NCBI GenBank assembly: GCA_910587005.1
Contig: CAJULB010000003.1
Coordinates: forward strand, 103,725-167,724
Direction of reading: 5' to 3'
DNA from: an uncultured Christensenellaceae bacterium
GTDB taxonomy: Bacteria > Bacillota > Clostridia > Christensenellales > Borkfalkiaceae
Length of the DNA: 64,000 bases
In this document: positions 1 through 64,000 of the stretch, piece after piece
Layout: the number at the start of each line of letters is the position of its first letter
Numbering within the stretch: position 1 is the stretch's first letter
Made by a program: the position numbers and the translations under genes
Notes under the pieces: generated by a model
Database searches by the model: none
What the model saw: the letters and a program-made list of their open reading frames with translations, nothing else
What the model was told of the DNA's origin: nothing

Positions 1-2705
1 CAAACAAGAGCGGCGAATCCAAGCTGTATACCCAGCGCGCGCAGTCGGCAGTGGACAAGCTTGAAGCGGCGCGTAACGAGCTGAAATATTCCGCCCAGCG
101 TATCGACGAGATTGACCGCGACATAAGAAGAATAGAACAGCTTTCGGGCATAAACACAAAAAGAATTACCGAAGCAAGAGAAAATTCCGAAAAGCTCCGC
201 GCGGAAATTGCAGAGCTTTCCAAAAAAATATCCGACTACGAATATATGACGGGCGAACACCGCAAAAAGGTTTTGGACGCGTTTAAAGATTTATCGGAAA
301 TGCGCCAGAATATGGGCTCGCTTTCGGCACAGAAACAGCTTTTGGGCGAACGCCTTGCGCAGATTGAGGAGGATATGTCGCGTATCCGTACCCGCCGCGA
401 CGAGAGTAAACAAGCTTACGAACAGTGCATAGAGCGCGGAAACGGGCTTGCGCAGATGCTGGGCAACGAGGACGGACTGCTCGCCGAAGCCGAAGAAAAG
501 GTTAAAAAGAGCGAGGAGCGTATTCGGTTTTTAATCAATCAGATTTACGATACGCAGGCGCAGATTTCAAGCATAGGCGAAAGCCTTTTAACCTACCGCG
601 CCATAAGAGAGAGGTTCGAGGGCTACGGCTACTCGGTTAAAAACCTTATGAGCAGAGCTTCGCAGGATTTGGAGCTTTCCGCAAAAATCAAGGGGCTGAT
701 TGCCGACGTTATTTCGTGCGATAAGGAATACGAGGTCGCAATAGAAACGGCTTTCGGCGGGGCAATGCAAAATATTATAACGGGCACCCGCGACGACGCG
801 CGCGAATTGATTGAATTTTTAAAGCGCAACCGCATGGGTCAGGTTACGTTTTTGCCCATAGAAGCGCTTAAACCACGCTATGAAAACGAGCAGATTAAAA
901 TAGCCGTGCGCGACAAGGGCGCTTTGGGCTTTGCAATAGACCTTGTAAAATTCGATAAGCAGTACGAAAACGTTATACATAATCTTTTGGGCAATACTTT
1001 AATTGTGGACAATATCCAGAACGCCACGCAAATAGCCCGCCGTTATCCGCGCGCATTCAAAATTGTTACTTTGGAAGGCGACGTTATCGCAACAAGCGGT
1101 TCTATGACGGGCGGCAGCAAGCGCGAATCTGCGGGAAACCTGCTTGCCAACGAAAGAAGAATTAAAGAGCTTGAAGAAAGTCTTGAAGCAAAAAAACTGT
1201 TTTTGCACCGTGCGGACGGTAAGCGCGCCGAGCTTGAAGCGGCAAAAACCGAAGCCGACGGAGAGCTGACCGTTCTCAACAAAAAATTGCAGGACGCAAG
1301 GTTAGAGCTTGCTTCCATTACCGAAAAGCAGACCGCGCTTTTGCAGGCGGTAACTTCTGCCGAAAGCGAGTACGCGGCTTACGGACAGTCCGTTTCCGCT
1401 ATCCGCGAAAGGTTGAAGGGGCTTGACAGCGAGTATACGGGCGTATCCGCGGGCGCAAACGAGTTGACCTCGCAGTCGGACGCGGCTTCCTCGCAAATGG
1501 ACGATATGAGCGCGGAGTTCGATAAGCTTACCGAAGAGCGCAACGAAAAGACCGAAAGAATGAACGGTATGCTTGTTGACATAGCTTCTTTGGAAAGCGC
1601 GGTTTCGGCAAGCGTGGAAAACGTTGAACGGCTTAAACGCGAAAAAGCGGGGCTTTTGGAAAAAATAGAAAAGACCAACGCGACAATTCCCGCAATTCAG
1701 CGCGAAATAGATAATTTCAAAGCTCAGGCAGAGCGCACCGCGCTGACCGAGGAGGAGCAGGCGGTCGTAAACGATTTGCGCAAGCAGATACTTGAAGTCA
1801 CGGCTTCCAAAAACACGCTGAACGAGCGCATTAAGCAGATTGACCTTGAAAGATACAACAGCGCGGAGGAGCGCGAACAGCTTATAACCAAAACGCACAA
1901 CCTTGATTTGGCTTTGGCGAAAATCGACAGCGATTTGGAGGGCTTGCGCCAGAGAATAGAGGACGAGTACCAGCTCGATTACGACGGTTGTTTGCAGTAC
2001 AAGACCGAGGAGTTCGACCCGAGCCTGGCGGCTTCCAACATAGCCACCTGCAAGCGCAAAATTTCCGTGATAGGCGCGGTCAATCCCAACGCCGTGGAGG
2101 AGTACGACGAAGTCAGTGCGCGTTACGAAAAAATGTGCGCCGATAAAGAGGATATGGAAAAAGGGCTTGCCGATTTAACCGCGGCGCTTGACGATATCCG
2201 CGCGGAAATGCAGAAGATTTTCGACGAGGGCTTTAACCTTATTAATGAAAACTTCAAACGCACCTTTAAGGAGCTTTTCGGCGGCGGCAGAGCGGAATTA
2301 CAGCTTGACTACACCGACTGCGACGACCCGTTGAACGCGGGCGTGGATATTATAGCCTGTCCTCCGGGTAAAAAGCTTACCAAAATTTCGCTTTTGTCGG
2401 GCGGCGAGCGCGCGCTGACAGCTATTGCAATTCTGTTTGCAATTATCGGTATGCGCCCCATGCCGTTCTGCGTGCTTGACGAAATCGAAGCCGCGCTGGA
2501 CGAGGCGAACGTTGCGCGTTACGCTAAATATTTAAAGAAATTCGCGCAGAATACGCAGTTTATCGTCATTACGCACCGTAAGCCCACCATGGAAAACGCG
2601 GACATACTTTTCGGTGTAACAATGGAAGAAAAGGGCGTTTCAAAAGTCGTATCCGTCAAGCTTTCCGAAGTTGCGGAACGCCTCGGCGGCGATACTATAC
2701 AGTAA
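1..2705 (+). CDS. smc: Chromosome segregation protein SMC, C-terminal ~885 aa (5' end lies outside the window)
   Basis: Long E/K/L/Q-rich coiled-coil. C-terminal ABC signature 'LSGGERALTAIAILFAI' and Walker B 'FCVLDEIEAALD'. The frame is open from nt 3, upstream of the GTG at 51, so it is truncated by the window edge. Confidence 0.9.
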   Translation, partial: NKSGESKLYTQRAQSAVDKLEAARNELKYSAQRIDEIDRDIRRIEQLSGINTKRITEARENSEKLRAEIAELSKKISDYEYMTGEHRKKVLDAFKDLSEMRQNMGSLSAQKQLLGERLAQIEEDMSRIRTRRDESKQAYEQCIERGNGLAQMLGNEDGLLAEAEEKVKKSEERIRFLINQIYDTQAQISSIGESLLTYRAIRERFEGYGYSVKNLMSRASQDLELSAKIKGLIADVISCDKEYEVAIETAFGGAMQNIITGTRDDARELIEFLKRNRMGQVTFLPIEALKPRYENEQIKIAVRDKGALGFAIDLVKFDKQYENVIHNLLGNTLIVDNIQNATQIARRYPRAFKIVTLEGDVIATSGSMTGGSKRESAGNLLANERRIKELEESLEAKKLFLHRADGKRAELEAAKTEADGELTVLNKKLQDARLELASITEKQTALLQAVTSAESEYAAYGQSVSAIRERLKGLDSEYTGVSAGANELTSQSDAASSQMDDMSAEFDKLTEERNEKTERMNGMLVDIASLESAVSASVENVERLKREKAGLLEKIEKTNATIPAIQREIDNFKAQAERTALTEEEQAVVNDLRKQILEVTASKNTLNERIKQIDLERYNSAEEREQLITKTHNLDLALAKIDSDLEGLRQRIEDEYQLDYDGCLQYKTEEFDPSLAASNIATCKRKISVIGAVNPNAVEEYDEVSARYEKMCADKEDMEKGLADLTAALDDIRAEMQKIFDEGFNLINENFKRTFKELFGGGRAELQLDYTDCDDPLNAGVDIIACPPGKKLTKISLLSGGERALTAIAILFAIIGMRPMPFCVLDEIEAALDEANVARYAKYLKKFAQNTQFIVITHRKPTMENADILFGVTMEEKGVSKVVSVKLSEVAERLGGDTIQ

Positions 2706-2717
2706 TAAGGTTTTTCT

Positions 2718-3614
2718 ATGGGATTATTTTCTAAATTAAAAAACGCATTAAAAAAGACGAGGGACAATCTTTCGTCCGCGCTTTCAAATCTGTTTTCAAA
2801 AAATAAATTAGGCGACGAGTTTTACGAGGAGCTTGAAGAAATTTTAATCGGCGCAGACATTTCGGTTACTACCGCCGAGGACGTGGTGGAAGAAATCCGC
2901 GCCGAAGCCAAGCACGAAAAACTGCGCGATAAGCAGTTTGTTACCGACTTATTAAAAGACGTTCTGGAAGAAAAACTGACCGAAGCGGAAATTCCCGAAA
3001 TAAAATATCCCGCCGTTATTATGCTTGTGGGCGTCAACGGCGTCGGCAAAACTACCACAGTCGGCAAGCTTGCAAACTACTTTTTAAGACAGGGCAAAAC
3101 CGTTACCGTGGCGGCGGCGGATACCTTCCGCGCGGCGGCGGCAGACCAGCTTACCGTCTGGGCGGAAAGGGCTAAGGTGCGCATTGTCAAACACGAGGAG
3201 GGCAGCGACCCCTCTGCGGTTGTTTTCGACGCGCTGACCTCGGCAAAGGCAAAGGGCACGGACGTTGTAATTATAGACACAGCGGGCAGACTCCACGTCA
3301 AGGCGCATTTAATGGAAGAACTTAAAAAGATGTCGCGCGTGGTGGAAAGGGAGTGCCCGAACGCGAATTTCTATAAATTTTTGATTCTGGACGCAACTAC
3401 GGGCAACAACGCAATCTCGCAGGCGGAAATCTTCGACGAGGCGGTGGAGCTTGACGGAATTGTGCTTACCAAGCTTGACAGCTCTGCAAAAGGCGGGTTT
3501 GTAATTTCGCTTTGCGGCGAGCTTCAAATCCCCGTGGTGTTTACGGGCGTCGGCGAAAAAATGGAAGATTTGGAAGCGTTCGACGCGGAAGAATTTATTG
3601 ACGGAATACTTTAA
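2718..3614 (+). CDS. ftsY: Signal recognition particle receptor FtsY
   Basis: SRP-GTPase motifs 'GVNGVGKTTTVGKLA', 'DTAGR' and 'TKLD'. Sits directly after smc, the usual Firmicutes arrangement. Confidence 0.9.
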   Translation: MGLFSKLKNALKKTRDNLSSALSNLFSKNKLGDEFYEELEEILIGADISVTTAEDVVEEIRAEAKHEKLRDKQFVTDLLKDVLEEKLTEAEIPEIKYPAVIMLVGVNGVGKTTTVGKLANYFLRQGKTVTVAAADTFRAAAADQLTVWAERAKVRIVKHEEGSDPSAVVFDALTSAKAKGTDVVIIDTAGRLHVKAHLMEELKKMSRVVERECPNANFYKFLILDATTGNNAISQAEIFDEAVELDGIVLTKLDSSAKGGFVISLCGELQIPVVFTGVGEKMEDLEAFDAEEFIDGIL

Positions 3615-3674
3615 AACGCGTTAAACTAAGGTATATTGCGGGGGCAATTAATAAATAAGATAGAAATAAGAAAC

Positions 3675-3712
3675 GGCGCGGAAGTTATTTTTACTTCCGC
3701 GCCGCCCTTTTT
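3675..3712 (+). terminator. Rho-independent terminator after ftsY, possibly bidirectional
   Basis: 11-bp stem GGCGCGGAAGT/ACTTCCGCGCC (3675-3685 / 3693-3703) followed by a T-run at 3708-3712. An A-rich tract on the other side could serve the convergent minus-strand genes. Confidence 0.7.
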
Positions 3713-3873
3713 GCGATTAAGTTGTAAAGTTACACTCATTCGGGGCGATTGCCCCGCGAATATGCCTTATTCAAAGCGCAAACGATTATAAATCGTCCAC
3801 GTCCTGAACGGGCTTTCCGCCGTCTATGGGCGTACCCGTGTAACTTCCGTTGGGGTCAAAACAGTCTTTAAAC

Positions 3874-3996
3874 TTATTTGCAGTTTTTCGAGTTCTTTTT
3901 GCCACAACCCTTACCGCCGCAGTTCTTTACGCTCTTGTTTTCGCTGCCTGTGTTTTTAGATACATTCTTTTCTTTGTTTTCGTTGGTCTTTCTCAT
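3874..3996 (-). CDS. Lys/Asn-rich micro-ORF of 40 aa, translationally coupled to rubrerythrin
   Basis: Its ATG (3996-3994) overlaps the rubrerythrin TGA in an ATGA arrangement. An AAAAGGAGAAAAT RBS lies inside the rubrerythrin 3' end. Product: MRKTNENKEKNVSKNTGSENKSVKNCGGKGCGKKNSKNCK. Not on the ORF track because it is too short. May be a frameshifted part of a ~69-aa gene (see findings). Confidence 0.3.
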   Translation of the reverse strand: MRKTNENKEKNVSKNTGSENKSVKNCGGKGCGKKNSKNCK

Positions 3997-4589
3997 ATTT
4001 TCTCCTTTTCAAACGGGATATGCAACAAAACTTCGCCCTGACTTGCCTGGCAAAGCGGGCATTTATCCCACGCTTTAGTGGAAGTGTGCATATAACCGCA
4101 ATCACCGCAAATATATAAAATGGGCGATTCGTTACTGTACAGCTTTCCCTTAGAGAACGCTTCGTGAAGGTATCTGAAAATCATTTCGTGATGCACTTCA
4201 ACCTTAGCAACAAGCTTGAAAAGGGAGGCAATATCCTTAAAACCTTCGTCTTCTGCGTCCTTGGCAAACGCGGGGTAAATTACGGAATGTTCTTCATGCT
4301 CGTCGTCAGCGGCAAATTTCAGACTTTCGGCAATGTCGCCCCCGTGATAGGGATAACCTGCGTCAATGTTGATATTGTCAAGGTACTGACCGCGTTTTTG
4401 AAGCTCTTCCATAAATCTTCTCGCATGCACGGTTTCGTTCTTGGCAAGAACTTTCACAGCGTCAGCAAGGGCAACGTAGCCCTGCTGGTTAGCCGCGCGG
4501 GCAATAAGCTGATAGCGCATACCCGCCTGACTTTCGCCTGCAAAACTTCTTGCAAGATTTTTGTAAGTTTTGGTTTCGTCAAATTGCAT
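3993..4589 (-). CDS. rbr: Rubrerythrin (diiron ferritin-like domain plus C-terminal rubredoxin-like CxxC...CxxC)
   Basis: 'FAGESQAGMRYQ', E..H diiron motifs, and C-terminal 'CGDCGY...CPLCQ'. Start trimmed from the track ORF (4697) to the ATG at 4589, which has a GGAGGA RBS 5 nt upstream. Confidence 0.85.
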   Translation of the reverse strand: MQFDETKTYKNLARSFAGESQAGMRYQLIARAANQQGYVALADAVKVLAKNETVHARRFMEELQKRGQYLDNINIDAGYPYHGGDIAESLKFAADDEHEEHSVIYPAFAKDAEDEGFKDIASLFKLVAKVEVHHEMIFRYLHEAFSKGKLYSNESPILYICGDCGYMHTSTKAWDKCPLCQASQGEVLLHIPFEKEKI

Positions 4590-5055
4590 ATCTATCCTCC
4601 GTCTGCAAATTATTGTGGACGAACCGCCGTGTTTTATGCGCTTTTTTCCGTTTCCATATTTTGTAATTTGACAGCGGTAAAAAAATTTTCCGCGCATATA
4701 TAATAGTGAATAAAACGCGCTGAAGCTATATTCTTACCTTTAAACGCCTGTTCCGCAGTTTGCTGTTTTGCGCCTGCTCGCTTGCGCCCTTGCTGATATT
4801 TGCATTACGGCGTTTTCACTGCAACCGAAGAAAAAAAAGGGCGGACTTAAATCCGTTTGCCTTGCGGAGGAGGACTTGGGCGGGGTTAAGCTTGTCTATC
4901 TCGCGCTGAAAGGCTTCGAACATTACGTAACCTTTTACGCAAAGCCGGAACAAAAATTCTTTTCCGTTAAAAAGCTTAAAATTTCCGTTGCGCAGGAGGG
5001 AATTTCAATAGAAAAACCTTTGCGGTAAAAATTTTGTGCCGTGCTTGCGCGTTTT

Positions 5056-5937
5056 TTAAGGCAGGGCAGAGGAGCACTCTATAATTTCACATTCGGTTAA
5101 AGTGGGGTTGCCTTCTAAGCTTTTTCTGCTTAAAAACGCCTCGTCGATTACATAATCGCGCGGAATATTCGTGGGCGTATATCCCGTTATATCTTTAAAA
5201 ACGCGGTTGAAGTTTCTTATAGTGGAAAAACCGCATAGGCTTGCAATGTCCGTTACGGGCATAGGCTCGTTTGCGTGAAGTATGTTGACTGCTTTGCTTA
5301 TCCTTATATAGTTAAGATAGCGCGAAAAAGGCACGCCCGCTATTTTATGGAAAAACCTTGAAAAGTAGGCTTCGTTCATTCCCATAAAGTCCGCCGCGCT
5401 TTCAAAGGTGAAAAATTCGTAATTTTCGCTTATAATATCCAAAAGATGTTTAAACTTTTCGGTAGTCTGTTTTTGTTTTGTTCGGGGAACGGTCTGTTCG
5501 CTTCGGAATATGTCCAGAACGAATTTTGCAACCGCAATTTCCGCTTCTGTTTCGTAAAATTCCGATTTTTCAAGCAGTATGTTTTTAAGCGATTCGTACA
5601 ATCCGGCAACGTTGTAGTCGCGCGTCAGTAAGGGCGAAGCAAGCAGTTTTTCGCCCGCGAACGGCTTAATTATACCGTAGGTGAAAAATACTGTGGTCAG
5701 GATATTGTCGGGCTGTTCGGCGCGGATATAATGTAGCTGTTCGCTGTCTATAAAAAACGCCTGACCGCAGTTTAAGCGGTATACGTTTTTGTCGCACATT
5801 ATCTCGAAAGACCCTTTTTCGGAATACACCAGCTCGCAATCGGTATGCCAGTGCGAAAGGTTTTGCGAGTTCCGGTATTTGCCTACCCATACTTTTTCGT
5901 TTTTGCCGTAATAGCGTATCTCGTGTTTGATTTGCAT
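5056..5937 (-). CDS. AraC-family transcriptional regulator (cupin sensor plus HTH), divergent from the gal operon
   Basis: N-terminal cupin-like region. C-terminal AraC HTH ('FSRFFHKIAGVPFSRYLNYIRISKAV', 'GFSTIRNFNRVFKDITGYTP'). Confidence 0.85.
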   Translation of the reverse strand: MQIKHEIRYYGKNEKVWVGKYRNSQNLSHWHTDCELVYSEKGSFEIMCDKNVYRLNCGQAFFIDSEQLHYIRAEQPDNILTTVFFTYGIIKPFAGEKLLASPLLTRDYNVAGLYESLKNILLEKSEFYETEAEIAVAKFVLDIFRSEQTVPRTKQKQTTEKFKHLLDIISENYEFFTFESAADFMGMNEAYFSRFFHKIAGVPFSRYLNYIRISKAVNILHANEPMPVTDIASLCGFSTIRNFNRVFKDITGYTPTNIPRDYVIDEAFLSRKSLEGNPTLTECEIIECSSALP

Positions 5938-6040
5938 AGTATAATTTTATTGTAGCTTAACTTTTAATCGCTGTCAATGCGTAAAGGCGCACAAAAGCGC
6001 AAAAAAGTAAAAAAATGTCTATAATCGGTAAATTGATTGC

Positions 6041-6069
6041 TTGAAACCGCTTGCCGTATGTTTTATTAT
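6041..6069 (+). promoter_or_regulatory. Candidate sigma-A promoter of the gal operon
   Basis: TTGAAA (6041-6046), 17-nt spacer, TATTAT (6064-6069), 28 nt upstream of the galT ATG. Confidence 0.4.
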
Positions 6070-6096
6070 TAAGGTAAGAAATAATAGGGGTGTACA

Positions 6097-7566
6097 ATGA
6101 AAAACGTTTACGACAGCATTGACAAGCTTGTTGCATATGCAAAAGGCAATCTTTTTCTCGATGACAGAAACGCAGATTTCGTCAAAAACGGCATTTTCCG
6201 CATTTTCGGACTGAACAGCTATGAAAACGGCAATTCTTCTAAAAATATTTCCGATAGCGTTCCCGATGAAATTCTTTCCGGATTTGTAAAAGCGTGCGTT
6301 TGTGCAGGGCTTTTCTGTGAGGAAGAGAGCGAATATTACTGCGACGCGGTTATGGGTGAATTAATGCTTCAACCCAAACAGCTTGAAGACATTTTCAACG
6401 GAATTTACATAAAAGACGGTGCAAAGGCGGCAACGCAGTGGTTTTACGATTATTGCGTTAAATGTGATTACGTCAAAAAATCAAAGCTCGATAAAAACCC
6501 GCGTTTCGAGCAGGACGGACTGATTATAACGATAAATAAAGCCAAACCCGAATTCCGCGACCCCAAAAAGGCGGCGGCGGGCAACTCGGTTGCTGGCGGG
6601 TACCCCAAATGCAGTATCTGCCACGAAAACGAGGGCTTTGCGGGCAGAAGCAAGCGCACTTTGCGCACCGTCAACCTCACGCTCGGCGGACAGGAATGGT
6701 TTTGGCAGTTTTCGCCCTACGGATATTTTTATCAGCACGGAATAGCGGTCAATTACGAGCACACTCCCATGCACGTTGATAAATCTACGTTTACCCGCCT
6801 TATGGACTTTGTTGACTTGTATCCGCATTACTTTATCGGTTGCAACGCGCCGTTGCCGAGGATAGGCGGAAGCGTGCTTGCCCACGACCATTATCAGGGC
6901 GGGGGCGAGGTTCTGCCCATGCACAAGGCAAAAGCGGCGTTCACGCTTAAAAGCAAAAACCACCCCGACGCCGTTATAGAGGTTTTGGACTGGGCGGGAA
7001 CGGTTATCCGCGTCGTTTCAAAAAACCGCGCTTCAATCGAGGATATATCCGAGGCTATCCGCGCGAAATGGGTTGCTTACGAAAATAAAGCTTTGGGAAT
7101 TATTCCCCAAGACAAGGACGGAATTCACAGTGCAATCAGCCCCACGGTTATAAAGACCGCGCGCGGGTACGAAATGAGTAATATTCTGCGCAGTAACATA
7201 ACAAACGAAAAGTACCCCGACGGAATCTTCCATGCCCACCCCGAATTCCATATAATCAAAAAGGAAAGCATAGGGCTAATCGAGGCGCAGGGGCTGTTTA
7301 TTCTCCCCGGAAGGTTGGAGGGCGAGCTTGCGGAAATCGAAAAGCTGATTGAAAGCGGAAAGCCGCTGCCCCCCGAATATGCGCCGTTTAAGCTTGTTTA
7401 CGACGAGGCTTCGGCAATTTACGGCAACGCGCCGAAGCAGGGCGCGCACACGGCAATGCGCAAAGAGTTAGGCAGTATATGTAACCGTATACTTGAAAAT
7501 ACCGCCGTATTCAAGGACAAAAAATTGACGGTTGAATTTTTAAAAGGGTTGGGTTATACTTTATGA
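6097..7566 (+). CDS. galT: UDP-glucose--hexose-1-phosphate uridylyltransferase (long Firmicutes-type GalT)
   Basis: ~490-aa type-2 GalT architecture with 'CSICHENEG' and 'HDHYQGG' motifs. Stop overlaps the galK start. Confidence 0.88.
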   Translation: MKNVYDSIDKLVAYAKGNLFLDDRNADFVKNGIFRIFGLNSYENGNSSKNISDSVPDEILSGFVKACVCAGLFCEEESEYYCDAVMGELMLQPKQLEDIFNGIYIKDGAKAATQWFYDYCVKCDYVKKSKLDKNPRFEQDGLIITINKAKPEFRDPKKAAAGNSVAGGYPKCSICHENEGFAGRSKRTLRTVNLTLGGQEWFWQFSPYGYFYQHGIAVNYEHTPMHVDKSTFTRLMDFVDLYPHYFIGCNAPLPRIGGSVLAHDHYQGGGEVLPMHKAKAAFTLKSKNHPDAVIEVLDWAGTVIRVVSKNRASIEDISEAIRAKWVAYENKALGIIPQDKDGIHSAISPTVIKTARGYEMSNILRSNITNEKYPDGIFHAHPEFHIIKKESIGLIEAQGLFILPGRLEGELAEIEKLIESGKPLPPEYAPFKLVYDEASAIYGNAPKQGAHTAMRKELGSICNRILENTAVFKDKKLTVEFLKGLGYTL

Positions 7567-8687
7567 TAAACGAAAAGGATTACGAATTTAAAATTACCGC
7601 CGCCGGCAGGGTTAATATAATAGGCGAGCATATAGATTACTGCGGAGGCAAGGTTTTTCCCGCCGCGCTTTCGCTTAAAAACACGGTATATGTGCGGGGC
7701 AACGGCACTGATAAGATAAATTTAAGCTGGACTACTCTGCCCGACAAGGTAAGCCTTGATACCGAAAATTTACTTCAATACAAATCGCTGAAATACGGCA
7801 ACTACCAGGCTGGCAGCGCGCTTATGTGGCAACAGTCGGGCAAAAAGCTTGTCGGTTGCGATATGGTTCAGGACTGCACCGTCCCGTTCGGCAGCGGACT
7901 TTCGTCCTCGGCGGCAATAGAAGTTTCAACCATAGCCGCGCTTGCCGCGGTTGCGGGCGAGGAAATCGAACCCGTCAATATCGCCTTGCTTGCGCAGAAA
8001 GCCGAACGCGAGTTTGCGGGCGTAAACTGCGGAATAATGGACCAGTACGCTTCCGCCTGCGGCAAAAAAGGCAACGCAATGCTTTTGGACTGCAAGACTT
8101 TGGAATGTAAGTACGTTCCCGTAAAAATGGGCGCGTATTCGCTGGTAATAATCAACTGCAACAAGCCCCACAACCTTGTGGAAAGCAAGTATAACGAGCG
8201 CCGCGCCGAAACGGACGAGGGGCTTAAAATTCTTAAAGAAATCGCTGGAATATCCTGTCTTGCCGATTTAACCGTAAAACAGTTTGACAGATGCGCTTCT
8301 TTATTGCACAATAAAATAAGATACCGCGTAAAACACGTTGTAGAGGAGTGCGAAAGGGTTAACCTTGCGCAAAAGGCAATGAGGGCGGGCGATATGTTAA
8401 CGCTGGGCAATCTTTTAAATGAATCGCACACCTCGCTAAGATACTTGTACGAGGTTACGGGTAAAGAGCTTGACGCGCTTGCAACGGCGGCGCAGAGCCA
8501 CCCCGCGTGCGCGGGCTCGCGAATGACGGGCGGCGGCTTCGGCGGATGCACTATTTCGATTGTAAAAACCGAGGCGGTTGAGGACTTCAAAAAATACGTC
8601 CTTGAAAAGTATGAAAAGGCGACGGGTTATAAAGCTACCTGTTACGACGCTGAAATCTCGGACGGAATAACGGTACAAAAAATATAA
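7563..8687 (+). CDS. galK: Galactokinase
   Basis: GHMP kinase/galactokinase signatures 'GRVNIIGEHIDYCGG' and 'PFGSGLSSSAA'. Confidence 0.9.
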   Translation: MINEKDYEFKITAAGRVNIIGEHIDYCGGKVFPAALSLKNTVYVRGNGTDKINLSWTTLPDKVSLDTENLLQYKSLKYGNYQAGSALMWQQSGKKLVGCDMVQDCTVPFGSGLSSSAAIEVSTIAALAAVAGEEIEPVNIALLAQKAEREFAGVNCGIMDQYASACGKKGNAMLLDCKTLECKYVPVKMGAYSLVIINCNKPHNLVESKYNERRAETDEGLKILKEIAGISCLADLTVKQFDRCASLLHNKIRYRVKHVVEECERVNLAQKAMRAGDMLTLGNLLNESHTSLRYLYEVTGKELDALATAAQSHPACAGSRMTGGGFGGCTISIVKTEAVEDFKKYVLEKYEKATGYKATCYDAEISDGITVQKI

Positions 8688-8711
8688 AGAACGGAAAAGG
8701 AGCGGAAAAAT

Positions 8712-9728
8712 ATGAAAATTCTTGTAACCGGCGGCGCGGGCTATATCGGCTCGCATACATGTGTGGAGCTTTTAAACGGCGGGCACGAGGTTGTCGTTGT
8801 AGACAATCTTTGCAATGCGTCGAGGGAAAGCCTGAATCGCGTAGTTAAAATCACGGGCAAAAAACTTAAATTCTACAATGCGGACGTGCGCAACGCCTGC
8901 GCAATGGATAAAATCTTTGCGGATAACAAAATCGACTGGGTTATCCACTTTGCAGGGCTTAAAGCCGTGGGTGAAAGCTGTGCAAAACCCGTGGAATATT
9001 ACGATAACAACCTTAACGGCACGCTTGTGCTTTTGCAGGCAATGCGCGCGCACGGCTGTAAAAAGATAGTTTTCTCGTCCTCGGCAACAGTTTACGGCGA
9101 CCCCGAAGTGCTTCCGCTTACCGAAGAATGCAAAACGGGCGGTACAACCAACCCTTACGGCACAAGCAAGTATTTTCAGGAAATTATGCTCGGCGACGTC
9201 TATAAATCGGACAACGAGTGGACGGTTGTTCTTTTAAGGTATTTCAACCCCGTCGGCGCGCACAAAAGCGGGCTTATAGGCGAAGACCCTAAGGGCGTTC
9301 CCAACAACCTTACGCCGTATATTGCTAAGGTTGCCATCGGCGAGCTGAAAGAAGTAGGGGTTTTCGGCAACGATTACAAAACCCACGACGGCACGGGCGT
9401 GCGCGATTACATACACGTAGTAGACCTTGCCAAAGGGCACGTCGCCGCAATAGAAAACATTTTAAAGAACGGCGTTTACACTTACAACCTCGGCACGGGC
9501 GTAGGGTACAGCGTTTTAGACGTAATTCACGCGTTTGAAAAGGCTTGCGGACACGCGTTGCCCTACGTTATCAAGCCCCGCCGCGCAGGCGATATTGCGG
9601 CTTGCTATGCGGACGCTTCAAAAGCGAAGAAAGAACTCGGCTGGCAGGCGGAGCTGGGCATTGACGAAATGTGCGCCTCGCTCTGGCACTGGCAGCAGCT
9701 TAACCCCAACGGTTATAACGGCAAATAA
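8712..9728 (+). CDS. galE: UDP-glucose 4-epimerase
   Basis: 'MKILVTGGAGYIGSH' Rossmann motif, 'YGTSK' catalytic motif, 338 aa. Confidence 0.92.
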   Translation: MKILVTGGAGYIGSHTCVELLNGGHEVVVVDNLCNASRESLNRVVKITGKKLKFYNADVRNACAMDKIFADNKIDWVIHFAGLKAVGESCAKPVEYYDNNLNGTLVLLQAMRAHGCKKIVFSSSATVYGDPEVLPLTEECKTGGTTNPYGTSKYFQEIMLGDVYKSDNEWTVVLLRYFNPVGAHKSGLIGEDPKGVPNNLTPYIAKVAIGELKEVGVFGNDYKTHDGTGVRDYIHVVDLAKGHVAAIENILKNGVYTYNLGTGVGYSVLDVIHAFEKACGHALPYVIKPRRAGDIAACYADASKAKKELGWQAELGIDEMCASLWHWQQLNPNGYNGK

Positions 9729-9730
9729 TT

Positions 9731-10348
9731 ATGACGGAAAAACAGAAGATGCTTGCGGGCAAAATTTACGACCCCAACTGTGAGGAGCTTTTGCGTTTAA
9801 GGCAGACCGCGCACAGACTTTGCAAGCTTTACAACTATACTTTCGAGGAAGAAACGGAAAAGCGCGCCGAAATTTTAAAACAGCTTTTGCCCGACCGCGG
9901 CGAGGGCGCGTATCTGCAAGGCCCGGTGTACTTCGATTACGGAGTTTTTACAAAGGTAGGCAAAAATTTTTATGCAAACTTCAATTTCACCGTTTTGGAC
10001 GTCTGCCCCGTAACAATCGGCGACAACGTTTTTGTAGGACCTAACGTTTCCATACTCGCCCCCAAACACCCGCTTTGTTTCGAGGACAGAAACGCATATA
10101 TCGGCGAAAAAGGGTATGCAACGGATAAAGAATACGGCGCGCCCGTAACAATAGGCGACAACTGCTGGATAGCGGGCAACGTAACGATTACCGCAGGCGC
10201 AAAAATAGGCAACGGCTGCGTGATAGGCGCGGGCTCGGTCGTAACGGGAACCATTCCCGACAACACTCTCGCGTACGGCGTTCCTTGCAGGGCGGTAAGG
10301 CAGATTACCGAAGCCGACAGACTTGAATTTAAAAAGGAATTGTTTTAA
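9731..10348 (+). CDS. maa: Maltose/galactoside O-acetyltransferase (left-handed beta-helix hexapeptide family)
   Basis: N-terminal Mac domain ('MLAGKIYDPNCEEL'). Hexapeptide repeats ('IGDNVFVGPNV', 'IGDNCWIAGNVTI', 'IGNGCVIGAGSVV'). Confidence 0.8.
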   Translation: MTEKQKMLAGKIYDPNCEELLRLRQTAHRLCKLYNYTFEEETEKRAEILKQLLPDRGEGAYLQGPVYFDYGVFTKVGKNFYANFNFTVLDVCPVTIGDNVFVGPNVSILAPKHPLCFEDRNAYIGEKGYATDKEYGAPVTIGDNCWIAGNVTITAGAKIGNGCVIGAGSVVTGTIPDNTLAYGVPCRAVRQITEADRLEFKKELF

Positions 10349-10351
10349 AAT

Positions 10352-11386
10352 ATGAAAATCACCCAAACGAAAATCAGCGGATATACGCTTATAACCGTTG
10401 AAAACAACGCGGGAATGACGTTAAAGCTTACCTCGCTCGGCGCGGGGATACGCGAAATTTCCGTTCCCGATAAACACGGCGAAAAGCAGGTAGTAACGCT
10501 TTGCCCGCTTGACGAGGATATTTACAAGTACGGCTATCACGGCAAGACGATAGGCAGAACCTCGGGCAGAATAAACGGCGCAACGTTTTCAATAGACGGA
10601 AAAACTGCCGTGCTTGAAAAAAACAACTGCGGAGAGGATAACCTCCACGGCGGAGCAACGGGACTGCACGTTCAGCTTTTCAATTTCGACATAAAGCAAA
10701 CCGCAAACGGCGCGGACGTAGTGTTTAAATACGCTTCCGCAGACGGTGAGGGCGGTTACTTCGGCGACGTGGAAATTACCGTTATTTACCGCATATATGC
10801 GGGGCAAAATAAGTTTGAGATAATTTTCGAGGGCGCTCCTTCGAAAAAAACTCTGCTTAATTTAACCAACCACGTCTATCTGAATATGGGCGGAAATCTT
10901 ACCGAAAACGTACAGGAGCAAACGCTCTGTTTAAACGCTTCGCACGTGGGCAGACTTAACGAAAGACTGATTGTCGAAGAGGTTATACCCGTGCCGAAGG
11001 AATTCGACTTCCGCACCCCGCACAAAATCGGCGATTATATAAACGCGGACAGCGTTCAGCTTTATACGAAGGGCTACGACCACCCGTTTTTCCTTGCGGA
11101 AAGCGGACTTGACAAAATTGCATGCGCCTTGCAGTCGGAAAAAAGCGGTATCCGCCTTGAAATCCGCACAACTTATCCGTGCGTGGTGCTTTACGCGGAT
11201 AACTATGCGGACAGCAATATAGAAGTTTACAAGGACAGAATGGACGAAAAGCACCTTGCCGCTTGTCTTGAATGTCAGTACCACCCCGACGGCGTGCATC
11301 AATCGCCTGAAAACTGCGGAATTATCACCCCCGAAAAACCTTATAAAGAAGTTATAGAATACAGCTTTGTAACTTCTAAGAAATAA
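10352..11386 (+). CDS. galM: Aldose 1-epimerase (galactose mutarotase)
   Basis: ~344 aa. 'NNCGEDNLHGG' and 'LTNHVYLN' mutarotase-like motifs, within a Leloir gene context. Confidence 0.82.
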   Translation: MKITQTKISGYTLITVENNAGMTLKLTSLGAGIREISVPDKHGEKQVVTLCPLDEDIYKYGYHGKTIGRTSGRINGATFSIDGKTAVLEKNNCGEDNLHGGATGLHVQLFNFDIKQTANGADVVFKYASADGEGGYFGDVEITVIYRIYAGQNKFEIIFEGAPSKKTLLNLTNHVYLNMGGNLTENVQEQTLCLNASHVGRLNERLIVEEVIPVPKEFDFRTPHKIGDYINADSVQLYTKGYDHPFFLAESGLDKIACALQSEKSGIRLEIRTTYPCVVLYADNYADSNIEVYKDRMDEKHLAACLECQYHPDGVHQSPENCGIITPEKPYKEVIEYSFVTSKK

Positions 11387-11441
11387 GCATAAACGCGGCA
11401 TATATGCCGTTCAATCAATAAACCGTAAAGGAAAAATCATT

Positions 11442-13190
11442 ATGAAATTCGAGAGATTTGAATACCCCCGCCCCCAATTTAAGCGCGACGAGTGGATACC
11501 GTTAAACGGCGAATGGGAGTTTGCCTTCGACGACGCAAATAAAGGCGTTAAATCGCGTTATTACCTCGGCAAGACCGCGTTCGATAAAAAGATAAACGTT
11601 CCGTTTACTTACCAGTACGAGGCGAGCGGAATAAACGATAAAACTCCGCACTCCGTCGTCTGGTACAAGCGCAGTTTCGAAGTGGACAAAAAGTATAAGA
11701 GCAAACGCGCGCTGTTGTGCTTCAACGCAAGCGATTACGAAACTGACGTTTGGGTAAACGGCGTTCACGCAGTAAACCACAAGGGCGGTTTCGCGCCGTT
11801 CTCGGCGGACATAACAGACTGCCTGTCCGCTAACGGTAAAAACGTTATAGTGGTGCGTTGCTTCGACCCTGACGACCCGACTTTGCCCCGCGGTAAACAA
11901 AGCTGGACGGGCAAGCCGTTCGGCTGCTGGTACTGGGCTAACACGGGCATATGGCAGAGCGTTTGGGTTGAGTTCTTCGATAAGGACGCAATAGAAAGCT
12001 ATACGCTTACGCCGAATATCGACGATTGCTCTTTCAGCGGAGAGATAGCGACGCTGTATTCCAAGGCGGACGAGCTTTCAATAACCGTTAAGTACAAGGA
12101 CAAAGTAATCAAAACCCAGCGCGTTTCAATGGACGGAAAGCGCACCCGCTACACGGTCAGCTTAATGGAGCTTGATTTCGTTGACGAAGTGCATTTCTGG
12201 ACGCCCGAAAACCCCAATCTTTTCTACGTTGATTTTACGCTTTACGTAAAGGGCAGGGTTGCCGATACCGCGCACACCCGCTTCGGTATGCGCAAGATTT
12301 CCGTGGACGAATACGGCAATATCTGCCTTAACAACCGCAAGCTGTACCAGCGTTTGATTTTGGACCAGGGTTACTGGCAGGAGAGCGGGCTTACTCCGCT
12401 TTCCGTGGAAGAAATTAAAAAGGATATCGAGCTTTCAAAGGCAATGGGCTTCAACGGCGCAAGAAAGCACCAGAAGTTCGAGGACCCCTATTTTTATTAC
12501 CTTGCGGACGAAATGGGCTTTTTGTGCTGGTGTGAAATGCCTTCCGCATACAATTTCAACGCGGACGAAATTTATATGCAGTCGCGCGAATGGCAGGAAA
12601 TCATTTCCGTCGCAAGAAATTTCACTTCCGTTATCTGCTATGTTCCATTGAATGAAAGCTGGGGCGTAAGAAAAATTCTTACCGACAACAAACAGCAGGA
12701 CTACGGACGCGCGCTGTACTATTTAACCAAATCAATCGACAACAGCAGGCTTGTTTCCACTAACGACGGTTGGGAAAATATCGACGTCACCGATATACTT
12801 TCCATTCACGACTACGCTTTCGACAGCTCGGAGTTTGACGGAAAATACCGTGCGGAAAACTACAACGCGCTGTATCCGCAGGGCAGAAAGCTGATGTCCG
12901 AAGGCTGTGGATACTGCGGTCAGCCCGTGCTGTTTACCGAATTCGGCGGAATAGCAATGCAGAAAAACGCAACTAACGGAAACTGGGGCTATAACCGCGG
13001 AGCCGAGAATGACGAGGAATACTATTCCCGCCTTGAAAATCTTATGAAGGGCATTTACGAAACGGAATTTCAGGGCTATTGCTTTACCCAGCTTACGGAT
13101 GTCCAGCAGGAGGTCAACGGACTTTTGGACGAATACCACAAGCCTAAGCTTGACGTTGAACGCCTTAAAAAGCTTTTCGAAAACAAATAA
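11442..13190 (+). CDS. Glycoside hydrolase family 2 (beta-galactosidase/beta-glucuronidase-like)
   Basis: GH2 sugar-binding domain ('WYKRSFEV', 'ETDVWVNG', 'HKGGFAPFSADIT'). TIM-barrel region with 'NGARKHQK' and 'VPLNESWG'. Confidence 0.8.
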   Translation: MKFERFEYPRPQFKRDEWIPLNGEWEFAFDDANKGVKSRYYLGKTAFDKKINVPFTYQYEASGINDKTPHSVVWYKRSFEVDKKYKSKRALLCFNASDYETDVWVNGVHAVNHKGGFAPFSADITDCLSANGKNVIVVRCFDPDDPTLPRGKQSWTGKPFGCWYWANTGIWQSVWVEFFDKDAIESYTLTPNIDDCSFSGEIATLYSKADELSITVKYKDKVIKTQRVSMDGKRTRYTVSLMELDFVDEVHFWTPENPNLFYVDFTLYVKGRVADTAHTRFGMRKISVDEYGNICLNNRKLYQRLILDQGYWQESGLTPLSVEEIKKDIELSKAMGFNGARKHQKFEDPYFYYLADEMGFLCWCEMPSAYNFNADEIYMQSREWQEIISVARNFTSVICYVPLNESWGVRKILTDNKQQDYGRALYYLTKSIDNSRLVSTNDGWENIDVTDILSIHDYAFDSSEFDGKYRAENYNALYPQGRKLMSEGCGYCGQPVLFTEFGGIAMQKNATNGNWGYNRGAENDEEYYSRLENLMKGIYETEFQGYCFTQLTDVQQEVNGLLDEYHKPKLDVERLKKLFENK

Positions 13191-13223
13191 AATTCAAAAT
13201 CTTAAACAGCGTATAAAAACAGT

Positions 13224-13256
13224 GCCCGACGGATTTTTCCGTCGGGCGCCGTTTTT
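13224..13256 (+). terminator. Rho-independent terminator after the GH2 gene
   Basis: Stem GCCCGACGG/CCGTCGGGC (13224-13232 / 13239-13247) followed by the T-run 13252-13256. Confidence 0.7.
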
Positions 13257-13318
13257 AAAATATAGGGGGTGAATGTACGGAATTTGACCTCCGCACCGAG
13301 AGTATTTACACGCTGATA

Positions 13319-13984
13319 TTAAACAAGCAGAATTTCGCGCGCTGTATCGTATACGGACAGCTTGTTGTAATCGGGCGCAAGACAAACGCTGTCGCCTTCA
13401 GCAATGTTTTCCGCGGAAACATTCACGGTGACGCCGCCGACTTTGCAAACGGCAAACTTTTCCGTTCCGTAGTCAAGCACCTTTTCAACAACCGCGTTAA
13501 TACCGCTTTCCGCAATTTTAACGTCGTAAGGGGTAAAGTGAAATTGCATTTCGTTTTCAAACAGCTTTTTCATTTCCCCGCCCGAAAGCAGTTTAATACC
13601 GAATTCGTCGGGAAGCTCCGCAGTGTATTCATTGACGGAAATATCTATAACAAAGCCCTTGTCTTTTTTGACTTTTCCGTTTTCGTCCGTGCGTTCTTCA
13701 ACAACCTTGCGCTTAATAAGCTTGCCTTTAAGCGAGTTGTCAAGCGAAAGCGCGGGTTGCAGGCGCTCGCCGTTTTCGTCTGTAAATGTAGCCCGCTTCA
13801 AATCGGCAGTCATATAAACCGTTTTGCCCTTGGTAAAAGTTTTTTCGTCCGACGCAATTGCGTAAACGGTGCAGCCGCCCGCTTCAAGCTTCAAAAGACG
13901 CTTGTTGTTAACGTGTTCTTCGCCGACGTATACGGCGGGAATAGTGCCTTTTTTGTTTGTTGAAGAAACGTCAACCGCATACTG
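13319..13984 (-). pseudogene. Probable 3' remnant of a MalK/MsmK-type ABC ATPase (C-terminal regulatory/TOBE-like part only)
   Basis: The track ORF (13319..13894) starts at TTG. The frame stays open to 13984 with no ATG, no RBS and no nucleotide-binding domain. The C-terminal segment 'KVLDYGTEKFAVCKVGGVTVNVSAENIAEGDSVCLAPDYNKLSVYD' parallels the C-terminus of the intact ATPase at 44807..46585 ('ELLGGEYNVHFEFCGRNMIGKLAAKHKLSAGDKIAVRFSADDLYVFD'). It could alternatively be a stand-alone small protein. Confidence 0.35.
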
Positions 13985-13996
13985 TTACTTAAAAAC

Positions 13997-14025
13997 TTGT
14001 GTTTTGCATAAATTAATGTTAAAAT
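13997..14025 (+). promoter_or_regulatory. Candidate promoter of the antitoxin-like gene
   Basis: TTGTGT (13997-14002), 17-nt spacer ending TGT, TAAAAT (14020-14025). This is an extended -10 geometry. Confidence 0.45.
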
Positions 14026-14049
14026 CAAATAAAAAAAAGTGCTTTTAGT

Positions 14050-14274
14050 ATGCTTATAGATACCAACAAAATCGTTTCCATGACGGAGGCGAATCAAAAC
14101 TTTTCCGTCGTTGCAAAGCAGGCGGAAGAAAACGGCTGCGTGGTTATTTTCAAGAACAATAACCCCAAATATATTCTGCTGGATATTTCCGCCTGCAGAT
14201 TAGAACTGCCCAAGTCGGACGAGCGCATTGAAAAAGCGGCAAAGCGCAAAATTTCTCAGGCGAAGTGGCTTTAA
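14050..14274 (+). CDS. Phd/YefM-family type II antitoxin-like protein (orphan)
   Basis: N-terminal 'VSMTEANQNFSVVAKQAEENGCVVIFKNNNPKYILLDI' fits the Phd/YefM fold pattern. No toxin ORF follows it. Confidence 0.55.
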   Translation: MLIDTNKIVSMTEANQNFSVVAKQAEENGCVVIFKNNNPKYILLDISACRLELPKSDERIEKAAKRKISQAKWL

Positions 14275-14323
14275 ATATGCGCCGGGCACGCATAATTTTA
14301 CAAAGCTTTTTAAAAATTGAACA

Positions 14324-14351
14324 TTGACTTTTTGTGTTTTTGCAGTATAAT
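14324..14351 (+). promoter_or_regulatory. Candidate sigma-A promoter
   Basis: TTGACT (14324-14329), 16-nt spacer, TATAAT (14346-14351), upstream of the kinase-like gene. Confidence 0.5.
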
Positions 14352-14399
14352 AACAGTGTAAGCAAGCGCGTTCAAACGGCGCGAAAACGGGGGCGAAAA

Positions 14400-14996
14400 A
14401 TGAAGAAAATTATAACCATAAGCAGACAGTTCGGCAGCGGCGGCAGGGCGATAGGCAAAGCCGTTGCGGAAAAACTCGGTATTCCGTGCTACGACAAAGA
14501 AATAATAGAACGCGTTGCCGAGAGCAGCGGACTTTCCCGCGATTATATCGAAGCCACGGGCGAATATTCAACTCACCGCACATGGCTTGGCAGAGCGTTA
14601 AGCACAACCCATGCCGCGGGAACGCTTAACAATGAGGATTTAATTTGGGTTGAACAGAGAAAGCTGATACTTAATTTGGCGGAAAAGGGCGCGTGCGTTA
14701 TAGTCGGGCGCTGTGCGGACTATATTTTGAAGAACCGCAGCGACGTGCTTTCCGTGTTTATCCACGCGGACGACAAATCGCGTGCCGAGCGCATAGTAAG
14801 ACTGTACGGCGAACGCGCCGAAAAGCCCGAAAAGCGTTTGAAGGATAAGGACAAACGCAGAAGCGCGTATTATAAATATTACACCGAAACCGAGTGGGGC
14901 GTTGCCTCGAACTATCACATTTCGCTTGACAGCGGCGCGCTCGGCATTGAAAAATGCGTTGAAATTATAGCTTGCGCATACGGCGACAGCGAGTAA
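14400..14996 (+). CDS. Cytidylate kinase-like family protein (AAA/P-loop)
   Basis: 'MKKIITISRQFGSGGRAIGKAVAEKLGIPCYDKEII' is the typical N-terminus of this family. Start trimmed from 14334 to the ATG at 14400, which is preceded by GGGGG. Confidence 0.75.
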   Translation: MKKIITISRQFGSGGRAIGKAVAEKLGIPCYDKEIIERVAESSGLSRDYIEATGEYSTHRTWLGRALSTTHAAGTLNNEDLIWVEQRKLILNLAEKGACVIVGRCADYILKNRSDVLSVFIHADDKSRAERIVRLYGERAEKPEKRLKDKDKRRSAYYKYYTETEWGVASNYHISLDSGALGIEKCVEIIACAYGDSE

Positions 14997-15054
14997 AATT
15001 TTTTAAAAGCGCATTTAAAAATAGAGTATAAACAGTAAAAATTTCATACTTTTA

Positions 15055-15090
15055 AACGGCGGAACCGATAGAAATGTACCGCCGTTTTTT
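15055..15090 (+). terminator. Rho-independent terminator
   Basis: Stem AACGGCGG/CCGCCGTT (15055-15062 / 15079-15086) followed by a T-run. Confidence 0.6.
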
Positions 15091-15360
15091 GTTGTTTTTT
15101 CGCTTATTGAACAAAGCTGTTTTAAATTCGGGGTTTAAACGCGGTAAATCATTCGCTAAAATTCGACAAGGTATTCGACAAAAAGTTCACATAAATCTAC
15201 TAAAACTAACTAAAAGCAACAAAAAAATCATAACAAATACCAATTGTTTACAAGCCGTTAAAACACATATAATATTGCAGTGAAAAAGCGGAAATTTCTT
15301 TTCAATAATATATAATGGCGGAAAGCTTTCCGCCGTAAATTTTCCGCCGGAAATTCACTT

Positions 15361-16494
15361 ATGATAGACCAGAAGTTCGATGAAGTATTTACATACGAAG
15401 CGCTGTATCAGGCGCATATGCGGGGAAGGCTTGCCAAGCGCGATAAAAAGCCACTTGTGCGGTTCGAGAATGCAATGCTCGGCAATCTGTACAACGTGTA
15501 CATAAAACTGCAAAACGGCACCTTCAAGCTTCGCGGTTACAATCATTTTACCGTGTTCGAGCCTAAGCGGCGCGAAATTCAGACTTTGCACTATTCCGAC
15601 AGGGTCGTCCAGCACGTTCTGTGCGACGACGTGCTTGCGCCGTACTTCACAAAGCGCACCGTTATTGATAACGCGGTCTGTCAGAAGGGCAAGGGCAGTC
15701 ACTTCGCCCTCCGCAGGTTCGAGAATATGCTTCACGGCTACATACGCACGCACGGCGCCGACGGCTATATCTTAAAATGCGACATTTTAAAATATTTTCC
15801 GACCATTCCGCACGAAAGGCTGAAAAAAATTTTTTGTGCGGAAATCCGCGACGAGCGCATAAAACAGCTTCTGAATATGATAATCGACAGCTACCATACA
15901 GATATTGTCTATCTGGAACGCTACGGCGTTAAACCGCTCGCCGACGACTCCGGCAAAACCGGCAGGGGCATACCGATAGGCAACCAGACGAGCCAGGTTT
16001 TCGGACTGTTTTATCTGAACGAGGTTGACCGCTTCGTCAAGGAAAAACTGCGCGTAAAAATTTATTCGCGGTATATGGACGACTTTGTGCTTGTTCACGA
16101 AAGTAAAGAATTTTTGCAGAGCGCTTTAAAACAGCTGACCGGGCTTGTGCACAATCTCGGGCTGGAATTTAATTCCAAAACGCAGATTTTCCCGCTTAAA
16201 AACGGGGTAACATACCTCGGTTTCCGCTATCACGTCACGCCGAGCGGAAAAGTTGTAAAAACCGTAAAAAAGAAAACGAAAAGGCGTTTGCGCTGGCGGG
16301 CAAAGCTCTTAAAAAAAGCCGCGATAGAGGGCTTAATCACTCCCGAGCGCGTTCAGCAGTCGCTTGCGGCTTTCCACGGACATCTGAAACATTCAAAGGG
16401 ATACAGACTTGAAAAAGAGATTTTTGCAAAGCTCAGCGCCTACGCGGTGACTGAAAACGTTAAAAACGGCGGGCTTATCAAAAAACGACGCTGA
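15361..16494 (+). CDS. DGR-type reverse transcriptase
   Basis: RT domains with 'GIPIGNQTSQVFGLFYL' (the DGR-typical [IV]GxxxSQ motif) and the catalytic 'YMDDFVL'. 377 aa, with no maturase or endonuclease domain. Confidence 0.9.
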   Translation: MIDQKFDEVFTYEALYQAHMRGRLAKRDKKPLVRFENAMLGNLYNVYIKLQNGTFKLRGYNHFTVFEPKRREIQTLHYSDRVVQHVLCDDVLAPYFTKRTVIDNAVCQKGKGSHFALRRFENMLHGYIRTHGADGYILKCDILKYFPTIPHERLKKIFCAEIRDERIKQLLNMIIDSYHTDIVYLERYGVKPLADDSGKTGRGIPIGNQTSQVFGLFYLNEVDRFVKEKLRVKIYSRYMDDFVLVHESKEFLQSALKQLTGLVHNLGLEFNSKTQIFPLKNGVTYLGFRYHVTPSGKVVKTVKKKTKRRLRWRAKLLKKAAIEGLITPERVQQSLAAFHGHLKHSKGYRLEKEIFAKLSAYAVTENVKNGGLIKKRR

Positions 16495-16608
16495 CGTTAA
16501 TTTACGTGCCGTTATGGCGCGATTAATAAAAAAGCGATTAAAAAAAGCGTTTAATAAAAAAAAGGGGCATAGGGAAAGGAAAAAATAAATGTACAACAAG
16601 GAGAAACC

Positions 16609-17103
16609 ATGCAGGAAGAAGAACAGCTTTCACTGCAAATGCTGGAAAAAGAAATCCAGCAAGAGCTTAACATGCCCGAAGCGGTCGGACTGACCGACCC
16701 GTCCGCGGCAACGCGCAAAGCGTACCGCATAAACGATTTCGATAACCCGCGCGATAAAGAAATGGCGGTGTTCACCCACGCGAAAAAACTTAGCGAATAC
16801 ATTTTTGTAATCACTGAAAAATCCCCGAAAAAATACCGATGGAGCATAATAAGCCGATTGCAGAACGCCTCGGTAGAGCTTGTTGAAAACCTCTACCGCG
16901 CAAATTTCGAGCGTGACGAAGCCGTCCGCGTAAGCTTTCAGAAAGCGGCGGCGGTGTGCATAAAGCTGATTGATTTTTATGCAGAAACCGCGCGCAAAAA
17001 GCAAGCGATAACCGTCAGACAGACGGGCGTGCTTGCAAAACACATAGCCGAAACCGAAAAACTTTTAAACGGCTGGGTGCGCAGCACCAAACGCAAAATG
17101 TAA
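16609..17103 (+). CDS. avd: Avd-like accessory variability determinant (four-helix-bundle protein) with an acidic N-terminal extension of about 50 aa
   Basis: Helical core 'MAVFTHAKKLSEYIFVITEKSPKKYRWSI...' and basic tail 'LLNGWVRSTKRKM' resemble the Bordetella phage Avd / TIGR02436-type proteins. AAGGAG RBS 6 nt upstream of the ATG. Confidence 0.8.
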   Translation: MQEEEQLSLQMLEKEIQQELNMPEAVGLTDPSAATRKAYRINDFDNPRDKEMAVFTHAKKLSEYIFVITEKSPKKYRWSIISRLQNASVELVENLYRANFERDEAVRVSFQKAAAVCIKLIDFYAETARKKQAITVRQTGVLAKHIAETEKLLNGWVRSTKRKM

Positions 17104-17221
17104 ATTTCATCAAACAAAGCTCGGCGCGGCTCAACTGTAAATAAAGCAACTGCAAAACAAGCAAAACAGCAAATTTCACAGTAAAAAAACCGTACCGTAA
17201 CTTTCAGGGCGGAAGCTTAAT

Positions 17222-17343
17222 ATCTTCCTGGCTGCGCTCCGGCAACAATAACAATGCTAACAATGCCAATGCACTGTCAGCCTCAGGTAACAATACCTGG
17301 ACCACTGTTTCGTCCGTCGCTGCTGTCCGCCCCGCGCTTCACT
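17222..17343 (+). repeat. DGR template repeat TR1 (cognate of the VR in this window)
   Basis: 122 bp matching 20496..20617. There are 10 mismatches, all at TR adenines. In the VR frame it reads SWLRSG-NNNNANNANALSASGNNTWT-TVSSVAAVRPALH, rich in AAC/AAT codons. It is not part of any ORF. Confidence 0.92.
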
Positions 17344-17479
17344 CGCTTGCCAAAAAACGCTTGTCAAACACAACTTAATCAAACAAAGCTCGGCGCGGTC
17401 TGACTGTAAATAAAGCAAAACTGCAAATTTCACAGTGAAAAAAACCGCACCGTAACTTTCAGGGCGGAAGTCTGCTTAT

Positions 17480-17601
17480 ACTTCCTGGCTGCGCTCCGGC
17501 AACAATAACAATGCGAACAATGCCAATGCTCTGTCAGCCTCGGGCAATAACAACGGTTCTACTGTTTCGTCCGTCGCTGCTGTCCGCCCCGCGCTTCAAC
17601 T
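17480..17601 (+). repeat. DGR template repeat TR2 (no cognate VR in this window)
   Basis: Same 5' (CTTCCTGGCTGCGCTCCGGC) and 3' (ACTGTTTCGTCCGTCGCTGCTGTCCGCCCCGCGCTTCA) arms as TR1 and the VR. The 20-codon core reads NNNNANNANALSASGNNNGS. It differs from the VR at non-A positions (e.g. GCG vs GCT, GGTTCT vs TGGACC). Confidence 0.8.
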
Positions 17602-17776
17602 CGCTTGCCAAAAAACGATTGTGAAAAGCAATTGTCTGAAAACAGATTGCCCAAACATTAAACGACAAAGCTCGGCAAGGCTTCGGTAAAACTTTTGCTA
17701 ACACAGTTATGACTTACAAGAAATAACTACCCCAACTACCGAAGCCGCGCCGTAACTTTCAGGGCGGAAGCTTAAT

Positions 17777-17898
17777 ATCTTCCTGGCTGCGCTCCGGCAA
17801 CACAAACAACGCGAGCAATGCAAACTTTCTGACAGCCTCGGGCAACAATAACAATACGACTGTTTCGTCCGTCGCTGCTGTCCGCCCCGCGCTTCACT
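17777..17898 (+). repeat. DGR template repeat TR3 (no cognate VR in this window)
   Basis: 122 bp with the same arms. The 20-codon core reads NTNNASNANFLTASGNNNNT. It differs from the VR at several non-A positions. Confidence 0.8.
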
Positions 17899-18176
17899 CG
17901 CTTGCATACAAAAGACAAGGCAAGTTTTCCGGTATTCTGCACGTCTAAGGACTGCCGAACAGAAAAGATTTGAGAATGAAGGGGGCTTCCGTCCTGCCTG
18001 CGCTTAAAAAGCAACGCTTTAAAAGCAAAGGCGAAACCTGCTCAACCTTGACCCAACGGCTTCGGCTGAAACAAACCGTCGCATTTGGTTCATTAGCATG
18101 CTTGCATGCGGTTGAGCATTTTTTTATGCAATTTTTTTGCCGAGATGTTCGGCTGTACTGTTTTTATAGGTGAACG

Positions 18177-18207
18177 CCCCCCGACCGCGCGTTGCGCGGT
18201 CGGGGGG
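18177..18207. other. Perfect 14-bp GC-rich hairpin with a 3-nt loop
   Basis: CCCCCCGACCGCGC-GTT-GCGCGGTCGGGGGG, with all 14 pairs Watson-Crick. No T-run follows. It lies between the TR array and the G-rich repeat. Confidence 0.7.
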
Positions 18208-18230
18208 CTATCTTAATGGGGGGCAGGGGG

Positions 18231-18357
18231 TAAGCCACCCCCCTTAGTCCCCCCGCCGAGGGCAGGGGGTAGGTATTGGACAATCTCCGCCGAGGGCAGG
18301 GGGTAATAATGCGGTAAAAATCCCCCGCCTGGGCGGGGGAATAAAAGGGGGTGGGAT
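18231..18357. repeat. G/C-rich composite repeat, left copy (flanks the DUF559 gene)
   Basis: Modules: TAAGCCACCCCCCTTAGTCCCC, then CCGCCGAGGGCAGGGGGTA (x2), then the TCCCCCGCCTGGGCGGGGG palindrome, then AATAAAAGGGGGTGGGAT. A direct repeat of 18769..18896. Confidence 0.85.
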
Positions 18358-18384
18358 AAATTCCAACAAAATTATTCAGTGTAT

Positions 18385-18729
18385 TTAAATGTTTAAATGG
18401 CTGTAAATATCGGCGCAGACAGATTTAAATTCTGAATTTACTTGTCGGTTAGAGTACCTCAAAACGGTATAACCCAAAGAATTAAGAAAATTATCCCTTT
18501 CAACGTCTTTTTCCGCGTGTCCGTCCCAATAATGTTGAGAACCGTCAAGTTCGATAATCAGTTTTTGTTTCGGACAGCAAAAGTCCACAATGTAATTTTC
18601 TATAACTTTCTGCCGCCAAAACCTTACAGGCAGTTTATTCAGGAATTGAAACCAAAGTTTTTTTTCTTCTTTGGTTTGATTACTACGCAGTACGCGTGAG
18701 TTTTTAAGCATATTTGAGTTTAGCTTCAT
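18385..18729 (-). CDS. DUF559 endonuclease-domain protein (Vsr-like fold)
   Basis: 'LRSNQTKEEKKLWFQFLN...YIVDFCCPKQKLIIELDGSQH...D..RDNFLNSLGYTVLRYSN' is the typical DUF559 pattern. Start trimmed to the ATG at 18729, because the track ORF extends into the G-rich repeat. Confidence 0.75.
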   Translation of the reverse strand: MKLNSNMLKNSRVLRSNQTKEEKKLWFQFLNKLPVRFWRQKVIENYIVDFCCPKQKLIIELDGSQHYWDGHAEKDVERDNFLNSLGYTVLRYSNRQVNSEFKSVCADIYSHLNI

Positions 18730-18768
18730 AGCAAAAGTATAACATTTATTTGTTTTAAATGCAAGTGT

Positions 18769-18896
18769 TAAGCCACCCCCCTTAGTCCCCCCGCCGAGGG
18801 CAGGGGGTAATAATGCGGTAAAAATCCCCCGCCTGGGCGGGAACAACACTACAACAAAATCCCCCGCCTGGGCGGGGGAATAAAAGGGGGTGGGAT
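18769..18896. repeat. G/C-rich composite repeat, right copy
   Basis: Same modules as 18231..18357, but here the CCCCCGCCTGGGCGGG palindrome module is duplicated instead of the CCGCCGAGGGCAGGGGGTA module. Confidence 0.85.
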
Positions 18897-18953
18897 TAGT
18901 GCAATTTTTCTGTTAAAAAGTAACAAAAAGAAATCGCGTAAAATTAAAAAAAA

Positions 18954-18980
18954 GTTCGCCTATTAATATGATAGGCGAAC
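18954..18980. repeat. Left 27-bp inverted repeat (self-palindromic arms), followed by a T7 run
   Basis: GTTCGCCTAT-TAATATG-ATAGGCGAAC. It is the exact reverse complement of 19132..19158, preceded by an A-run and followed by TTTTTTT. Confidence 0.9.
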
Positions 18981-19090
18981 TTTTTTTGTCGAACTTTGTC
19001 GAACAAAATTCACAAAACTACAAAAAAGGGTTAAAAATTGACAAATTATCATAAAATAGTATGGAAATATGAGAAATTTTTTAAAATTTG

Positions 19091-19119
19091 TTGACATAAT
19101 TTACAAATAGTGATAGTAT
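19091..19119 (+). promoter_or_regulatory. Candidate sigma-A promoter of the giant DGR-target gene, located between the two inverted repeats
   Basis: TTGACA (19091-19096), 17-nt spacer, TAGTAT (19114-19119), pointing toward the ATG at 19213. Confidence 0.5.
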
Positions 19120-19131
19120 ACGGGTACAAAA

Positions 19132-19158
19132 GTTCGCCTATCATATTAATAGGCGAAC
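19132..19158. repeat. Right 27-bp inverted repeat
   Basis: GTTCGCCTAT-CATATTA-ATAGGCGAAC. The arms match the left copy and the 7-nt centre is reverse-complemented. Confidence 0.9.
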
Positions 19159-19212
19159 ATTTGGTGCATAAAAAATTTAAAAATTGTTATAAAAAAAGGT
19201 AGGGTTTTTGGT

Positions 19213-22200
19213 ATGACAATACACAAGAAGGGGCAGGCGAAAAATAGCCGTTTTTACGCTATTTTTCACCGAAAAGCGACAAAAATCGGCACTTTATTTG
19301 CAACATTCGCGTTGAGCATTGCGTGCTTGACGGGCACGCTTTTGCCGTCGAAAACATCAAACGCAATGCAGGGCGGTGTTACTTATTCACAAATAGGTGA
19401 AATCTGGAATGACACGCGCAACCGCTTCAACTCGGCAGAGCTTACAAAGCTGTTCAATCAGCTTGCCGGCAGTGACTACACGGCGGCGACAAAACCGAAA
19501 GACGCGCTTGAAAACATCAAAACGCGTTTAAACCTTGACAGCAGTAAAAACGACTCTTACGGCACTAAGGCAATCAACGAAACGGCGGCAAACCATTATA
19601 ACCACCAGCTCACGTCAAACCAAATCCGTTTAAAAAACGGCGGTAAAGACATAGTTGTGGAGTTCGGCGGGCTTGAATGGACGGTAACATATCTGTCCTA
19701 CACAAAAACGGGCGAACCGATTGCCACGCTTTGGCTTGCCAACCCGCTTGGCACCAGCCGTTGGTCGGACTACTGGTACACTAAGTACACTACCACCAAC
19801 ATGACAAAGCAGTCCAACCTGTACGGTCAAAGCTATATCCGTTCGGAAACGTTAAACGCAGGCTCTCGCTATACCACGGTTGCGGGCGCTTCGGCAAGCA
19901 GTGTAAAGACGGATATAACCTCGGACGCAAGCGTTCAGTGGGTGGAAAACCAAAAGAGTTACGACAACCCTTTTGCAAAATTCACTATTAATAATAAGGA
20001 AACGGCTTACGACAACTCCGGCAACAACCCGCAGAAGTTCAAAGGCAGTTTAACCGAATTCCTTGCAACCCCGCGCGAGGTAAGCTGGCAGGAGGACCAA
20101 AGCTGGTCGGTATTCGGCAACCTCGACTATTCGTTGGGTAACGACAGCTGGGACGACCCTTACGTTATCGCCAACGGCGTAAGCGGAAACGGCGCGGTCG
20201 CTTCAACGTTCAACTACTACAATGCAGGCAACGGCGACTTCCGCCGTGCGTACGGCAGAACCACCGACAGCGACGGTGACGGATACGGCGACGGTCAGGT
20301 TTACAACGGCGCAGGCAAGTACAAAATTCAGTACACTGACTGGGCGGACGACTATGTATGGCTTCCTTCCTTAACAGAAACCGGCTACCAGAATAACGCA
20401 GGCACTTCAAAGTCCACGGTAGGCGGTGTTTGGTACCCTTCACAGGCACAGCGTAAATGCTTCGGCGGTACTAACGACGGTTTCAGCAGTTCCGACTCTT
20501 CCTGGCTGCGCTCCGGCGACTCTCTCAATGCTAACAATGCCCATGCACTGTCAGCCTCAGGTTACCCTACCTGGACCACTGTTTCGTCCGTCGCTGCTGT
20601 CCGCCCCGCGCTTCACTTAAATCTCGAATCTGCCGCTTCAGCGGCAAGGGGCATTGACGTACCCGAAGAGATTGAAACCGAAACCGCAAAAACGTACAGC
20701 GGTACGGCAATTGCAAGCCTGCAATATATCGACCTGACGAAAAGCGAAATCAGCAAGGTTGAATTAACAAAAACAGATAACAAAGGCAATCCAACTACGT
20801 CAACATTGACCGCGGGCGAATACTCGGTTACGGACGGCGTGTTTTATGCTACCAACGCGGGCAAATACAAGGTTACGTTCACAATAAAAAATCAAGCAAA
20901 CAAATGGGACGGTAGTACGGTTGACCCCGACACAGGGGTACCGATACACCCGACCGACCCCGACCAGCCCGTAATATACTGGGAAATTCTGGATTTGCCG
21001 GACGGTTACACACCGCAAGGCTCGTCCGACCTGCGATTGCAGGACCAGACGATAGAGTTTGAAATAGCCAAAGCCGAAACCGTTCTGTCCGACGTAAGGA
21101 GGACCGAAACCGCTCAGCTTTATACGGGCGGAGCGTTGCCTCCGCTGACCTGCACCACGTCGGTAAACGGCGCGGTAACTTTGGACAGCGACCAGACGCT
21201 TGACCACGAGGCTACGCTGTACAACTGGACGTTCCTGCCCTCCGGCGCGGACCAGTACAACTATAAACAGAAAACGGGCACCATAACGCTGAACGTTAAA
21301 AAACCGCTTTTGAAAACGCTGACCGCAACCTTTGACGCGGACGCATACAAAAGCGCGCTTGAAGCGGGCACGGCTTTACCGATATATTCCTCAACCCCGA
21401 TTGCAAATATCAAAGCTATAATAAGCAGTTTTGTAACCATTTCGGGTAAAAAAGAGGACGGAAACGCTTACACGTTGCCTATATATTATAATATTGATTA
21501 TAACGCAACCGACAAGCTGAACGGCAAACTGCAATACGGCACAACAAGCGTTGTGGCAAGCTATCAGGACGCGGATATGCTTGCGGAAGGCGTTGAAGCC
21601 GTTAAGTGCGATATCGAGGGGATACCCGTTATCGCCGTTGAAATGACGGGCATTACGCTTAACACCACATACAAAAACGTTTACAACGCGTACGATACGT
21701 TCGATACGACCGATTTGGTGGTTACGGCAACCTTTAACGATAATTCCACAAAGGTTATATCCTCTGCCGATTATACGGTTGAGTATGTTGACAGCACGCG
21801 CAGTAAGCTTTGGGCAAGCGACGGTTACGTTACCGTTAAGTACGTTTACAACGCCGAAAACGGCAAAGAGAATACCGACAGCAAAACCGCGTCGGTTACG
21901 GTAAACAAAATTAACTTTACGGGACTTACGTTTGAAAACAGCACCGTGCCTTACGACGGTGAAAACCACGCTATAACCGTAGGCGGAACGTTCGACCCCG
22001 ACAAAATGACAGCGGTTTACGCATATGCGGGCGCAGTAGGCAGCGGCAGGGTTAACGTGGGCGATTATACCGTTTCGGTTTCGCTTACGTTCACCGATAA
22101 CGAGCTTATAACCAACTATCACCCCGTAACCCTTGCGGACGTTACCCTTAAAATTACCGCGGTTGACTACGACGACCTTACTTCGCTTACGTTCAACAAC

Positions 22201-25200
22201 GTTTCGGCGGAGTTTATAGGGCAGTCGCTTGCTTCGGCTATAACCGCTTCGGGTATGCCTGCGGGCGTTACCGCAACATACACGTTTGCCGACAGCGAGG
22301 GCAACCCCGTTTCCTCGGCGGACGTTATAAACGCGGGTTCTTATACCGTTACCGCTAAGTTTAAGGTTGATAGCAACCACAACGCCATCCCCGACAAAAC
22401 GGCGGTATTGACGGTTACTCCCAAAACCATATTAATAAACAATTTAAGCGGAATTAATTCCGAATACACCTACGCGGGCAGTGCGTGGAGCAACCCCGCG
22501 CCTATATTGAAGGTTACGCTCGGCACGGACGCAACCGCAACAAATCTTGTAGCCGATACCGACTACACCGTAACTTATACGGTTACTGCTGGTACCGCGG
22601 GCAAGGCGGGCGCAACCGTTCTTGTTACCGTTACGGGTAAGGGCAACTACAAGGGTACGGTTACAAAATCGTTCTCAATCAAAAAAGCTACGCTTAATCT
22701 TACCTGGAACGCGGGTTCGCCCCAGTATGACGGAAACCCCCACGGCGCAACGCTTGAAGTAACGGGCGGAGTGCAGGCGGGCGACGAAAGCATTACAACC
22801 TCGGCTTTGGGCGCGCTTATCAGCGTTACCTATACTAAGGACGGAGCTACGGTAAGCGGAGTGCCCTCGGCAATGGGTATTTATACGCCTGCGTTCACCA
22901 ACTTCCCGACGAGCGAGCCGTATTCCAACTACGACTACGTTATAACCAACGTAGGATATAAGTATGAAATAACCGCGGCGGTTATTTCGGGAATTACTTT
23001 CGACGATTTATCCGTTGAATTCAACGGCAAAAACCAGACCATAGAAATCACCGCGTCAAGCGCGCTCCCCGCGGACGTTACCCCCGTATATTACTACAAG
23101 GGCACGTCAAACCTGTTCACGGGCGCAACCAACGCGGGAACGTATGAAGTTACCGTTAAGTTTGTAAGTGCAAGCGGAAACTACGCCGCGCCCGCGGATA
23201 TGGACGCAGTGCTTACAATCACGGCAAAGACGATTGCGGATATAAACGTAAGCAATATCAACAGCGAGTACGTTTATAAGGGCGAAGCGTGGAAGCCTTT
23301 GCCCGCGGTTGCCGTTGCTTTGGGTACGGATACCACGGCTACAACCCTTGCAAAGGACAGAGATTACACCGTTGCATACAGCACGGAGGATTATTCGGCG
23401 GGCACGACGGTTACTGTCACCGTTGAGGGTATAGGCAATTACAGCGGTACCGTTACCGTTGCGTTTGAAATTAAAAAGGCGACTTTGGGCGTTGATTTTA
23501 TCGGCACAGATAAAACTTACGTCTACAACGGCGTTGCGCAGGGCGTTACGGCGGTGTTCACGGGCGTTGCCGAAAGCGATAAGGACACTGTTGTGCCTAC
23601 AATCGTTTACGAAAGTGCGGACGGAACAACTTACCCCGCAAACGCAAATCTGCCCAAAAACGCAGGCAGTTACGTTATTAAAGTAACGCTTGACGCAACC
23701 TTCGCAAACTACGAAAGCTTTGCTGAAATTTCAGAAACGTTCGATATCGAAAAGGCAACCCCTGTAGTTCACGTTGCTTTCGATACCTATAATCCCGATA
23801 CCGACCGCATTTTTGCAGGCGGCGACCTGCCCGCGCTTAAAGTGGTTTCGGCAGTGTTCGGAAGCGTAACCGTAACCGGTACGGTTGACTGGCAGTTAGT
23901 TGACGGCGTTAAACCGCTTTTAACCACAGCGCTTACCGATTACGTTTGGGAATTTGTGCCTGCGGGCGACGACGCGGTTAACTTCAATAACTATACGGGC
24001 AAAATTCAGCTTTACGGCGAAGTGCCCGGTATTGCGGGTATTACCGTAGAGTGGAGGGCGGACGTACCTGCTCCCACGATTTACACGTCTACCTCGCTTG
24101 ACGATTTAAGAAAATATATTATCGTGCGCGCTACGCTGGACAACGGCAAACCCGCGGACGGTGAGATTACCGATTACACCCTTAAAGGCAACTGGGGCGC
24201 TGGCGTTAAGCCTGTTGACAACGTTACCGCAGACTATAACTTAACCGTAATTTCGGCAAACGGCAAATCCGCCGAGCTGGAAAACGTTAAGTATTACAAG
24301 GTTGAGCTTATCGGGCTTGACGTTGTGGCTTCGGACGCAGACGCAGGTATTAAATTAACCTACGCCGCGCTTACGAAGTTCGATAAGTCGAGCATTTCGG
24401 TCATAGCTTTGTATAACGACGGTAGCCGTGTTACTGACATTACCGATTACGAAATCAAATATCCCGTGGAGGGAGAGGACGTTCTTTGGGCGGGCAACAC
24501 TTACGTTACCGTATCCTATAAGGACGGCACCGTTGCAACCGCTAAGGAGTTTATAATTAACGGTTTAACGGTTAATTCGGTTAATTACGACCTTACGGAC
24601 GTTAAGTTTGCGGATACCTCCGTACCCTATGACGGTAACGAACATTCCGTTGTTGTTACGGGCTTGCCAGCAAGCGGTATGAAGCTTGAATACACTTACA
24701 ACGGTACGGCTCTGCCCGACGGCGTTAACGGTATGGTTGACGCGGGCAAGTACACGGTAAGCGTTAAGATTACCTTCACGGACAATAAATATATCGTTAA
24801 CTACAACGCGATTGTTTTAAGCGATATTACCCTCACGGTCGAAAAAATCGACTACGACGGAGTTGGCGATATTACGTTTGACGACGTTGCCGTTGATTAT
24901 AACGGCAGTGCGCGCGCAGACGAAATTGTTGCGGGCAATGTTCCCGCGGAAGTGGTTGCGCTGGGCGTAACTTACAAGTACGAGAAAGTCGGCGCAGACG
25001 GAACTTTGACCGAGTGCTCCGCGGAAGACGTAATTAACGCGGGCGAGTACAAGGTTACCGTTTCGTTCACGGTAGATAAAAACCATAAGGACATTCCCGC
25101 GGTTACCAAAACGCTTACTATTAACAAAATCGACCCCACTATTAACCCTACGGTTATCAGGGCGATTACGGGACAGCTTCTTATCGGCGCACAGCTTATT

Positions 25201-28200
25201 TCCGCCGACGGAGATACCCCCGGTAAGTACGAATGGATTAACCCCGACCATACTTTGGCAAACACCAACAACGAACAGTACAGATTTACCCCGACCGATA
25301 CGGTAAACTATAACGTTGTAACGAAAAATATCGTGTTTGCAGCGGAAACCAAGGTTTTACAGACTATCCGCGTAATATTTACGCAGGGCGATACAAAGCT
25401 TTACACCTCGTACACGATTGAAGACGTTAAAAAGCTTATCGACGAAGGTAAAATAAGCATACAGGTTATAGGCGTATATACAGACGGTTATAACGCTACC
25501 GAGGAAAATATTTCGGCAGGCTACGAGCTGTCCTTGCCCGACGGTGCAACGCATCTTACCGAGGGCGAGTGCCATATCAGCGTCAAGTACCAGCATGTTA
25601 CTAATTCCGACCGCTATCTTACGGTTACAAAAACCGAACTTGAAAGCATTACCCCCGTATTCGACCAGAAGGGCGTGCCTGTATACAGCACTCCCGACGA
25701 TATAGAAACGCTTAAAGCGCTTATCGCGGCGGGCACAGTTTCCCTCACGGTTACGGGTACCAACAACGACGGTAAAACCGCTACCGAGCCTTTCACCTAC
25801 ACAATTTCGGGCGACTGGTCAGGCATGACGGCGGACGGTAAGTTTGCTGTTACCGTTACGGTTGACGGAACAAGCATTTCAAATACCTTCGAAGTTGAAA
25901 TTACGCTTGCGGCAATAGCTTCAATTAAAGCGGAATTTGACCAGAAGGACGCGAAAATCTTCACTTCAACCGATTTGGACGGATTTAAACAGCTGCTTGC
26001 AAACGGCGAAGTTTCGCTTACCGTAAAGGCTTATTACAACAACGGCAAAAACGTTGAAATCAACCTTGCAACGGATACTTCCGACGGTTACACGCTTGCG
26101 CTTTCGACTGCTAATTTCGAAGTAGGCGGACTTGTAAACGTAAGCTATACGGTAAACGGCACGTCGTTCCCCGCATCGTTCGCAGTTGACGTTACGGAAG
26201 TGGAGGTAGTAAGCGTAAGCGCAACCGTTAAAGCCGGCTTCACCGTTTACACCGATACTACACTTGCAAACCTTAAAGACAATATACTTGCAACTGCTTA
26301 CCGCAACGACGGAACAAGCTTCGACGTACCCGCGGCAGACTTCTCGATTTCCCTGCCTGACGGAGAAACCAAGCTTACGGCAGGCGCGCAGAAAGTCGTA
26401 CTCGTCACATATAACGGTTCCGACAAATCTGCCGACTGCGCGGACTTCGGTCTTATTACCGGCGTAACCAAGCACGCAACCCAGATATACTATAACGGCA
26501 AGACCGAATTCACTTATACGGGCAGCGAGCAGGTTATCAACAGCGGAGCAACTACAACCAACACTCAGAGCCCGACGATTAAATATACAATCGGCGGAGC
26601 GGACGCTAAATTTACGGACGTACCCGCAAGCGGCGAGCTTGTTCTTAAAATCGAAGCGGCTGAAACCGACGATTACTTTGCGGCTGAAATTACTCTTACG
26701 ATAACCGTAAGCAAAGCCGACATAGATATGTCTGCGGTTGACTTCGACGACGTTGAATACAAGTATGACGGAACCGATAAGAGCATAACCGTTGATACAA
26801 GCAAGCTTCCTGCCGGCGTTACCGTAAGCGGTTATGAATATCTCGACACTTCGGACGGTACAACGCTTTCAACTTCAAGCGTATCTGCGGCGGGCGTGTA
26901 CAAAGTAACGGTTAAATTCACCGTTACCGATACCGACAACTACAATCTTGTAGCCAACAAAACCGCAACGCTTACAATCAAAAAAGCGGACTACGATATG
27001 ACCGGCGTTACCTTTAACGGCGATACGGTTACATATGACGGCAGCACGCATACCCTTTCGGTTGACGCAAGCAGTCTTCCCTCGGGCGTAACCGTTAAGG
27101 AATACGTTTACACCAACAAGGCGACGGGTGTTAAAGTAACCGATACCGGCGTTGCAAACGCAGGCGAATATACCGTTTCGGTAAGCTTCAACGTAGCTGA
27201 CGCAGTAAACAATAACGCAGTAGCCGATATGACCGCAACGCTTACTATAAACAAGGCGCAGACGGTTATAGATACTTCCGCAATTGTAACCGATTACACC
27301 TACGACGGACTTTCGCACACTGTAAGCGGCGCAACGCTTACCGCAGGCGAAACGGGCGCGGTTATACTGTATTCTTCAAACAGCACGTTTACCGACGTTC
27401 CCTCGGGCGGCAAGCTCACCGTTACCGTGTACGTTAACGACAGCACCAACTATATCGGCGCTTCGGCAACGGTTGAAATAACGGTTAGAAAAGCTTCTCT
27501 TACGATTACAGCGAAGGATAAGACGATATTCTACGGCGACGCACCCGCAAACGACGGAATTAACGAGCCTGTCGGCTTTGTTAACGGCGAAACCGTTGCA
27601 AACCTTAAAGGCAACGCAACATATTCTTACGATTATGCTAAGGGCGGCAACGTTGGCGATTACGTTATTACGGTAAGCGGATTTACTTCTGCAAACTATG
27701 ATATAACCTACGTTACAGGCACCCTTCACGTACTGCAAAAGACTGTTGCGGTTGAATGGACTTCACAGACCTATACGTTCGACGGAAACGGCCACGCTCC
27801 CACGGCTTCGTTTACGGGCATCGGCGGCGACAAAATCGCTATGACCGTAACGGTGGAAGAAAAGGGCGGTTCTGCCGTAACAGGCTTGCCCGTCAACGCT
27901 TCAACCTATGTTGCAACGGCGGCTTCGACCAACGCAAACTATAAGTTTACCGGCGAAACCAAGGAATTTACCATTAATCCCGCGGATATAAGAGTTACGG
28001 GCACGGGCGACCAGTTCTACCTCAGCGGCGGCAGTAAGGACATTACTATTGACGCGGCGGAAAACGGCAAATACGTGTACGTAATACTTCAGGGCAATGT
28101 TACGGGCGCAACGTTCGAGTACAGCCAGGCGCACAACACCTCGTCTGCATATCCCTCTCCCGAGGGGGAACACTCGTTCACAACCTCCAAACCCGTTATA

Positions 28201-29751
28201 ACGGCGGCGGGCAGATACGTTGTAAATTACAGAATAACTGCTCCCAACCATAACGTTTATCTCGGACAGTGGACGGTTGAAGTTACTGACGATACCGAAA
28301 AATCAATAACCATAACCTTCAAAAAACCCTATACCGTTGAGTTCGGCAAGGTGCCCGAAAGCAAGGATGAGCTTGCAAAGCTTGCCGAAGAGCTTTACGA
28401 CGGCGGATATATAACCGTTGACGGACTTGACAGAGAAGAGTTCCTTAAAGTTATGGAACTGCGTTTGAAAGTAGATAATTCCACCGACGTAACGACGGGA
28501 ACAGACGTAGGCAGATACACTCCTTATTTCGAAATCGGCGATGTGTTCGAACCCGTTTACGGCGGTTACGTAATCTTCTACAAGACCGAAAACACGGCGG
28601 AAAACTCCAACATCGGCAAGTTTGAAATTAAGCAGAAAGAGCTCAGCATTACATGGGACAGCATAGGCTTCGTAGCAGACGGTACGTTGCATCTTCCCAC
28701 GGCAACCATAGGCGGATTTAATGACGGTACAACCGCAACGCTTGAACTTGACAGCGCGGCGGGCAAAACGTTCAGAATCGAAGCCGACGGTAAAACAATC
28801 AATGTAACAATCGGCGTACACGGCGACTTAATCAGCGCCGGCGGACATACGCTTGTAGTCAGTGTAGACGACGATAACTATACAATCGACGTTCCTATGA
28901 CCACCGTTTCCATAACGGCGCCCATTAAGCTTGAAGTTAAATGGGAAAATACAAGCTTTGTATACGACGGCGAATCGCATCTTCCCAAAGCTTTGATAAG
29001 CGGTTTTGCTGGCGGTAAAACGTTTGAATTTGCTTTGCAGACAGCGGAAGGCGGCAGCTATTCGTTTGAAAACAACGGCACAACCATTACTTTCACAGTA
29101 ACGGTTGCGGGTTCAGGCAACGTATTTACGGACGTAGGCGTTTATAGAGTTACCGTTTCGTCAAACAGCGCTAACTATGTAATAAGCAATCCCGACACCC
29201 AGATATCGATAACGGCTCCCAGAAAACTTGTTGTAACGTGGAACCAGACGGTATTTGATGAGGACGGAACACAGCACTTCCCCAAAGCTTTGATAAGCGG
29301 ATTTAACGAAAGCGACCCCGTAGCTATCGAACTTAAAGCGGTAAGCGGCGGCGTGTTCACGGTAGAGGTAGACGGTAAAAGCGTAACCTTTACTGTAAAC
29401 GTTGCAGGTATAGGCAATATTCTTAAAGACGCGGGCAACTATAACGTTTCGCTCACGGTTAACAGCAAAGATTACGTTATCGATAACGCTGACGTTACCA
29501 TGACGGTAAGGGCGCTTGTCGGTGGCGAAGTCGAAGGCAAGCTTTCCAAGCCCTGGCTTATAGGTCTGATTATTGCGCTCGGCGTGCTGTTCATAATGAT
29601 TATAATTGCTTATATCGTTGCGGCTAAGCGCAAACCCAAGCTTGTCGGCGCTATCGACGAAGGCGGTTTCAGCGAACCGTATATGCAGTCTTTGGACTAT
29701 ATGGAAGCTGCACCGTCGGACGACGATGACGACGAAGAAGAGGATGAGTAA
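19213..29751 (+). CDS. Giant (3512 aa) cell-surface protein and DGR target
   Basis: Domain order: signal/anchor-like N-terminus, a variable lectin-like head, Ig-like (Big_3-type) and MBG/'YDG' repeats, then a C-terminal TM anchor and acidic tail. N-terminal hydrophobic segment 'IGTLFATFALSIACLTGTLL'. Head module ends 'SSWLRSG...VRPALHLNL'. Dozens of ~80-100-aa repeats carry 'V.YDG..H', 'AG.Y.VTV', 'NY......ATLTI.KA'. One classic MBG unit: 'FYGDAPA...GDYVITVSGFTSANYDITYVTGTLHV'. C-terminus 'PWLIGLIIALGVLFIMIIIAYIVAAKRKPK...DDDDDEEEDE'. No LPXTG motif seen. Confidence 0.9.
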   Translation: MTIHKKGQAKNSRFYAIFHRKATKIGTLFATFALSIACLTGTLLPSKTSNAMQGGVTYSQIGEIWNDTRNRFNSAELTKLFNQLAGSDYTAATKPKDALENIKTRLNLDSSKNDSYGTKAINETAANHYNHQLTSNQIRLKNGGKDIVVEFGGLEWTVTYLSYTKTGEPIATLWLANPLGTSRWSDYWYTKYTTTNMTKQSNLYGQSYIRSETLNAGSRYTTVAGASASSVKTDITSDASVQWVENQKSYDNPFAKFTINNKETAYDNSGNNPQKFKGSLTEFLATPREVSWQEDQSWSVFGNLDYSLGNDSWDDPYVIANGVSGNGAVASTFNYYNAGNGDFRRAYGRTTDSDGDGYGDGQVYNGAGKYKIQYTDWADDYVWLPSLTETGYQNNAGTSKSTVGGVWYPSQAQRKCFGGTNDGFSSSDSSWLRSGDSLNANNAHALSASGYPTWTTVSSVAAVRPALHLNLESAASAARGIDVPEEIETETAKTYSGTAIASLQYIDLTKSEISKVELTKTDNKGNPTTSTLTAGEYSVTDGVFYATNAGKYKVTFTIKNQANKWDGSTVDPDTGVPIHPTDPDQPVIYWEILDLPDGYTPQGSSDLRLQDQTIEFEIAKAETVLSDVRRTETAQLYTGGALPPLTCTTSVNGAVTLDSDQTLDHEATLYNWTFLPSGADQYNYKQKTGTITLNVKKPLLKTLTATFDADAYKSALEAGTALPIYSSTPIANIKAIISSFVTISGKKEDGNAYTLPIYYNIDYNATDKLNGKLQYGTTSVVASYQDADMLAEGVEAVKCDIEGIPVIAVEMTGITLNTTYKNVYNAYDTFDTTDLVVTATFNDNSTKVISSADYTVEYVDSTRSKLWASDGYVTVKYVYNAENGKENTDSKTASVTVNKINFTGLTFENSTVPYDGENHAITVGGTFDPDKMTAVYAYAGAVGSGRVNVGDYTVSVSLTFTDNELITNYHPVTLADVTLKITAVDYDDLTSLTFNNVSAEFIGQSLASAITASGMPAGVTATYTFADSEGNPVSSADVINAGSYTVTAKFKVDSNHNAIPDKTAVLTVTPKTILINNLSGINSEYTYAGSAWSNPAPILKVTLGTDATATNLVADTDYTVTYTVTAGTAGKAGATVLVTVTGKGNYKGTVTKSFSIKKATLNLTWNAGSPQYDGNPHGATLEVTGGVQAGDESITTSALGALISVTYTKDGATVSGVPSAMGIYTPAFTNFPTSEPYSNYDYVITNVGYKYEITAAVISGITFDDLSVEFNGKNQTIEITASSALPADVTPVYYYKGTSNLFTGATNAGTYEVTVKFVSASGNYAAPADMDAVLTITAKTIADINVSNINSEYVYKGEAWKPLPAVAVALGTDTTATTLAKDRDYTVAYSTEDYSAGTTVTVTVEGIGNYSGTVTVAFEIKKATLGVDFIGTDKTYVYNGVAQGVTAVFTGVAESDKDTVVPTIVYESADGTTYPANANLPKNAGSYVIKVTLDATFANYESFAEISETFDIEKATPVVHVAFDTYNPDTDRIFAGGDLPALKVVSAVFGSVTVTGTVDWQLVDGVKPLLTTALTDYVWEFVPAGDDAVNFNNYTGKIQLYGEVPGIAGITVEWRADVPAPTIYTSTSLDDLRKYIIVRATLDNGKPADGEITDYTLKGNWGAGVKPVDNVTADYNLTVISANGKSAELENVKYYKVELIGLDVVASDADAGIKLTYAALTKFDKSSISVIALYNDGSRVTDITDYEIKYPVEGEDVLWAGNTYVTVSYKDGTVATAKEFIINGLTVNSVNYDLTDVKFADTSVPYDGNEHSVVVTGLPASGMKLEYTYNGTALPDGVNGMVDAGKYTVSVKITFTDNKYIVNYNAIVLSDITLTVEKIDYDGVGDITFDDVAVDYNGSARADEIVAGNVPAEVVALGVTYKYEKVGADGTLTECSAEDVINAGEYKVTVSFTVDKNHKDIPAVTKTLTINKIDPTINPTVIRAITGQLLIGAQLISADGDTPGKYEWINPDHTLANTNNEQYRFTPTDTVNYNVVTKNIVFAAETKVLQTIRVIFTQGDTKLYTSYTIEDVKKLIDEGKISIQVIGVYTDGYNATEENISAGYELSLPDGATHLTEGECHISVKYQHVTNSDRYLTVTKTELESITPVFDQKGVPVYSTPDDIETLKALIAAGTVSLTVTGTNNDGKTATEPFTYTISGDWSGMTADGKFAVTVTVDGTSISNTFEVEITLAAIASIKAEFDQKDAKIFTSTDLDGFKQLLANGEVSLTVKAYYNNGKNVEINLATDTSDGYTLALSTANFEVGGLVNVSYTVNGTSFPASFAVDVTEVEVVSVSATVKAGFTVYTDTTLANLKDNILATAYRNDGTSFDVPAADFSISLPDGETKLTAGAQKVVLVTYNGSDKSADCADFGLITGVTKHATQIYYNGKTEFTYTGSEQVINSGATTTNTQSPTIKYTIGGADAKFTDVPASGELVLKIEAAETDDYFAAEITLTITVSKADIDMSAVDFDDVEYKYDGTDKSITVDTSKLPAGVTVSGYEYLDTSDGTTLSTSSVSAAGVYKVTVKFTVTDTDNYNLVANKTATLTIKKADYDMTGVTFNGDTVTYDGSTHTLSVDASSLPSGVTVKEYVYTNKATGVKVTDTGVANAGEYTVSVSFNVADAVNNNAVADMTATLTINKAQTVIDTSAIVTDYTYDGLSHTVSGATLTAGETGAVILYSSNSTFTDVPSGGKLTVTVYVNDSTNYIGASATVEITVRKASLTITAKDKTIFYGDAPANDGINEPVGFVNGETVANLKGNATYSYDYAKGGNVGDYVITVSGFTSANYDITYVTGTLHVLQKTVAVEWTSQTYTFDGNGHAPTASFTGIGGDKIAMTVTVEEKGGSAVTGLPVNASTYVATAASTNANYKFTGETKEFTINPADIRVTGTGDQFYLSGGSKDITIDAAENGKYVYVILQGNVTGATFEYSQAHNTSSAYPSPEGEHSFTTSKPVITAAGRYVVNYRITAPNHNVYLGQWTVEVTDDTEKSITITFKKPYTVEFGKVPESKDELAKLAEELYDGGYITVDGLDREEFLKVMELRLKVDNSTDVTTGTDVGRYTPYFEIGDVFEPVYGGYVIFYKTENTAENSNIGKFEIKQKELSITWDSIGFVADGTLHLPTATIGGFNDGTTATLELDSAAGKTFRIEADGKTINVTIGVHGDLISAGGHTLVVSVDDDNYTIDVPMTTVSITAPIKLEVKWENTSFVYDGESHLPKALISGFAGGKTFEFALQTAEGGSYSFENNGTTITFTVTVAGSGNVFTDVGVYRVTVSSNSANYVISNPDTQISITAPRKLVVTWNQTVFDEDGTQHFPKALISGFNESDPVAIELKAVSGGVFTVEVDGKSVTFTVNVAGIGNILKDAGNYNVSLTVNSKDYVIDNADVTMTVRALVGGEVEGKLSKPWLIGLIIALGVLFIMIIIAYIVAAKRKPKLVGAIDEGGFSEPYMQSLDYMEAAPSDDDDDEEEDE
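20496..20617 (+). repeat. DGR variable repeat (VR), codons ~428-469 of the giant ORF
   Basis: Matches TR1 except at positions where TR1 has A. It encodes SWLRSG-DSLNANNAHALSASGYPTWT-TVSSVAAVRPALH. Confidence 0.92.
20631..20646 (+). other. Short GC hairpin 14 nt downstream of the VR (candidate DGR target-recognition hairpin/cruciform)
   Basis: TGCCGC-TTCA-GCGGCA: a 6-bp stem with a 4-nt loop, inside the coding sequence immediately after TR/VR homology ends. Confidence 0.5.
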
Positions 29752-29912
29752 GATTTAACTAAGTACCACACCTTTCGGTGCGGGTAAAAGGTAAAAAATC
29801 TTACCCGCCCGAAATTTACAACCGTTACCGCATTGCCCGCAAGGGCAATTGCGGTGAAGGTATTTAACGTCCAAAACGCGCGTTAAAAACGCGTTTTAAC
29901 CTACCCTAAGGG

Positions 29913-29946
29913 CACGGCGGCGCTTTGCGCCGCCGTGTCTGATTTT
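29913..29946 (+). terminator. Rho-independent terminator of the giant gene
   Basis: Stem CACGGCGGCGC/GCGCCGCCGTG (29913-29937) followed by TCTGATTTT. Confidence 0.7.
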
Positions 29947-30075
29947 ATGTTATAAAATTTCATAAAGGTATTTGCGTTCAGTCAATTGACTAATTTTCAG
30001 ATGTGTGTTATTGTCAATTCAATAGATATGTTAACGTTAATCTATTTATAAATAAACGTGTTAAAAGGTCGGTAT

Positions 30076-31122
30076 ATGAATAATTTAAAGATTTTTAAGG
30101 AATTTAAAAGCTTTTCCGCAGGGGTACAGTTTTTTGTACCGTCGGACGCAAAAGCTTATTCGGCGGGTAAGCCCTGTAACGGCTTCGGCTCGGTACGCTA
30201 CGGCGAAGGCTCGGTTTACTGCGGAGATTTGTATTTCGACGGTAAAAACTATAACAAATTAGGTTTCGGCAGACAGGACTTTATGCTGTCAGAGCTCGGC
30301 GCGCTCAATGCCGGCAGAAAGATGCGGAAAGCGTTTTACATAGGCAGCTTCGACTATCGAAAAACCGACTGGATTTACGGCAACGGCGTAATGTATTACG
30401 TTGACGCAGATAATCGACCCGCTTGCTTTGTAAAGGGCTTTTTCGAGGGCGTAAACAAAATAGGCGAGTATGACGGAGAGTTTTCCGCAGATTGCCTTGC
30501 GCAGGGCTTTACGCCCGATATGGAGCAGAATTTCGACGAGTGGCACGACGTTCTCGCAAAGATGTATTCCAAAAAGTCGGGTCTTAAAAAGCTTAAAAAT
30601 CTGTTTATGGGCGATTCATATTTCGAATTTTGGTGCATAGAAACGTTTTGCGGCAGTAACAGCTTTTACAGTTGTTTAGACGGTTCGGAAAACCTTGATA
30701 TAGGCGTTGGCGGAACGCGTTTTTGCGACTGGATTAAATTTTTGAACGAGTTGAAAGATTTGCCCGTGCCCGAGCGCGTTTTTATCAATCTGGGTTTTAA
30801 CGATATTCACGGCAACCGCCCCGCCGAGCTGGTTTACGGCAACTATCTTGAAGTTATAAAGATTTTAAAAGAGCGCTTCCCCGCGGTAAAAATATATCTG
30901 CTCAACATTGTCAAGGCGCCCGTTACCGATACATATTACGCCGAGGAGGAGAAGTTCAACAACATGACTAAGAGCTCGGCAGACGAGCTGGGCGTAAATA
31001 TAATAGATATGCGTTCCGCTATGGCGGCGGAAAAGGACGTGTATTTCACCGATAAAATACATTTCAACAGTCACGGCTATGCGGTTCTTGCAAATAAAAT
31101 AAAAAGTATAATCAACGGCTGA
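30076..31122 (+). CDS. MORN-repeat-like N-terminus fused to an SGNH/GDSL hydrolase (putative esterase)
   Basis: 'GFGSVRYGEGSVYCGDLYFDGKNYNKLGFG' is MORN-like. SGNH blocks 'LFMGDSYF', 'GVGGTR', 'NLGFNDI' and 'DKIHFNSHGY'. The ATG at 30076 is preferred over the GTG at 30058. Confidence 0.7.
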   Translation: MNNLKIFKEFKSFSAGVQFFVPSDAKAYSAGKPCNGFGSVRYGEGSVYCGDLYFDGKNYNKLGFGRQDFMLSELGALNAGRKMRKAFYIGSFDYRKTDWIYGNGVMYYVDADNRPACFVKGFFEGVNKIGEYDGEFSADCLAQGFTPDMEQNFDEWHDVLAKMYSKKSGLKKLKNLFMGDSYFEFWCIETFCGSNSFYSCLDGSENLDIGVGGTRFCDWIKFLNELKDLPVPERVFINLGFNDIHGNRPAELVYGNYLEVIKILKERFPAVKIYLLNIVKAPVTDTYYAEEEKFNNMTKSSADELGVNIIDMRSAMAAEKDVYFTDKIHFNSHGYAVLANKIKSIING

Positions 31123-31175
31123 ATTGAATGTATTAACCGTTCAATTACATTAATTTAATAATAGTTAAAACAAAA

Positions 31176-31209
31176 GCGGCGGGCAACCTTTAAGTTGCCC
31201 GCCGCTTTT
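31176..31209 (+). terminator. Rho-independent terminator (first of two in tandem)
   Basis: 12-bp stem GCGGCGGGCAAC/GTTGCCCGCCGC followed by TTTT. Confidence 0.75.
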
Positions 31210-31211
31210 CA

Positions 31212-31241
31212 GCGCCGTTCCAAAAAGGAACGGCGCTTTTT
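31212..31241 (+). terminator. Rho-independent terminator (second of two in tandem)
   Basis: Stem GCGCCGTTCC/GGAACGGCGC followed by TTTTT. Confidence 0.7.
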
Positions 31242-31433
31242 CATATAAAAAATTTGCTGAAAAATACCGTGTTTGGCTGTTGTTTTATATAAAAATCATA
31301 CAGTCCATATTTTGAAATTTGGATTATTTGGACAAAATAATTATGTTGTATTGACGGGTTGCCGATTATTTAGTTAAATGACAAATGAAAATAGTTATCA
31401 TTTACTGATTATTTTAAACGGGCGGTATGACGT

Positions 31434-32315
31434 ATGGAAATTGCTTTGAATATGAACCTGCTGGAAGACGGCAATTTAAAAATCAACATAGAAAAGGTTG
31501 CGCAGGAATTCTGCGATTCCCGCAAAAAAACAACCAACTGTCTGCGTCCGTGCTATGCGTTGCATTTTGTATTATTTGGCAAAGGCACGTTAATTGACGG
31601 TAACGGCAAAAAATACGAATTAGGCAAAAACGACACATTCCTTTTATATAAGAATGAAAAGTACAGCTACTGCCCCGACAATCAGGACCCGTGGTCGTAT
31701 ATCTGGGTGGAATTCAGCGGTACGGGCATTGACGAGCTTGTGGCTCTTTGCGGTTTCGATAAAGATAACATAAAAAAGCATATCAAGGACTTCAACGATT
31801 TTATTATGCTTATGCGCAATATGTACGAGTGCTACGACGCAAGCGAAGTCCAGTACTTGCGCTGTTCGGCGTACCTGATGCTTATACTCGGCAAATTTAT
31901 CGAGCAGGAGCTTTCGGCAAAAACTCCCCAGCGCGACATAAGAAACAAAAAGCAGATACGCAATATTCTCGTATATATCAACAACAATCATATGTCCTCG
32001 TCGCTGACGACGGAATCGATAGCCCAACTGCACGGTATGTCGGTTCGTTCGCTTAACCGTCTGTTTATGGAAGTGCTGGATATGACGCCGATAGAATACC
32101 TCAACGCCTACCGTGTTTCGGTAGCGTGCGAGGGAATTCAGTTATGGAATCCGAGCATAGCGGAGGCGGCAAAATGGGCGGGCTTTGAGGACGATGCTTA
32201 TTTTTCGCGTGTGTTCAAAAACATAAAAGGCGTATCTCCGCAGGAGTATAAAAAGAGCGGAACAACCGAAGACCCGTTTAAATGGATAAAAGAAAAGGGA
32301 ATGTTGTTCAGATAA
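31434..32315 (+). CDS. AraC-family transcriptional regulator (cupin plus HTH), first gene of the glycan cluster
   Basis: AraC-type C-terminal HTH ('SVRSLNRLFMEVLDMTPIEYLNAYRVSVA', 'GFEDDAYFSRVFKNIKGVSPQEY'). Confidence 0.85.
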   Translation: MEIALNMNLLEDGNLKINIEKVAQEFCDSRKKTTNCLRPCYALHFVLFGKGTLIDGNGKKYELGKNDTFLLYKNEKYSYCPDNQDPWSYIWVEFSGTGIDELVALCGFDKDNIKKHIKDFNDFIMLMRNMYECYDASEVQYLRCSAYLMLILGKFIEQELSAKTPQRDIRNKKQIRNILVYINNNHMSSSLTTESIAQLHGMSVRSLNRLFMEVLDMTPIEYLNAYRVSVACEGIQLWNPSIAEAAKWAGFEDDAYFSRVFKNIKGVSPQEYKKSGTTEDPFKWIKEKGMLFR

Positions 32316-32331
32316 TAAGGGGAAACAGTAA

Positions 32332-33591
32332 ATGGCAGAGTGGTTAAAGGTTTTCGGGCTGAGCTTTTTCAGCGATAAGCTTGCGTCAAAATCGGCAAAA
32401 TACGGTTTTGTGTCAATCGTTCTTACGATTGCGCTGGCGTTCGCCTTTTTTATGTTCGGATTTATGGCTGCGGATACTGTTCCGTTTGCGTCGAAATACG
32501 ATAGCTCCGCCGAATATAAGCAATTTGTGCACAACGCTTTTTCGTCGGCAGAGCTTAACATTGAAATTAAAGACGGACTTGCGCAAAGCAACAAAACCGT
32601 AAACACATACGCAAACAACGCCGATAAAGAAAAATTCGCGCGTAACGGCTATAACTTCATTATCGATACCCGTCCGTTTGACACGTTAATCGCCTTTTCT
32701 CAGGTTGCCGTTAAGGGCGATACGGAAATAAGCTATGCCGAATACCTCGGGCTGCCGGATAAAGATAAAGAAAGTTACCGCCTCGAATTCCGTTACACGG
32801 ATAAGGAGTTGGAGCTGACCTCCGCGGACACTGCCGAGCACGAGGCTTTTCTTTCCGAAATAAGTAAGGAGGGTGCGGACAGCTACAATAAGCAAGCCGC
32901 CGAGGAATATAAAAAGGTCAAAGAAAGCAATTTAACGCAGACCGAGTATACAAAGGAAATCTATTTTCTTTACGTCAAATACTATCACAGCGGTTTCGCG
33001 TCCGCTCTTATGGGAGCAAAGGCGCCCGTGCTTTGCGATTATTATTACCTCAACTTTATTTTAGGCGACAACAACAGCTATTTATATATGTTCGACGATA
33101 TATGCGTCGGTTCGTTCAAAACTGATAACGGCATACCAGCGGCGTTTGCGGGCTATTACAATGGCTGTAAAGAGGGAACGCTTACCGCGGACACCGCCGA
33201 CCGCTTTATAAAGGACGTGTTTTATAAATCCGTCAAATATTCTATGTCGTCGTACTTTACAAGCGCTATGCAGATGGCGCCCGCGTATGTGCTTATTCCC
33301 GTGTTGGGCGGGTTCGTGCTGTTTTTAATAAACAAAGCGGTTAAGAGCAAGTCGGCGCAGAAATTTCTTGAATGTTATAAAACGGTAAACTCATTCGCGT
33401 GGTTTTCCGCGTTGCTGACTGCGCTGATAACGTTCGCGCTCGGATTTTTTGTGTTTGCGCGCAAGCTGTATCTGTTTATGCCGCTTATATTCGCCTTGAT
33501 AGTTGTTTTGAGAACGGCGGTTTTCTGTATTACAAGACGTTTAAAGGAAAGAGCTGAAAGGGAAGAACCGCAGGAAGAAGAGAGTATTTAA
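32332..33591 (+). CDS. Hypothetical polytopic membrane protein
   Basis: N-terminal TM segment ('FVSIVLTIALAFAFFMFGFMAA'), a soluble loop of about 250 aa, then 3-4 C-terminal TM segments. I recognise no family. Confidence 0.6.
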   Translation: MAEWLKVFGLSFFSDKLASKSAKYGFVSIVLTIALAFAFFMFGFMAADTVPFASKYDSSAEYKQFVHNAFSSAELNIEIKDGLAQSNKTVNTYANNADKEKFARNGYNFIIDTRPFDTLIAFSQVAVKGDTEISYAEYLGLPDKDKESYRLEFRYTDKELELTSADTAEHEAFLSEISKEGADSYNKQAAEEYKKVKESNLTQTEYTKEIYFLYVKYYHSGFASALMGAKAPVLCDYYYLNFILGDNNSYLYMFDDICVGSFKTDNGIPAAFAGYYNGCKEGTLTADTADRFIKDVFYKSVKYSMSSYFTSAMQMAPAYVLIPVLGGFVLFLINKAVKSKSAQKFLECYKTVNSFAWFSALLTALITFALGFFVFARKLYLFMPLIFALIVVLRTAVFCITRRLKERAEREEPQEEESI

Positions 33592-33633
33592 AGGAAAAAA
33601 GCTGAAAGCAACTAAAGGGAACAGGTAGATTTT

Positions 33634-35574
33634 ATGAAAAAAATATATGTAGGTGCGGCGTACTATCCCGAGCTGTGGGATGAAAACGAAATTGATAAAG
33701 ACATAGAAAGATGCAAGGATTTAGGTATAAATACGTTGCGCGTAGGCGAATTCGCGTGGGCGGATATGGAGCGTAAAGAGGGCGTTTTCGACTTCGGCTG
33801 GCTTGAAAGGGTGGTTGATAAGCTGTATAAAAACGGTATATACACGGTCATGTGCACACCTACGGCAACTCCCCCGAGATGGCTGTTTAACAAGTACCCC
33901 GAAACGCGCAAGGTTATGAACGATTTAATCCGCGCGGACGTTTCTTCCCGCCATCACTCCTGCAAAACTTCGCCCGTAATGCTTGAAAAAACGCGCGTTA
34001 TCGTTACGGAAATGGCAAAGGTCTTTGCAAAGCGTAAAGGGGTTATCGGCTGGCAGGTCGATAACGAGATTTTTCCTTACGGCGACGGCTGTTACTGCGA
34101 AAACTGCAAAACCGCTTTCCGCAGTTATTTAAAGGATAAATACGGCGATATTGACAATCTGAACAAAAAATGGGGTATGGCGCGCTGGTCTTTGTGCTAC
34201 GACAGCTTCGAGGAGGTTGAACCGCCCTACCCCAAACAGTGGAGGCACCCTTCTCTGCGCAAAACGTGGTGGGATTTCCAGTGCAGACAGATTAAAGCGT
34301 ACATAGACGAGCAGGCTGAAATTCTGCACGCCTACGGCTGTGAAAACGTCGGCACCGATATGATGGCGCACAACTATTTAAGCTATTGCGAAATAAACGA
34401 AAAGCTTGATACCGTGCAGTTCAATCATTACAATCCTGCAAAGGAATTGGCTGATACCGCTTTTTCTTACGACTTTCTTAGGTGCGTAAAGGATAAACCG
34501 TTCTGGGTAACGGAAACGCAGGTCGGCTGGAACGGAAGCGAATACGCAGACTGCGGATACAGACCCGTAGGCAATTGCTATATGAATACGTTTTTGCCGA
34601 TTGCAAAGGGCGGGGAAATGAATTTGTTCTGGCTGTTCCGCGCCCCCAAAAACGGTCAGGAGCTGGCGCACGGCGCGCTGTATTCCACTGCGGGCAGAAA
34701 ATACTGCGTTTCGGAGGAGGTTAAACGCGTTTGCGCCGATTTGAAAAAGTGCGAAAGCTTTTTAACGCAAAGCGCGGTCAAAAGCAAAATAGCTCTGCAC
34801 TATTCGTCCACGGCGGAAAACAGCCTTAACGTTGCGCCCTTCGTGCAAAACCTCGATTACCGCGGATTGCTCCTTAAAAACTATTACGGCGCGTTCAGAC
34901 ATTATAACGTAGACGTTATAGATACCTGTCACGCGCTTGACGGTTACGAAACGGTAATTTCACCGTTTATGACCACCGCGGACGAAAACGGCTTTAAAGA
35001 ACGCATTACCGAATGGATTAAAAACGGCGGAACGTGGATTGTCGGTCCTATGACGGACATTCTCGACGAAAACGTTACAAAATTTACGCACGCGCCCTTC
35101 GGATTTCTGGAAGAATTAGCGGGAGTTTACACAAAATATCAAAAGCCGATAGGCAACGACGTTTTTAAGGCGCGTTGGACAAACGACGGCAGTTGCGGTG
35201 TTTCGGTATGCTTCGACGCGTACGAGCTTAAAGAAGGCGCCCAAAGCCTTGCGCATTATACAGAGGGCGAGTTTGCTCCGCTTTCGGTTATCACCGAGCG
35301 CAAAGTTGGCAAGGGCAGAGTGATTTTAGTCGGAAGCGTAATTTCCCGCGACGATTTGCTCAGACTTGTAAACCGTAAACCGATAGCCGAGGCAAGCGAT
35401 AACGTAATACTCGTGGAAAGGAGCGGTAAAGAAAACGGAATTATCGCCGTTGAAACGGAAAATACGGACGGATATATCGTGCTTGAAAGCGAATATACGG
35501 AAGTTATAACGGGCAGAAAGCTTTCGGGCAAATATAAAATTGCGCCTTACGAGGCGTTGGTATTGAAAAAATGA
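33634..35574 (+). CDS. Glycoside hydrolase family 42 beta-galactosidase
   Basis: 'GAAYYPELWDE...GINTLRVGEFAWADMERKEGVFDF', 'WQVDNE' and 'WVTETQ', with a C-terminal trimerisation/beta-sandwich region. 646 aa. Confidence 0.88.
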   Translation: MKKIYVGAAYYPELWDENEIDKDIERCKDLGINTLRVGEFAWADMERKEGVFDFGWLERVVDKLYKNGIYTVMCTPTATPPRWLFNKYPETRKVMNDLIRADVSSRHHSCKTSPVMLEKTRVIVTEMAKVFAKRKGVIGWQVDNEIFPYGDGCYCENCKTAFRSYLKDKYGDIDNLNKKWGMARWSLCYDSFEEVEPPYPKQWRHPSLRKTWWDFQCRQIKAYIDEQAEILHAYGCENVGTDMMAHNYLSYCEINEKLDTVQFNHYNPAKELADTAFSYDFLRCVKDKPFWVTETQVGWNGSEYADCGYRPVGNCYMNTFLPIAKGGEMNLFWLFRAPKNGQELAHGALYSTAGRKYCVSEEVKRVCADLKKCESFLTQSAVKSKIALHYSSTAENSLNVAPFVQNLDYRGLLLKNYYGAFRHYNVDVIDTCHALDGYETVISPFMTTADENGFKERITEWIKNGGTWIVGPMTDILDENVTKFTHAPFGFLEELAGVYTKYQKPIGNDVFKARWTNDGSCGVSVCFDAYELKEGAQSLAHYTEGEFAPLSVITERKVGKGRVILVGSVISRDDLLRLVNRKPIAEASDNVILVERSGKENGIIAVETENTDGYIVLESEYTEVITGRKLSGKYKIAPYEALVLKK

Positions 35575-37550
35575 AGAAAACCGTAAAAGATTTGACAACC
35601 GAACAAAAGCTCCGTCTTTTATGCGGAAAAGATTTTTGGCATAACGAAGACCTTAACGGAGAAATCCCCTGCCTGCATCTGACCGACGCGAGTATGGGCG
35701 TAAGAATGCCCGATGTAAAAAACGATTGGAGCGGTATTCCCTCGGTGGCGTATCCGTCCCTGCAGATGCTTGCTAATACCTGGAACATGGAAACCGTTAA
35801 AAAATATGCGGAATGTGTTGCGGACGACTGCCTTGACCGCGGCGCGGACGTAATTTTAGGCCCCGGCGTAAATATCAAGCGTAATCCGCTGTGCGGACGG
35901 AATTTCGAATATTTTTCCGAAGACCCCTATCTTGCGGGCGTTATGGCGCGCGGGTATATTTCCGCAATGCAGGCGGAGGGCGCGGGAACGTGCGTAAAGC
36001 ATTTCTGCGCAAACAATGCCGAATACAACCGTTTACAGCAGTCAAGCGAAGTTGACGAAAGGACCTTGCGTGAAATTTACTACAAGCCCTTTGAAATCGC
36101 TTTGGAGGCTAAACCGCTTTCGGTTATGTGCAGTTATAACCGCGTAAACGGCGTGTACGCTTCCGAGTACAAAAAGGGCTTCGACGTACTCAGAAAGGAG
36201 TACGGCTTCGACGGACTTATCATTTCCGACTGGGGCGCGGTAAGGGACAGAACGGCTTCGGCGAAGGCAGGGCTCGATTTGGAAATGCCGTTCAATGAAG
36301 AAAATTATAAAAAGCTTGTCCGCGACTTTGAAAACGGCGGAATAAGCGAGGAAGAAATTGACGCGTGCGCAGAGCGGGTGCTTAAATTCGCCCGTGATGG
36401 CGGCGCGCTTAAAAAGGATAAAAAGCGCAAACATTCGCTTGACGACAGAATAGCGTTTACCCGCGAATGTGCCGAGGACGCGATAGTTTTACTTAAAAAC
36501 AACGGCGTTCTGCCTTTGAAAAAGGGCAAAAGCCTTGCAATGTGCGGCTGGTATGCCCGTCCCGTGCAGCGACCCGAGCTTGTATGCGGAGGCGGTTCGG
36601 GCAAGGTTGAAAGGCTTACGCCCATGTTCGATATGCTTGAAATAATGCAGAAAAAACACGGCGGAAAAATACTTTTCGAGCCTGCCTTTTCGGACAGCGG
36701 AGTGGACGATTCGTTTATGGTTCCCAAAACGGCGGTCGATAACGCAGCTTTGTGCGATATAAATATCGTTTTTGCGGGAACGGGCGCGAATATCGAAAGC
36801 GAGGGCTTTGACAGACAGTCTATGAAACTCAGCGACGCGCAAACGCGGACGATACTCGATACGGCTTCCGTCAACGAAAATACGGTAGTAGTGCTTTTTG
36901 CGGGCGCGCCCGTGGATATGAGCGAATGGATAGACGAGGTTGCTGCGGTGCTGTACGTCGGCTTCCCCGGTGAAAAAGGGGGCGAGGCGATAGCAAACGT
37001 TCTTACGGGCAAAGTAAATCCCAGCGGTAAGCTTTCGGAAACATTCCCGCTTTCATATGAAGATACCCCGGCGTATAACGGCTATTCGGACAGCAAAATC
37101 ACCGTGTACGGCGAGGGGCTGAATACGGGATACAGATATTACGATACCTTCGGTGTGCCCGTGCTGTTTCCGTTCGGCTTCGGACTGTCTTACTCGCAGT
37201 TTGATTATAAGGACATAAAGCTTAAACAAAACGGAAAAACCGTTGAAGTCGGTTTCAAAATAGAAAACCTTTCCGATATTGACGGTAAAGAGGTTTCGCA
37301 GATTTATATAAGAGCGTTAAGCTCCTGCGTTTACCGTCCTTTCAAGGAACTTAAAGGTTTTGCAAAAACCTTTATCAAAGCAGGTCAGACCGCAAGCGTA
37401 ACGGTAAAACTCGATGAACGCGCGTTTGAATACTGGTCGGTCGCAAACGACGGTTGGCGTATCGAGGAAGGTGTTTATGAAATTATCGTCGCGGCGTCAG
37501 CGGCGGACGTTAAATTAAAAGCAAAATTAGAAATAGGAGGAAAAAAATGA
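35571..37550 (+). CDS. Glycoside hydrolase family 3 (beta-glucosidase/beta-xylosidase-like) with a C-terminal Fn3-like domain
   Basis: 'GPGVNIKRNPLCGRNFEYFSEDPYLAG', 'KHFCANN' and 'LIISDWGA' (nucleophile Asp). Start overlaps the GH42 stop. Confidence 0.88.
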   Translation: MKKTVKDLTTEQKLRLLCGKDFWHNEDLNGEIPCLHLTDASMGVRMPDVKNDWSGIPSVAYPSLQMLANTWNMETVKKYAECVADDCLDRGADVILGPGVNIKRNPLCGRNFEYFSEDPYLAGVMARGYISAMQAEGAGTCVKHFCANNAEYNRLQQSSEVDERTLREIYYKPFEIALEAKPLSVMCSYNRVNGVYASEYKKGFDVLRKEYGFDGLIISDWGAVRDRTASAKAGLDLEMPFNEENYKKLVRDFENGGISEEEIDACAERVLKFARDGGALKKDKKRKHSLDDRIAFTRECAEDAIVLLKNNGVLPLKKGKSLAMCGWYARPVQRPELVCGGGSGKVERLTPMFDMLEIMQKKHGGKILFEPAFSDSGVDDSFMVPKTAVDNAALCDINIVFAGTGANIESEGFDRQSMKLSDAQTRTILDTASVNENTVVVLFAGAPVDMSEWIDEVAAVLYVGFPGEKGGEAIANVLTGKVNPSGKLSETFPLSYEDTPAYNGYSDSKITVYGEGLNTGYRYYDTFGVPVLFPFGFGLSYSQFDYKDIKLKQNGKTVEVGFKIENLSDIDGKEVSQIYIRALSSCVYRPFKELKGFAKTFIKAGQTASVTVKLDERAFEYWSVANDGWRIEEGVYEIIVAASAADVKLKAKLEIGGKK

Positions 37551-39346
37551 AAAAATTTAGAATTGCGGCAACTCTGTTAAGTACGGTTTTCGCAATCGGC
37601 ACGGCGCCGGTTCTGCTTACCGCCTGTAACGGTCAGAACGGCGCAAAGGTTGAAGTCGTATATCATCTGAACTACGACGACGCGGGTGAAAGAAAGGTGA
37701 ATATCCCTGCAGGGTCTACCGCCGTTGACTGGAACGCTACGCGCGACGGCTTTAAGCTTAAAGACTGGTATACCGATAAAGCATGCAAAAAGGAGTACGA
37801 CTTTTCAAAAAAAGTCAACGGCAAGCTTAATCTTTATGCAGACTGGACGGTTTACGAGGGCAAAGCTGCCGTAACCTTCAACTACAATTACCCCGGTTCG
37901 CGCTCGCCGTTCACAGTAAGCGTTGACAAGGGCGGAAAGGTTGCAGAAAGATACGCGCCGACCGCCGATAAGGTAAGCAGGCTGGGAATGAAGCTTGACG
38001 GTTGGTATAAAGACGCGGACTGCACGCAGAAGTGGAATTTCGAAACCGATACCGTTTCGGGCGATACCACCCTTTACGCGGGCTACACAGTAAACAACGA
38101 TATACCGCGCAATTCAAAGGGCGAAATAATTTACGAGAACGTGCAGGTTAACTTCTGGCTTGCAAACAACGGTAAGGGGCAGGCGATATTCGCAAAGCTT
38201 GCCGAGCAGTTCAATAAGGAATACGAGGGCAAAATTCATATCAACGCTACTGCAAATCTTGCCGACCAGAAGACATTTGCTTTAAGATTGCAGTCCACCC
38301 CCGAAAAGAGCGTAAACGAGAACACGTATTACAGCGTATCCGACATTTATGCAATGGCGGGTATAGAATATTCGCTTGACGACTGGTATGAGGGCGCCGT
38401 TCGCGACAGCGTATACAAGGGCGCTTTGACTTCGGTTCCCATGCTTGCAAGCGTGCCCTACGTCGTTTACAATAAAACGCTTATGCAAAAGTATAGCGGC
38501 GGTAAGCTTCCCGCAAACTATTCCGAGCTGTCGGCGGTGCTTAAAAAGGCTTACGAGGGCGAAAAGAACAACGCGGATTTTAAATCGATTATGACGAATA
38601 CCGGCTGGACGTTCAAGGAAGCTACAAGCGCCGCAGCGTTTTTGCAGAACGGCGCGGAATATTACACCTACGACGAAGACAACGCGCTGTTTATGAGCGA
38701 CTGGAACAAGTCCGAGGTTCGTCAGGGTGCGGAAACTGCGCTTGAAAATATGTACAATCTGTTCGGCGTTAACGGCGACTGCCACGGCGGTACGGGCACC
38801 GACGGGGAATATGAAGACGCTTTGACCGTTAAAGCGGTTAAAAACGGCAATGCGCTTATGTGTCTTGTAAATTATGCTTCCAGCAACGATTTGATTAACG
38901 GTAACGAAAATCTCGGCGTTATGCCGCTTTCTAACCTGTTTACCGACAGCACCGACGCGGACGCGGCAAGAATACCCGTTCACACGTTCGGCCTTGCGTT
39001 CTATAACGGAGCGACCAACGTATCCAACATTCAGCTTACTGCCGGCGCAGTGTTTGCGGATTATTGCAGTAAACATTCCGAAATGTTCACCGAGGAGGGC
39101 TGGTATCCCGTTCGCAAATCCTGCACCGATACCGAAAAGTTCGACGCAAAATACAAGGATTTGCTTAAACAAATCGGCAATCCCGAAAACTTCTACACGT
39201 TCAACGGCTATACGGCCGGCAAAAGAATAGTAAACACAATTTGCGCGGAAAAATTTATCGTTCCCATGCTTACGGAAAGAGAGCTTAATTTCGCTCAAAA
39301 AGCAGCCGAAATGTCCGAATCTATCGGATTTGAAATCAATAACTGA
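37547..39346 (+). CDS. Lipoprotein: two Listeria-Bacteroides (InlB B-repeat/Flg_new-like) repeats fused to an ABC solute-binding-protein-like domain
   Basis: Lipobox 'LLTAC'. Repeats 'RDGFKLKDWYTDKACKKEYDFSKKVNGKLNLYADW' and 'LGMKLDGWYKDADCTQKWNFETDTVSGDTTLYAGY'. The remainder resembles family-1 sugar-binding proteins. Confidence 0.7.
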   Translation: MKKFRIAATLLSTVFAIGTAPVLLTACNGQNGAKVEVVYHLNYDDAGERKVNIPAGSTAVDWNATRDGFKLKDWYTDKACKKEYDFSKKVNGKLNLYADWTVYEGKAAVTFNYNYPGSRSPFTVSVDKGGKVAERYAPTADKVSRLGMKLDGWYKDADCTQKWNFETDTVSGDTTLYAGYTVNNDIPRNSKGEIIYENVQVNFWLANNGKGQAIFAKLAEQFNKEYEGKIHINATANLADQKTFALRLQSTPEKSVNENTYYSVSDIYAMAGIEYSLDDWYEGAVRDSVYKGALTSVPMLASVPYVVYNKTLMQKYSGGKLPANYSELSAVLKKAYEGEKNNADFKSIMTNTGWTFKEATSAAAFLQNGAEYYTYDEDNALFMSDWNKSEVRQGAETALENMYNLFGVNGDCHGGTGTDGEYEDALTVKAVKNGNALMCLVNYASSNDLINGNENLGVMPLSNLFTDSTDADAARIPVHTFGLAFYNGATNVSNIQLTAGAVFADYCSKHSEMFTEEGWYPVRKSCTDTEKFDAKYKDLLKQIGNPENFYTFNGYTAGKRIVNTICAEKFIVPMLTERELNFAQKAAEMSESIGFEINN

Positions 39347-39356
39347 GGTGGAAAAG

Positions 39357-41360
39357 ATGAAAAAAGTATTGACCATATTAGCAGGAATTACATGCGCCGG
39401 CTGTCTGTTGGGCGGGGTAACGCTTATGACCGCCTGCAACAACTCCGCCCCCGACTATTCCGACAAAGAAAAATGGACGGTGGCTTCACCCGACGGTACG
39501 GTTAAATCGGAGATTACTATGGACTACGCGGGCAAGCTTTCCTACACAGTCAAAAAAGGCGACTTGACGGTAGTGGAAAAGTCCGCGCTGGGATTTACCA
39601 TCGAGGAGGACGATTTCCGTCTGCTGACGGTAGAGGATACCAAAACACAAAGAGTGCAGGGCGAGTACGACAATATCTCGGGCAAGCACGAAAAGGTTGC
39701 TTTCGACTGCAACGAAACGGTTGTTACGTTCAGGGGCTGGGATTTTTACCTCGATTTGACAATGCGCGCTTACGACGACGGTTACGCTTTCAGATACGGT
39801 ATAAGAGCCGTTGACGGAAGCTCGGGCACAATGACCGTCATAAGCGAGGATACCGAATTTGCCCTTCCTGAGTCAACTCTCTGGGCAATGCCCTATAAGG
39901 GAATATACGACGGAACCAATTTCTACGCTTACGAGGCAAATTACGAGCGTCTGAAATACAACGAACTTGCGGATATTTGCATATCTATGCCCGTGCTGTA
40001 TCAGGTTAAGGGCAGCGAAACGTATTCGCTTATAACCGAGTCGGGGCTTATCGGCAGCGGTTTTTACGGTTCTTTCTTACAGGAAACGGAAGAAAACGAG
40101 GGTACGGGTAAATTGCAGACGGTGCCTACGCCCGCAGGCTTTATGATTGACGATAACCGGATAAATTATCCGTTCACTTCCCCGTGGAGAATGGGCATAA
40201 CGGGCGATTTGGCTACCGTTGTAGAAAGCGAGCTTGTTGAAAAGGTGTACGACGACGCGGAATACTGGAAGCCCGACAATTACGATACGCTTTCCGCCGA
40301 AGACAAGGCAATTTACACCTACGACTGGGTGGAAACGGGCGTTACCGCATGGAACTGGCTTATCCATTTAAACGAATTTGCGCAAAACAATTACGATTTG
40401 CACAAGCGCTACGTTGACCTTGCCGAGGAAATGGGCTGGAAATACCTTATCGTAGACGGAGGCTGGAACAACGGTCTTAACGTTGAAGGCTTCATAGATT
40501 TTGTTAAAAACGCTAATTCAAGAGGCGTAAAAATCATCGTCTGGTGCAATGCTTTGACGGATTTCGGCTACGGCAGAAAGGAAATTCTCACGCAAAAGCT
40601 TGACCAGTGGAGCAGTTGGGGCGTTTCGGGTATAAAAATCGACTTCTTCGACGGTCAGAATGCGGAAAACCCTAAATTCTACGGCGAGGATACGGGCACG
40701 ATAAGCTGGTACGAAACTATTTATCAGGAATGTGCAAAGCGCAAAATGATAGTCAACTGCCACGGCTCTAATAAGCCCACGGGCGAGAGAAGAATTTACC
40801 CCAACGTTGTTAACCGCGAGGGTGTGTTGGGCAATGAAAATACGGGTATCGACGCGTCTGTTACGGTAAACCAGCTGTTTACGCGCGCTGTGGTAGGACC
40901 TACCGACTTCACGCCCGTAGTCAATCCGTTCAGCGAAGGTATGACTATGGCGCACAATATGGCGCTTGCAATTCTCTTCGAATGCGGCACTCCTTCCATG
41001 GCGGATTACGACAACACCTACTATAAAACGGAAATAAAGGATTTCTTTAAAGCAATACCCGCAAGACACGACGATACCAAATTTCTCTGCGGCGAGCTTG
41101 ACAGCCATTACGTCGGCGCGGTTCGTTCGGGCGAAAACTGGTTTGTCGGCGGGGTTAATGCCGGTTGGGAAAATACTGTTAAAATCGACTTCTCGTTCCT
41201 CGACTCCGATAAAACTTACGCGGCGGAAATATTTATCAACGACTTAACCGACTATAAAAAGGTTACAAAGATTAATATTGATATAACAAGCGAAGACGAG
41301 CAGATTTTCGATATGGTCGTTAACGGCGGATTTGCAATCCGTCTTACGCCCAAAGGCTGA
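39357..41360 (+). CDS. Glycoside hydrolase family 97 lipoprotein (alpha-glucosidase/alpha-galactosidase family)
   Basis: Lipobox 'LMTAC'. 'GIKIDFFDGQ' and 'HGSNKPTGERRIYPNVVNREGVLGNE' closely resemble the SusB-type GH97 catalytic motifs. The ATG at 39357 with a GAGGTGGAAAAG RBS is preferred over the TTG at 39330. Confidence 0.75.
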   Translation: MKKVLTILAGITCAGCLLGGVTLMTACNNSAPDYSDKEKWTVASPDGTVKSEITMDYAGKLSYTVKKGDLTVVEKSALGFTIEEDDFRLLTVEDTKTQRVQGEYDNISGKHEKVAFDCNETVVTFRGWDFYLDLTMRAYDDGYAFRYGIRAVDGSSGTMTVISEDTEFALPESTLWAMPYKGIYDGTNFYAYEANYERLKYNELADICISMPVLYQVKGSETYSLITESGLIGSGFYGSFLQETEENEGTGKLQTVPTPAGFMIDDNRINYPFTSPWRMGITGDLATVVESELVEKVYDDAEYWKPDNYDTLSAEDKAIYTYDWVETGVTAWNWLIHLNEFAQNNYDLHKRYVDLAEEMGWKYLIVDGGWNNGLNVEGFIDFVKNANSRGVKIIVWCNALTDFGYGRKEILTQKLDQWSSWGVSGIKIDFFDGQNAENPKFYGEDTGTISWYETIYQECAKRKMIVNCHGSNKPTGERRIYPNVVNREGVLGNENTGIDASVTVNQLFTRAVVGPTDFTPVVNPFSEGMTMAHNMALAILFECGTPSMADYDNTYYKTEIKDFFKAIPARHDDTKFLCGELDSHYVGAVRSGENWFVGGVNAGWENTVKIDFSFLDSDKTYAAEIFINDLTDYKKVTKINIDITSEDEQIFDMVVNGGFAIRLTPKG

Positions 41361-41392
41361 AAAAAATAAAAATTAAAAAGGTAAGGTTAAAG

Positions 41393-42823
41393 ATGAAAAA
41401 GAAATTATTAGGCGCGCTGTGCGTTTCTATGGCGATAGCAATGACGGTTCCTCTTACCGCGTGCGGTAATAAGAACACCGGCAGCGGTCCGTGGTGGTCT
41501 ACCACGGGCGAGCTGAACAAGGACGGCGACAACGTTGTTTTCGACGACGTAAGTATCCGCCTTACAACCATAGTCGGCGGCGCGGATAAAACTGCGTTCC
41601 AGCTTATTATAAATCAGTTCAATGCGGAATACAGAAACAAAATCAACGTCAATGTAACAAACGTCGGCGAGGGCGACTTCGAAACGACCGTTACGCGCCA
41701 GATTACGCAAGGCGCAAACACCGCGCCCGACCTGATTATGACGCACCAGCGTTCGATGAAATCGTTCCTCAATTATAAGGTAATTCAGCCTTACGACCTC
41801 GCAATGGAGGAAACGGGCGTTAAAATCGATTTATCGGCTTTTGCAGAGGGCGTCAACCAGTATTCCAACGTCGGCACGGAGTATCAGTTCGGCGTTCCCG
41901 TAGACGCGGCGGGTATGGTGGTCTACTACAATGCGGATTTGCTTGCGCAGTATTCCGACAAAGTGCCCGAAACGCGTACCGAGCTTATGAGCGTTTGCAA
42001 CGCTTATAAGACCGCAACGGGTAAAATGCCTATTTCGTGGGAAACAGCGGGCGACTTCTTCTGCAAATATTTAATGCCAACGGCGGTTTTGCAGAACGGC
42101 GGATATCTTTACAAGGAAGATTTATACGCGGACTGGTACGATAATCAGACGCAGCGCGGTATTTACAAGGACGCAATCTTGTCCGTACAGGAATTCCTTG
42201 ATAAGGGATATGCCGAGTTAGGCAAGGAAGAAATGTCAGGCGCTTCGAAATTCCTTAACAACGACGCAGTGTTTTACGTATCTATGCCGTGGTACCGTAC
42301 GGATATAATAAAGAACTATGCAAAACAGAATAATATCGCCGACAGCGAGGCGGAGGACAAAATAGGCGGCGCAAGTGTTTCGGGCTGGTTCGCAATGAGC
42401 AACGAAACCTCCGACAACGCAAAAAAGATATACGGCGATTCGCATATGTTCGCAATGACTAAAAAGGTTAAGGATATTAACCAGAAAGCGGCTGTCTGCG
42501 AATTTGTAAAATGGTTTACCCAAAAGGCGGACGTAGGCGCGAAGTGGGCGGAAGCGGGGCACGTAACTCTTTCCAACACGATAGCAAACTCCGACGAATA
42601 CAAAAACAACAAGTGCGTTAATACCTTCATTAATAACTGGTACCCGCATCTTGACGCGTTCACCCCGATGGGCGTTACGCCTTACTATATGGACGTATCC
42701 AAAAACCTGAGCGCACTGCTGTCCGAGGCAATCATTAACGGAAATCCCGAAAGCTTCGAGGGGCTTATAAAAGCGAAACAAAATGCTCTCAATTCCCAGA
42801 TAGACATGCTGAATATGTCGTAA
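41393..42823 (+). CDS. ABC transporter sugar-binding lipoprotein (family 1 SBP)
   Basis: Signal peptide plus lipobox 'PLTAC'. Typical size and composition, immediately upstream of two permease genes. Confidence 0.82.
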   Translation: MKKKLLGALCVSMAIAMTVPLTACGNKNTGSGPWWSTTGELNKDGDNVVFDDVSIRLTTIVGGADKTAFQLIINQFNAEYRNKINVNVTNVGEGDFETTVTRQITQGANTAPDLIMTHQRSMKSFLNYKVIQPYDLAMEETGVKIDLSAFAEGVNQYSNVGTEYQFGVPVDAAGMVVYYNADLLAQYSDKVPETRTELMSVCNAYKTATGKMPISWETAGDFFCKYLMPTAVLQNGGYLYKEDLYADWYDNQTQRGIYKDAILSVQEFLDKGYAELGKEEMSGASKFLNNDAVFYVSMPWYRTDIIKNYAKQNNIADSEAEDKIGGASVSGWFAMSNETSDNAKKIYGDSHMFAMTKKVKDINQKAAVCEFVKWFTQKADVGAKWAEAGHVTLSNTIANSDEYKNNKCVNTFINNWYPHLDAFTPMGVTPYYMDVSKNLSALLSEAIINGNPESFEGLIKAKQNALNSQIDMLNMS

Positions 42824-42839
42824 TAAACAGGAGGGAAAA

Positions 42840-43877
42840 ATGAAGTATTTTGAAAACAGCGTCAGAGACGAAAATCTGATTGCGAGAAAGCGCCAGAGAG
42901 CCAAAGAACAGGTTTCGGCGTACGCGCTGTTAACGCCGTTTATAATCATATTTATACTGTTTTCGCTTGTGCCGTTCATTATGGGCTTTGTATACGTTTT
43001 TCTCAGATACGACCCGTATGACGTAGGCGCAACGCAGTTCTACGGTTTAAAAAACTTCGAAATGCTGTTCAACAGCGATATTACGATGTCCAAAAGCTTT
43101 TGGGAATCGTTCGGCCCCGTTACCGTGTACGCGCTTTGCACCTTCCCGATAGGTACGATAGTCGCGTTTGTGCTGGCGTATTTCGTGAATATGTGCCCGC
43201 CCGGCTACAAGTTTTTCAGGGCGTGCATATATCTTCCCAGCCTTGTATCAATCTCGATTGCAGGTATTGTTTTCTGTAATATTTTCGGGCCGAGCGGTTC
43301 GGGACTTCTCAACTCTTGGTTCGGAACGGATATTGACTGGCTCGGCGGACTGCCGTTTAAGGACGACTTTTTAAGATGGGTAGTAATACTAATCGTCTGC
43401 GTATGGATGGGCGTCGGCGGCAACTTCGTCATATATTCGGGCGTACTGCGCGATATCCCCAAATCGCTTTACGAAGCGTGCGAGATGGACGGCGGCGGCA
43501 GACTGCGTAAAATTTTACACGTAACCCTTCCCGGAATGAAATCCACGCTAAGCCTTACGATGTTCGGCACGGTTGTCGGTATGCTTGGTTTATACGGTCA
43601 GCCGTATGTTTTGAACACCATAGAAAACAAGGACGTTTTCGTCGGCCCTATGATGTGGATACAAAATTACCTTATGGGCGGGCTTACCTACGCAAAGCTT
43701 ACGGGCTATATCTGCGCGGCGGCGCTTGTTCTTGGAATTATTTCGGCGGCGCTTGGGCTGATACAGCGTATAGCAATGGCGGACAGAGTTCACGGCGATA
43801 AATACGGCGTTGCCTATGCAAGGTTTGCGCAATTGAAATCGCAGAGCGAAAAATATAAAGGGGGTGCAAGTCAATGA
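42840..43877 (+). CDS. Carbohydrate ABC transporter permease (MalF/UgpA-like)
   Basis: Six TM segments and an EAA-loop region ('LYEACEMDGGGRLRKILHVTLPGMK'). Confidence 0.9.
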   Translation: MKYFENSVRDENLIARKRQRAKEQVSAYALLTPFIIIFILFSLVPFIMGFVYVFLRYDPYDVGATQFYGLKNFEMLFNSDITMSKSFWESFGPVTVYALCTFPIGTIVAFVLAYFVNMCPPGYKFFRACIYLPSLVSISIAGIVFCNIFGPSGSGLLNSWFGTDIDWLGGLPFKDDFLRWVVILIVCVWMGVGGNFVIYSGVLRDIPKSLYEACEMDGGGRLRKILHVTLPGMKSTLSLTMFGTVVGMLGLYGQPYVLNTIENKDVFVGPMMWIQNYLMGGLTYAKLTGYICAAALVLGIISAALGLIQRIAMADRVHGDKYGVAYARFAQLKSQSEKYKGGASQ

Positions 43878-44803
43878 GAAGCGTCAACACCAAAAAACGG
43901 CTGACAAAGTCGCAGATTACCGCCCGCAGGGAAAAAATAGTATCGTTTATCGTGCTTGCAATTGCGGCTTTTCTGTTTGTGTTTCCGCTGATTTATATGC
44001 TTGGAACTTCCTTTAAGTCCGAGCTGGATTTGCAGACGCACCCCGAAAAGATTTTTCCCACCCCGGGACAATGGACGCTTAAACACTATACGGGCTTTTT
44101 CATTACCGCAAGCGGAGAACTCGACAATATGCCGAAGTGGATGTTCAACTCCATCTGGAGTACGGCGGCAACGGTAGGTCTTACGCTTTTAACCGACCTT
44201 ATAGTCGCGTACGTTGTAGTGTTTCTGCGCTGGAAGGGCAAAAAAGTATTTATGAAGCTGCTTTTTGCCTGGATGGCGGCGCCCACGGTCATAGGTACCG
44301 CGCCCGGTCTTATGATTTTCCAGACGGTTAAAAACGCACTCGGCGCAAACACCTCCGCGGGAACTTACATGCTTGTATATTTCTGGCTTGTCGTTCCCGG
44401 CATTACCGGAGTATTCAACGTTATTCTTATGAATAACTTTTTCCGCACAATACCCGTCGATATAATCGAAAGCGCTAAAAGCGACGGTGCAAGCCATTTT
44501 AAAATTTTTACCAAAATAGTTTGCCCGCTTGCAAAATCCACAATGATGGTTATAGTGCTTTTCACGTTTGCGGCTTCGTGGAACAACCTGCAAGGCCCCC
44601 AGCTATTAATGGCGGGCGAAGGTCAGGCAATTCAGACGATTACCGTCGCCCTTGCCGAAAGCTACGGCGGCAGCTCGGCGTGGGGCGCGCAGGGCGTGTC
44701 TATGGCGACTGCGGTATTCTCGCTGATACCTGTTTTAATCATATTTATATTCACGCAAAACAAAATGATAGAGGGACTTGCGTCCACGGGCGTAAAGGGG
44801 TGA
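43874..44803 (+). CDS. Carbohydrate ABC transporter permease (MalG/UgpE-like)
   Basis: EAA loop 'IIESAKSDGASHFKIFTKIVCPLAK'. Start overlaps the upstream stop. Confidence 0.9.
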   Translation: MRSVNTKKRLTKSQITARREKIVSFIVLAIAAFLFVFPLIYMLGTSFKSELDLQTHPEKIFPTPGQWTLKHYTGFFITASGELDNMPKWMFNSIWSTAATVGLTLLTDLIVAYVVVFLRWKGKKVFMKLLFAWMAAPTVIGTAPGLMIFQTVKNALGANTSAGTYMLVYFWLVVPGITGVFNVILMNNFFRTIPVDIIESAKSDGASHFKIFTKIVCPLAKSTMMVIVLFTFAASWNNLQGPQLLMAGEGQAIQTITVALAESYGGSSAWGAQGVSMATAVFSLIPVLIIFIFTQNKMIEGLASTGVKG

Positions 44804-44806
44804 TTT

Positions 44807-46585
44807 ATGGAAACAACGGAAAATAACAAAAACAACCAGACGTTTTTATCTTTGCGGCATCTTGTAAAGGTATATCCCAACGGAGAGAAAGCCGTTTACG
44901 ACTTTAATCTGGAAATAGCCAAAAACGAATTTATCGTTATCGTCGGGCCTTCGGGCTGCGGTAAGTCCACGACTTTAAGAATGGTTGCTGGGCTTGAAGA
45001 TATAACCGACGGCGACATCTATCTCGGCGACGAGCTTCTGAACTACAAGCCGTGCAAAGACAGACATATGGCAATAGTATTCCAAAGCTACGCGCTGTAC
45101 CCGCAGATGAACGTGTTCCAGAATATCGCTTTCCCCCTTACAATCAATAAATATCCCGCGCCCGTAGTCAACGAAACGCTTTTAAGCTGTGCGCAGTTAA
45201 GCGGATTGATTGAACGGCTCGGCGTGGTGAAAATTGCCGAAGCTTTTAAAACCGTTAACGAAACCAAGTCGAAATTCGGTAACGTTTCCGAGGATTTGGC
45301 GGTGCTTCTCGACGTAGAGTATTGCACGGCTAAACTGCTTGTCAAGCTTTACAATTCGCTGAACGGCGAAACGAAAACGGCTGTTGAAAGCAATGCGGAG
45401 CAGATTGCGGCGGAGTGGAATGAAAAGCTTGCCGAAACGGCGCAGACCGAACAGGCAAAGCTTAACGCGGAAAACGTTAAGCTGAACGAAAAATTCCACG
45501 TTTTAAACGGCGACGGTACCGAAAAAAGCGAAACGAGAAAGCTTACTCGCTACGAAATCAAAACCAAAGTTTACGAAACTGCCGATAAACTCGACTTAAC
45601 GCCCTATCTCGATAAGCTCCCTAAGGAGCTTTCGGGCGGGCAGATGCAGCGCGTTGCGCTCGGCAGAGCGATTATCAAAGACGTGCCGATATTCTTAATG
45701 GACGAACCGCTTTCCAACCTTGACGCTAAATTAAGGCTGACAATGCGCAGCGAGATTGTTAAACTGCACAACCGCATAAACGCAACAACTATTTACGTCA
45801 CCCACGACCAGATAGAGGCTATGACAATGGCGTCGCGTATCGTTGTAATGAGCCGCGGTTTCGTTCAGCAGATAGGCACTCCCGAAGATATTTACAACAA
45901 CCCCTCAAACGTATTCGTTGCCCGCTTTATCGGTTCGCCTTCGATGAATTTATTCGAAATGGACTACGATTTGAGCAAAAACGCGTTTACCTACGGCGGT
46001 TTCGATATTCCCGCGCACAAAAGCTTTAAAACCGCATACCAAAAATTTTATGCGGAAAAGTGCGGGATATTCGAGGAAATCAACGCTAACTTCGATTTAG
46101 CCGCGCGAGAGCAGATTTTAAAAATTCTTTCGGTTCTCGGCACAAGCAAAGTCAAAACGCAAACCGCTAAAAAAGGCAACATTATAACAAGGACGGCAGA
46201 CTTCTTTAAAAATCTTTTCAAAAAGAAAGATAAAGAGGAGGTGGACGTCTGGCTTAAAGAAAAAACTATCGCCAAAGAAAAGCTTGAAGAACTGCGTTTG
46301 CGCGGTTCGGGCGTAAACAAATTGTTTATAGGTATCCGTCCCGAGCGTCTTGAAGTGGAAAAGGTGGTAAGCGGAAAAAATTACGACGGTTGTCTTGTCA
46401 TAGAGCCTACGCTTACCGAGCTTCTCGGCGGCGAATATAACGTTCACTTTGAATTTTGCGGAAGAAATATGATAGGCAAGCTCGCCGCAAAGCACAAGCT
46501 GAGCGCGGGCGACAAAATCGCCGTAAGATTTTCCGCCGACGATTTATACGTATTCGACCCCGTTACGGGCGATACAATCAAATAA
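44807..46585 (+). CDS. MalK/MsmK-type sugar ABC transporter ATPase with large insertions (592 aa)
   Basis: Walker A 'GPSGCGKST', Q-loop 'VFQSYALYP', signature 'LSGGQMQRVALGRA', Walker B 'IFLMDEPLSNLD', H-loop 'IYVTHD', and 'FIGSPSMN'. About 140 extra residues lie between 'AFPL' and 'LSGGQ', and the C-terminal domain is also expanded. Confidence 0.88.
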   Translation: METTENNKNNQTFLSLRHLVKVYPNGEKAVYDFNLEIAKNEFIVIVGPSGCGKSTTLRMVAGLEDITDGDIYLGDELLNYKPCKDRHMAIVFQSYALYPQMNVFQNIAFPLTINKYPAPVVNETLLSCAQLSGLIERLGVVKIAEAFKTVNETKSKFGNVSEDLAVLLDVEYCTAKLLVKLYNSLNGETKTAVESNAEQIAAEWNEKLAETAQTEQAKLNAENVKLNEKFHVLNGDGTEKSETRKLTRYEIKTKVYETADKLDLTPYLDKLPKELSGGQMQRVALGRAIIKDVPIFLMDEPLSNLDAKLRLTMRSEIVKLHNRINATTIYVTHDQIEAMTMASRIVVMSRGFVQQIGTPEDIYNNPSNVFVARFIGSPSMNLFEMDYDLSKNAFTYGGFDIPAHKSFKTAYQKFYAEKCGIFEEINANFDLAAREQILKILSVLGTSKVKTQTAKKGNIITRTADFFKNLFKKKDKEEVDVWLKEKTIAKEKLEELRLRGSGVNKLFIGIRPERLEVEKVVSGKNYDGCLVIEPTLTELLGGEYNVHFEFCGRNMIGKLAAKHKLSAGDKIAVRFSADDLYVFDPVTGDTIK

Positions 46586-46638
46586 AATCAATTAAAAAAA
46601 TTGCCGAAAGGCTAAAATTTAAAATTCAGGAGGAAATT

Positions 46639-48804
46639 ATGAACAAAAAATTCAAATGGGCAATACCCTTCGCCGTAATGGCGTTGACCTGCGGTATTGC
46701 GGCAGGCTGCGGAGGACACAAGCACGACTACACCGAATGGGGCAGTAACGAAACCCAGCACTGGAAGCAGTGTCCCGAGGACGGCGAACAGGATGCAAAC
46801 ACGGTTGAAAACCACGGCGCGCCCAATGCAGAAGGAAAGTGCCCCGACTGCGGATACCTGCTCCACACCCACTCGTACACGGAATGGGGTCATAGCTTTA
46901 CCCACCACTGGAAGCAATGCCCCGACGATAAAACTATGGACGAAAGCACAAAAGCTCCGCACGGCACCCCCAACGCGGACGGACAGTGCCCCGACTGCGG
47001 TTATCAGCTTTTGAAAATGGTAAACCAGTCCTTTAAGCTTTTACTGCGCAAGGACGCTCAGAACACGCCCGTAACCTCTTTCGACGGTATTACGCTTGAA
47101 ATTAAGGACGGTGACGAAGCGCTTGAAGAGAATACCGACTATACGTTGATAAAGGGCGAAAACGGCGTGCTTACGTTACAGAAAATCGTTTCGGGCGAGT
47201 ACAGCCTTATGGTTTCCGCAAACGACGGTGAATACATATTCTCCGGCACGGTCAATGTGGACGGTAGCGAACAGGACGTTGTTTTGCAGTACAACCGCGC
47301 ATCTGCAACCGCCCACTCGTATTTAATCGACCTCAACCATATGAACGACGCAGAGCCTTACTTTGCAATCAACGCAAGCGTTACCGACGGATTTATGTGG
47401 TGGAATTCGCCCGTTCCCGAAATAACGCTTAAACTTGCGGACGAGGTTAAAAACAGCAAAAACGTCAAGCTTGAATTCAATCTTAAAGCAAGCAACGCCA
47501 ACAACCAGCCCAACAACGCTTTCGGTATAGTTATGGCGGAGGATTGCAGGGGTATTGCGCTTAGCCTTTGGAATACCGAAAACGAAACCGACGGTATCAA
47601 GCTGCATAACCTCAGCGGACGCAAGCTCGGCACAGACGGTTACGACAACGATAAAGCCGCTACGCTTAAATGGCTTGAAGATGCTATTTACGGCGAAAAC
47701 GGCGTGGATATCCGCGTAGTACGCGCAGGAAGCACGATTAAGTACTTTGCAAAGAACGCAGACGGTAAATATATCTGCTTCAAAGCGGACGTATGCCCCG
47801 CAGACGCGCAGACCGAAATCAGGTTTATGGGCGCGGGCTCCGACTTCATAATCAAAAACTTCGAAGTTGACGGAAATTATACCGAAACCGCGATTGCATA
47901 CAGCGCTACGCTTACGGTGCTTGACGCGGAAGAAAACAATGTAACGCTTGAAGCAGGCGCAAAAGCCTTGCTTATCAGCGGCGCGACAAGCTACGAAACC
48001 GCTTTAACTGCAAATACGGACGGAACCTACGCTATAAGCGGTAATTTTGTCCCCGGCTTGTACACTGTAAGTATTCTCGGCAAAATAAGCGGATATACCT
48101 CCGCCGAAGTACAGGTCGGCGACGCGTCTACAACTGCCGTTCAACTGACTTTGGGCGATTATGCGGTTGCAACCAAATATCACCACACCAACAACCACGG
48201 TATGGGCGAATGCGATTTCGAAACGCTTATCGGAATTGAAGAAAGCCAGATAAAAATCAATACCGCCGAGGCAAACGGTAAGGTTGTTGACGGGTTCTGG
48301 TGCTGGAATTCGCCCGTTCCCGAGGCTGTGCTTGTGCTTTCGGACGAGGCAATGAACGCAAACGCAGCGGTTCAGCTTGAATTCAACTTAAAAGCCGCTA
48401 AACCCAACGACCAGCCTAACAACGCGTTCGGCATTGTTATGACGTCGGGTTACAAGGGCGTAAATATGAGCTTCTGGAATACGACCAACGATGTAGACGG
48501 CGTTATCTGCCGTGCATTAAAGGGTTGCTTGCTCGGAAATGACGAATTCAGCGACGATAAAGACAATACCAACGACTGGATTGAAGTGCTTGCTTACGGC
48601 GAAAGCGGCGTAAATATCCGCGCAATCCGCAACGGCACAACTATTGAGTTCTGGGCGGAAAACACCACCGGCGCAACCGCAGAATGGGTAAAAATATTCG
48701 AAACCACCTGCGGCGAGAACGATAAAACGGATATTAAATTCCTTGGAATGGGCTCCGACTATACCGTTTCGAATATAGTTGTAACTGTTAATCCCGAAGC
48801 ATAA
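46639..48804 (+). CDS. Lipoprotein of unknown function: duplicated His/Cys module plus duplicated ~250-aa beta-sandwich-like (CBM/lectin-like) domain
   Basis: Lipobox 'GIAAGC'. Two copies of 'H.H.YTEWG....HWKQCP.D.......HG.PNA.G.CPDCGY'. Two copies of 'DGF.WWNSPVPE..L.L.DE....N..V.LEFNLKA......QPNNAFGIVM'. The ATG at 46639 with an AGGAGG RBS is preferred over the track start at 46456. Confidence 0.7.
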   Translation: MNKKFKWAIPFAVMALTCGIAAGCGGHKHDYTEWGSNETQHWKQCPEDGEQDANTVENHGAPNAEGKCPDCGYLLHTHSYTEWGHSFTHHWKQCPDDKTMDESTKAPHGTPNADGQCPDCGYQLLKMVNQSFKLLLRKDAQNTPVTSFDGITLEIKDGDEALEENTDYTLIKGENGVLTLQKIVSGEYSLMVSANDGEYIFSGTVNVDGSEQDVVLQYNRASATAHSYLIDLNHMNDAEPYFAINASVTDGFMWWNSPVPEITLKLADEVKNSKNVKLEFNLKASNANNQPNNAFGIVMAEDCRGIALSLWNTENETDGIKLHNLSGRKLGTDGYDNDKAATLKWLEDAIYGENGVDIRVVRAGSTIKYFAKNADGKYICFKADVCPADAQTEIRFMGAGSDFIIKNFEVDGNYTETAIAYSATLTVLDAEENNVTLEAGAKALLISGATSYETALTANTDGTYAISGNFVPGLYTVSILGKISGYTSAEVQVGDASTTAVQLTLGDYAVATKYHHTNNHGMGECDFETLIGIEESQIKINTAEANGKVVDGFWCWNSPVPEAVLVLSDEAMNANAAVQLEFNLKAAKPNDQPNNAFGIVMTSGYKGVNMSFWNTTNDVDGVICRALKGCLLGNDEFSDDKDNTNDWIEVLAYGESGVNIRAIRNGTTIEFWAENTTGATAEWVKIFETTCGENDKTDIKFLGMGSDYTVSNIVVTVNPEA

Positions 48805-48877
48805 ACCGAATAAGTTTTTAAAACAAAGCTAATGGAGGGGCGGGGCGGCGTTACGCCGCCCCGCAAACCTTAAAATT

Positions 48878-51391
48878 ATGGAACAGATTATTTTTGACAA
48901 TATAAGAGTGCAGTTATTGAGTGAGCATGCAGTTCGTATAGAATTGAAAAAAAACGGCAAATTCTGCGATAAAAATACGTTTTTTATACCCGACAGAACG
49001 CAGTACACGGACAAAATCGCGTACTCGGTTGAAAGCGGTGCAATATGCTTCGGCGAATACAGATTGTATATCCCCGAAAACGCAAAATCGCTTGCGGGCG
49101 TGCGTCTGGATAAAAACGGTGAAAATATATACCGTTATAAAAAGTTAAAAAACAGCGGCGAGCTGCCCGCTCTTGACAAAACTCCCGAAGTTTTCGCGCT
49201 TTCGGATACTCCAAGGATAATCGTGCCCGAGGGCGGTTATTCCGTTAAAAGAAAAGGCGAATATAAGGTAGAAGAAAACGTACAGGATATTTATTTACTG
49301 CTTTGCAAAAAGGACGCAAAGCTTTTGCGCAAAATATATGTAGAGCTTACGGGCAAGCCCGAGTTGGTGCGTCTTTCCACGCTCGGCGGTTGGAACAGTA
49401 AATACTACGCTTATACCGAGGACGAGGCGAAACAGCTTATTTTAGATTACGAAGAACACAACGTACCCCTTGACGTTATGGTTATAGACACCGACTGGCG
49501 CAGCTGCGAAAACGGCTGGGGTTACGATATAAATACCAAACTTTTCCCAGATATGGCGCGCTTTTTAAGCTTCGCGCACTCGCACGGAGTGGAGGTTATG
49601 TTCAACGACCACCCCGAACCCGTGGACGGTGCGCAGGTTTTCGCGCAGGAGGAAATAGCTTACAGAGAAAGCAATTTACAGTCGCTTATGGAAAAGGGAC
49701 TTGATATTTGGTGGTACGACAGAAACTGGGGGATAAAGCTCGTTTCGCCTTCGCTCGGCGTGCCCTACGAAACAATGGGGTTATATCTGTTTGAAGATAT
49801 TACCCGCCATCATTTTCAGAAGCAATCGGGGAATAAAGAGGTATACCGCCGACCCGTAATAATGGGAAACGCGGTAGACGTTTCAACGGGCAGTTATTTG
49901 GGGATTAAAGACAGCGCGTCGCACCGCTATTCCGTGCAGTGGACGGGTGATATAGGCTCCGAAGCGGGAGTAATTTCGCAGGAAGTGGATAATATCATTC
50001 AATGCGGAAACAACTGTATTCCGTATCTTAATTCGGACTGCGGCGGACATATCGGCAACCCCGATAAAGAGCTGTTTATCCGCTGGATGCAGTACGGAAC
50101 TTTGTCGCCCGTATTCCGTCCGCACTGCACCAACAACGTAGAGCGCACCCGCGAGCCGTGGGCATATGATAGCGAAACGCTTGATATTGTCCGCGAATAC
50201 AATAATTTGCGGTACAGATTGCTACCCGTGATTTATAAAAGCGCATACGAAAGTTATGAATACGGTTTGCCCCTTTTTAAAGCGTTGGGCTGGGAATATC
50301 CCTCGGATAAACGCGCTTTAAAGTGCAATGGCGCGTATATGCTCGGCAACGATATTCTTATTTCGCCTATGGGCGGCAACCGGCCTTGGGCAATAAATAA
50401 AAATTGTTACGCGAGGAAAGTAAAAGCAACGTATTATAACGGCAGAGAGCTTAAAGGCGAGCCGATAGCCGCCGCCGAATACAAGGTTTTAGATATGGTT
50501 TTAAATCATACTTCGCCCGAAAAAGGCGTACCCGTATACGATTTTTCGGCAAGGTTTGAAACCGTGTTAAAGTTTGACAGCGAAGTTGAGTTGTATATCC
50601 GCTGCGACGATGGCGCCACCGTATGGATAGACGGTGAAAAAGTGTTGGAGGATAAAACTCTGCACGCCGCGTGGATTTTCGATTTGAAACGGCTTGAACC
50701 CCAAAAAGAATACAAAATAGAAATAGAGTATTTTCAGGCTGGCGGCGAGGCCTGCTGTGAATTGCTGGCTAAAAAAATTGCAGAGCATACCGACGCGCAC
50801 CAAACATACCTGCCCGCGGGCAAGTGGCTCGATGCGTTCAGCGGTAAAATTTATGCGGGCGTTAAAACGGTTAAAAGAAATTACGGCTTGGGCGAAACTC
50901 CGTTATTCGTTCGTTTGGGCGCTTTAATTCCGCTTGCGTACGAGGCGAAGAACACCAGAAATCAGAAGTGGGATAAACTTGTTTACGACTTTTATCCCTG
51001 CAAAGACGCAAGCGATAAAGGCTATCTTTACGAGGACGATACCGAAACCACTGCGTATAAACTCGGGCAATTCAGAAAGAGCGCATACGAGGCGTACTAC
51101 TGCCAAGAAGAAAACGCGTTTGTTGTTAAACTTCACGCGGGTGAGGGCGGTTTTGACGGTGAAAAGTGCTTTGACAGCCGTAAAATTTCAATAAAATACC
51201 ACTTATTAAATGGCGCGGACAGCGTCAAAAAAATAACTGTCAACGGCGAAGACCACGGCTATATGAAGGTGCGGAAGGACAGTTTCGCTTTACCGCTTAA
51301 CGCAGATAAAACCGCGCCCGACAGCAGTGTTATTATGGTTGCGTTGGAAACGTCGGCAAGCAAGGATTACGTAATTAAATTTTATCTGTAA
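48878..51391 (+). CDS. Glycoside hydrolase family 31 with an inserted PA14 domain
   Basis: 'VMVIDTDWRS', 'HRYSVQWTGDIGS' and 'FRPHCTNNVERTREPW' are GH31-like. 'ATYYNGRELKGEP...ELYIRCDDGATVWIDGEKV' is PA14-like. Confidence 0.8.
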   Translation: MEQIIFDNIRVQLLSEHAVRIELKKNGKFCDKNTFFIPDRTQYTDKIAYSVESGAICFGEYRLYIPENAKSLAGVRLDKNGENIYRYKKLKNSGELPALDKTPEVFALSDTPRIIVPEGGYSVKRKGEYKVEENVQDIYLLLCKKDAKLLRKIYVELTGKPELVRLSTLGGWNSKYYAYTEDEAKQLILDYEEHNVPLDVMVIDTDWRSCENGWGYDINTKLFPDMARFLSFAHSHGVEVMFNDHPEPVDGAQVFAQEEIAYRESNLQSLMEKGLDIWWYDRNWGIKLVSPSLGVPYETMGLYLFEDITRHHFQKQSGNKEVYRRPVIMGNAVDVSTGSYLGIKDSASHRYSVQWTGDIGSEAGVISQEVDNIIQCGNNCIPYLNSDCGGHIGNPDKELFIRWMQYGTLSPVFRPHCTNNVERTREPWAYDSETLDIVREYNNLRYRLLPVIYKSAYESYEYGLPLFKALGWEYPSDKRALKCNGAYMLGNDILISPMGGNRPWAINKNCYARKVKATYYNGRELKGEPIAAAEYKVLDMVLNHTSPEKGVPVYDFSARFETVLKFDSEVELYIRCDDGATVWIDGEKVLEDKTLHAAWIFDLKRLEPQKEYKIEIEYFQAGGEACCELLAKKIAEHTDAHQTYLPAGKWLDAFSGKIYAGVKTVKRNYGLGETPLFVRLGALIPLAYEAKNTRNQKWDKLVYDFYPCKDASDKGYLYEDDTETTAYKLGQFRKSAYEAYYCQEENAFVVKLHAGEGGFDGEKCFDSRKISIKYHLLNGADSVKKITVNGEDHGYMKVRKDSFALPLNADKTAPDSSVIMVALETSASKDYVIKFYL

Positions 51392-51400
51392 GGGAATCAT

Positions 51401-53161
51401 ATGCGCTGGTATATCGCGGAAAACAAGCGTCGAATAGCGAGTGAAAACTTTGAGGGGCATTCCGACCGTATCGAAATGGGCGGAGAGCAAGTTGCGTGCG
51501 TTGTAACATACGGCGTACAAAACGGCGAGCCGTATTATAAACGGCAGTTTGCTTTTCCAAATTTCCGCACGCAACCGAATAACACTTGCGCAACATACTA
51601 TCCCAAAACGGATAAAAGTCCGATTGTTTTCTGTACAAAGGAAGCGTTCGGACGGGTCGAATTCGACGGGGTGCTGTCGGTGTACTCTCGCGTTGGTGAT
51701 TTGACGGTTGTGCGCAGGTTTTTTCCGTCCGTGGAACAGCCCGTCTTTTATGAGCAGTTAGAGCTTTTCAACGGCGGAACGAATTCCGTTTCGCTTGAAT
51801 GGGAAACACTCACCCGTATTGATTTGCGCCTTACCTGCGAGGGGTACGTTTATTTTGAATGTTCTTGTAATACGCCTTGCCGTCCGATAATGGCAGGGGA
51901 GCGGTTAACGCTGACGTTCGCGTATACGGCGCGGTATGCAAATAAGGATATTCCGCATGAAAATGCCCCGCTTGAAACAAGGCGGTCGCGCGTGGAAGAA
52001 ATTTTATCGCAGTGCGATATTACCACTGGCAACGACGTGGTTGATACAATGTTTGCGTTTGCAAAACTTCGCGCGGCGGAGGGATTATGCAATACAGTCA
52101 AGGGGCTTATCCATAACCCCGGCGGGCTTGCCTATTATGCGGCGATATGGTGCAACGACCAATGCGAATATGTTGCCCCGTGGTTTGCGTTCACGGGCGA
52201 TAAAAAAGAGGAGGAGGCGACCCGAAATATATACGGCTGGTATTATCCGTATTTTAACGAAGCGTATTTGCCCATTCCCAGCAGTATAATTTGCGGAGGT
52301 ATGGATAACTTCGGTTGCGCAGGCGACAGGGGTGACGCGGAAATGTACCTGTACGGACTTTCGCGCGTATTGTTGACGCAGGGAAGACTTCCTGACGACA
52401 ATCAGAGAAGGGCGCTTGAATGGTGCGTTGAATATATCCGCAGAAATCTCACGGCGGACGGCGTGGTTTATTCGGACAGCGACGAGCTGGAAAACCGCAT
52501 ATCTTCGGGCGTGAACCTGAATACTTCCTCTCTTGCTTACGGCGGACTCGGCAACTGCGCAATTTTATTAAAGCGTATGGGTAAAGAGGAAGAAGCCGAA
52601 AGCATACTCTCATTGCAACAAACAATAAAAAACGGCATAGAAAATTATTTCGGCGGCGAGGTGGCGGGGTATAAAACCTATCGCTATCATAAGGGTTGCG
52701 ACGTTATCCGTGCATGGAATTGTCTGCCCGTTTATATGGGTATCACGGAACGCGCAAAGGATACGTTAAAGAGCATAGACGAAAAACTTTGGACGGACGG
52801 GAGCTGTCGTTCCACAGAGGGCGAAAAAATTCTTTGGGACAGAAGCGCATTATATTATCTTGCAACGCTTTTCCGCGCAGGCGAAAAAGAAAAGGCATGG
52901 GCAAGGCTGAAAGAATACTCTGAAATCCGTCTGTTAGGCGAGCACGTTCCCTATGCGGTAGAGGCTTATCCCGAGGGCGGTATGCGGCATTTAAGCGGCG
53001 AAAGCGGGCTTTTCTGCCGCGTGCTTACGGACGGACTTCTGAATATCGGCTTTGATGAAAAGGGCTATACGATAAATGCGCAACTGCCCGAAGAAGTAAC
53101 GCGGGTTACGGTAAAGAATATATATTTGGACGGAAAATCGGAGAATATAGATGTTAAATAG
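51401..53161 (+). CDS. Hypothetical protein (586 aa), possible uncharacterised glycosidase
   Basis: Long ORF with good coding character, tightly packed between the GH31 and GH78 genes. I recognise no catalytic motif. Confidence 0.6.
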   Translation: MRWYIAENKRRIASENFEGHSDRIEMGGEQVACVVTYGVQNGEPYYKRQFAFPNFRTQPNNTCATYYPKTDKSPIVFCTKEAFGRVEFDGVLSVYSRVGDLTVVRRFFPSVEQPVFYEQLELFNGGTNSVSLEWETLTRIDLRLTCEGYVYFECSCNTPCRPIMAGERLTLTFAYTARYANKDIPHENAPLETRRSRVEEILSQCDITTGNDVVDTMFAFAKLRAAEGLCNTVKGLIHNPGGLAYYAAIWCNDQCEYVAPWFAFTGDKKEEEATRNIYGWYYPYFNEAYLPIPSSIICGGMDNFGCAGDRGDAEMYLYGLSRVLLTQGRLPDDNQRRALEWCVEYIRRNLTADGVVYSDSDELENRISSGVNLNTSSLAYGGLGNCAILLKRMGKEEEAESILSLQQTIKNGIENYFGGEVAGYKTYRYHKGCDVIRAWNCLPVYMGITERAKDTLKSIDEKLWTDGSCRSTEGEKILWDRSALYYLATLFRAGEKEKAWARLKEYSEIRLLGEHVPYAVEAYPEGGMRHLSGESGLFCRVLTDGLLNIGFDEKGYTINAQLPEEVTRVTVKNIYLDGKSENIDVK

Positions 53162-55559
53162 TAAATTTATCGGGGTAACGGAAAGGTCAAACACCTTTAC
53201 CGTTGAAAAAAAATTTAATATAAAAAGCACGGAAAAAGCCGCGCTGAAAATTACGGCTTTGGGGCTTTACTTTGCGGAAATAAACGGCGTAAGGGTAGGG
53301 GATTGTTATTTAACCCCCGGCTGGACCTCGTATAATAAAACCTTGCAGGTGCAGGAATACGACGTGACCGCGCTTTTAAAAGAGGGCGAAAACGTAATTG
53401 CCGTAACCGTAAACGAAGGCTGGTACTGCGGTCCGTTAACGTGGTTAAAAAAGCGCAATAATTACGGAGAGCAGTCCGCCGTTTGCGCGGAGCTTAAATG
53501 CGGTAATTCAACTATATGTACGGACGAAAGCTGGACTGCAAGGGAAAGCGTAATCCGCGAAAGCGGTATTTACGACGGCGAAACGGCGGATTTTACCGCG
53601 CCGTTAAAAGCTTTAAACGTGTGCGAAGTGCCTTTTGACAAGTCTGTAATAGTTCCGCAGATTTGCGGGTGCGTTAAAAATACCGAACGGCTCAAAGTTA
53701 AGGAAATTATAACTACCCCGAGCGGAGATAAGGTTTACGATTTCGGGCAGAATATAGCGGGCGTGGCTGAAATAGTAACTCCCGCGGATTTCAGCGGAAC
53801 TTTAACCTTGAAGTTTGCCGAAATACTTATTAAAGGCGAGTTTTACACAGATAATCTGCGCGGCGCAAAGGTGACGGATAAGTTCACCGTTAAGGGCGCA
53901 AAAGTGCTCTGCCCCGAATTTACTTTCCACGGCTTTCGCTATTTAAAGGTAATAGGCGGGGAAATACCCGAAGAAAATATAACTGCAATAGTGCGCCATA
54001 CGGATATGAAACGCACGGGCGCGCTCGTCACTTCGAACGCGCGGTTCAATCGCCTTACTTCAAATATAGTATGGGGGCAACGCGGTAATTTTGTGGATAT
54101 TCCCACCGACTGCCCGCAAAGGGACGAGCGTCTCGGCTGGACGGGGGATATAAACGCTTTCTGCAACACCGCGGCTTTCAACTACGATATAAGCGCGTTT
54201 ATGAAAAAGTGGCTCAACGATTTGCGCAACGACCAAATGGACAACGGAAAAATAACGCACGTTGCGCCCGACGTACTGCGCGGCGAAAACGACAGCTCCA
54301 CGTCGGCAATGTGGTGCGACGCAATAACTATGGTTCCGTGGAATTTATATCAGACTTACGGCGACGCAAGCTTTTTAAAAGATAATTTTACGGCAATGAA
54401 AAAGTTTGTTTCCGCTCGTGAAGAAAATATGACGGACGGGATAATAAACAAAGGCTTTGAATGGGGCGACTGGCTCGCTTTGGACCAGGAGAAAACAAGC
54501 TATGAAACGCTCATAGGCAGAACGGATATTTATTTTATTTCAAACGCGTTTCATGTAAATTCGCTTAAAATCGTTGCGGAAACGGCAGGGCTTTTAGGTG
54601 AGAAAGCGGACGCAAAGCTTTATAAAGACAAATACGAAAAACATCTTAAAAGGGTCAGGGAAGAATATATAACCGCTGGCGGCAGACTTTGCTTCGATAC
54701 GGTAACGGCGCAGGTTTTGGCGTTGTATTTCGGTATTATTCCCGAACAGCACCGCGCAAAAGTTGCGGAGATGTTAAACGAAAACGTAAAGGTGCATAAT
54801 TACACCCTTTGCACGGGCTTTATCGGTACAACATATCTGCTTTACGCGCTTGCAGACAACGGATATTATGAAACGGCTTGCAAGGTTTTAATGAACAACG
54901 CTTACCCCGGCTGGCTGTACGAGGTGGATATGGGCGCTACAACCGTTTGGGAGCGCTGGAACAGCTTAATGCCGGACGGAACGCCCAACCCCGACGGAAT
55001 GAACAGCTACAACCACTATGCTTACGGCTCGGTAATGGAATTCGTAGTAAAGCGCATTGCTGGGTTGCAACCGAAATCGGCGGGATACAAAAAAATTAAA
55101 ATTATGCCCAAACCGTGCAAGGGGCTTGCGGAAATAAAAGCGGAATACGACAGCGCAAGCGGAAAAATAGTTTCCGGCTATAAGCAGAAAAACGGCAAAA
55201 TAACCTTCTTTGCGGAAATTCCCGCAGACGTTGAGGCGGAAATAGTTCTTCCCAATGAACAGCCTGTAACCGTCAAGGGCGGTAAGTACGAATTCGAGCG
55301 TGAGTGGGAAGAATTGAATGTGCCAGCATTCACGCCCGAAAATATGGTGAACGAGGTATTTGCAAACCCGAAAGCGCAAAAAGCTTTTAACAAGGTGTTC
55401 GGCGGAATTTTCAAGGTCAACGGCGAGCTTGACTGGATGCGCAGATTTGCAACGTTGCAGTTTATGGCTGAATTCCGCGAGGGCGAGGGGAAATTGAAGC
55501 TTTCCGACTTCCCCGCAATGCTTGAAAAAGCGAACGAGTTGTTTTTAAGGACAGAATAA
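53151..55559 (+). CDS. Glycoside hydrolase family 78 alpha-L-rhamnosidase
   Basis: GH78 hallmark 'DIPTDCPQRDERLGWTGD', 'TVWERWNS' and 'SYNHYAYGSV'. Confidence 0.9.
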   Translation: MLNSKFIGVTERSNTFTVEKKFNIKSTEKAALKITALGLYFAEINGVRVGDCYLTPGWTSYNKTLQVQEYDVTALLKEGENVIAVTVNEGWYCGPLTWLKKRNNYGEQSAVCAELKCGNSTICTDESWTARESVIRESGIYDGETADFTAPLKALNVCEVPFDKSVIVPQICGCVKNTERLKVKEIITTPSGDKVYDFGQNIAGVAEIVTPADFSGTLTLKFAEILIKGEFYTDNLRGAKVTDKFTVKGAKVLCPEFTFHGFRYLKVIGGEIPEENITAIVRHTDMKRTGALVTSNARFNRLTSNIVWGQRGNFVDIPTDCPQRDERLGWTGDINAFCNTAAFNYDISAFMKKWLNDLRNDQMDNGKITHVAPDVLRGENDSSTSAMWCDAITMVPWNLYQTYGDASFLKDNFTAMKKFVSAREENMTDGIINKGFEWGDWLALDQEKTSYETLIGRTDIYFISNAFHVNSLKIVAETAGLLGEKADAKLYKDKYEKHLKRVREEYITAGGRLCFDTVTAQVLALYFGIIPEQHRAKVAEMLNENVKVHNYTLCTGFIGTTYLLYALADNGYYETACKVLMNNAYPGWLYEVDMGATTVWERWNSLMPDGTPNPDGMNSYNHYAYGSVMEFVVKRIAGLQPKSAGYKKIKIMPKPCKGLAEIKAEYDSASGKIVSGYKQKNGKITFFAEIPADVEAEIVLPNEQPVTVKGGKYEFEREWEELNVPAFTPENMVNEVFANPKAQKAFNKVFGGIFKVNGELDWMRRFATLQFMAEFREGEGKLKLSDFPAMLEKANELFLRTE

Positions 55560-56930
55560 ATGAAAATGTATTTAGCGATAGACATAGGCGCGAGCTCGGG
55601 TCGGCATATTGTCGGTTGGCTTGAAAACGGCGTGCTTAAAACGGAAGAGATATACCGCTTTAAGAACGGCACGGAAACAAAGGGCGGTCATCTGATTTGG
55701 AACACGGAAAGGTTATTTGCGGAAGTTGTAAACGGCTTAAAACGCGCGAAAGAAATCGGAAAAATACCGTCGTATATAGGTATAGATACCTGGGCGGTTG
55801 ACTATGCTTTGTTGGATAAGCAGGATAAATTAATAGGCGAAGTTTTTGCATACCGAGACAGCCGTACAAACAAAGCCGCAGACGCAGTACACCGCATAAT
55901 ATCCTTTGACGAACTGTATAAACGCACGGGAATACAGTACCAGCCGTTCAATACAATTTATCAGCTTTATGCGGATAAGCTAAGCGGAAAGATAAATGAA
56001 GCGGAAAGCTTGTTAATGCTTCCCGATTACCTTAATTTTCTGTTAACGGGCGTTAAAAAGCAGGAATACACCAACGCAACCTCAACCGGCCTTGTAAACG
56101 CTCAAACAGGTAATTGGGACGGGAATATCATTGATTTACTCGGGTTAAATAAGAAATTATTCGGCGGGCTTTCGCAGGCGGGAACGGAAGTAGGCGAACT
56201 GAAAAAAGAAATACAAACCGCAATCGGTTATAATACAACGGTGGTACTGCCTGCCACGCACGACACAGCTTCGGCAGTTTTAGCCGCGCCCTTAGACGAA
56301 GAAAGTCCGTACATATCAAGCGGAACGTGGTCGCTTCTCGGTATAGAGCAATCGCATGCTCATACTGACGAAGACAGCCGTAAAGCCAACTACTCGAACG
56401 AGGGCAGTATTAACGGAGCCTTCCGCTATCAGAAGAATATAATGGGCTTGTGGATGATACAGAGCGTAAAGCGCGAGCTTGGCGGAAATATCACTTTTGC
56501 CAACCTTGCGGATATGGCGCGTTGCAAGGATAGTAAAATAACCGTTGACGTAAACGACCAAAGGTTTTTATCGCCTAAAAATATGACTGCGGAGATAAAA
56601 AAATCGATAACAAGCAATCTGGGCACGGCAAGCATAATGCGGGTAATCTACGACAGTTTGGTGTTAAGTTATGCAAACGCAATTAAAGAGCTTGAACGCA
56701 ACATCGGCAAAACGTATACAACGCTGAACATAATCGGCGGGGGAAGCAGGGATAACCTGTTGAACGAGCTTACGGCAAAGGCTACGGGCAAAAAGGTGAT
56801 AGCGGGGCCGGTCGAAGCAACGGCAATAGGCAATCTTATAATGCAGATGATAGGCGCGGGAGAGATAAGTGATTTACCGGAAGCGCGTAAAATAATAAAG
56901 AAAAGTTTTGAAATAAACGAGGTGCAATAA
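55560..56930 (+). CDS. rhaB: Rhamnulokinase (FGGY family)
   Basis: '[15 protein letters not shown]' and '[10 protein letters not shown]', in a rhaBAD gene context. Confidence 0.88.
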
Positions 56931-58156
56931 TGTACGATTATGCAAAGAAAGAATACGCAGTTTACGGCGTAGATACCGAAACTGCGCTTGAAAAACTCAA
57001 AGATATACCCGTGTCAATTCACTGCTGGCAGGGTGACGACGTAATAGGCTTGGACGGCGGCGGTGCGCTTAGCGGAGGTATTCAGACTACGGGCAACTAT
57101 AAAGGCAGAGCGAGAAACTTCGAAGAGCTTAAAGCGGATATAAAGAAAGCGTTTTCGTTAATGCCGGGGAAGAAGCGTTTGAATTTACACGCAAGCTATG
57201 CGGTGGGCGCAAATGTAGACCGTGACAAATACGAGCCGAAACACTTTGCCGAATGGGTAAGGTTTGCAAAGGAAATCGGGCTTGACGGAATAGACTTCAA
57301 CCCTACAATGTTCAGCCATAAGAACGTAAAGGACGGTTTGACTTTATCTTCGCCGGACGAAAAAATAAGAAAGTTTTGGGTAAACCACTGCATAGCGTGC
57401 TTGCATATAGCCGAGTATTTTGCAGACGAAATGAATAGCCCTTGCCTTGTAAATATCTGGATACCCGACGGATATAAGGACGTGCCGGCGGACAGACTTA
57501 CGCCGAGATTGCGATTGAAGAAATCGTTGGACGAAATACTTTCGGTTAAGTATGATAAAAAGAAAGTTATCGTTGCGGTGGAAAGCAAGGTGTTCGGCAT
57601 AGGCGTTGAAAGCTATACGGTAGGCAGTAACGAATTTTATCAGAACTATGCGGCGAAAAATAATATCTGCTGTCTTTTGGACAACGGACATTATCACCCG
57701 CTGGAATACGTTTCCGATAAAATCCCCGCGCTTTTGGCGTTCTACGATAAAGTAGCTCTGCACGTGACGCGCGGAGTTCGTTGGGACAGCGACCACGTAG
57801 TATTGTTCGAGGACGAACTCAAAGAGATAGCAAAGGAAATCGTAAGAAACGACGCAACGGATAAAGTGCTTATAGGTTTGGATTATTTTGACGCTTCTAT
57901 CAACCGTCTTTCCGCATGGGTAACGGGACAGCGTGCTATGCAGAAAGCACTTTTATATGCGTTGCTTATTCCGCACAATACGCTTAAATCTTTCCAAGAT
58001 AAAGCGCAGTTTACCGAGCTTATGGTATTACAGGAAGAAGTAAAGGACTTACCATTCGGCGCAGTTTGGAAAGAATATTTAAAGAGAGAAAACTTAACGG
58101 AAGATTATCTTACCGAAATAAAGAGATACGAAAACGAGGAGTTATCGAAAAGATGA
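56930..58156 (+). CDS. rhaA: L-rhamnose isomerase
   Basis: Strong resemblance to E. coli RhaA motifs: 'IHCWQGDDV', '[15 protein letters not shown]', 'RLNLHA', 'IWIPDG', '[20 protein letters not shown]', 'RWDSDHVV' and 'DYFDASINR'. Confidence 0.92.
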
Positions 58157-58989
58157 AAAATATTTTGACAGCACCCTTCGTGCAGGAAATGTGCAAGACT
58201 ACGGCGAATATGTACAGACTCGGCTGGGATGAGAGAAACGGCGGAAATATCAGCTATCTTTTAGACGAAAGAGAAGTTGCCGAATATCTTGACTTAAATA
58301 AAGTAATCCGCACAATCCCGTTAATGGGTGTAAACGCGGCGGACTTCGACGTATCGCCTTTAATAGGTAAAATCTTTATAGTGACGGGCACGGGCAAGTA
58401 TTTCAAGAACGTGCAGGACGACCCCGAAAACAATTTGGGAATAGTAAGGATAGCGCAGGACGGCAAGGGCGTAGAGCTTTTATGGGGCTACAAAGACGGC
58501 GGCAGACCTACAAGCGAGTTTCCCGCACACTTAATGAGTCATATGGCAAGGCTTAAAGTTGACCCCGAAAACAGGGTTGTAATGCACTGCCACCCCACGC
58601 ATACGCTTGCAATGAACTTCGTGCACGAGCTGGACGAAAAGAAGTTCACGCACACCCTTTGGGAGATGTGTACGGAGTGTATAGTAGTATTTCCCGACGG
58701 TGTTGGAATACTCCCTTGGATGCTCTGCGGCACGGACGAAATAGGCAAAGCTACGGCAAAGAAGATGGAAGAGTTCCGCCTTGTAGTCTGGGCAATGCAC
58801 GGCATATACGGCGCAGGCAAGACTATGGACGAAACGTTTGGGCTTATTGAAACGGTGGAAAAGGCTGCGCAGATTTATATACTTACCGCACACCTGCCGA
58901 TAGTTAACACCATTAAGGACGAAGAAATGTTACAGCTTGTAAAGCTCTTCGGCGTAAATTATAGAAAGGATTTTTTGAATATAAAATAA
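58153..58989 (+). CDS. rhaD: Rhamnulose-1-phosphate aldolase
   Basis: '[14 protein letters not shown]' and '[10 protein letters not shown]' (class II aldolase). The ATG at 58153 overlaps the rhaA TGA (ATGA). The track start at 58066 lies inside rhaA. Confidence 0.9.
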
Positions 58990-59001
58990 GGGAGCAGAAA
59001 A

Positions 59002-60150
59002 ATGAGCAACAGAATAGTATTAAACGAAACAAGCTACCACGGCGCAGGCTGTATAAAGGAAATCGTCGGCGAGGTTGAAAGACGCGGACTTAAAAAAGCT
59101 TTTGTCTGCTCCGACCCCGACCTTGTAAAATTTAAGGTTACGGACAAAGTGCTTGATGTTTTAAAGGGCGCAAATTTTGCTTACGAGCTTTACAGTGAAA
59201 TAAAGCCCAACCCCACGATTGAAAATGTACAGTGTGGTGTTGCGGCTTATAAGAAGAGTAAGGCGGATTATATTATTGCAATCGGCGGCGGCTCTTCTAT
59301 GGATACCGCAAAGGCTATAGGCATTATCATAAATAATCCCGAGTTCGAGGACGTGCGCTCGCTCGAAGGCGTTGCGCCCACGAAGAAGCCGAGCGTTCCC
59401 ATTATAGCCGTTCCCACCACGGCTGGCACTGCTGCGGAAGTTACCATTAACTATGTAATTACCGATGCAGAGAAAAAGCGCAAGTTTGTCTGCGTTGACG
59501 TTCACGACATTCCCGTCGTTGCAATCGTTGACAGCGATATGATGAGTACAATGCCCAAGGGCTTGACAGCCGCAACGGGGATGGACGCGCTTACGCACGC
59601 GATAGAGGGTTACATTACCAAAGGCGCGTGGGAAATGACGGATATGTTCCACTTAAAGGCGATTGAGATAATCGCAAAGTCCTTGCGCGGCGCGGTGAAC
59701 GGCGAAAAGGCTGGCAGAGAGGGTATGGCGCTCGGTCAGTACATTGCGGGTATGGGCTTTTCCAACGTCGGGTTGGGAATAGTACACTCTATGGCTCACG
59801 CACTCGGCGCGGTTTACGATACGCCTCACGGCGTAGCAAATGCAATTTTACTTCCTACGGTTATGGCTTATAATGCAGAAGCGACGGGCGAAAAATACCG
59901 CGATATAGCAAAGGCAATGGGCGTTAAAAACGTTGATAAAATGACATTGACGGAAGCACGGAAAGCGGCTTGTGATGCCGTTGCAAAACTTTCCAGAGAC
60001 GTGGGTATTCCGCAGAACATTAAAGGTATAGTTAAAGAGGAAGATATAGATTTCCTCGCGCAATCCGCAATGGACGACGCCTGCCGTCCCGGCAACCCCA
60101 AAAATCCCGATAAGGAAGATATTGTAAACCTGTACAAATCTTTGTTATAA
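59002..60150 (+). CDS. fucO: Lactaldehyde reductase / 1,2-propanediol oxidoreductase (iron-containing alcohol dehydrogenase)
   Basis: Fe-ADH motifs 'GGGSSMDTAKA' and 'HSMAHALGAVYDTPHGVANA', in a rhamnose-catabolism gene context. Confidence 0.82.
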   Translation: MSNRIVLNETSYHGAGCIKEIVGEVERRGLKKAFVCSDPDLVKFKVTDKVLDVLKGANFAYELYSEIKPNPTIENVQCGVAAYKKSKADYIIAIGGGSSMDTAKAIGIIINNPEFEDVRSLEGVAPTKKPSVPIIAVPTTAGTAAEVTINYVITDAEKKRKFVCVDVHDIPVVAIVDSDMMSTMPKGLTAATGMDALTHAIEGYITKGAWEMTDMFHLKAIEIIAKSLRGAVNGEKAGREGMALGQYIAGMGFSNVGLGIVHSMAHALGAVYDTPHGVANAILLPTVMAYNAEATGEKYRDIAKAMGVKNVDKMTLTEARKAACDAVAKLSRDVGIPQNIKGIVKEEDIDFLAQSAMDDACRPGNPKNPDKEDIVNLYKSLL

Positions 60151-60223
60151 TAAATTAATTTAAAACCGTTGCAGTTTTAACAGTCAGTCAAATAGCGTTC
60201 CAGCGTAATAATGTATAATTACA

Positions 60224-60256
60224 AATCCCGCGCATGAAAGCGCGGGATTAATTTTT
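60224..60256 (+). terminator. Rho-independent terminator ending the glycan/rhamnose cluster
   Basis: Stem AATCCCGCG/CGCGGGATT followed by a T-run at 60252-60256. Confidence 0.7.
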
Positions 60257-60295
60257 GCATAAAAACTAAACCCCCGCGAAATTTTCGCGGGGGTT
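60257..60295 (-). terminator. Rho-independent terminator for the convergent minus-strand pair
   Basis: 13-bp stem AACCCCCGCGAAA/TTTCGCGGGGGTT (60269-60295). On the minus strand it is followed by TTTAGTTTTT. Confidence 0.65.
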
Positions 60296-60335
60296 CAATC
60301 TTGTTAATAGATTATAATTTACTATCTTGTATTTA

Positions 60336-61337
60336 TTACTTCGTCATAGCTTCTTGAACGGCAACCGCTACTGCAACCGTTGCGCCGACCATAGGGTTGT
60401 TGCCCATGCCGATAAGTCCCATCATTTCAACGTGCGCGGGAACGGAGGAAGAGCCTGCGAACTGCGCGTCGGAATGCATACGTCCCATCGTGTCGGTCAT
60501 ACCGTAGCTGGACGGGCCGGCTGCCATATTGTCGGGGTGCAACGTTCTGCCAGTGCCGCCGCCCGACGCAACCGAGAAGTATTTAACGCCGTTTTCAACG
60601 CACCATTTTTTATAGGTGCCTGCAACGGGGTGCTGGAAGCGGGTGGGGTTGGTGGAGTTACCCGTAATAGAAACGGAAACGTGCTCCAACTTCATAATTG
60701 CAACGCCTTCGGGCACGTTATCAGCGCCGTAGCACTTAACCTTTGCTCTTGCGCCTTCCGAGAAAGCAACGCTGTCAACAACCTTTACCGTTTCGGTGTA
60801 GGGGTCGAACTGCGTTCTGCAATAAGTGAAGCCGTTAATTCTCGAAATAATATAAGCCGCGTCCTTGCCCAAACCGTTAAGGATAACTCTCAAAGGCTTA
60901 GTGCGGACTTTGTTTGCGTTTTCAGCAATCTTAATAGCGCCCTCTGCCGCCGCGAACGATTCGTGACCCGCGAGGAAGCAGAAGCAGTCGGTTTCTTCCG
61001 ACAGCAGCATAGAGCCGAGGTTTCCGTGACCTTCGCCGACCTTTCTGTTTTCCGCAACCGAGCCGGGGATACAGAAGCTCTGCAAGCCTACGCCGATTTT
61101 AACGGCCGCGTCGCTTGCCTTTTTGCAGCCGCTCTTAATAGCGATAGCCGCGCCTACGGTGTAAGCCCAAACAGCGTTTTCAAAGCAGATAGGCTGTGTT
61201 CCGCGTACGATTTTATCAACGTCAATGCCCTTTTTAAGGGTGATATCTTTACATTCTTCAATAGATTTAATGCCGTATTCCTTCAAAACGGAGAGAATTT
61301 TCTTTTCTCTTCTTTCATAACTTTCAAAAAGCGCCAT
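60336..61337 (-). CDS. GGGtGRT-family protein (function unknown)
   Basis: Contains the family-defining 'SGGGTGRTLHPDNMAAGP' segment. 333 aa. Confidence 0.8.
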   Translation of the reverse strand: MALFESYERREKKILSVLKEYGIKSIEECKDITLKKGIDVDKIVRGTQPICFENAVWAYTVGAAIAIKSGCKKASDAAVKIGVGLQSFCIPGSVAENRKVGEGHGNLGSMLLSEETDCFCFLAGHESFAAAEGAIKIAENANKVRTKPLRVILNGLGKDAAYIISRINGFTYCRTQFDPYTETVKVVDSVAFSEGARAKVKCYGADNVPEGVAIMKLEHVSVSITGNSTNPTRFQHPVAGTYKKWCVENGVKYFSVASGGGTGRTLHPDNMAAGPSSYGMTDTMGRMHSDAQFAGSSSVPAHVEMMGLIGMGNNPMVGATVAVAVAVQEAMTK

Positions 61338-62065
61338 TAGTCTTTAACCTCCTTGTCCGTTCTGGGGTCAATATGCTTAACGGCGCCGCTCTCGAACGAG
61401 TATCTGCCGTAAGTGCCGATTGCTTTTTCGTATGCTTCGTTGGGTGAAAGACCTTTCTTAATAAAGTCGGTCATTTTGCCCAAAGCAACAAATTTGTAAC
61501 CGCAAATTTCATTGTTTTTGTCAAGCGCAAGCGCAATAACGTAGCCTTCTGCCATTTCAAGGTATCTTGCGCCCTTCAAAGCCGTGCCGTACATTGTGCC
61601 TACCTGCGAACGCAAGCCCTTGCCCAAGTCTTCAAGTCCCGCGCCGATGGGGAGTCCGTCCTCGGAGAACGCCGACTGTGTTCTGCCGTATACGATTTGC
61701 AGGAACAGTTCGCGCATAGCGGTGTTAATCGCGTCGCACACAAGGTCTGTGTTCAAAGCCTCTAAAATCGTTTTATGGGGCAGAATTTCCGCAGCCATAG
61801 CGGCGGAGTGGGTCATACCGGAACAACCTATGGTTTCAACCAAAGCTTCCTGAATTATACCGTCTTTGACGTTCAGCGTAAGCTTGCAGGCGCCCTGCTG
61901 AGGCGCGCACCAGCCGATTCCGTGCGTCAGACCTTTGATGTCCTTGATTTCCTTTGCCTGAATCCACTGCCCTTCTTCGGGAATGGGAGCGGGACCGTGT
62001 TCGAATCTTCCGGAAACGCCCTTGGCAACGCAAATCATATTTTCAATGTCTTTTGAATATTGCAT
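61337..62065 (-). CDS. NifU-N/IscU-like scaffold-domain protein, the usual partner of GGGtGRT genes
   Basis: 'GACKLTLNVKDGIIQEALVETIGCSGMTHSAAMAAEIL' resembles the IscU/NifU N-terminal Cys-containing core. The terminal nucleotide of its stop codon is shared with the GGGtGRT start codon (1-nt overlap). Confidence 0.65.
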   Translation of the reverse strand: MQYSKDIENMICVAKGVSGRFEHGPAPIPEEGQWIQAKEIKDIKGLTHGIGWCAPQQGACKLTLNVKDGIIQEALVETIGCSGMTHSAAMAAEILPHKTILEALNTDLVCDAINTAMRELFLQIVYGRTQSAFSEDGLPIGAGLEDLGKGLRSQVGTMYGTALKGARYLEMAEGYVIALALDKNNEICGYKFVALGKMTDFIKKGLSPNEAYEKAIGTYGRYSFESGAVKHIDPRTDKEVKD

Positions 62066-62274
62066 TACTATTCCTCCAAATTTTTAATAACCTTAACTAT
62101 TATAACACGCATATTTTATTTAAGCAATATTAATTAGATAAAAAAATAACAAAAAATTTATCATAAGCCGCGTGATTTTTTGTTTATCCGCGCCGAATTT
62201 GTTGTATAATTAAAGTGAACGGTAAAACACGTCAACGGCGGCGGTAAAAAACCGCGCTTATTTAAGGGGTGCCT

Positions 62275-62769
62275 ATGCTTTGTCAGCACTGCAAAAAAAA
62301 TACTGCTACGTATAACCGCGTAGACGATATAAACGGCGAAGTGTTTAAAACGCACCTTTGCCAAAGCTGTTATTTAAAGCTTTTCGGCGGGCTTAATTCT
62401 TTAAATTCGGTCGGCGATATAAACGCGCTTTTGTTCGGCTCGCCCTCAAAACGCCGCAAAACCTGCCCTGTGTGCGGCACTACTTACGCCGATTACGAAC
62501 AGACGGGGCTTTTGGGCTGCGCAAGCTGTTATGACGTTTTCAAGGAAGAGCTTCTTCCCGCAATCGACAGAATTCACGGCAAAACACAGCACGTGGGCAA
62601 GCGCGGAACCAACAACGACGACCACGGTCTGTACCGCAGGCTTAAAGCCTTGCAGGAACAGCTTGAAGTTGCGCTCCGCAACAAACAGTACGTTGAAGCG
62701 GGCAGGCTTAACAAGCGCATTGACGAGATTACAAAGACTTTATACGGAGGCGGAAATGGCAACGGATAA
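62275..62769 (+). CDS. mcsA: Protein arginine kinase activator McsA (UvrB/UvrC-motif zinc-ribbon protein)
   Basis: 'CQHCKK...CQSCY' and 'CPVCGTTYADYEQTGLLGCASCYDVF', followed by 'HGKTQHVGK'. The ATG at 62275 is preceded by AAGGGG. Confidence 0.8.
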   Translation: MLCQHCKKNTATYNRVDDINGEVFKTHLCQSCYLKLFGGLNSLNSVGDINALLFGSPSKRRKTCPVCGTTYADYEQTGLLGCASCYDVFKEELLPAIDRIHGKTQHVGKRGTNNDDHGLYRRLKALQEQLEVALRNKQYVEAGRLNKRIDEITKTLYGGGNGNG

Positions 62770-63787
62770 CGTTTCAAAGACGGTTGTTTCAACCCGCGTG
62801 CGCCTTGCAAGGAATTTAGAGGGCTATCCGTTTCCTTCGCACTTAAAGGACGAAAAGCAGGCAAAGGAAATTATCCGCCTTGTATCCTCGGGGCTTTCGC
62901 GCGTGGACGGCTTCACCCGGCCCGACGAGTTCAAGCTTTATTATATGGACGGAATTTCCGAAGAGGAAGCGCTTTCCTTAAAGGAAAACCACCTTATAAG
63001 CCCTAATTTAATTAAAAACCGAAGATATTCCGCCGCGCTTATCAACAGCGACAAAAGCATATCCATAATGATAAACGAGGAAGACCACCTGCGCGAACAG
63101 TGCATAGTAAACGGGCTTGAACTCCGCCCCGCATACGAGGCAATGTCCAAAATAGACGCAAGAATTTCGTCCTCTATGAAGTTTGCTTTCGACGAGCAGT
63201 TCGGCTATTTAACCGCCTGCCCCACAAACCTCGGCACGGGGCTTCGCGCTTCGGTAATGTTCTTTCTGCCTGCGCTGACTATAAACGGAATTATGCCAAA
63301 AATAATACGCAGTATTTCCCGTCTTGGACTAACCGTGCGCGGTATATACGGCGAGGGAAGCGAGGCGGAAGGGTATATGTACCAGATAAGCAACGAGGTC
63401 ACTCTCGGTGTTTCCGAGGAGGAAATTTTATCCTCCGTGGAGGACGTGGTCAAAAAGGTCTGCGCGCTTGAAGAGAACGAGCGCAACGTTTTAAAGGGGG
63501 GAGCGTCTTCGCTGGAATTGCGCGATAACTGTATGCGCTCTTACGGCATACTTACCAACTGCGCAAAGCTGTCCACAAGCGAGCTTATCAAGCTTGCGGC
63601 AAACGTAAAGCTGGGCGCGTGCCTCGGCTGGATAAAGCTTGACGACGTTTCGCTTATAGACGATTTAACCGTTAAAATGCGCCCGTCAAACATTACCGCG
63701 GCGGCGCAAAGACAGCTTACGCCTGTTGAGCGCGACGTTTACCGCGCGGAAGCGGTAGGCAAATATTTAAAAAAGATAATAACCTAA
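62756..63787 (+). CDS. mcsB: Protein arginine kinase McsB (ATP:guanido phosphotransferase)
   Basis: 'STRVRLARNLEGYPFP', 'NEEDHLR' and 'CPTNLGTGLRASV'. The ATG at 62756 overlaps the mcsA end. The track ORF start at 62531 lies inside mcsA. Confidence 0.9.
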   Translation: MATDNVSKTVVSTRVRLARNLEGYPFPSHLKDEKQAKEIIRLVSSGLSRVDGFTRPDEFKLYYMDGISEEEALSLKENHLISPNLIKNRRYSAALINSDKSISIMINEEDHLREQCIVNGLELRPAYEAMSKIDARISSSMKFAFDEQFGYLTACPTNLGTGLRASVMFFLPALTINGIMPKIIRSISRLGLTVRGIYGEGSEAEGYMYQISNEVTLGVSEEEILSSVEDVVKKVCALEENERNVLKGGASSLELRDNCMRSYGILTNCAKLSTSELIKLAANVKLGACLGWIKLDDVSLIDDLTVKMRPSNITAAAQRQLTPVERDVYRAEAVGKYLKKIIT

Positions 63788-63903
63788 AACACATATTTAT
63801 AAAGCGTCATGCTGAGGCTTGCCGAAGCATCTGATTGCCTTATGGCTTAACCCAAAAATACGCAAAACTCAACCATATTACGGGGGTAATTTAAAAACAG
63901 ACT

Positions 63904-64000
63904 ATGAATTTCAATAAATTTACCGATAATTTACAGCAAGTAATTTCTGTCGCGGAAGAAGCGGCGAAAATTTACGGAAGCAGCTATATAGGCAGCGAGC
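63904..64000 (+). CDS. clpC: ClpC-type AAA+ chaperone, first 32 codons (3' end lies outside the window)
   Basis: 'MNFNKFTDNLQQVISVAEEAAKIYGSSYIGSE' matches the Clp N-domain repeat start. It occupies the canonical position after mcsB. Confidence 0.7.
   Translation, partial: MNFNKFTDNLQQVISVAEEAAKIYGSSYIGSE

Follow-up and report, generated by a model that had tools for sequence, protein, structure and literature searches.

A chromosomal diversity-generating retroelement that probably diversifies the tip of a giant surface fibre in a gut Christensenellales bacterium and may draw on alternative templates

The window analysed in this study, the whole stretch of 64,000 nucleotides, carries a diversity-generating retroelement (DGR) located upstream of a gene for a 3512-aa protein. 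We consider it likely that this chromosomal DGR of a gut Christensenellales bacterium introduces diversity at the tip of a giant fibre on the cell surface, and that it does so with alternative templates. The features of the locus are the following.

15361..16494, + strand: DGR reverse transcriptase (RT), 377 aa (Pfam RVT_1, 1.4e-14; IGNQTSQ and YMDD motifs in the translation)
16609..17103, + strand: Avd accessory protein, 164 aa (Pfam bAvd PF22296)
17223..17343, + strand: template repeat A (TR-A), encoding ..NNNNANNANALSASGNNTWTT.., the donor of the variable region (VR) in the window
17481..17598, + strand: template repeat B (TR-B), encoding ..NNNNANNANALSASGNNNGST.., with a 5' 20-mer and a 3' 38-mer common to the VR
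17778..17898, + strand: template repeat C (TR-C), encoding ..NTNNASNANFLTASGNNNNTT.., with both ends common to the VR
18950-18984 and 19128-19162: two copies of a ~35-nt palindrome, one on either side of the promoter-like site (inverted repeat, 97% complementary)
19091..19119, + strand: promoter-like site of the target gene, TTGACA-17-TAGTAT with a TG upstream (10/12, the best promoter match within 15000-19400)
19213..29751, + strand: target gene for a 3512-aa, type-I membrane-anchored fibre (single intact ORF)
19213..19365, + strand: predicted Sec signal peptide, aa 1-51 (hydropathy scan; basic n-region, hydrophobic aa 25-46, SNA|MQ)
19366..20652, + strand: N-terminal head, aa 52-480, divergent DUF6273 / C-lectin-like (DUF6273 profile, AF2, Foldseek)
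20497..20617, + strand: VR, codons 429-469 (adenine-only mismatches to TR-A)
20631..20646, + strand: candidate target-recognition hairpin TGCCGC-TTCA-GCGGCA, 14 nt past the end of TR/VR identity
20653..29553, + strand: stalk, aa 481-3447, ~30 tandem MBG / Ig-like beta-sandwich modules (Pfam, internal repeats, AF2, Foldseek)
29554..29625, + strand: single C-terminal transmembrane (TM) helix, W3448-A3471 (hydropathy maximum 3.14)
29626..29748, + strand: cytoplasmic tail, 41 aa, ending SDDDDDEEEDE (translation)

The original prediction described the DGR target as a giant fibre-like surface protein of 3512 aa, with the VR in an N-terminal head (codons ~428-469) followed by Ig-like/MBG repeats and then by a single TM helix and an acidic tail at the C-terminus, and this description was supported by our analysis. 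The ORF at 19213-29751 is intact and in a single frame, and the VR was found at codons 429-469, at ~12% of the length of the protein, where it closes the N-terminal head; the head strings that had been quoted, VWLPSLTE, SSWLRSG and TVSSVAAVRPALHLNL, are all present in the translation. Pfam, internal repeats and AF2/Foldseek analysis identified ~2970 residues of MBG/Ig-like beta-sandwich repeats after the head, and both the hydropathy scan and the translation gave the TM helix and the acidic tail. W3448-A3471 is the only strongly hydrophobic segment besides the signal peptide in the hydropathy scan, and it is directly followed by KRKPK, which is consistent with the positive-inside rule. At the N-terminus, the structure model displays a helix at residues 13-42 and then a low-confidence linker, and the signal peptide cleavage site is a putative one. 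Anchoring by sortase was ruled out, as no LPXTG motif is present near the C-terminus. Domain profile searches across all 3512 aa detected no peptidase or other catalytic domain.

Orthologues from other species share the layout of the target. In an independent assembly (L001) the protein is 99.2% identical over all 3512 codons, an orthologue in a Borkfalkiaceae metagenome-assembled genome (MAG) is 78% identical with a frame open for at least 3021 aa, in a second MAG the open frame continues for at least 2666 aa past the VR, and two full-length relatives of 3484 aa, in which the acidic tail is also present, were found. Judged by these comparisons, the giant ORF is not a one-off assembly product. 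The original prediction would have been called into question by frameshifts splitting the ORF in independent assemblies, and three assemblies do have a gene called in two pieces: L001 has a TAG at codon 454, within the VR, and L011 and L012 each have a 1-nt deletion in the VR at a template adenine. Splitting of the ORF was thus observed, but none of the breaks falls outside the 121-nt VR, and the frame remains open and conserved over the remaining ~3000 codons. This indicates hypermutation or a problem of assembly at the VR rather than a pseudogene. Since three of ~11 alleles are disrupted within the VR, the gene may often be off.

The RT and Avd genes are both located upstream of the target gene and on the same strand. 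Motif 4 of the form [LIV]GxxxSQ is specific to DGRs among reverse transcriptases. This motif was found in the RT together with YxDD, and the locus also shows mismatches at adenines between TR and VR, an Avd gene adjoining the RT gene, and a VR that is variable against a constant TR. The Avd protein scored 44.4 bits with bAvd PF22296 (cut-off 40) and 47 bits with NCBIfam DivGenRetAVD, which is below the cut-off of 80 for that profile. The neighbouring genes encode SMC, FtsY, Leloir enzymes, glycoside hydrolases (GH2/42/3/97/31) and an ABC sugar transporter, with no phage genes among them, and this synteny is retained in a MAG from another species. This context supports a chromosomal DGR of a gut Christensenellales bacterium (Borkfalkiaceae-like). 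A search of IMG/VR with the VR 3' 35-mer GTTTCGTCCGTCGCTGCTGTCCGCCCCGCGCTTCA gave no match, and a close phage origin of the head was considered and dropped when tblastn of the head against phage genome records gave no match either. The promoter region is conserved upstream of an allele with a divergent head (L006). Rfam and tRNA scans of the window were empty.

The VR and TR-A differ at nine positions in a 118-nt core, all nine at template adenines and none elsewhere. TR-A has 12 variable codons, in which a stop codon is unreachable, and could give rise to ~2.5e12 peptides. The 12 diversifiable residues of the VR are 436-439, 441, 442, 444, 451-453, 455 and 456, and they map to a loop and a beta-hairpin in the AF2 model, with pLDDT values of 84-98 there. 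Between L001 and the window the TRs, including the copy of TR-A, are 100% identical and the flanks are 99% identical, whereas the VR differs at 13 of 118 positions; this comparison of assemblies, with a VR that varies and a TR that is constant between close relatives, suggests that the DGR is active. The candidate hairpin downstream of the VR lies within the codons for ...ESAASAARG, and in orthologues its stem is conserved while its loop varies (TTCA vs CTTG). It resembles the BPP-1-type hairpin (PMC3240598) in its position and its 4-nt loop, but it has a 6-bp stem, compared with the 7-10 bp reported, and its loop is not GRNA.

The cassette holds three template repeats rather than one, an observation that the original prediction had overlooked. 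The 20-mer and 38-mer ends shared by these repeats and the VR occur four times each in the window, with none expected from 100 shuffles. The template units encode different scaffolds (ALSASG..TWTT, ALSASG...GST and FLTASG....TT), and TR-B has 10 non-adenine mismatches to the VR of the window. The non-adenine sites that tell the A, B and C scaffolds apart include positions 31, 46, 58 and 61-76 of the 114-nt core. An array of three to four tandem TRs, again of these three types, is conserved across four genomes, with four units in one relative. The possibility that the TRs are decayed VR remnants of duplicated targets was ruled out, because they lie in non-coding repeat units and retain stop-free, AAY-rich codons across four genomes and because each TR type is the adenine-only donor of a real VR. 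When two MAGs, which like the other MAGs compared are incomplete, were scanned with the exact 3' 35-mer, each yielded the TRs plus one VR only.

Comparison of alleles, which are assembly consensus sequences and in several cases come from short contigs, indicated that the single VR carries different template types in different genomes. The VR of the window is of type A, with no non-adenine mismatch, and that of L011, in a target gene 97.9% identical in DNA, is of type C, with 10 of 10 differences at adenines. The VR of L009 (96.4% identical) is a mosaic, type B in its 5' part and type C in its 3' part: none of the four sites incompatible with C lies beyond position 33, and none of the nine sites incompatible with B lies before position 43. 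In the Borkfalkiaceae MAG and in a 'Christensenella' MAG the VR is of type B, adenines accounting for 16 of 17 differences in the one and for 12 of 12 in the other, and type C copies also fit the VRs of L012, L006 and P0294. In the second head allele group, P0290 is of type A, P0294 and P0003 are of type C and P0292 is of type B, the contigs of P0292 and of P0004 being clearly VR/TR chimeras. In seven other alleles there are 10-17 VR/TR differences, all or nearly all of them at adenines. Because the allele scaffolds correspond to A, B, C or a B/C mosaic and the differences fall almost entirely at template adenines, this comparison argues for alternative templates feeding one VR. No account of a choice among three TRs for one VR was found in the DGR literature searched.

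The head matched DUF6273 (PF19789) with an E-value of 1e-4 over aa 376-470, covering profile positions 79-171 only, and its scores of 22.7 bits for the head alone and 20.6 bits for the whole protein did not reach the Pfam cut-off of 23.5. Despite this score, the head is, on profile evidence, a divergent DUF6273 member with an insert, because 41 of 64 relatives in the head family match DUF6273 at E ≤ 1e-3, the best at 1.3e-11. The C-lectin-like, DUF-type module 'WLRS...VRPAL' that the original prediction had proposed for this region can accordingly be identified as DUF6273. The VR (aa 429-469) forms the C-terminal end of the match, and published DGR VRs likewise sit at the C-terminal end of DUF6273, the fold of which has been termed C-lectin-like (PMC10743442, PMC11792537).

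The AF2 model of the head (pLDDT 76.6, pTM 0.77) contains a disordered insert at aa 319-370. Foldseek matched the model to DUF6273 phage proteins at a probability of 1.0, and the top PDB match was 9qa6, the Thomasclavelia ramosa IgA peptidase with an N-terminal DUF6273 domain, which is a weak match (E 6.6e-3, TM 0.23); direct matches to C-lectins (CD94, NKR-P1, CD23, Lcl) all had E > 1. The weakness of the Foldseek matches of this 510-aa model is attributed to the disordered insert and the multi-part fold. A search of PDB sequences with the head-family profile gave no match. Among 60 relatives, the columns equivalent to the VR are hypervariable within a conserved SWLRSG..A..A..L...G....AVRPALHLNL scaffold. 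The head family comprises 3318 cluster representatives, the longest members being 6561 aa, and most of the best 150 relatives have the head at the N-terminus, 24 of them being 2500-6561 aa long. An RT gene next to the target is not universal in the family, because the one relative checked (P0014) has no RT within 10 kb. A second head type is 38% identical to that of the window, with the same promoter and stalk.

In the stalk, MBG_2 scored 55.1 bits and MBG_3 up to 30.2 bits (cut-off 25 for both), and Big_3 matched weakly. Many internal repeats of ~90-100 aa were found, together with a large duplication in which aa ~600-1200 resemble aa ~1510-2100, and the relatives of aa 2480-2860 are MBG_3/MBG_2 proteins. 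The AF2 model of the stalk had a pLDDT of 83.8, and its top Foldseek matches were cadherin ectodomains, the GhpA grappling hook and titin.

These results suggest the following model for the function of the locus. The Sec signal peptide would direct the protein to export, and the single C-terminal TM helix with its short acidic cytoplasmic tail would serve as the anchor. Given this anchor and a long stalk of ~30 MBG/Ig-like modules, which might extend over ~100 nm, the ~430-aa DUF6273 head would form the membrane-distal end. Sequence comparison shows that RT and Avd copy a template repeat into cDNA, that its adenines are randomised and that codons 429-469 are overwritten, and the twelve head residues on the loop and beta-hairpin can take 4-15 identities each. 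An internal VR also means that both the 3' homing sequence and the candidate hairpin have to be encoded in the reading frame. The allele comparison further suggests that any template unit could rewrite the same VR, either whole or in its 3' part only, so that a choice of framework would be combined with adenine hypermutation. The most likely function of such a head would be to bind, in an adaptable manner, glycans or proteins on the surfaces of the host, of food or of microbes.

Alternatively, each TR might serve a target of its own, with TR-A assigned to this gene, TR-B and TR-C to paralogous giant genes elsewhere, and the VR types of the alleles arising by gene conversion or recombination. 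Remote targets and several TR/VR pairs are known in DGRs (PMC5758913, PMC6642488, PMC12386605), the second, 38%-identical head with the same promoter and stalk would indicate a modular, recombining locus, and remote VRs of TR-B or TR-C might exist beyond the incomplete MAGs. However, this explanation seems unlikely to us, as the exact 35-mer scan gave a single VR in each of the two MAGs, and it is the cassette-adjacent VR itself that is A, B, C or mosaic in alleles that are 96-99% identical. Furthermore, differences that fall nearly all at adenines are the signature of fresh retrohoming and not of exchange with another VR, and the newer part of the mosaic is its 3' part, as expected if cDNA integration begins at the 3' end. 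We lean towards a natural multi-template DGR, in which three to four complete units with identical homing arms and differing framework residues would compete for one VR, partial replacement from the 3' end would give rise to mosaics, and adenine deletions may also switch the fibre off as a phase switch. Such a system would place segment choice on top of adenine hypermutation, loosely analogous to V-segment choice combined with somatic hypermutation.

An adhesive tip is also not the only role that could be assigned to the head, which might be a regulatory or substrate-selecting module on a non-adhesive fibre, such as an S-layer-like spacer or a phage decoy. In keeping with such a role, the best PDB match is an IgA peptidase whose N-terminal domain is annotated as DUF6273, no DUF6273 domain has a known ligand, and cell-surface DGR targets may also act in phage-host conflict (PMC8144416). 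We regard it as improbable for this protein, in which no catalytic domain was detected over the 3512 aa; the protein matches ligand-binding DGR targets both in its architecture, with a variable domain placed distally on a long stalk of repeats, and in the spectrum of residues at the variable sites, and the gene is located among glycan-utilisation genes. That the giant ORF is decaying or misassembled and the DGR a relic, with the VR breaks being due to pseudogenisation, appears very improbable. The gene is in two pieces in three assemblies, owing to the TAG codon of L001 and the 1-nt deletions of L011 and L012, but the restriction of these breaks to the VR, the conservation of the remaining open codons at 99%, 78% and ~80% identity in independent genomes, and the stop-free, AAY-rich codons that the TRs retain across species all stand against decay, and both deletions, being at template adenines, look like products of the DGR.

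In the textbook view, the VR is located at the C-terminus of DGR targets. The original prediction of an unusual layout was correct in that the VR lies away from the C-terminus, but the layout is less unusual than that prediction implied: it corresponds to the tentaclin-like organisation already in the literature, and most of the head family shares it. An N-terminal DUF6273 VR domain combined with Ig-like domains has already been published, and what is new is the chromosomal, membrane-anchored, giant form. A general rule is suggested, namely that the VR domain sits opposite the anchor, in which case a C-terminal anchor would go with an N-terminal VR domain and with homing signals encoded within the gene; this rule may be useful for DGR target pipelines that are limited to C-termini. 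The scale of the head family, with its 3318 representatives of up to 6561 aa, suggests that hypervariable giant fibres of gut Clostridia form a large class on which little work has been done. Variation by DGRs is known to be confined to adenine-encoded positions. If the choice among templates is real, it would remove this limit, and it would provide a natural blueprint for the engineering of multi-template DGRs, which are now being built artificially in Escherichia coli.

Among known systems, the tentaclins (PMC10743442; Int J Mol Sci 2023) likewise begin with a DUF6273 VR domain, after which come several Ig-like domains in a row. They are virion proteins of phages or prophages, 313-649 aa long and with one to four Ig domains, and bacterial tentaclin-like proteins reach 1445 aa (PMC10743442), whereas the target described here is chromosomal rather than phage- or prophage-encoded and has 3512 aa with ~30 MBG/Ig-like modules. 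At the C-terminus, tentaclins are anchored by an Ig-like domain that contains a 7-residue consensus, whereas the target ends in a TM helix and an acidic tail, and the tentaclin DGRs studied have one TR for two targets, in contrast to three TRs apparently for one target.

The classical cellular targets, which include Legionella LdtA, Treponema TvpA, and Bacteroides and other CLec/DUF1566 proteins (PMC5758913, PMC8144416), have a surface C-lectin-type VR domain, as predicted for this protein, and share with it adenine mutagenesis by RT and Avd and a variable domain opposite the anchor. Their anchor is N-terminal (lipobox, signal or TM) and their VR lies at the extreme C-terminus, so that their homing elements can be intergenic; the present target has the opposite polarity, with its 3' homing sequence and candidate hairpin inside the coding sequence. 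The 'Ig1/Ig2' classes (Wu et al. 2018; re-interpreted by Roux et al. 2021) similarly have a VR that is not C-terminal and Ig-like domains beside a non-Ig VR domain, but these targets are mostly phage tail-fibre-like, and the accessible portions of those papers describe no giant membrane-anchored fibre or multi-template cassette.

The only solved DUF6273 structure found, the T. ramosa IgA peptidase (9qa6; PMC12402451), also has this domain at the N-terminus of a multi-domain Gram-positive surface protein, but that protein carries a sortase motif as well as an M64 peptidase domain and is not diversified by a DGR (PMC12402451). Cassettes with more than one TR are likewise known, with two TRs and six VRs in Stenotrophomonas sp. 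SKA14 (PMC6642488) and TR1-3 in the crAss-like phage Lera (PMC12386605). In those two systems each TR has its own VR or VRs, whereas here both homology arms are common to three to four TRs and a single VR, and the allele comparison shows this VR written from different TRs, in one case as a mosaic.

The region 19213-29751 on the forward strand is one open frame of 3512 codons, and within it lies one of the four copies of a 171-nt repeat family in the window, the other three being located in the non-coding stretch 3' of avd. The copy in the giant ORF, the variable repeat (VR), differs from the first template repeat (TR-A) at nine positions, all nine of them template adenines. Both the 20-nt 5' end and the 38-nt 3' end common to VR and TRs are found exactly four times in the window and not at all in 100 shuffles. 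A reverse transcriptase (RT; RVT_1 match, motifs IGNQTSQ and YMDD) and an Avd protein are encoded upstream on the same strand. The locus is a bona fide diversity-generating retroelement (DGR), and its target is the giant ORF. Both had been proposed in the original prediction, which placed the VR at codons ~428-469; the VR/TR identity maps to codons 429-469.

Features of the cassette and of the target's 5' region
17187-17912, three-template array
17223-17343, TR-A, complete repeat unit, encodes ..ALSASGNNTWTT
17481-17598, TR-B, complete repeat unit, encodes ..ALSASGNNNGST
17778-17898, TR-C, complete repeat unit, encodes ..FLTASGNNNNTT
18385-18849, minus strand, DUF559 (Vsr-like endonuclease) ORF, in an insertion hotspot
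18950-18984 and 19128-19162, two copies of a ~35-nt palindrome (AAAAGTTCGCCTATTAATATGATAGGCGAACTTTT) that bracket the promoter-like site
19091-19119, the target's own strong promoter-like site
20497-20617, plus strand, VR, codons 429-469 of the giant ORF
20631-20646, candidate hairpin TGCCGC-TTCA-GCGGCA, 14 nt past the end of TR/VR identity (20617), within the codons for ...ESAASAARG

The first 51 residues resemble a Sec signal peptide by hydropathy, opening with basic residues and continuing with a hydrophobic stretch (25-46) up to the putative cleavage site SNA/MQ. The head that follows (aa 52-480) contains the module that had been likened to a C-lectin-like or DUF-type module. The protein's own Pfam match to DUF6273 (aa 376-470, profile positions 79-171) scored 22.7 bits, below the 23.5-bit cut-off, but 41 of 64 head relatives match DUF6273 (best E = 1.3e-11). 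In addition, Foldseek searches with an AlphaFold2 model of the head, built on the head relatives (pLDDT 76.6, pTM 0.77; VR region 84-98, disordered insert 319-370), returned DUF6273 phage proteins at probability 1.0. Among solved structures the best match was 9qa6, the T. ramosa IgA peptidase; its N-terminal domain carries a DUF6273 annotation (PMC12402451). Direct C-lectin matches in Foldseek were short and without significance. The 12 diversifiable residues (436-439, 441, 442, 444, 451-453, 455, 456) map in the predicted model to a loop and both strands of a beta-hairpin, on a scaffold of invariant A440, A443, ALSASG, W454 and VSSVAAVRPAL. This predicted placing matches published DUF6273 DGR targets, whose C-lectin-like domain has the VR as a beta-hairpin at its surface (PMC10743442, PMC11792537).

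The original prediction of a long Ig-like/MBG repeat region, a single TM helix and an acidic tail was supported by profile matches, hydropathy and translation. The stalk (aa 481-3447) matches MBG_2 (55 bits), MBG_3 (up to 30 bits) and, weakly, Big_3, and is rich in internal repeats of 90-100 aa. A test segment (aa 2480-2860) has MBG proteins as its relatives, and its model (pLDDT 83.8) shows a chain of beta-sandwich domains with best structural matches to cadherin ectodomains, the GhpA grappling-hook protein, titin and S-layer proteins. W3448-A3471, followed by KRKPK, is the sole strongly hydrophobic segment besides the signal peptide in the hydropathy scan; a 41-residue tail ending in SDDDDDEEEDE completes the protein, and no LPXTG motif was found near its C-terminus. 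From the signal peptide, the repeat stalk and the C-terminal TM segment with its tail, we therefore infer that the N-terminus is outside and the C-terminus inside, with the variable head at the distal end of the stalk, far from the cell as had been proposed. The stalk would comprise some 30 modules, and its length may be about 100 nm. A large duplication of ~600 residues was also observed in it (aa ~600-1200 versus ~1510-2100, window 21000-25500; 31-56% identity).

The N-terminal VR had been regarded as a departure from the usual C-terminal placement. In published surveys, the great majority of VRs are indeed C-terminal (PMC5758913, PMC8144416): Roux et al. describe this placement as near-universal (PMC8144416), and Wu et al. 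record three N-terminal VRs besides a handful of internal ones, and point out that such positions require a coding IMH (PMC5758913). However, the 'tentaclins' described in 2023 in phages have an N-terminal DUF6273/C-lectin VR domain followed by 1-4 Ig domains, with bacterial versions of up to 1445 aa (PMC10743442). A profile search with the head family returned 3318 cluster representatives, 855 of them at E <= 1e-30. Among the best 150 of these 3318, the head is N-terminal in 122, 24 proteins are 2500-6561 aa long, and the head is at the C-terminal end in only 3 of the 63 proteins of at least 1000 aa. Therefore, the N-terminal-VR layout is the norm for this head family and an organisation already known. 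What is new here is the chromosomal, TM-anchored, 3512-aa form, which shares with tentaclins the N-terminal DUF6273 VR domain and the Ig-like domains after it; the rule supported is that the VR domain lies at the end opposite the anchor. Because the VR-equivalent columns of the relatives are hypervariable, with Y, S, N, D, G and H abundant, while the scaffold is fixed, the alignments suggest that many relatives are likewise DGR targets, although no RT was found within 10 kb of the one relative checked (P0014).

The window is chromosomal. The DGR is preceded by genes for SMC, FtsY, rubrerythrin, galT/galK/galE/mutarotase and GH2, and the target is followed by those for a GDSL esterase, AraC regulators, GH42, GH3, GH97, an ABC sugar transporter and GH31. 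No phage genes were found in the window; searches with the VR 3' 35-mer in IMG/VR and with the head in phage records (tblastn) were both negative. Among named genomes, the closest are MAGs from mouse gut, labelled Candidatus Borkfalkiaceae and 'Christensenella' (Christensenellales). Carbohydrate-utilisation genes surround the DGR and target (6097-13190 and 30058-60150): the Leloir galactose genes, the glycoside hydrolases, GH31 with a PA14 domain, the sugar transporter and AraC. The neighbourhood also includes a gene at 37547-39346 for a 599-aa protein bearing Listeria-Bacteroides repeats, and it hints that the ligand of the fibre may be glycan-related.

The insertion hotspot between the TR array and the target promoter (18225-18903) holds the DUF559 ORF, flanked by GC-rich palindromic direct repeats (18223-18337 and 18761-18876); it carries an unrelated repeat-rich insert of 478 nt in L001, an independent assembly with a near-identical target, and only ~65 nt in the related locus L009 and the Borkfalkiaceae MAG. 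The ~35-nt palindromes, which could be operators, or a terminator and a 5'-UTR hairpin, are conserved upstream of the divergent-head allele L006, in L009 and in the Borkfalkiaceae MAG. The hairpin downstream of the VR is a candidate target-recognition element: its stem is conserved in orthologues while the loop differs, and it resembles the required target hairpin of BPP-1 in position and loop size, but with a shorter stem and a loop that is not GRNA (PMC3240598).

The leader and the 3' flank (CTCGCTTGC) of each TR unit are conserved, and the units lie 257-298 nt apart. TR-A, TR-B and TR-C have both homology arms in common with the VR and differ at non-adenine scaffold positions; each offers 11-14 variable codons, from which no stop codon is reachable (2e12 to 4e13 peptides). 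Similar tandem arrays are present in related loci (L002 5741-6344; L009 3630-4235; L003 1505-2383). Four genomes with RT genes of only about 81% identity conserve all three types; the order differs among them, and one MAG carries a fourth copy. In each MAG, a single VR has the exact 3' 35-mer. The fourth copy, in the 'Christensenella' MAG (L003 1505-1618), exceeds the others by 3 nt (..ASGYNPNNA..); two of its normally variable positions have codons other than Asn, and it may be either a live template or a decayed copy.

VR alleles: DNA identity to the window target, template type, and differences counted against the matching TR
Window, reference, type A, 9 at A, 0 elsewhere
L001, 99%, type A, 14 at A, 2 elsewhere
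L011, 97.9%, type C, 10 at A, 0 elsewhere
L009, 96.4%, B/C mosaic
Borkfalkiaceae MAG, ~80%, type B, 16 at A, 1 elsewhere
'Christensenella' MAG, ~77%, type B, 12 at A, 0 elsewhere
L012, ~79%, type C, 13 at A, 0 elsewhere

All three types also occur in a second head-allele group: A in P0290, C in P0294 and P0003, and B in P0292, a contig chimeric between VR and TR-B. In the L009 mosaic, the four C-incompatible sites all lie at or before position 33 and the nine B-incompatible sites all at or after position 43, a clean split of 13 sites with a probability of 1/715 under random order, which places the crossover between positions 34 and 42. Template type cuts across phylogeny, and deviations from the matching TR are specific to adenines; on the simplest reading of these alleles, every template is live and homes into the same VR.

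The target is conserved at full length in L001 (99.2% protein identity across all 3512 codons, no gaps). The Borkfalkiaceae MAG keeps the gene order GH2, cytidylate-kinase-like, RT, avd, TRs and giant ORF, with an orthologue 78% identical and open for at least 3021 aa; in a second MAG the frame is open for at least 2666 aa past the VR. Two 3484-aa full-length relatives (P0290/P0294) have stalk, TM helix, tail and promoter in common with the window protein and a head only 38% identical, VR excepted. The head thus seems, from these comparisons, to be exchanged as a module between allele groups. Across this second group (L006 1-330 versus window 18950-19212 for the promoter region), the VR is also shared, the stalk is ~80% identical and the ~430-aa head 38%. 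Some short public contigs are assembly artefacts: P0004/P0293 (L007, L008) and P0292 jump from VR to TR and flank, so that the predicted proteins are chimeric, and the 3' end of L006 runs into Illumina adapter sequence.

A split of the ORF in independent assemblies had been named as evidence against the original prediction, and the gene is indeed called in two pieces in three of them, but every break lies within the VR (L001 3245-3358; L011 2228-2340; L012 1375-1487). The L001 break is a TAG at codon 454 from a G-to-A change, not at an adenine, and L011 and L012 each have one single-base deletion at a template adenine. Since the breaks are confined to the VR and the frame outside it is open and conserved, the pattern argues for lesions in a live gene, made by the DGR or possibly by assembly, rather than for a pseudogene. 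The breaks may stem from on/off switching by the DGR, or from assembly problems in a mixed population.

In BPP-1, integration at the 3' side is fixed, and cryptic sites for 5' integration have been observed (PMC3240598); the L009 mosaic, with its newer segment at the 3' end, fits this pattern. The literature searched, with incomplete coverage, yielded only cassettes in which each TR has its own VR and engineered multi-TR systems, and no description of alternative templates for one VR. Whereas known multi-TR cassettes pair each TR with its own VR (PMC6642488, PMC12386605), the window cassette has three TRs and one VR, and this multi-template cassette, together with the adenine-site frameshifts, lifts the locus beyond an extreme cellular member of a known organisation.
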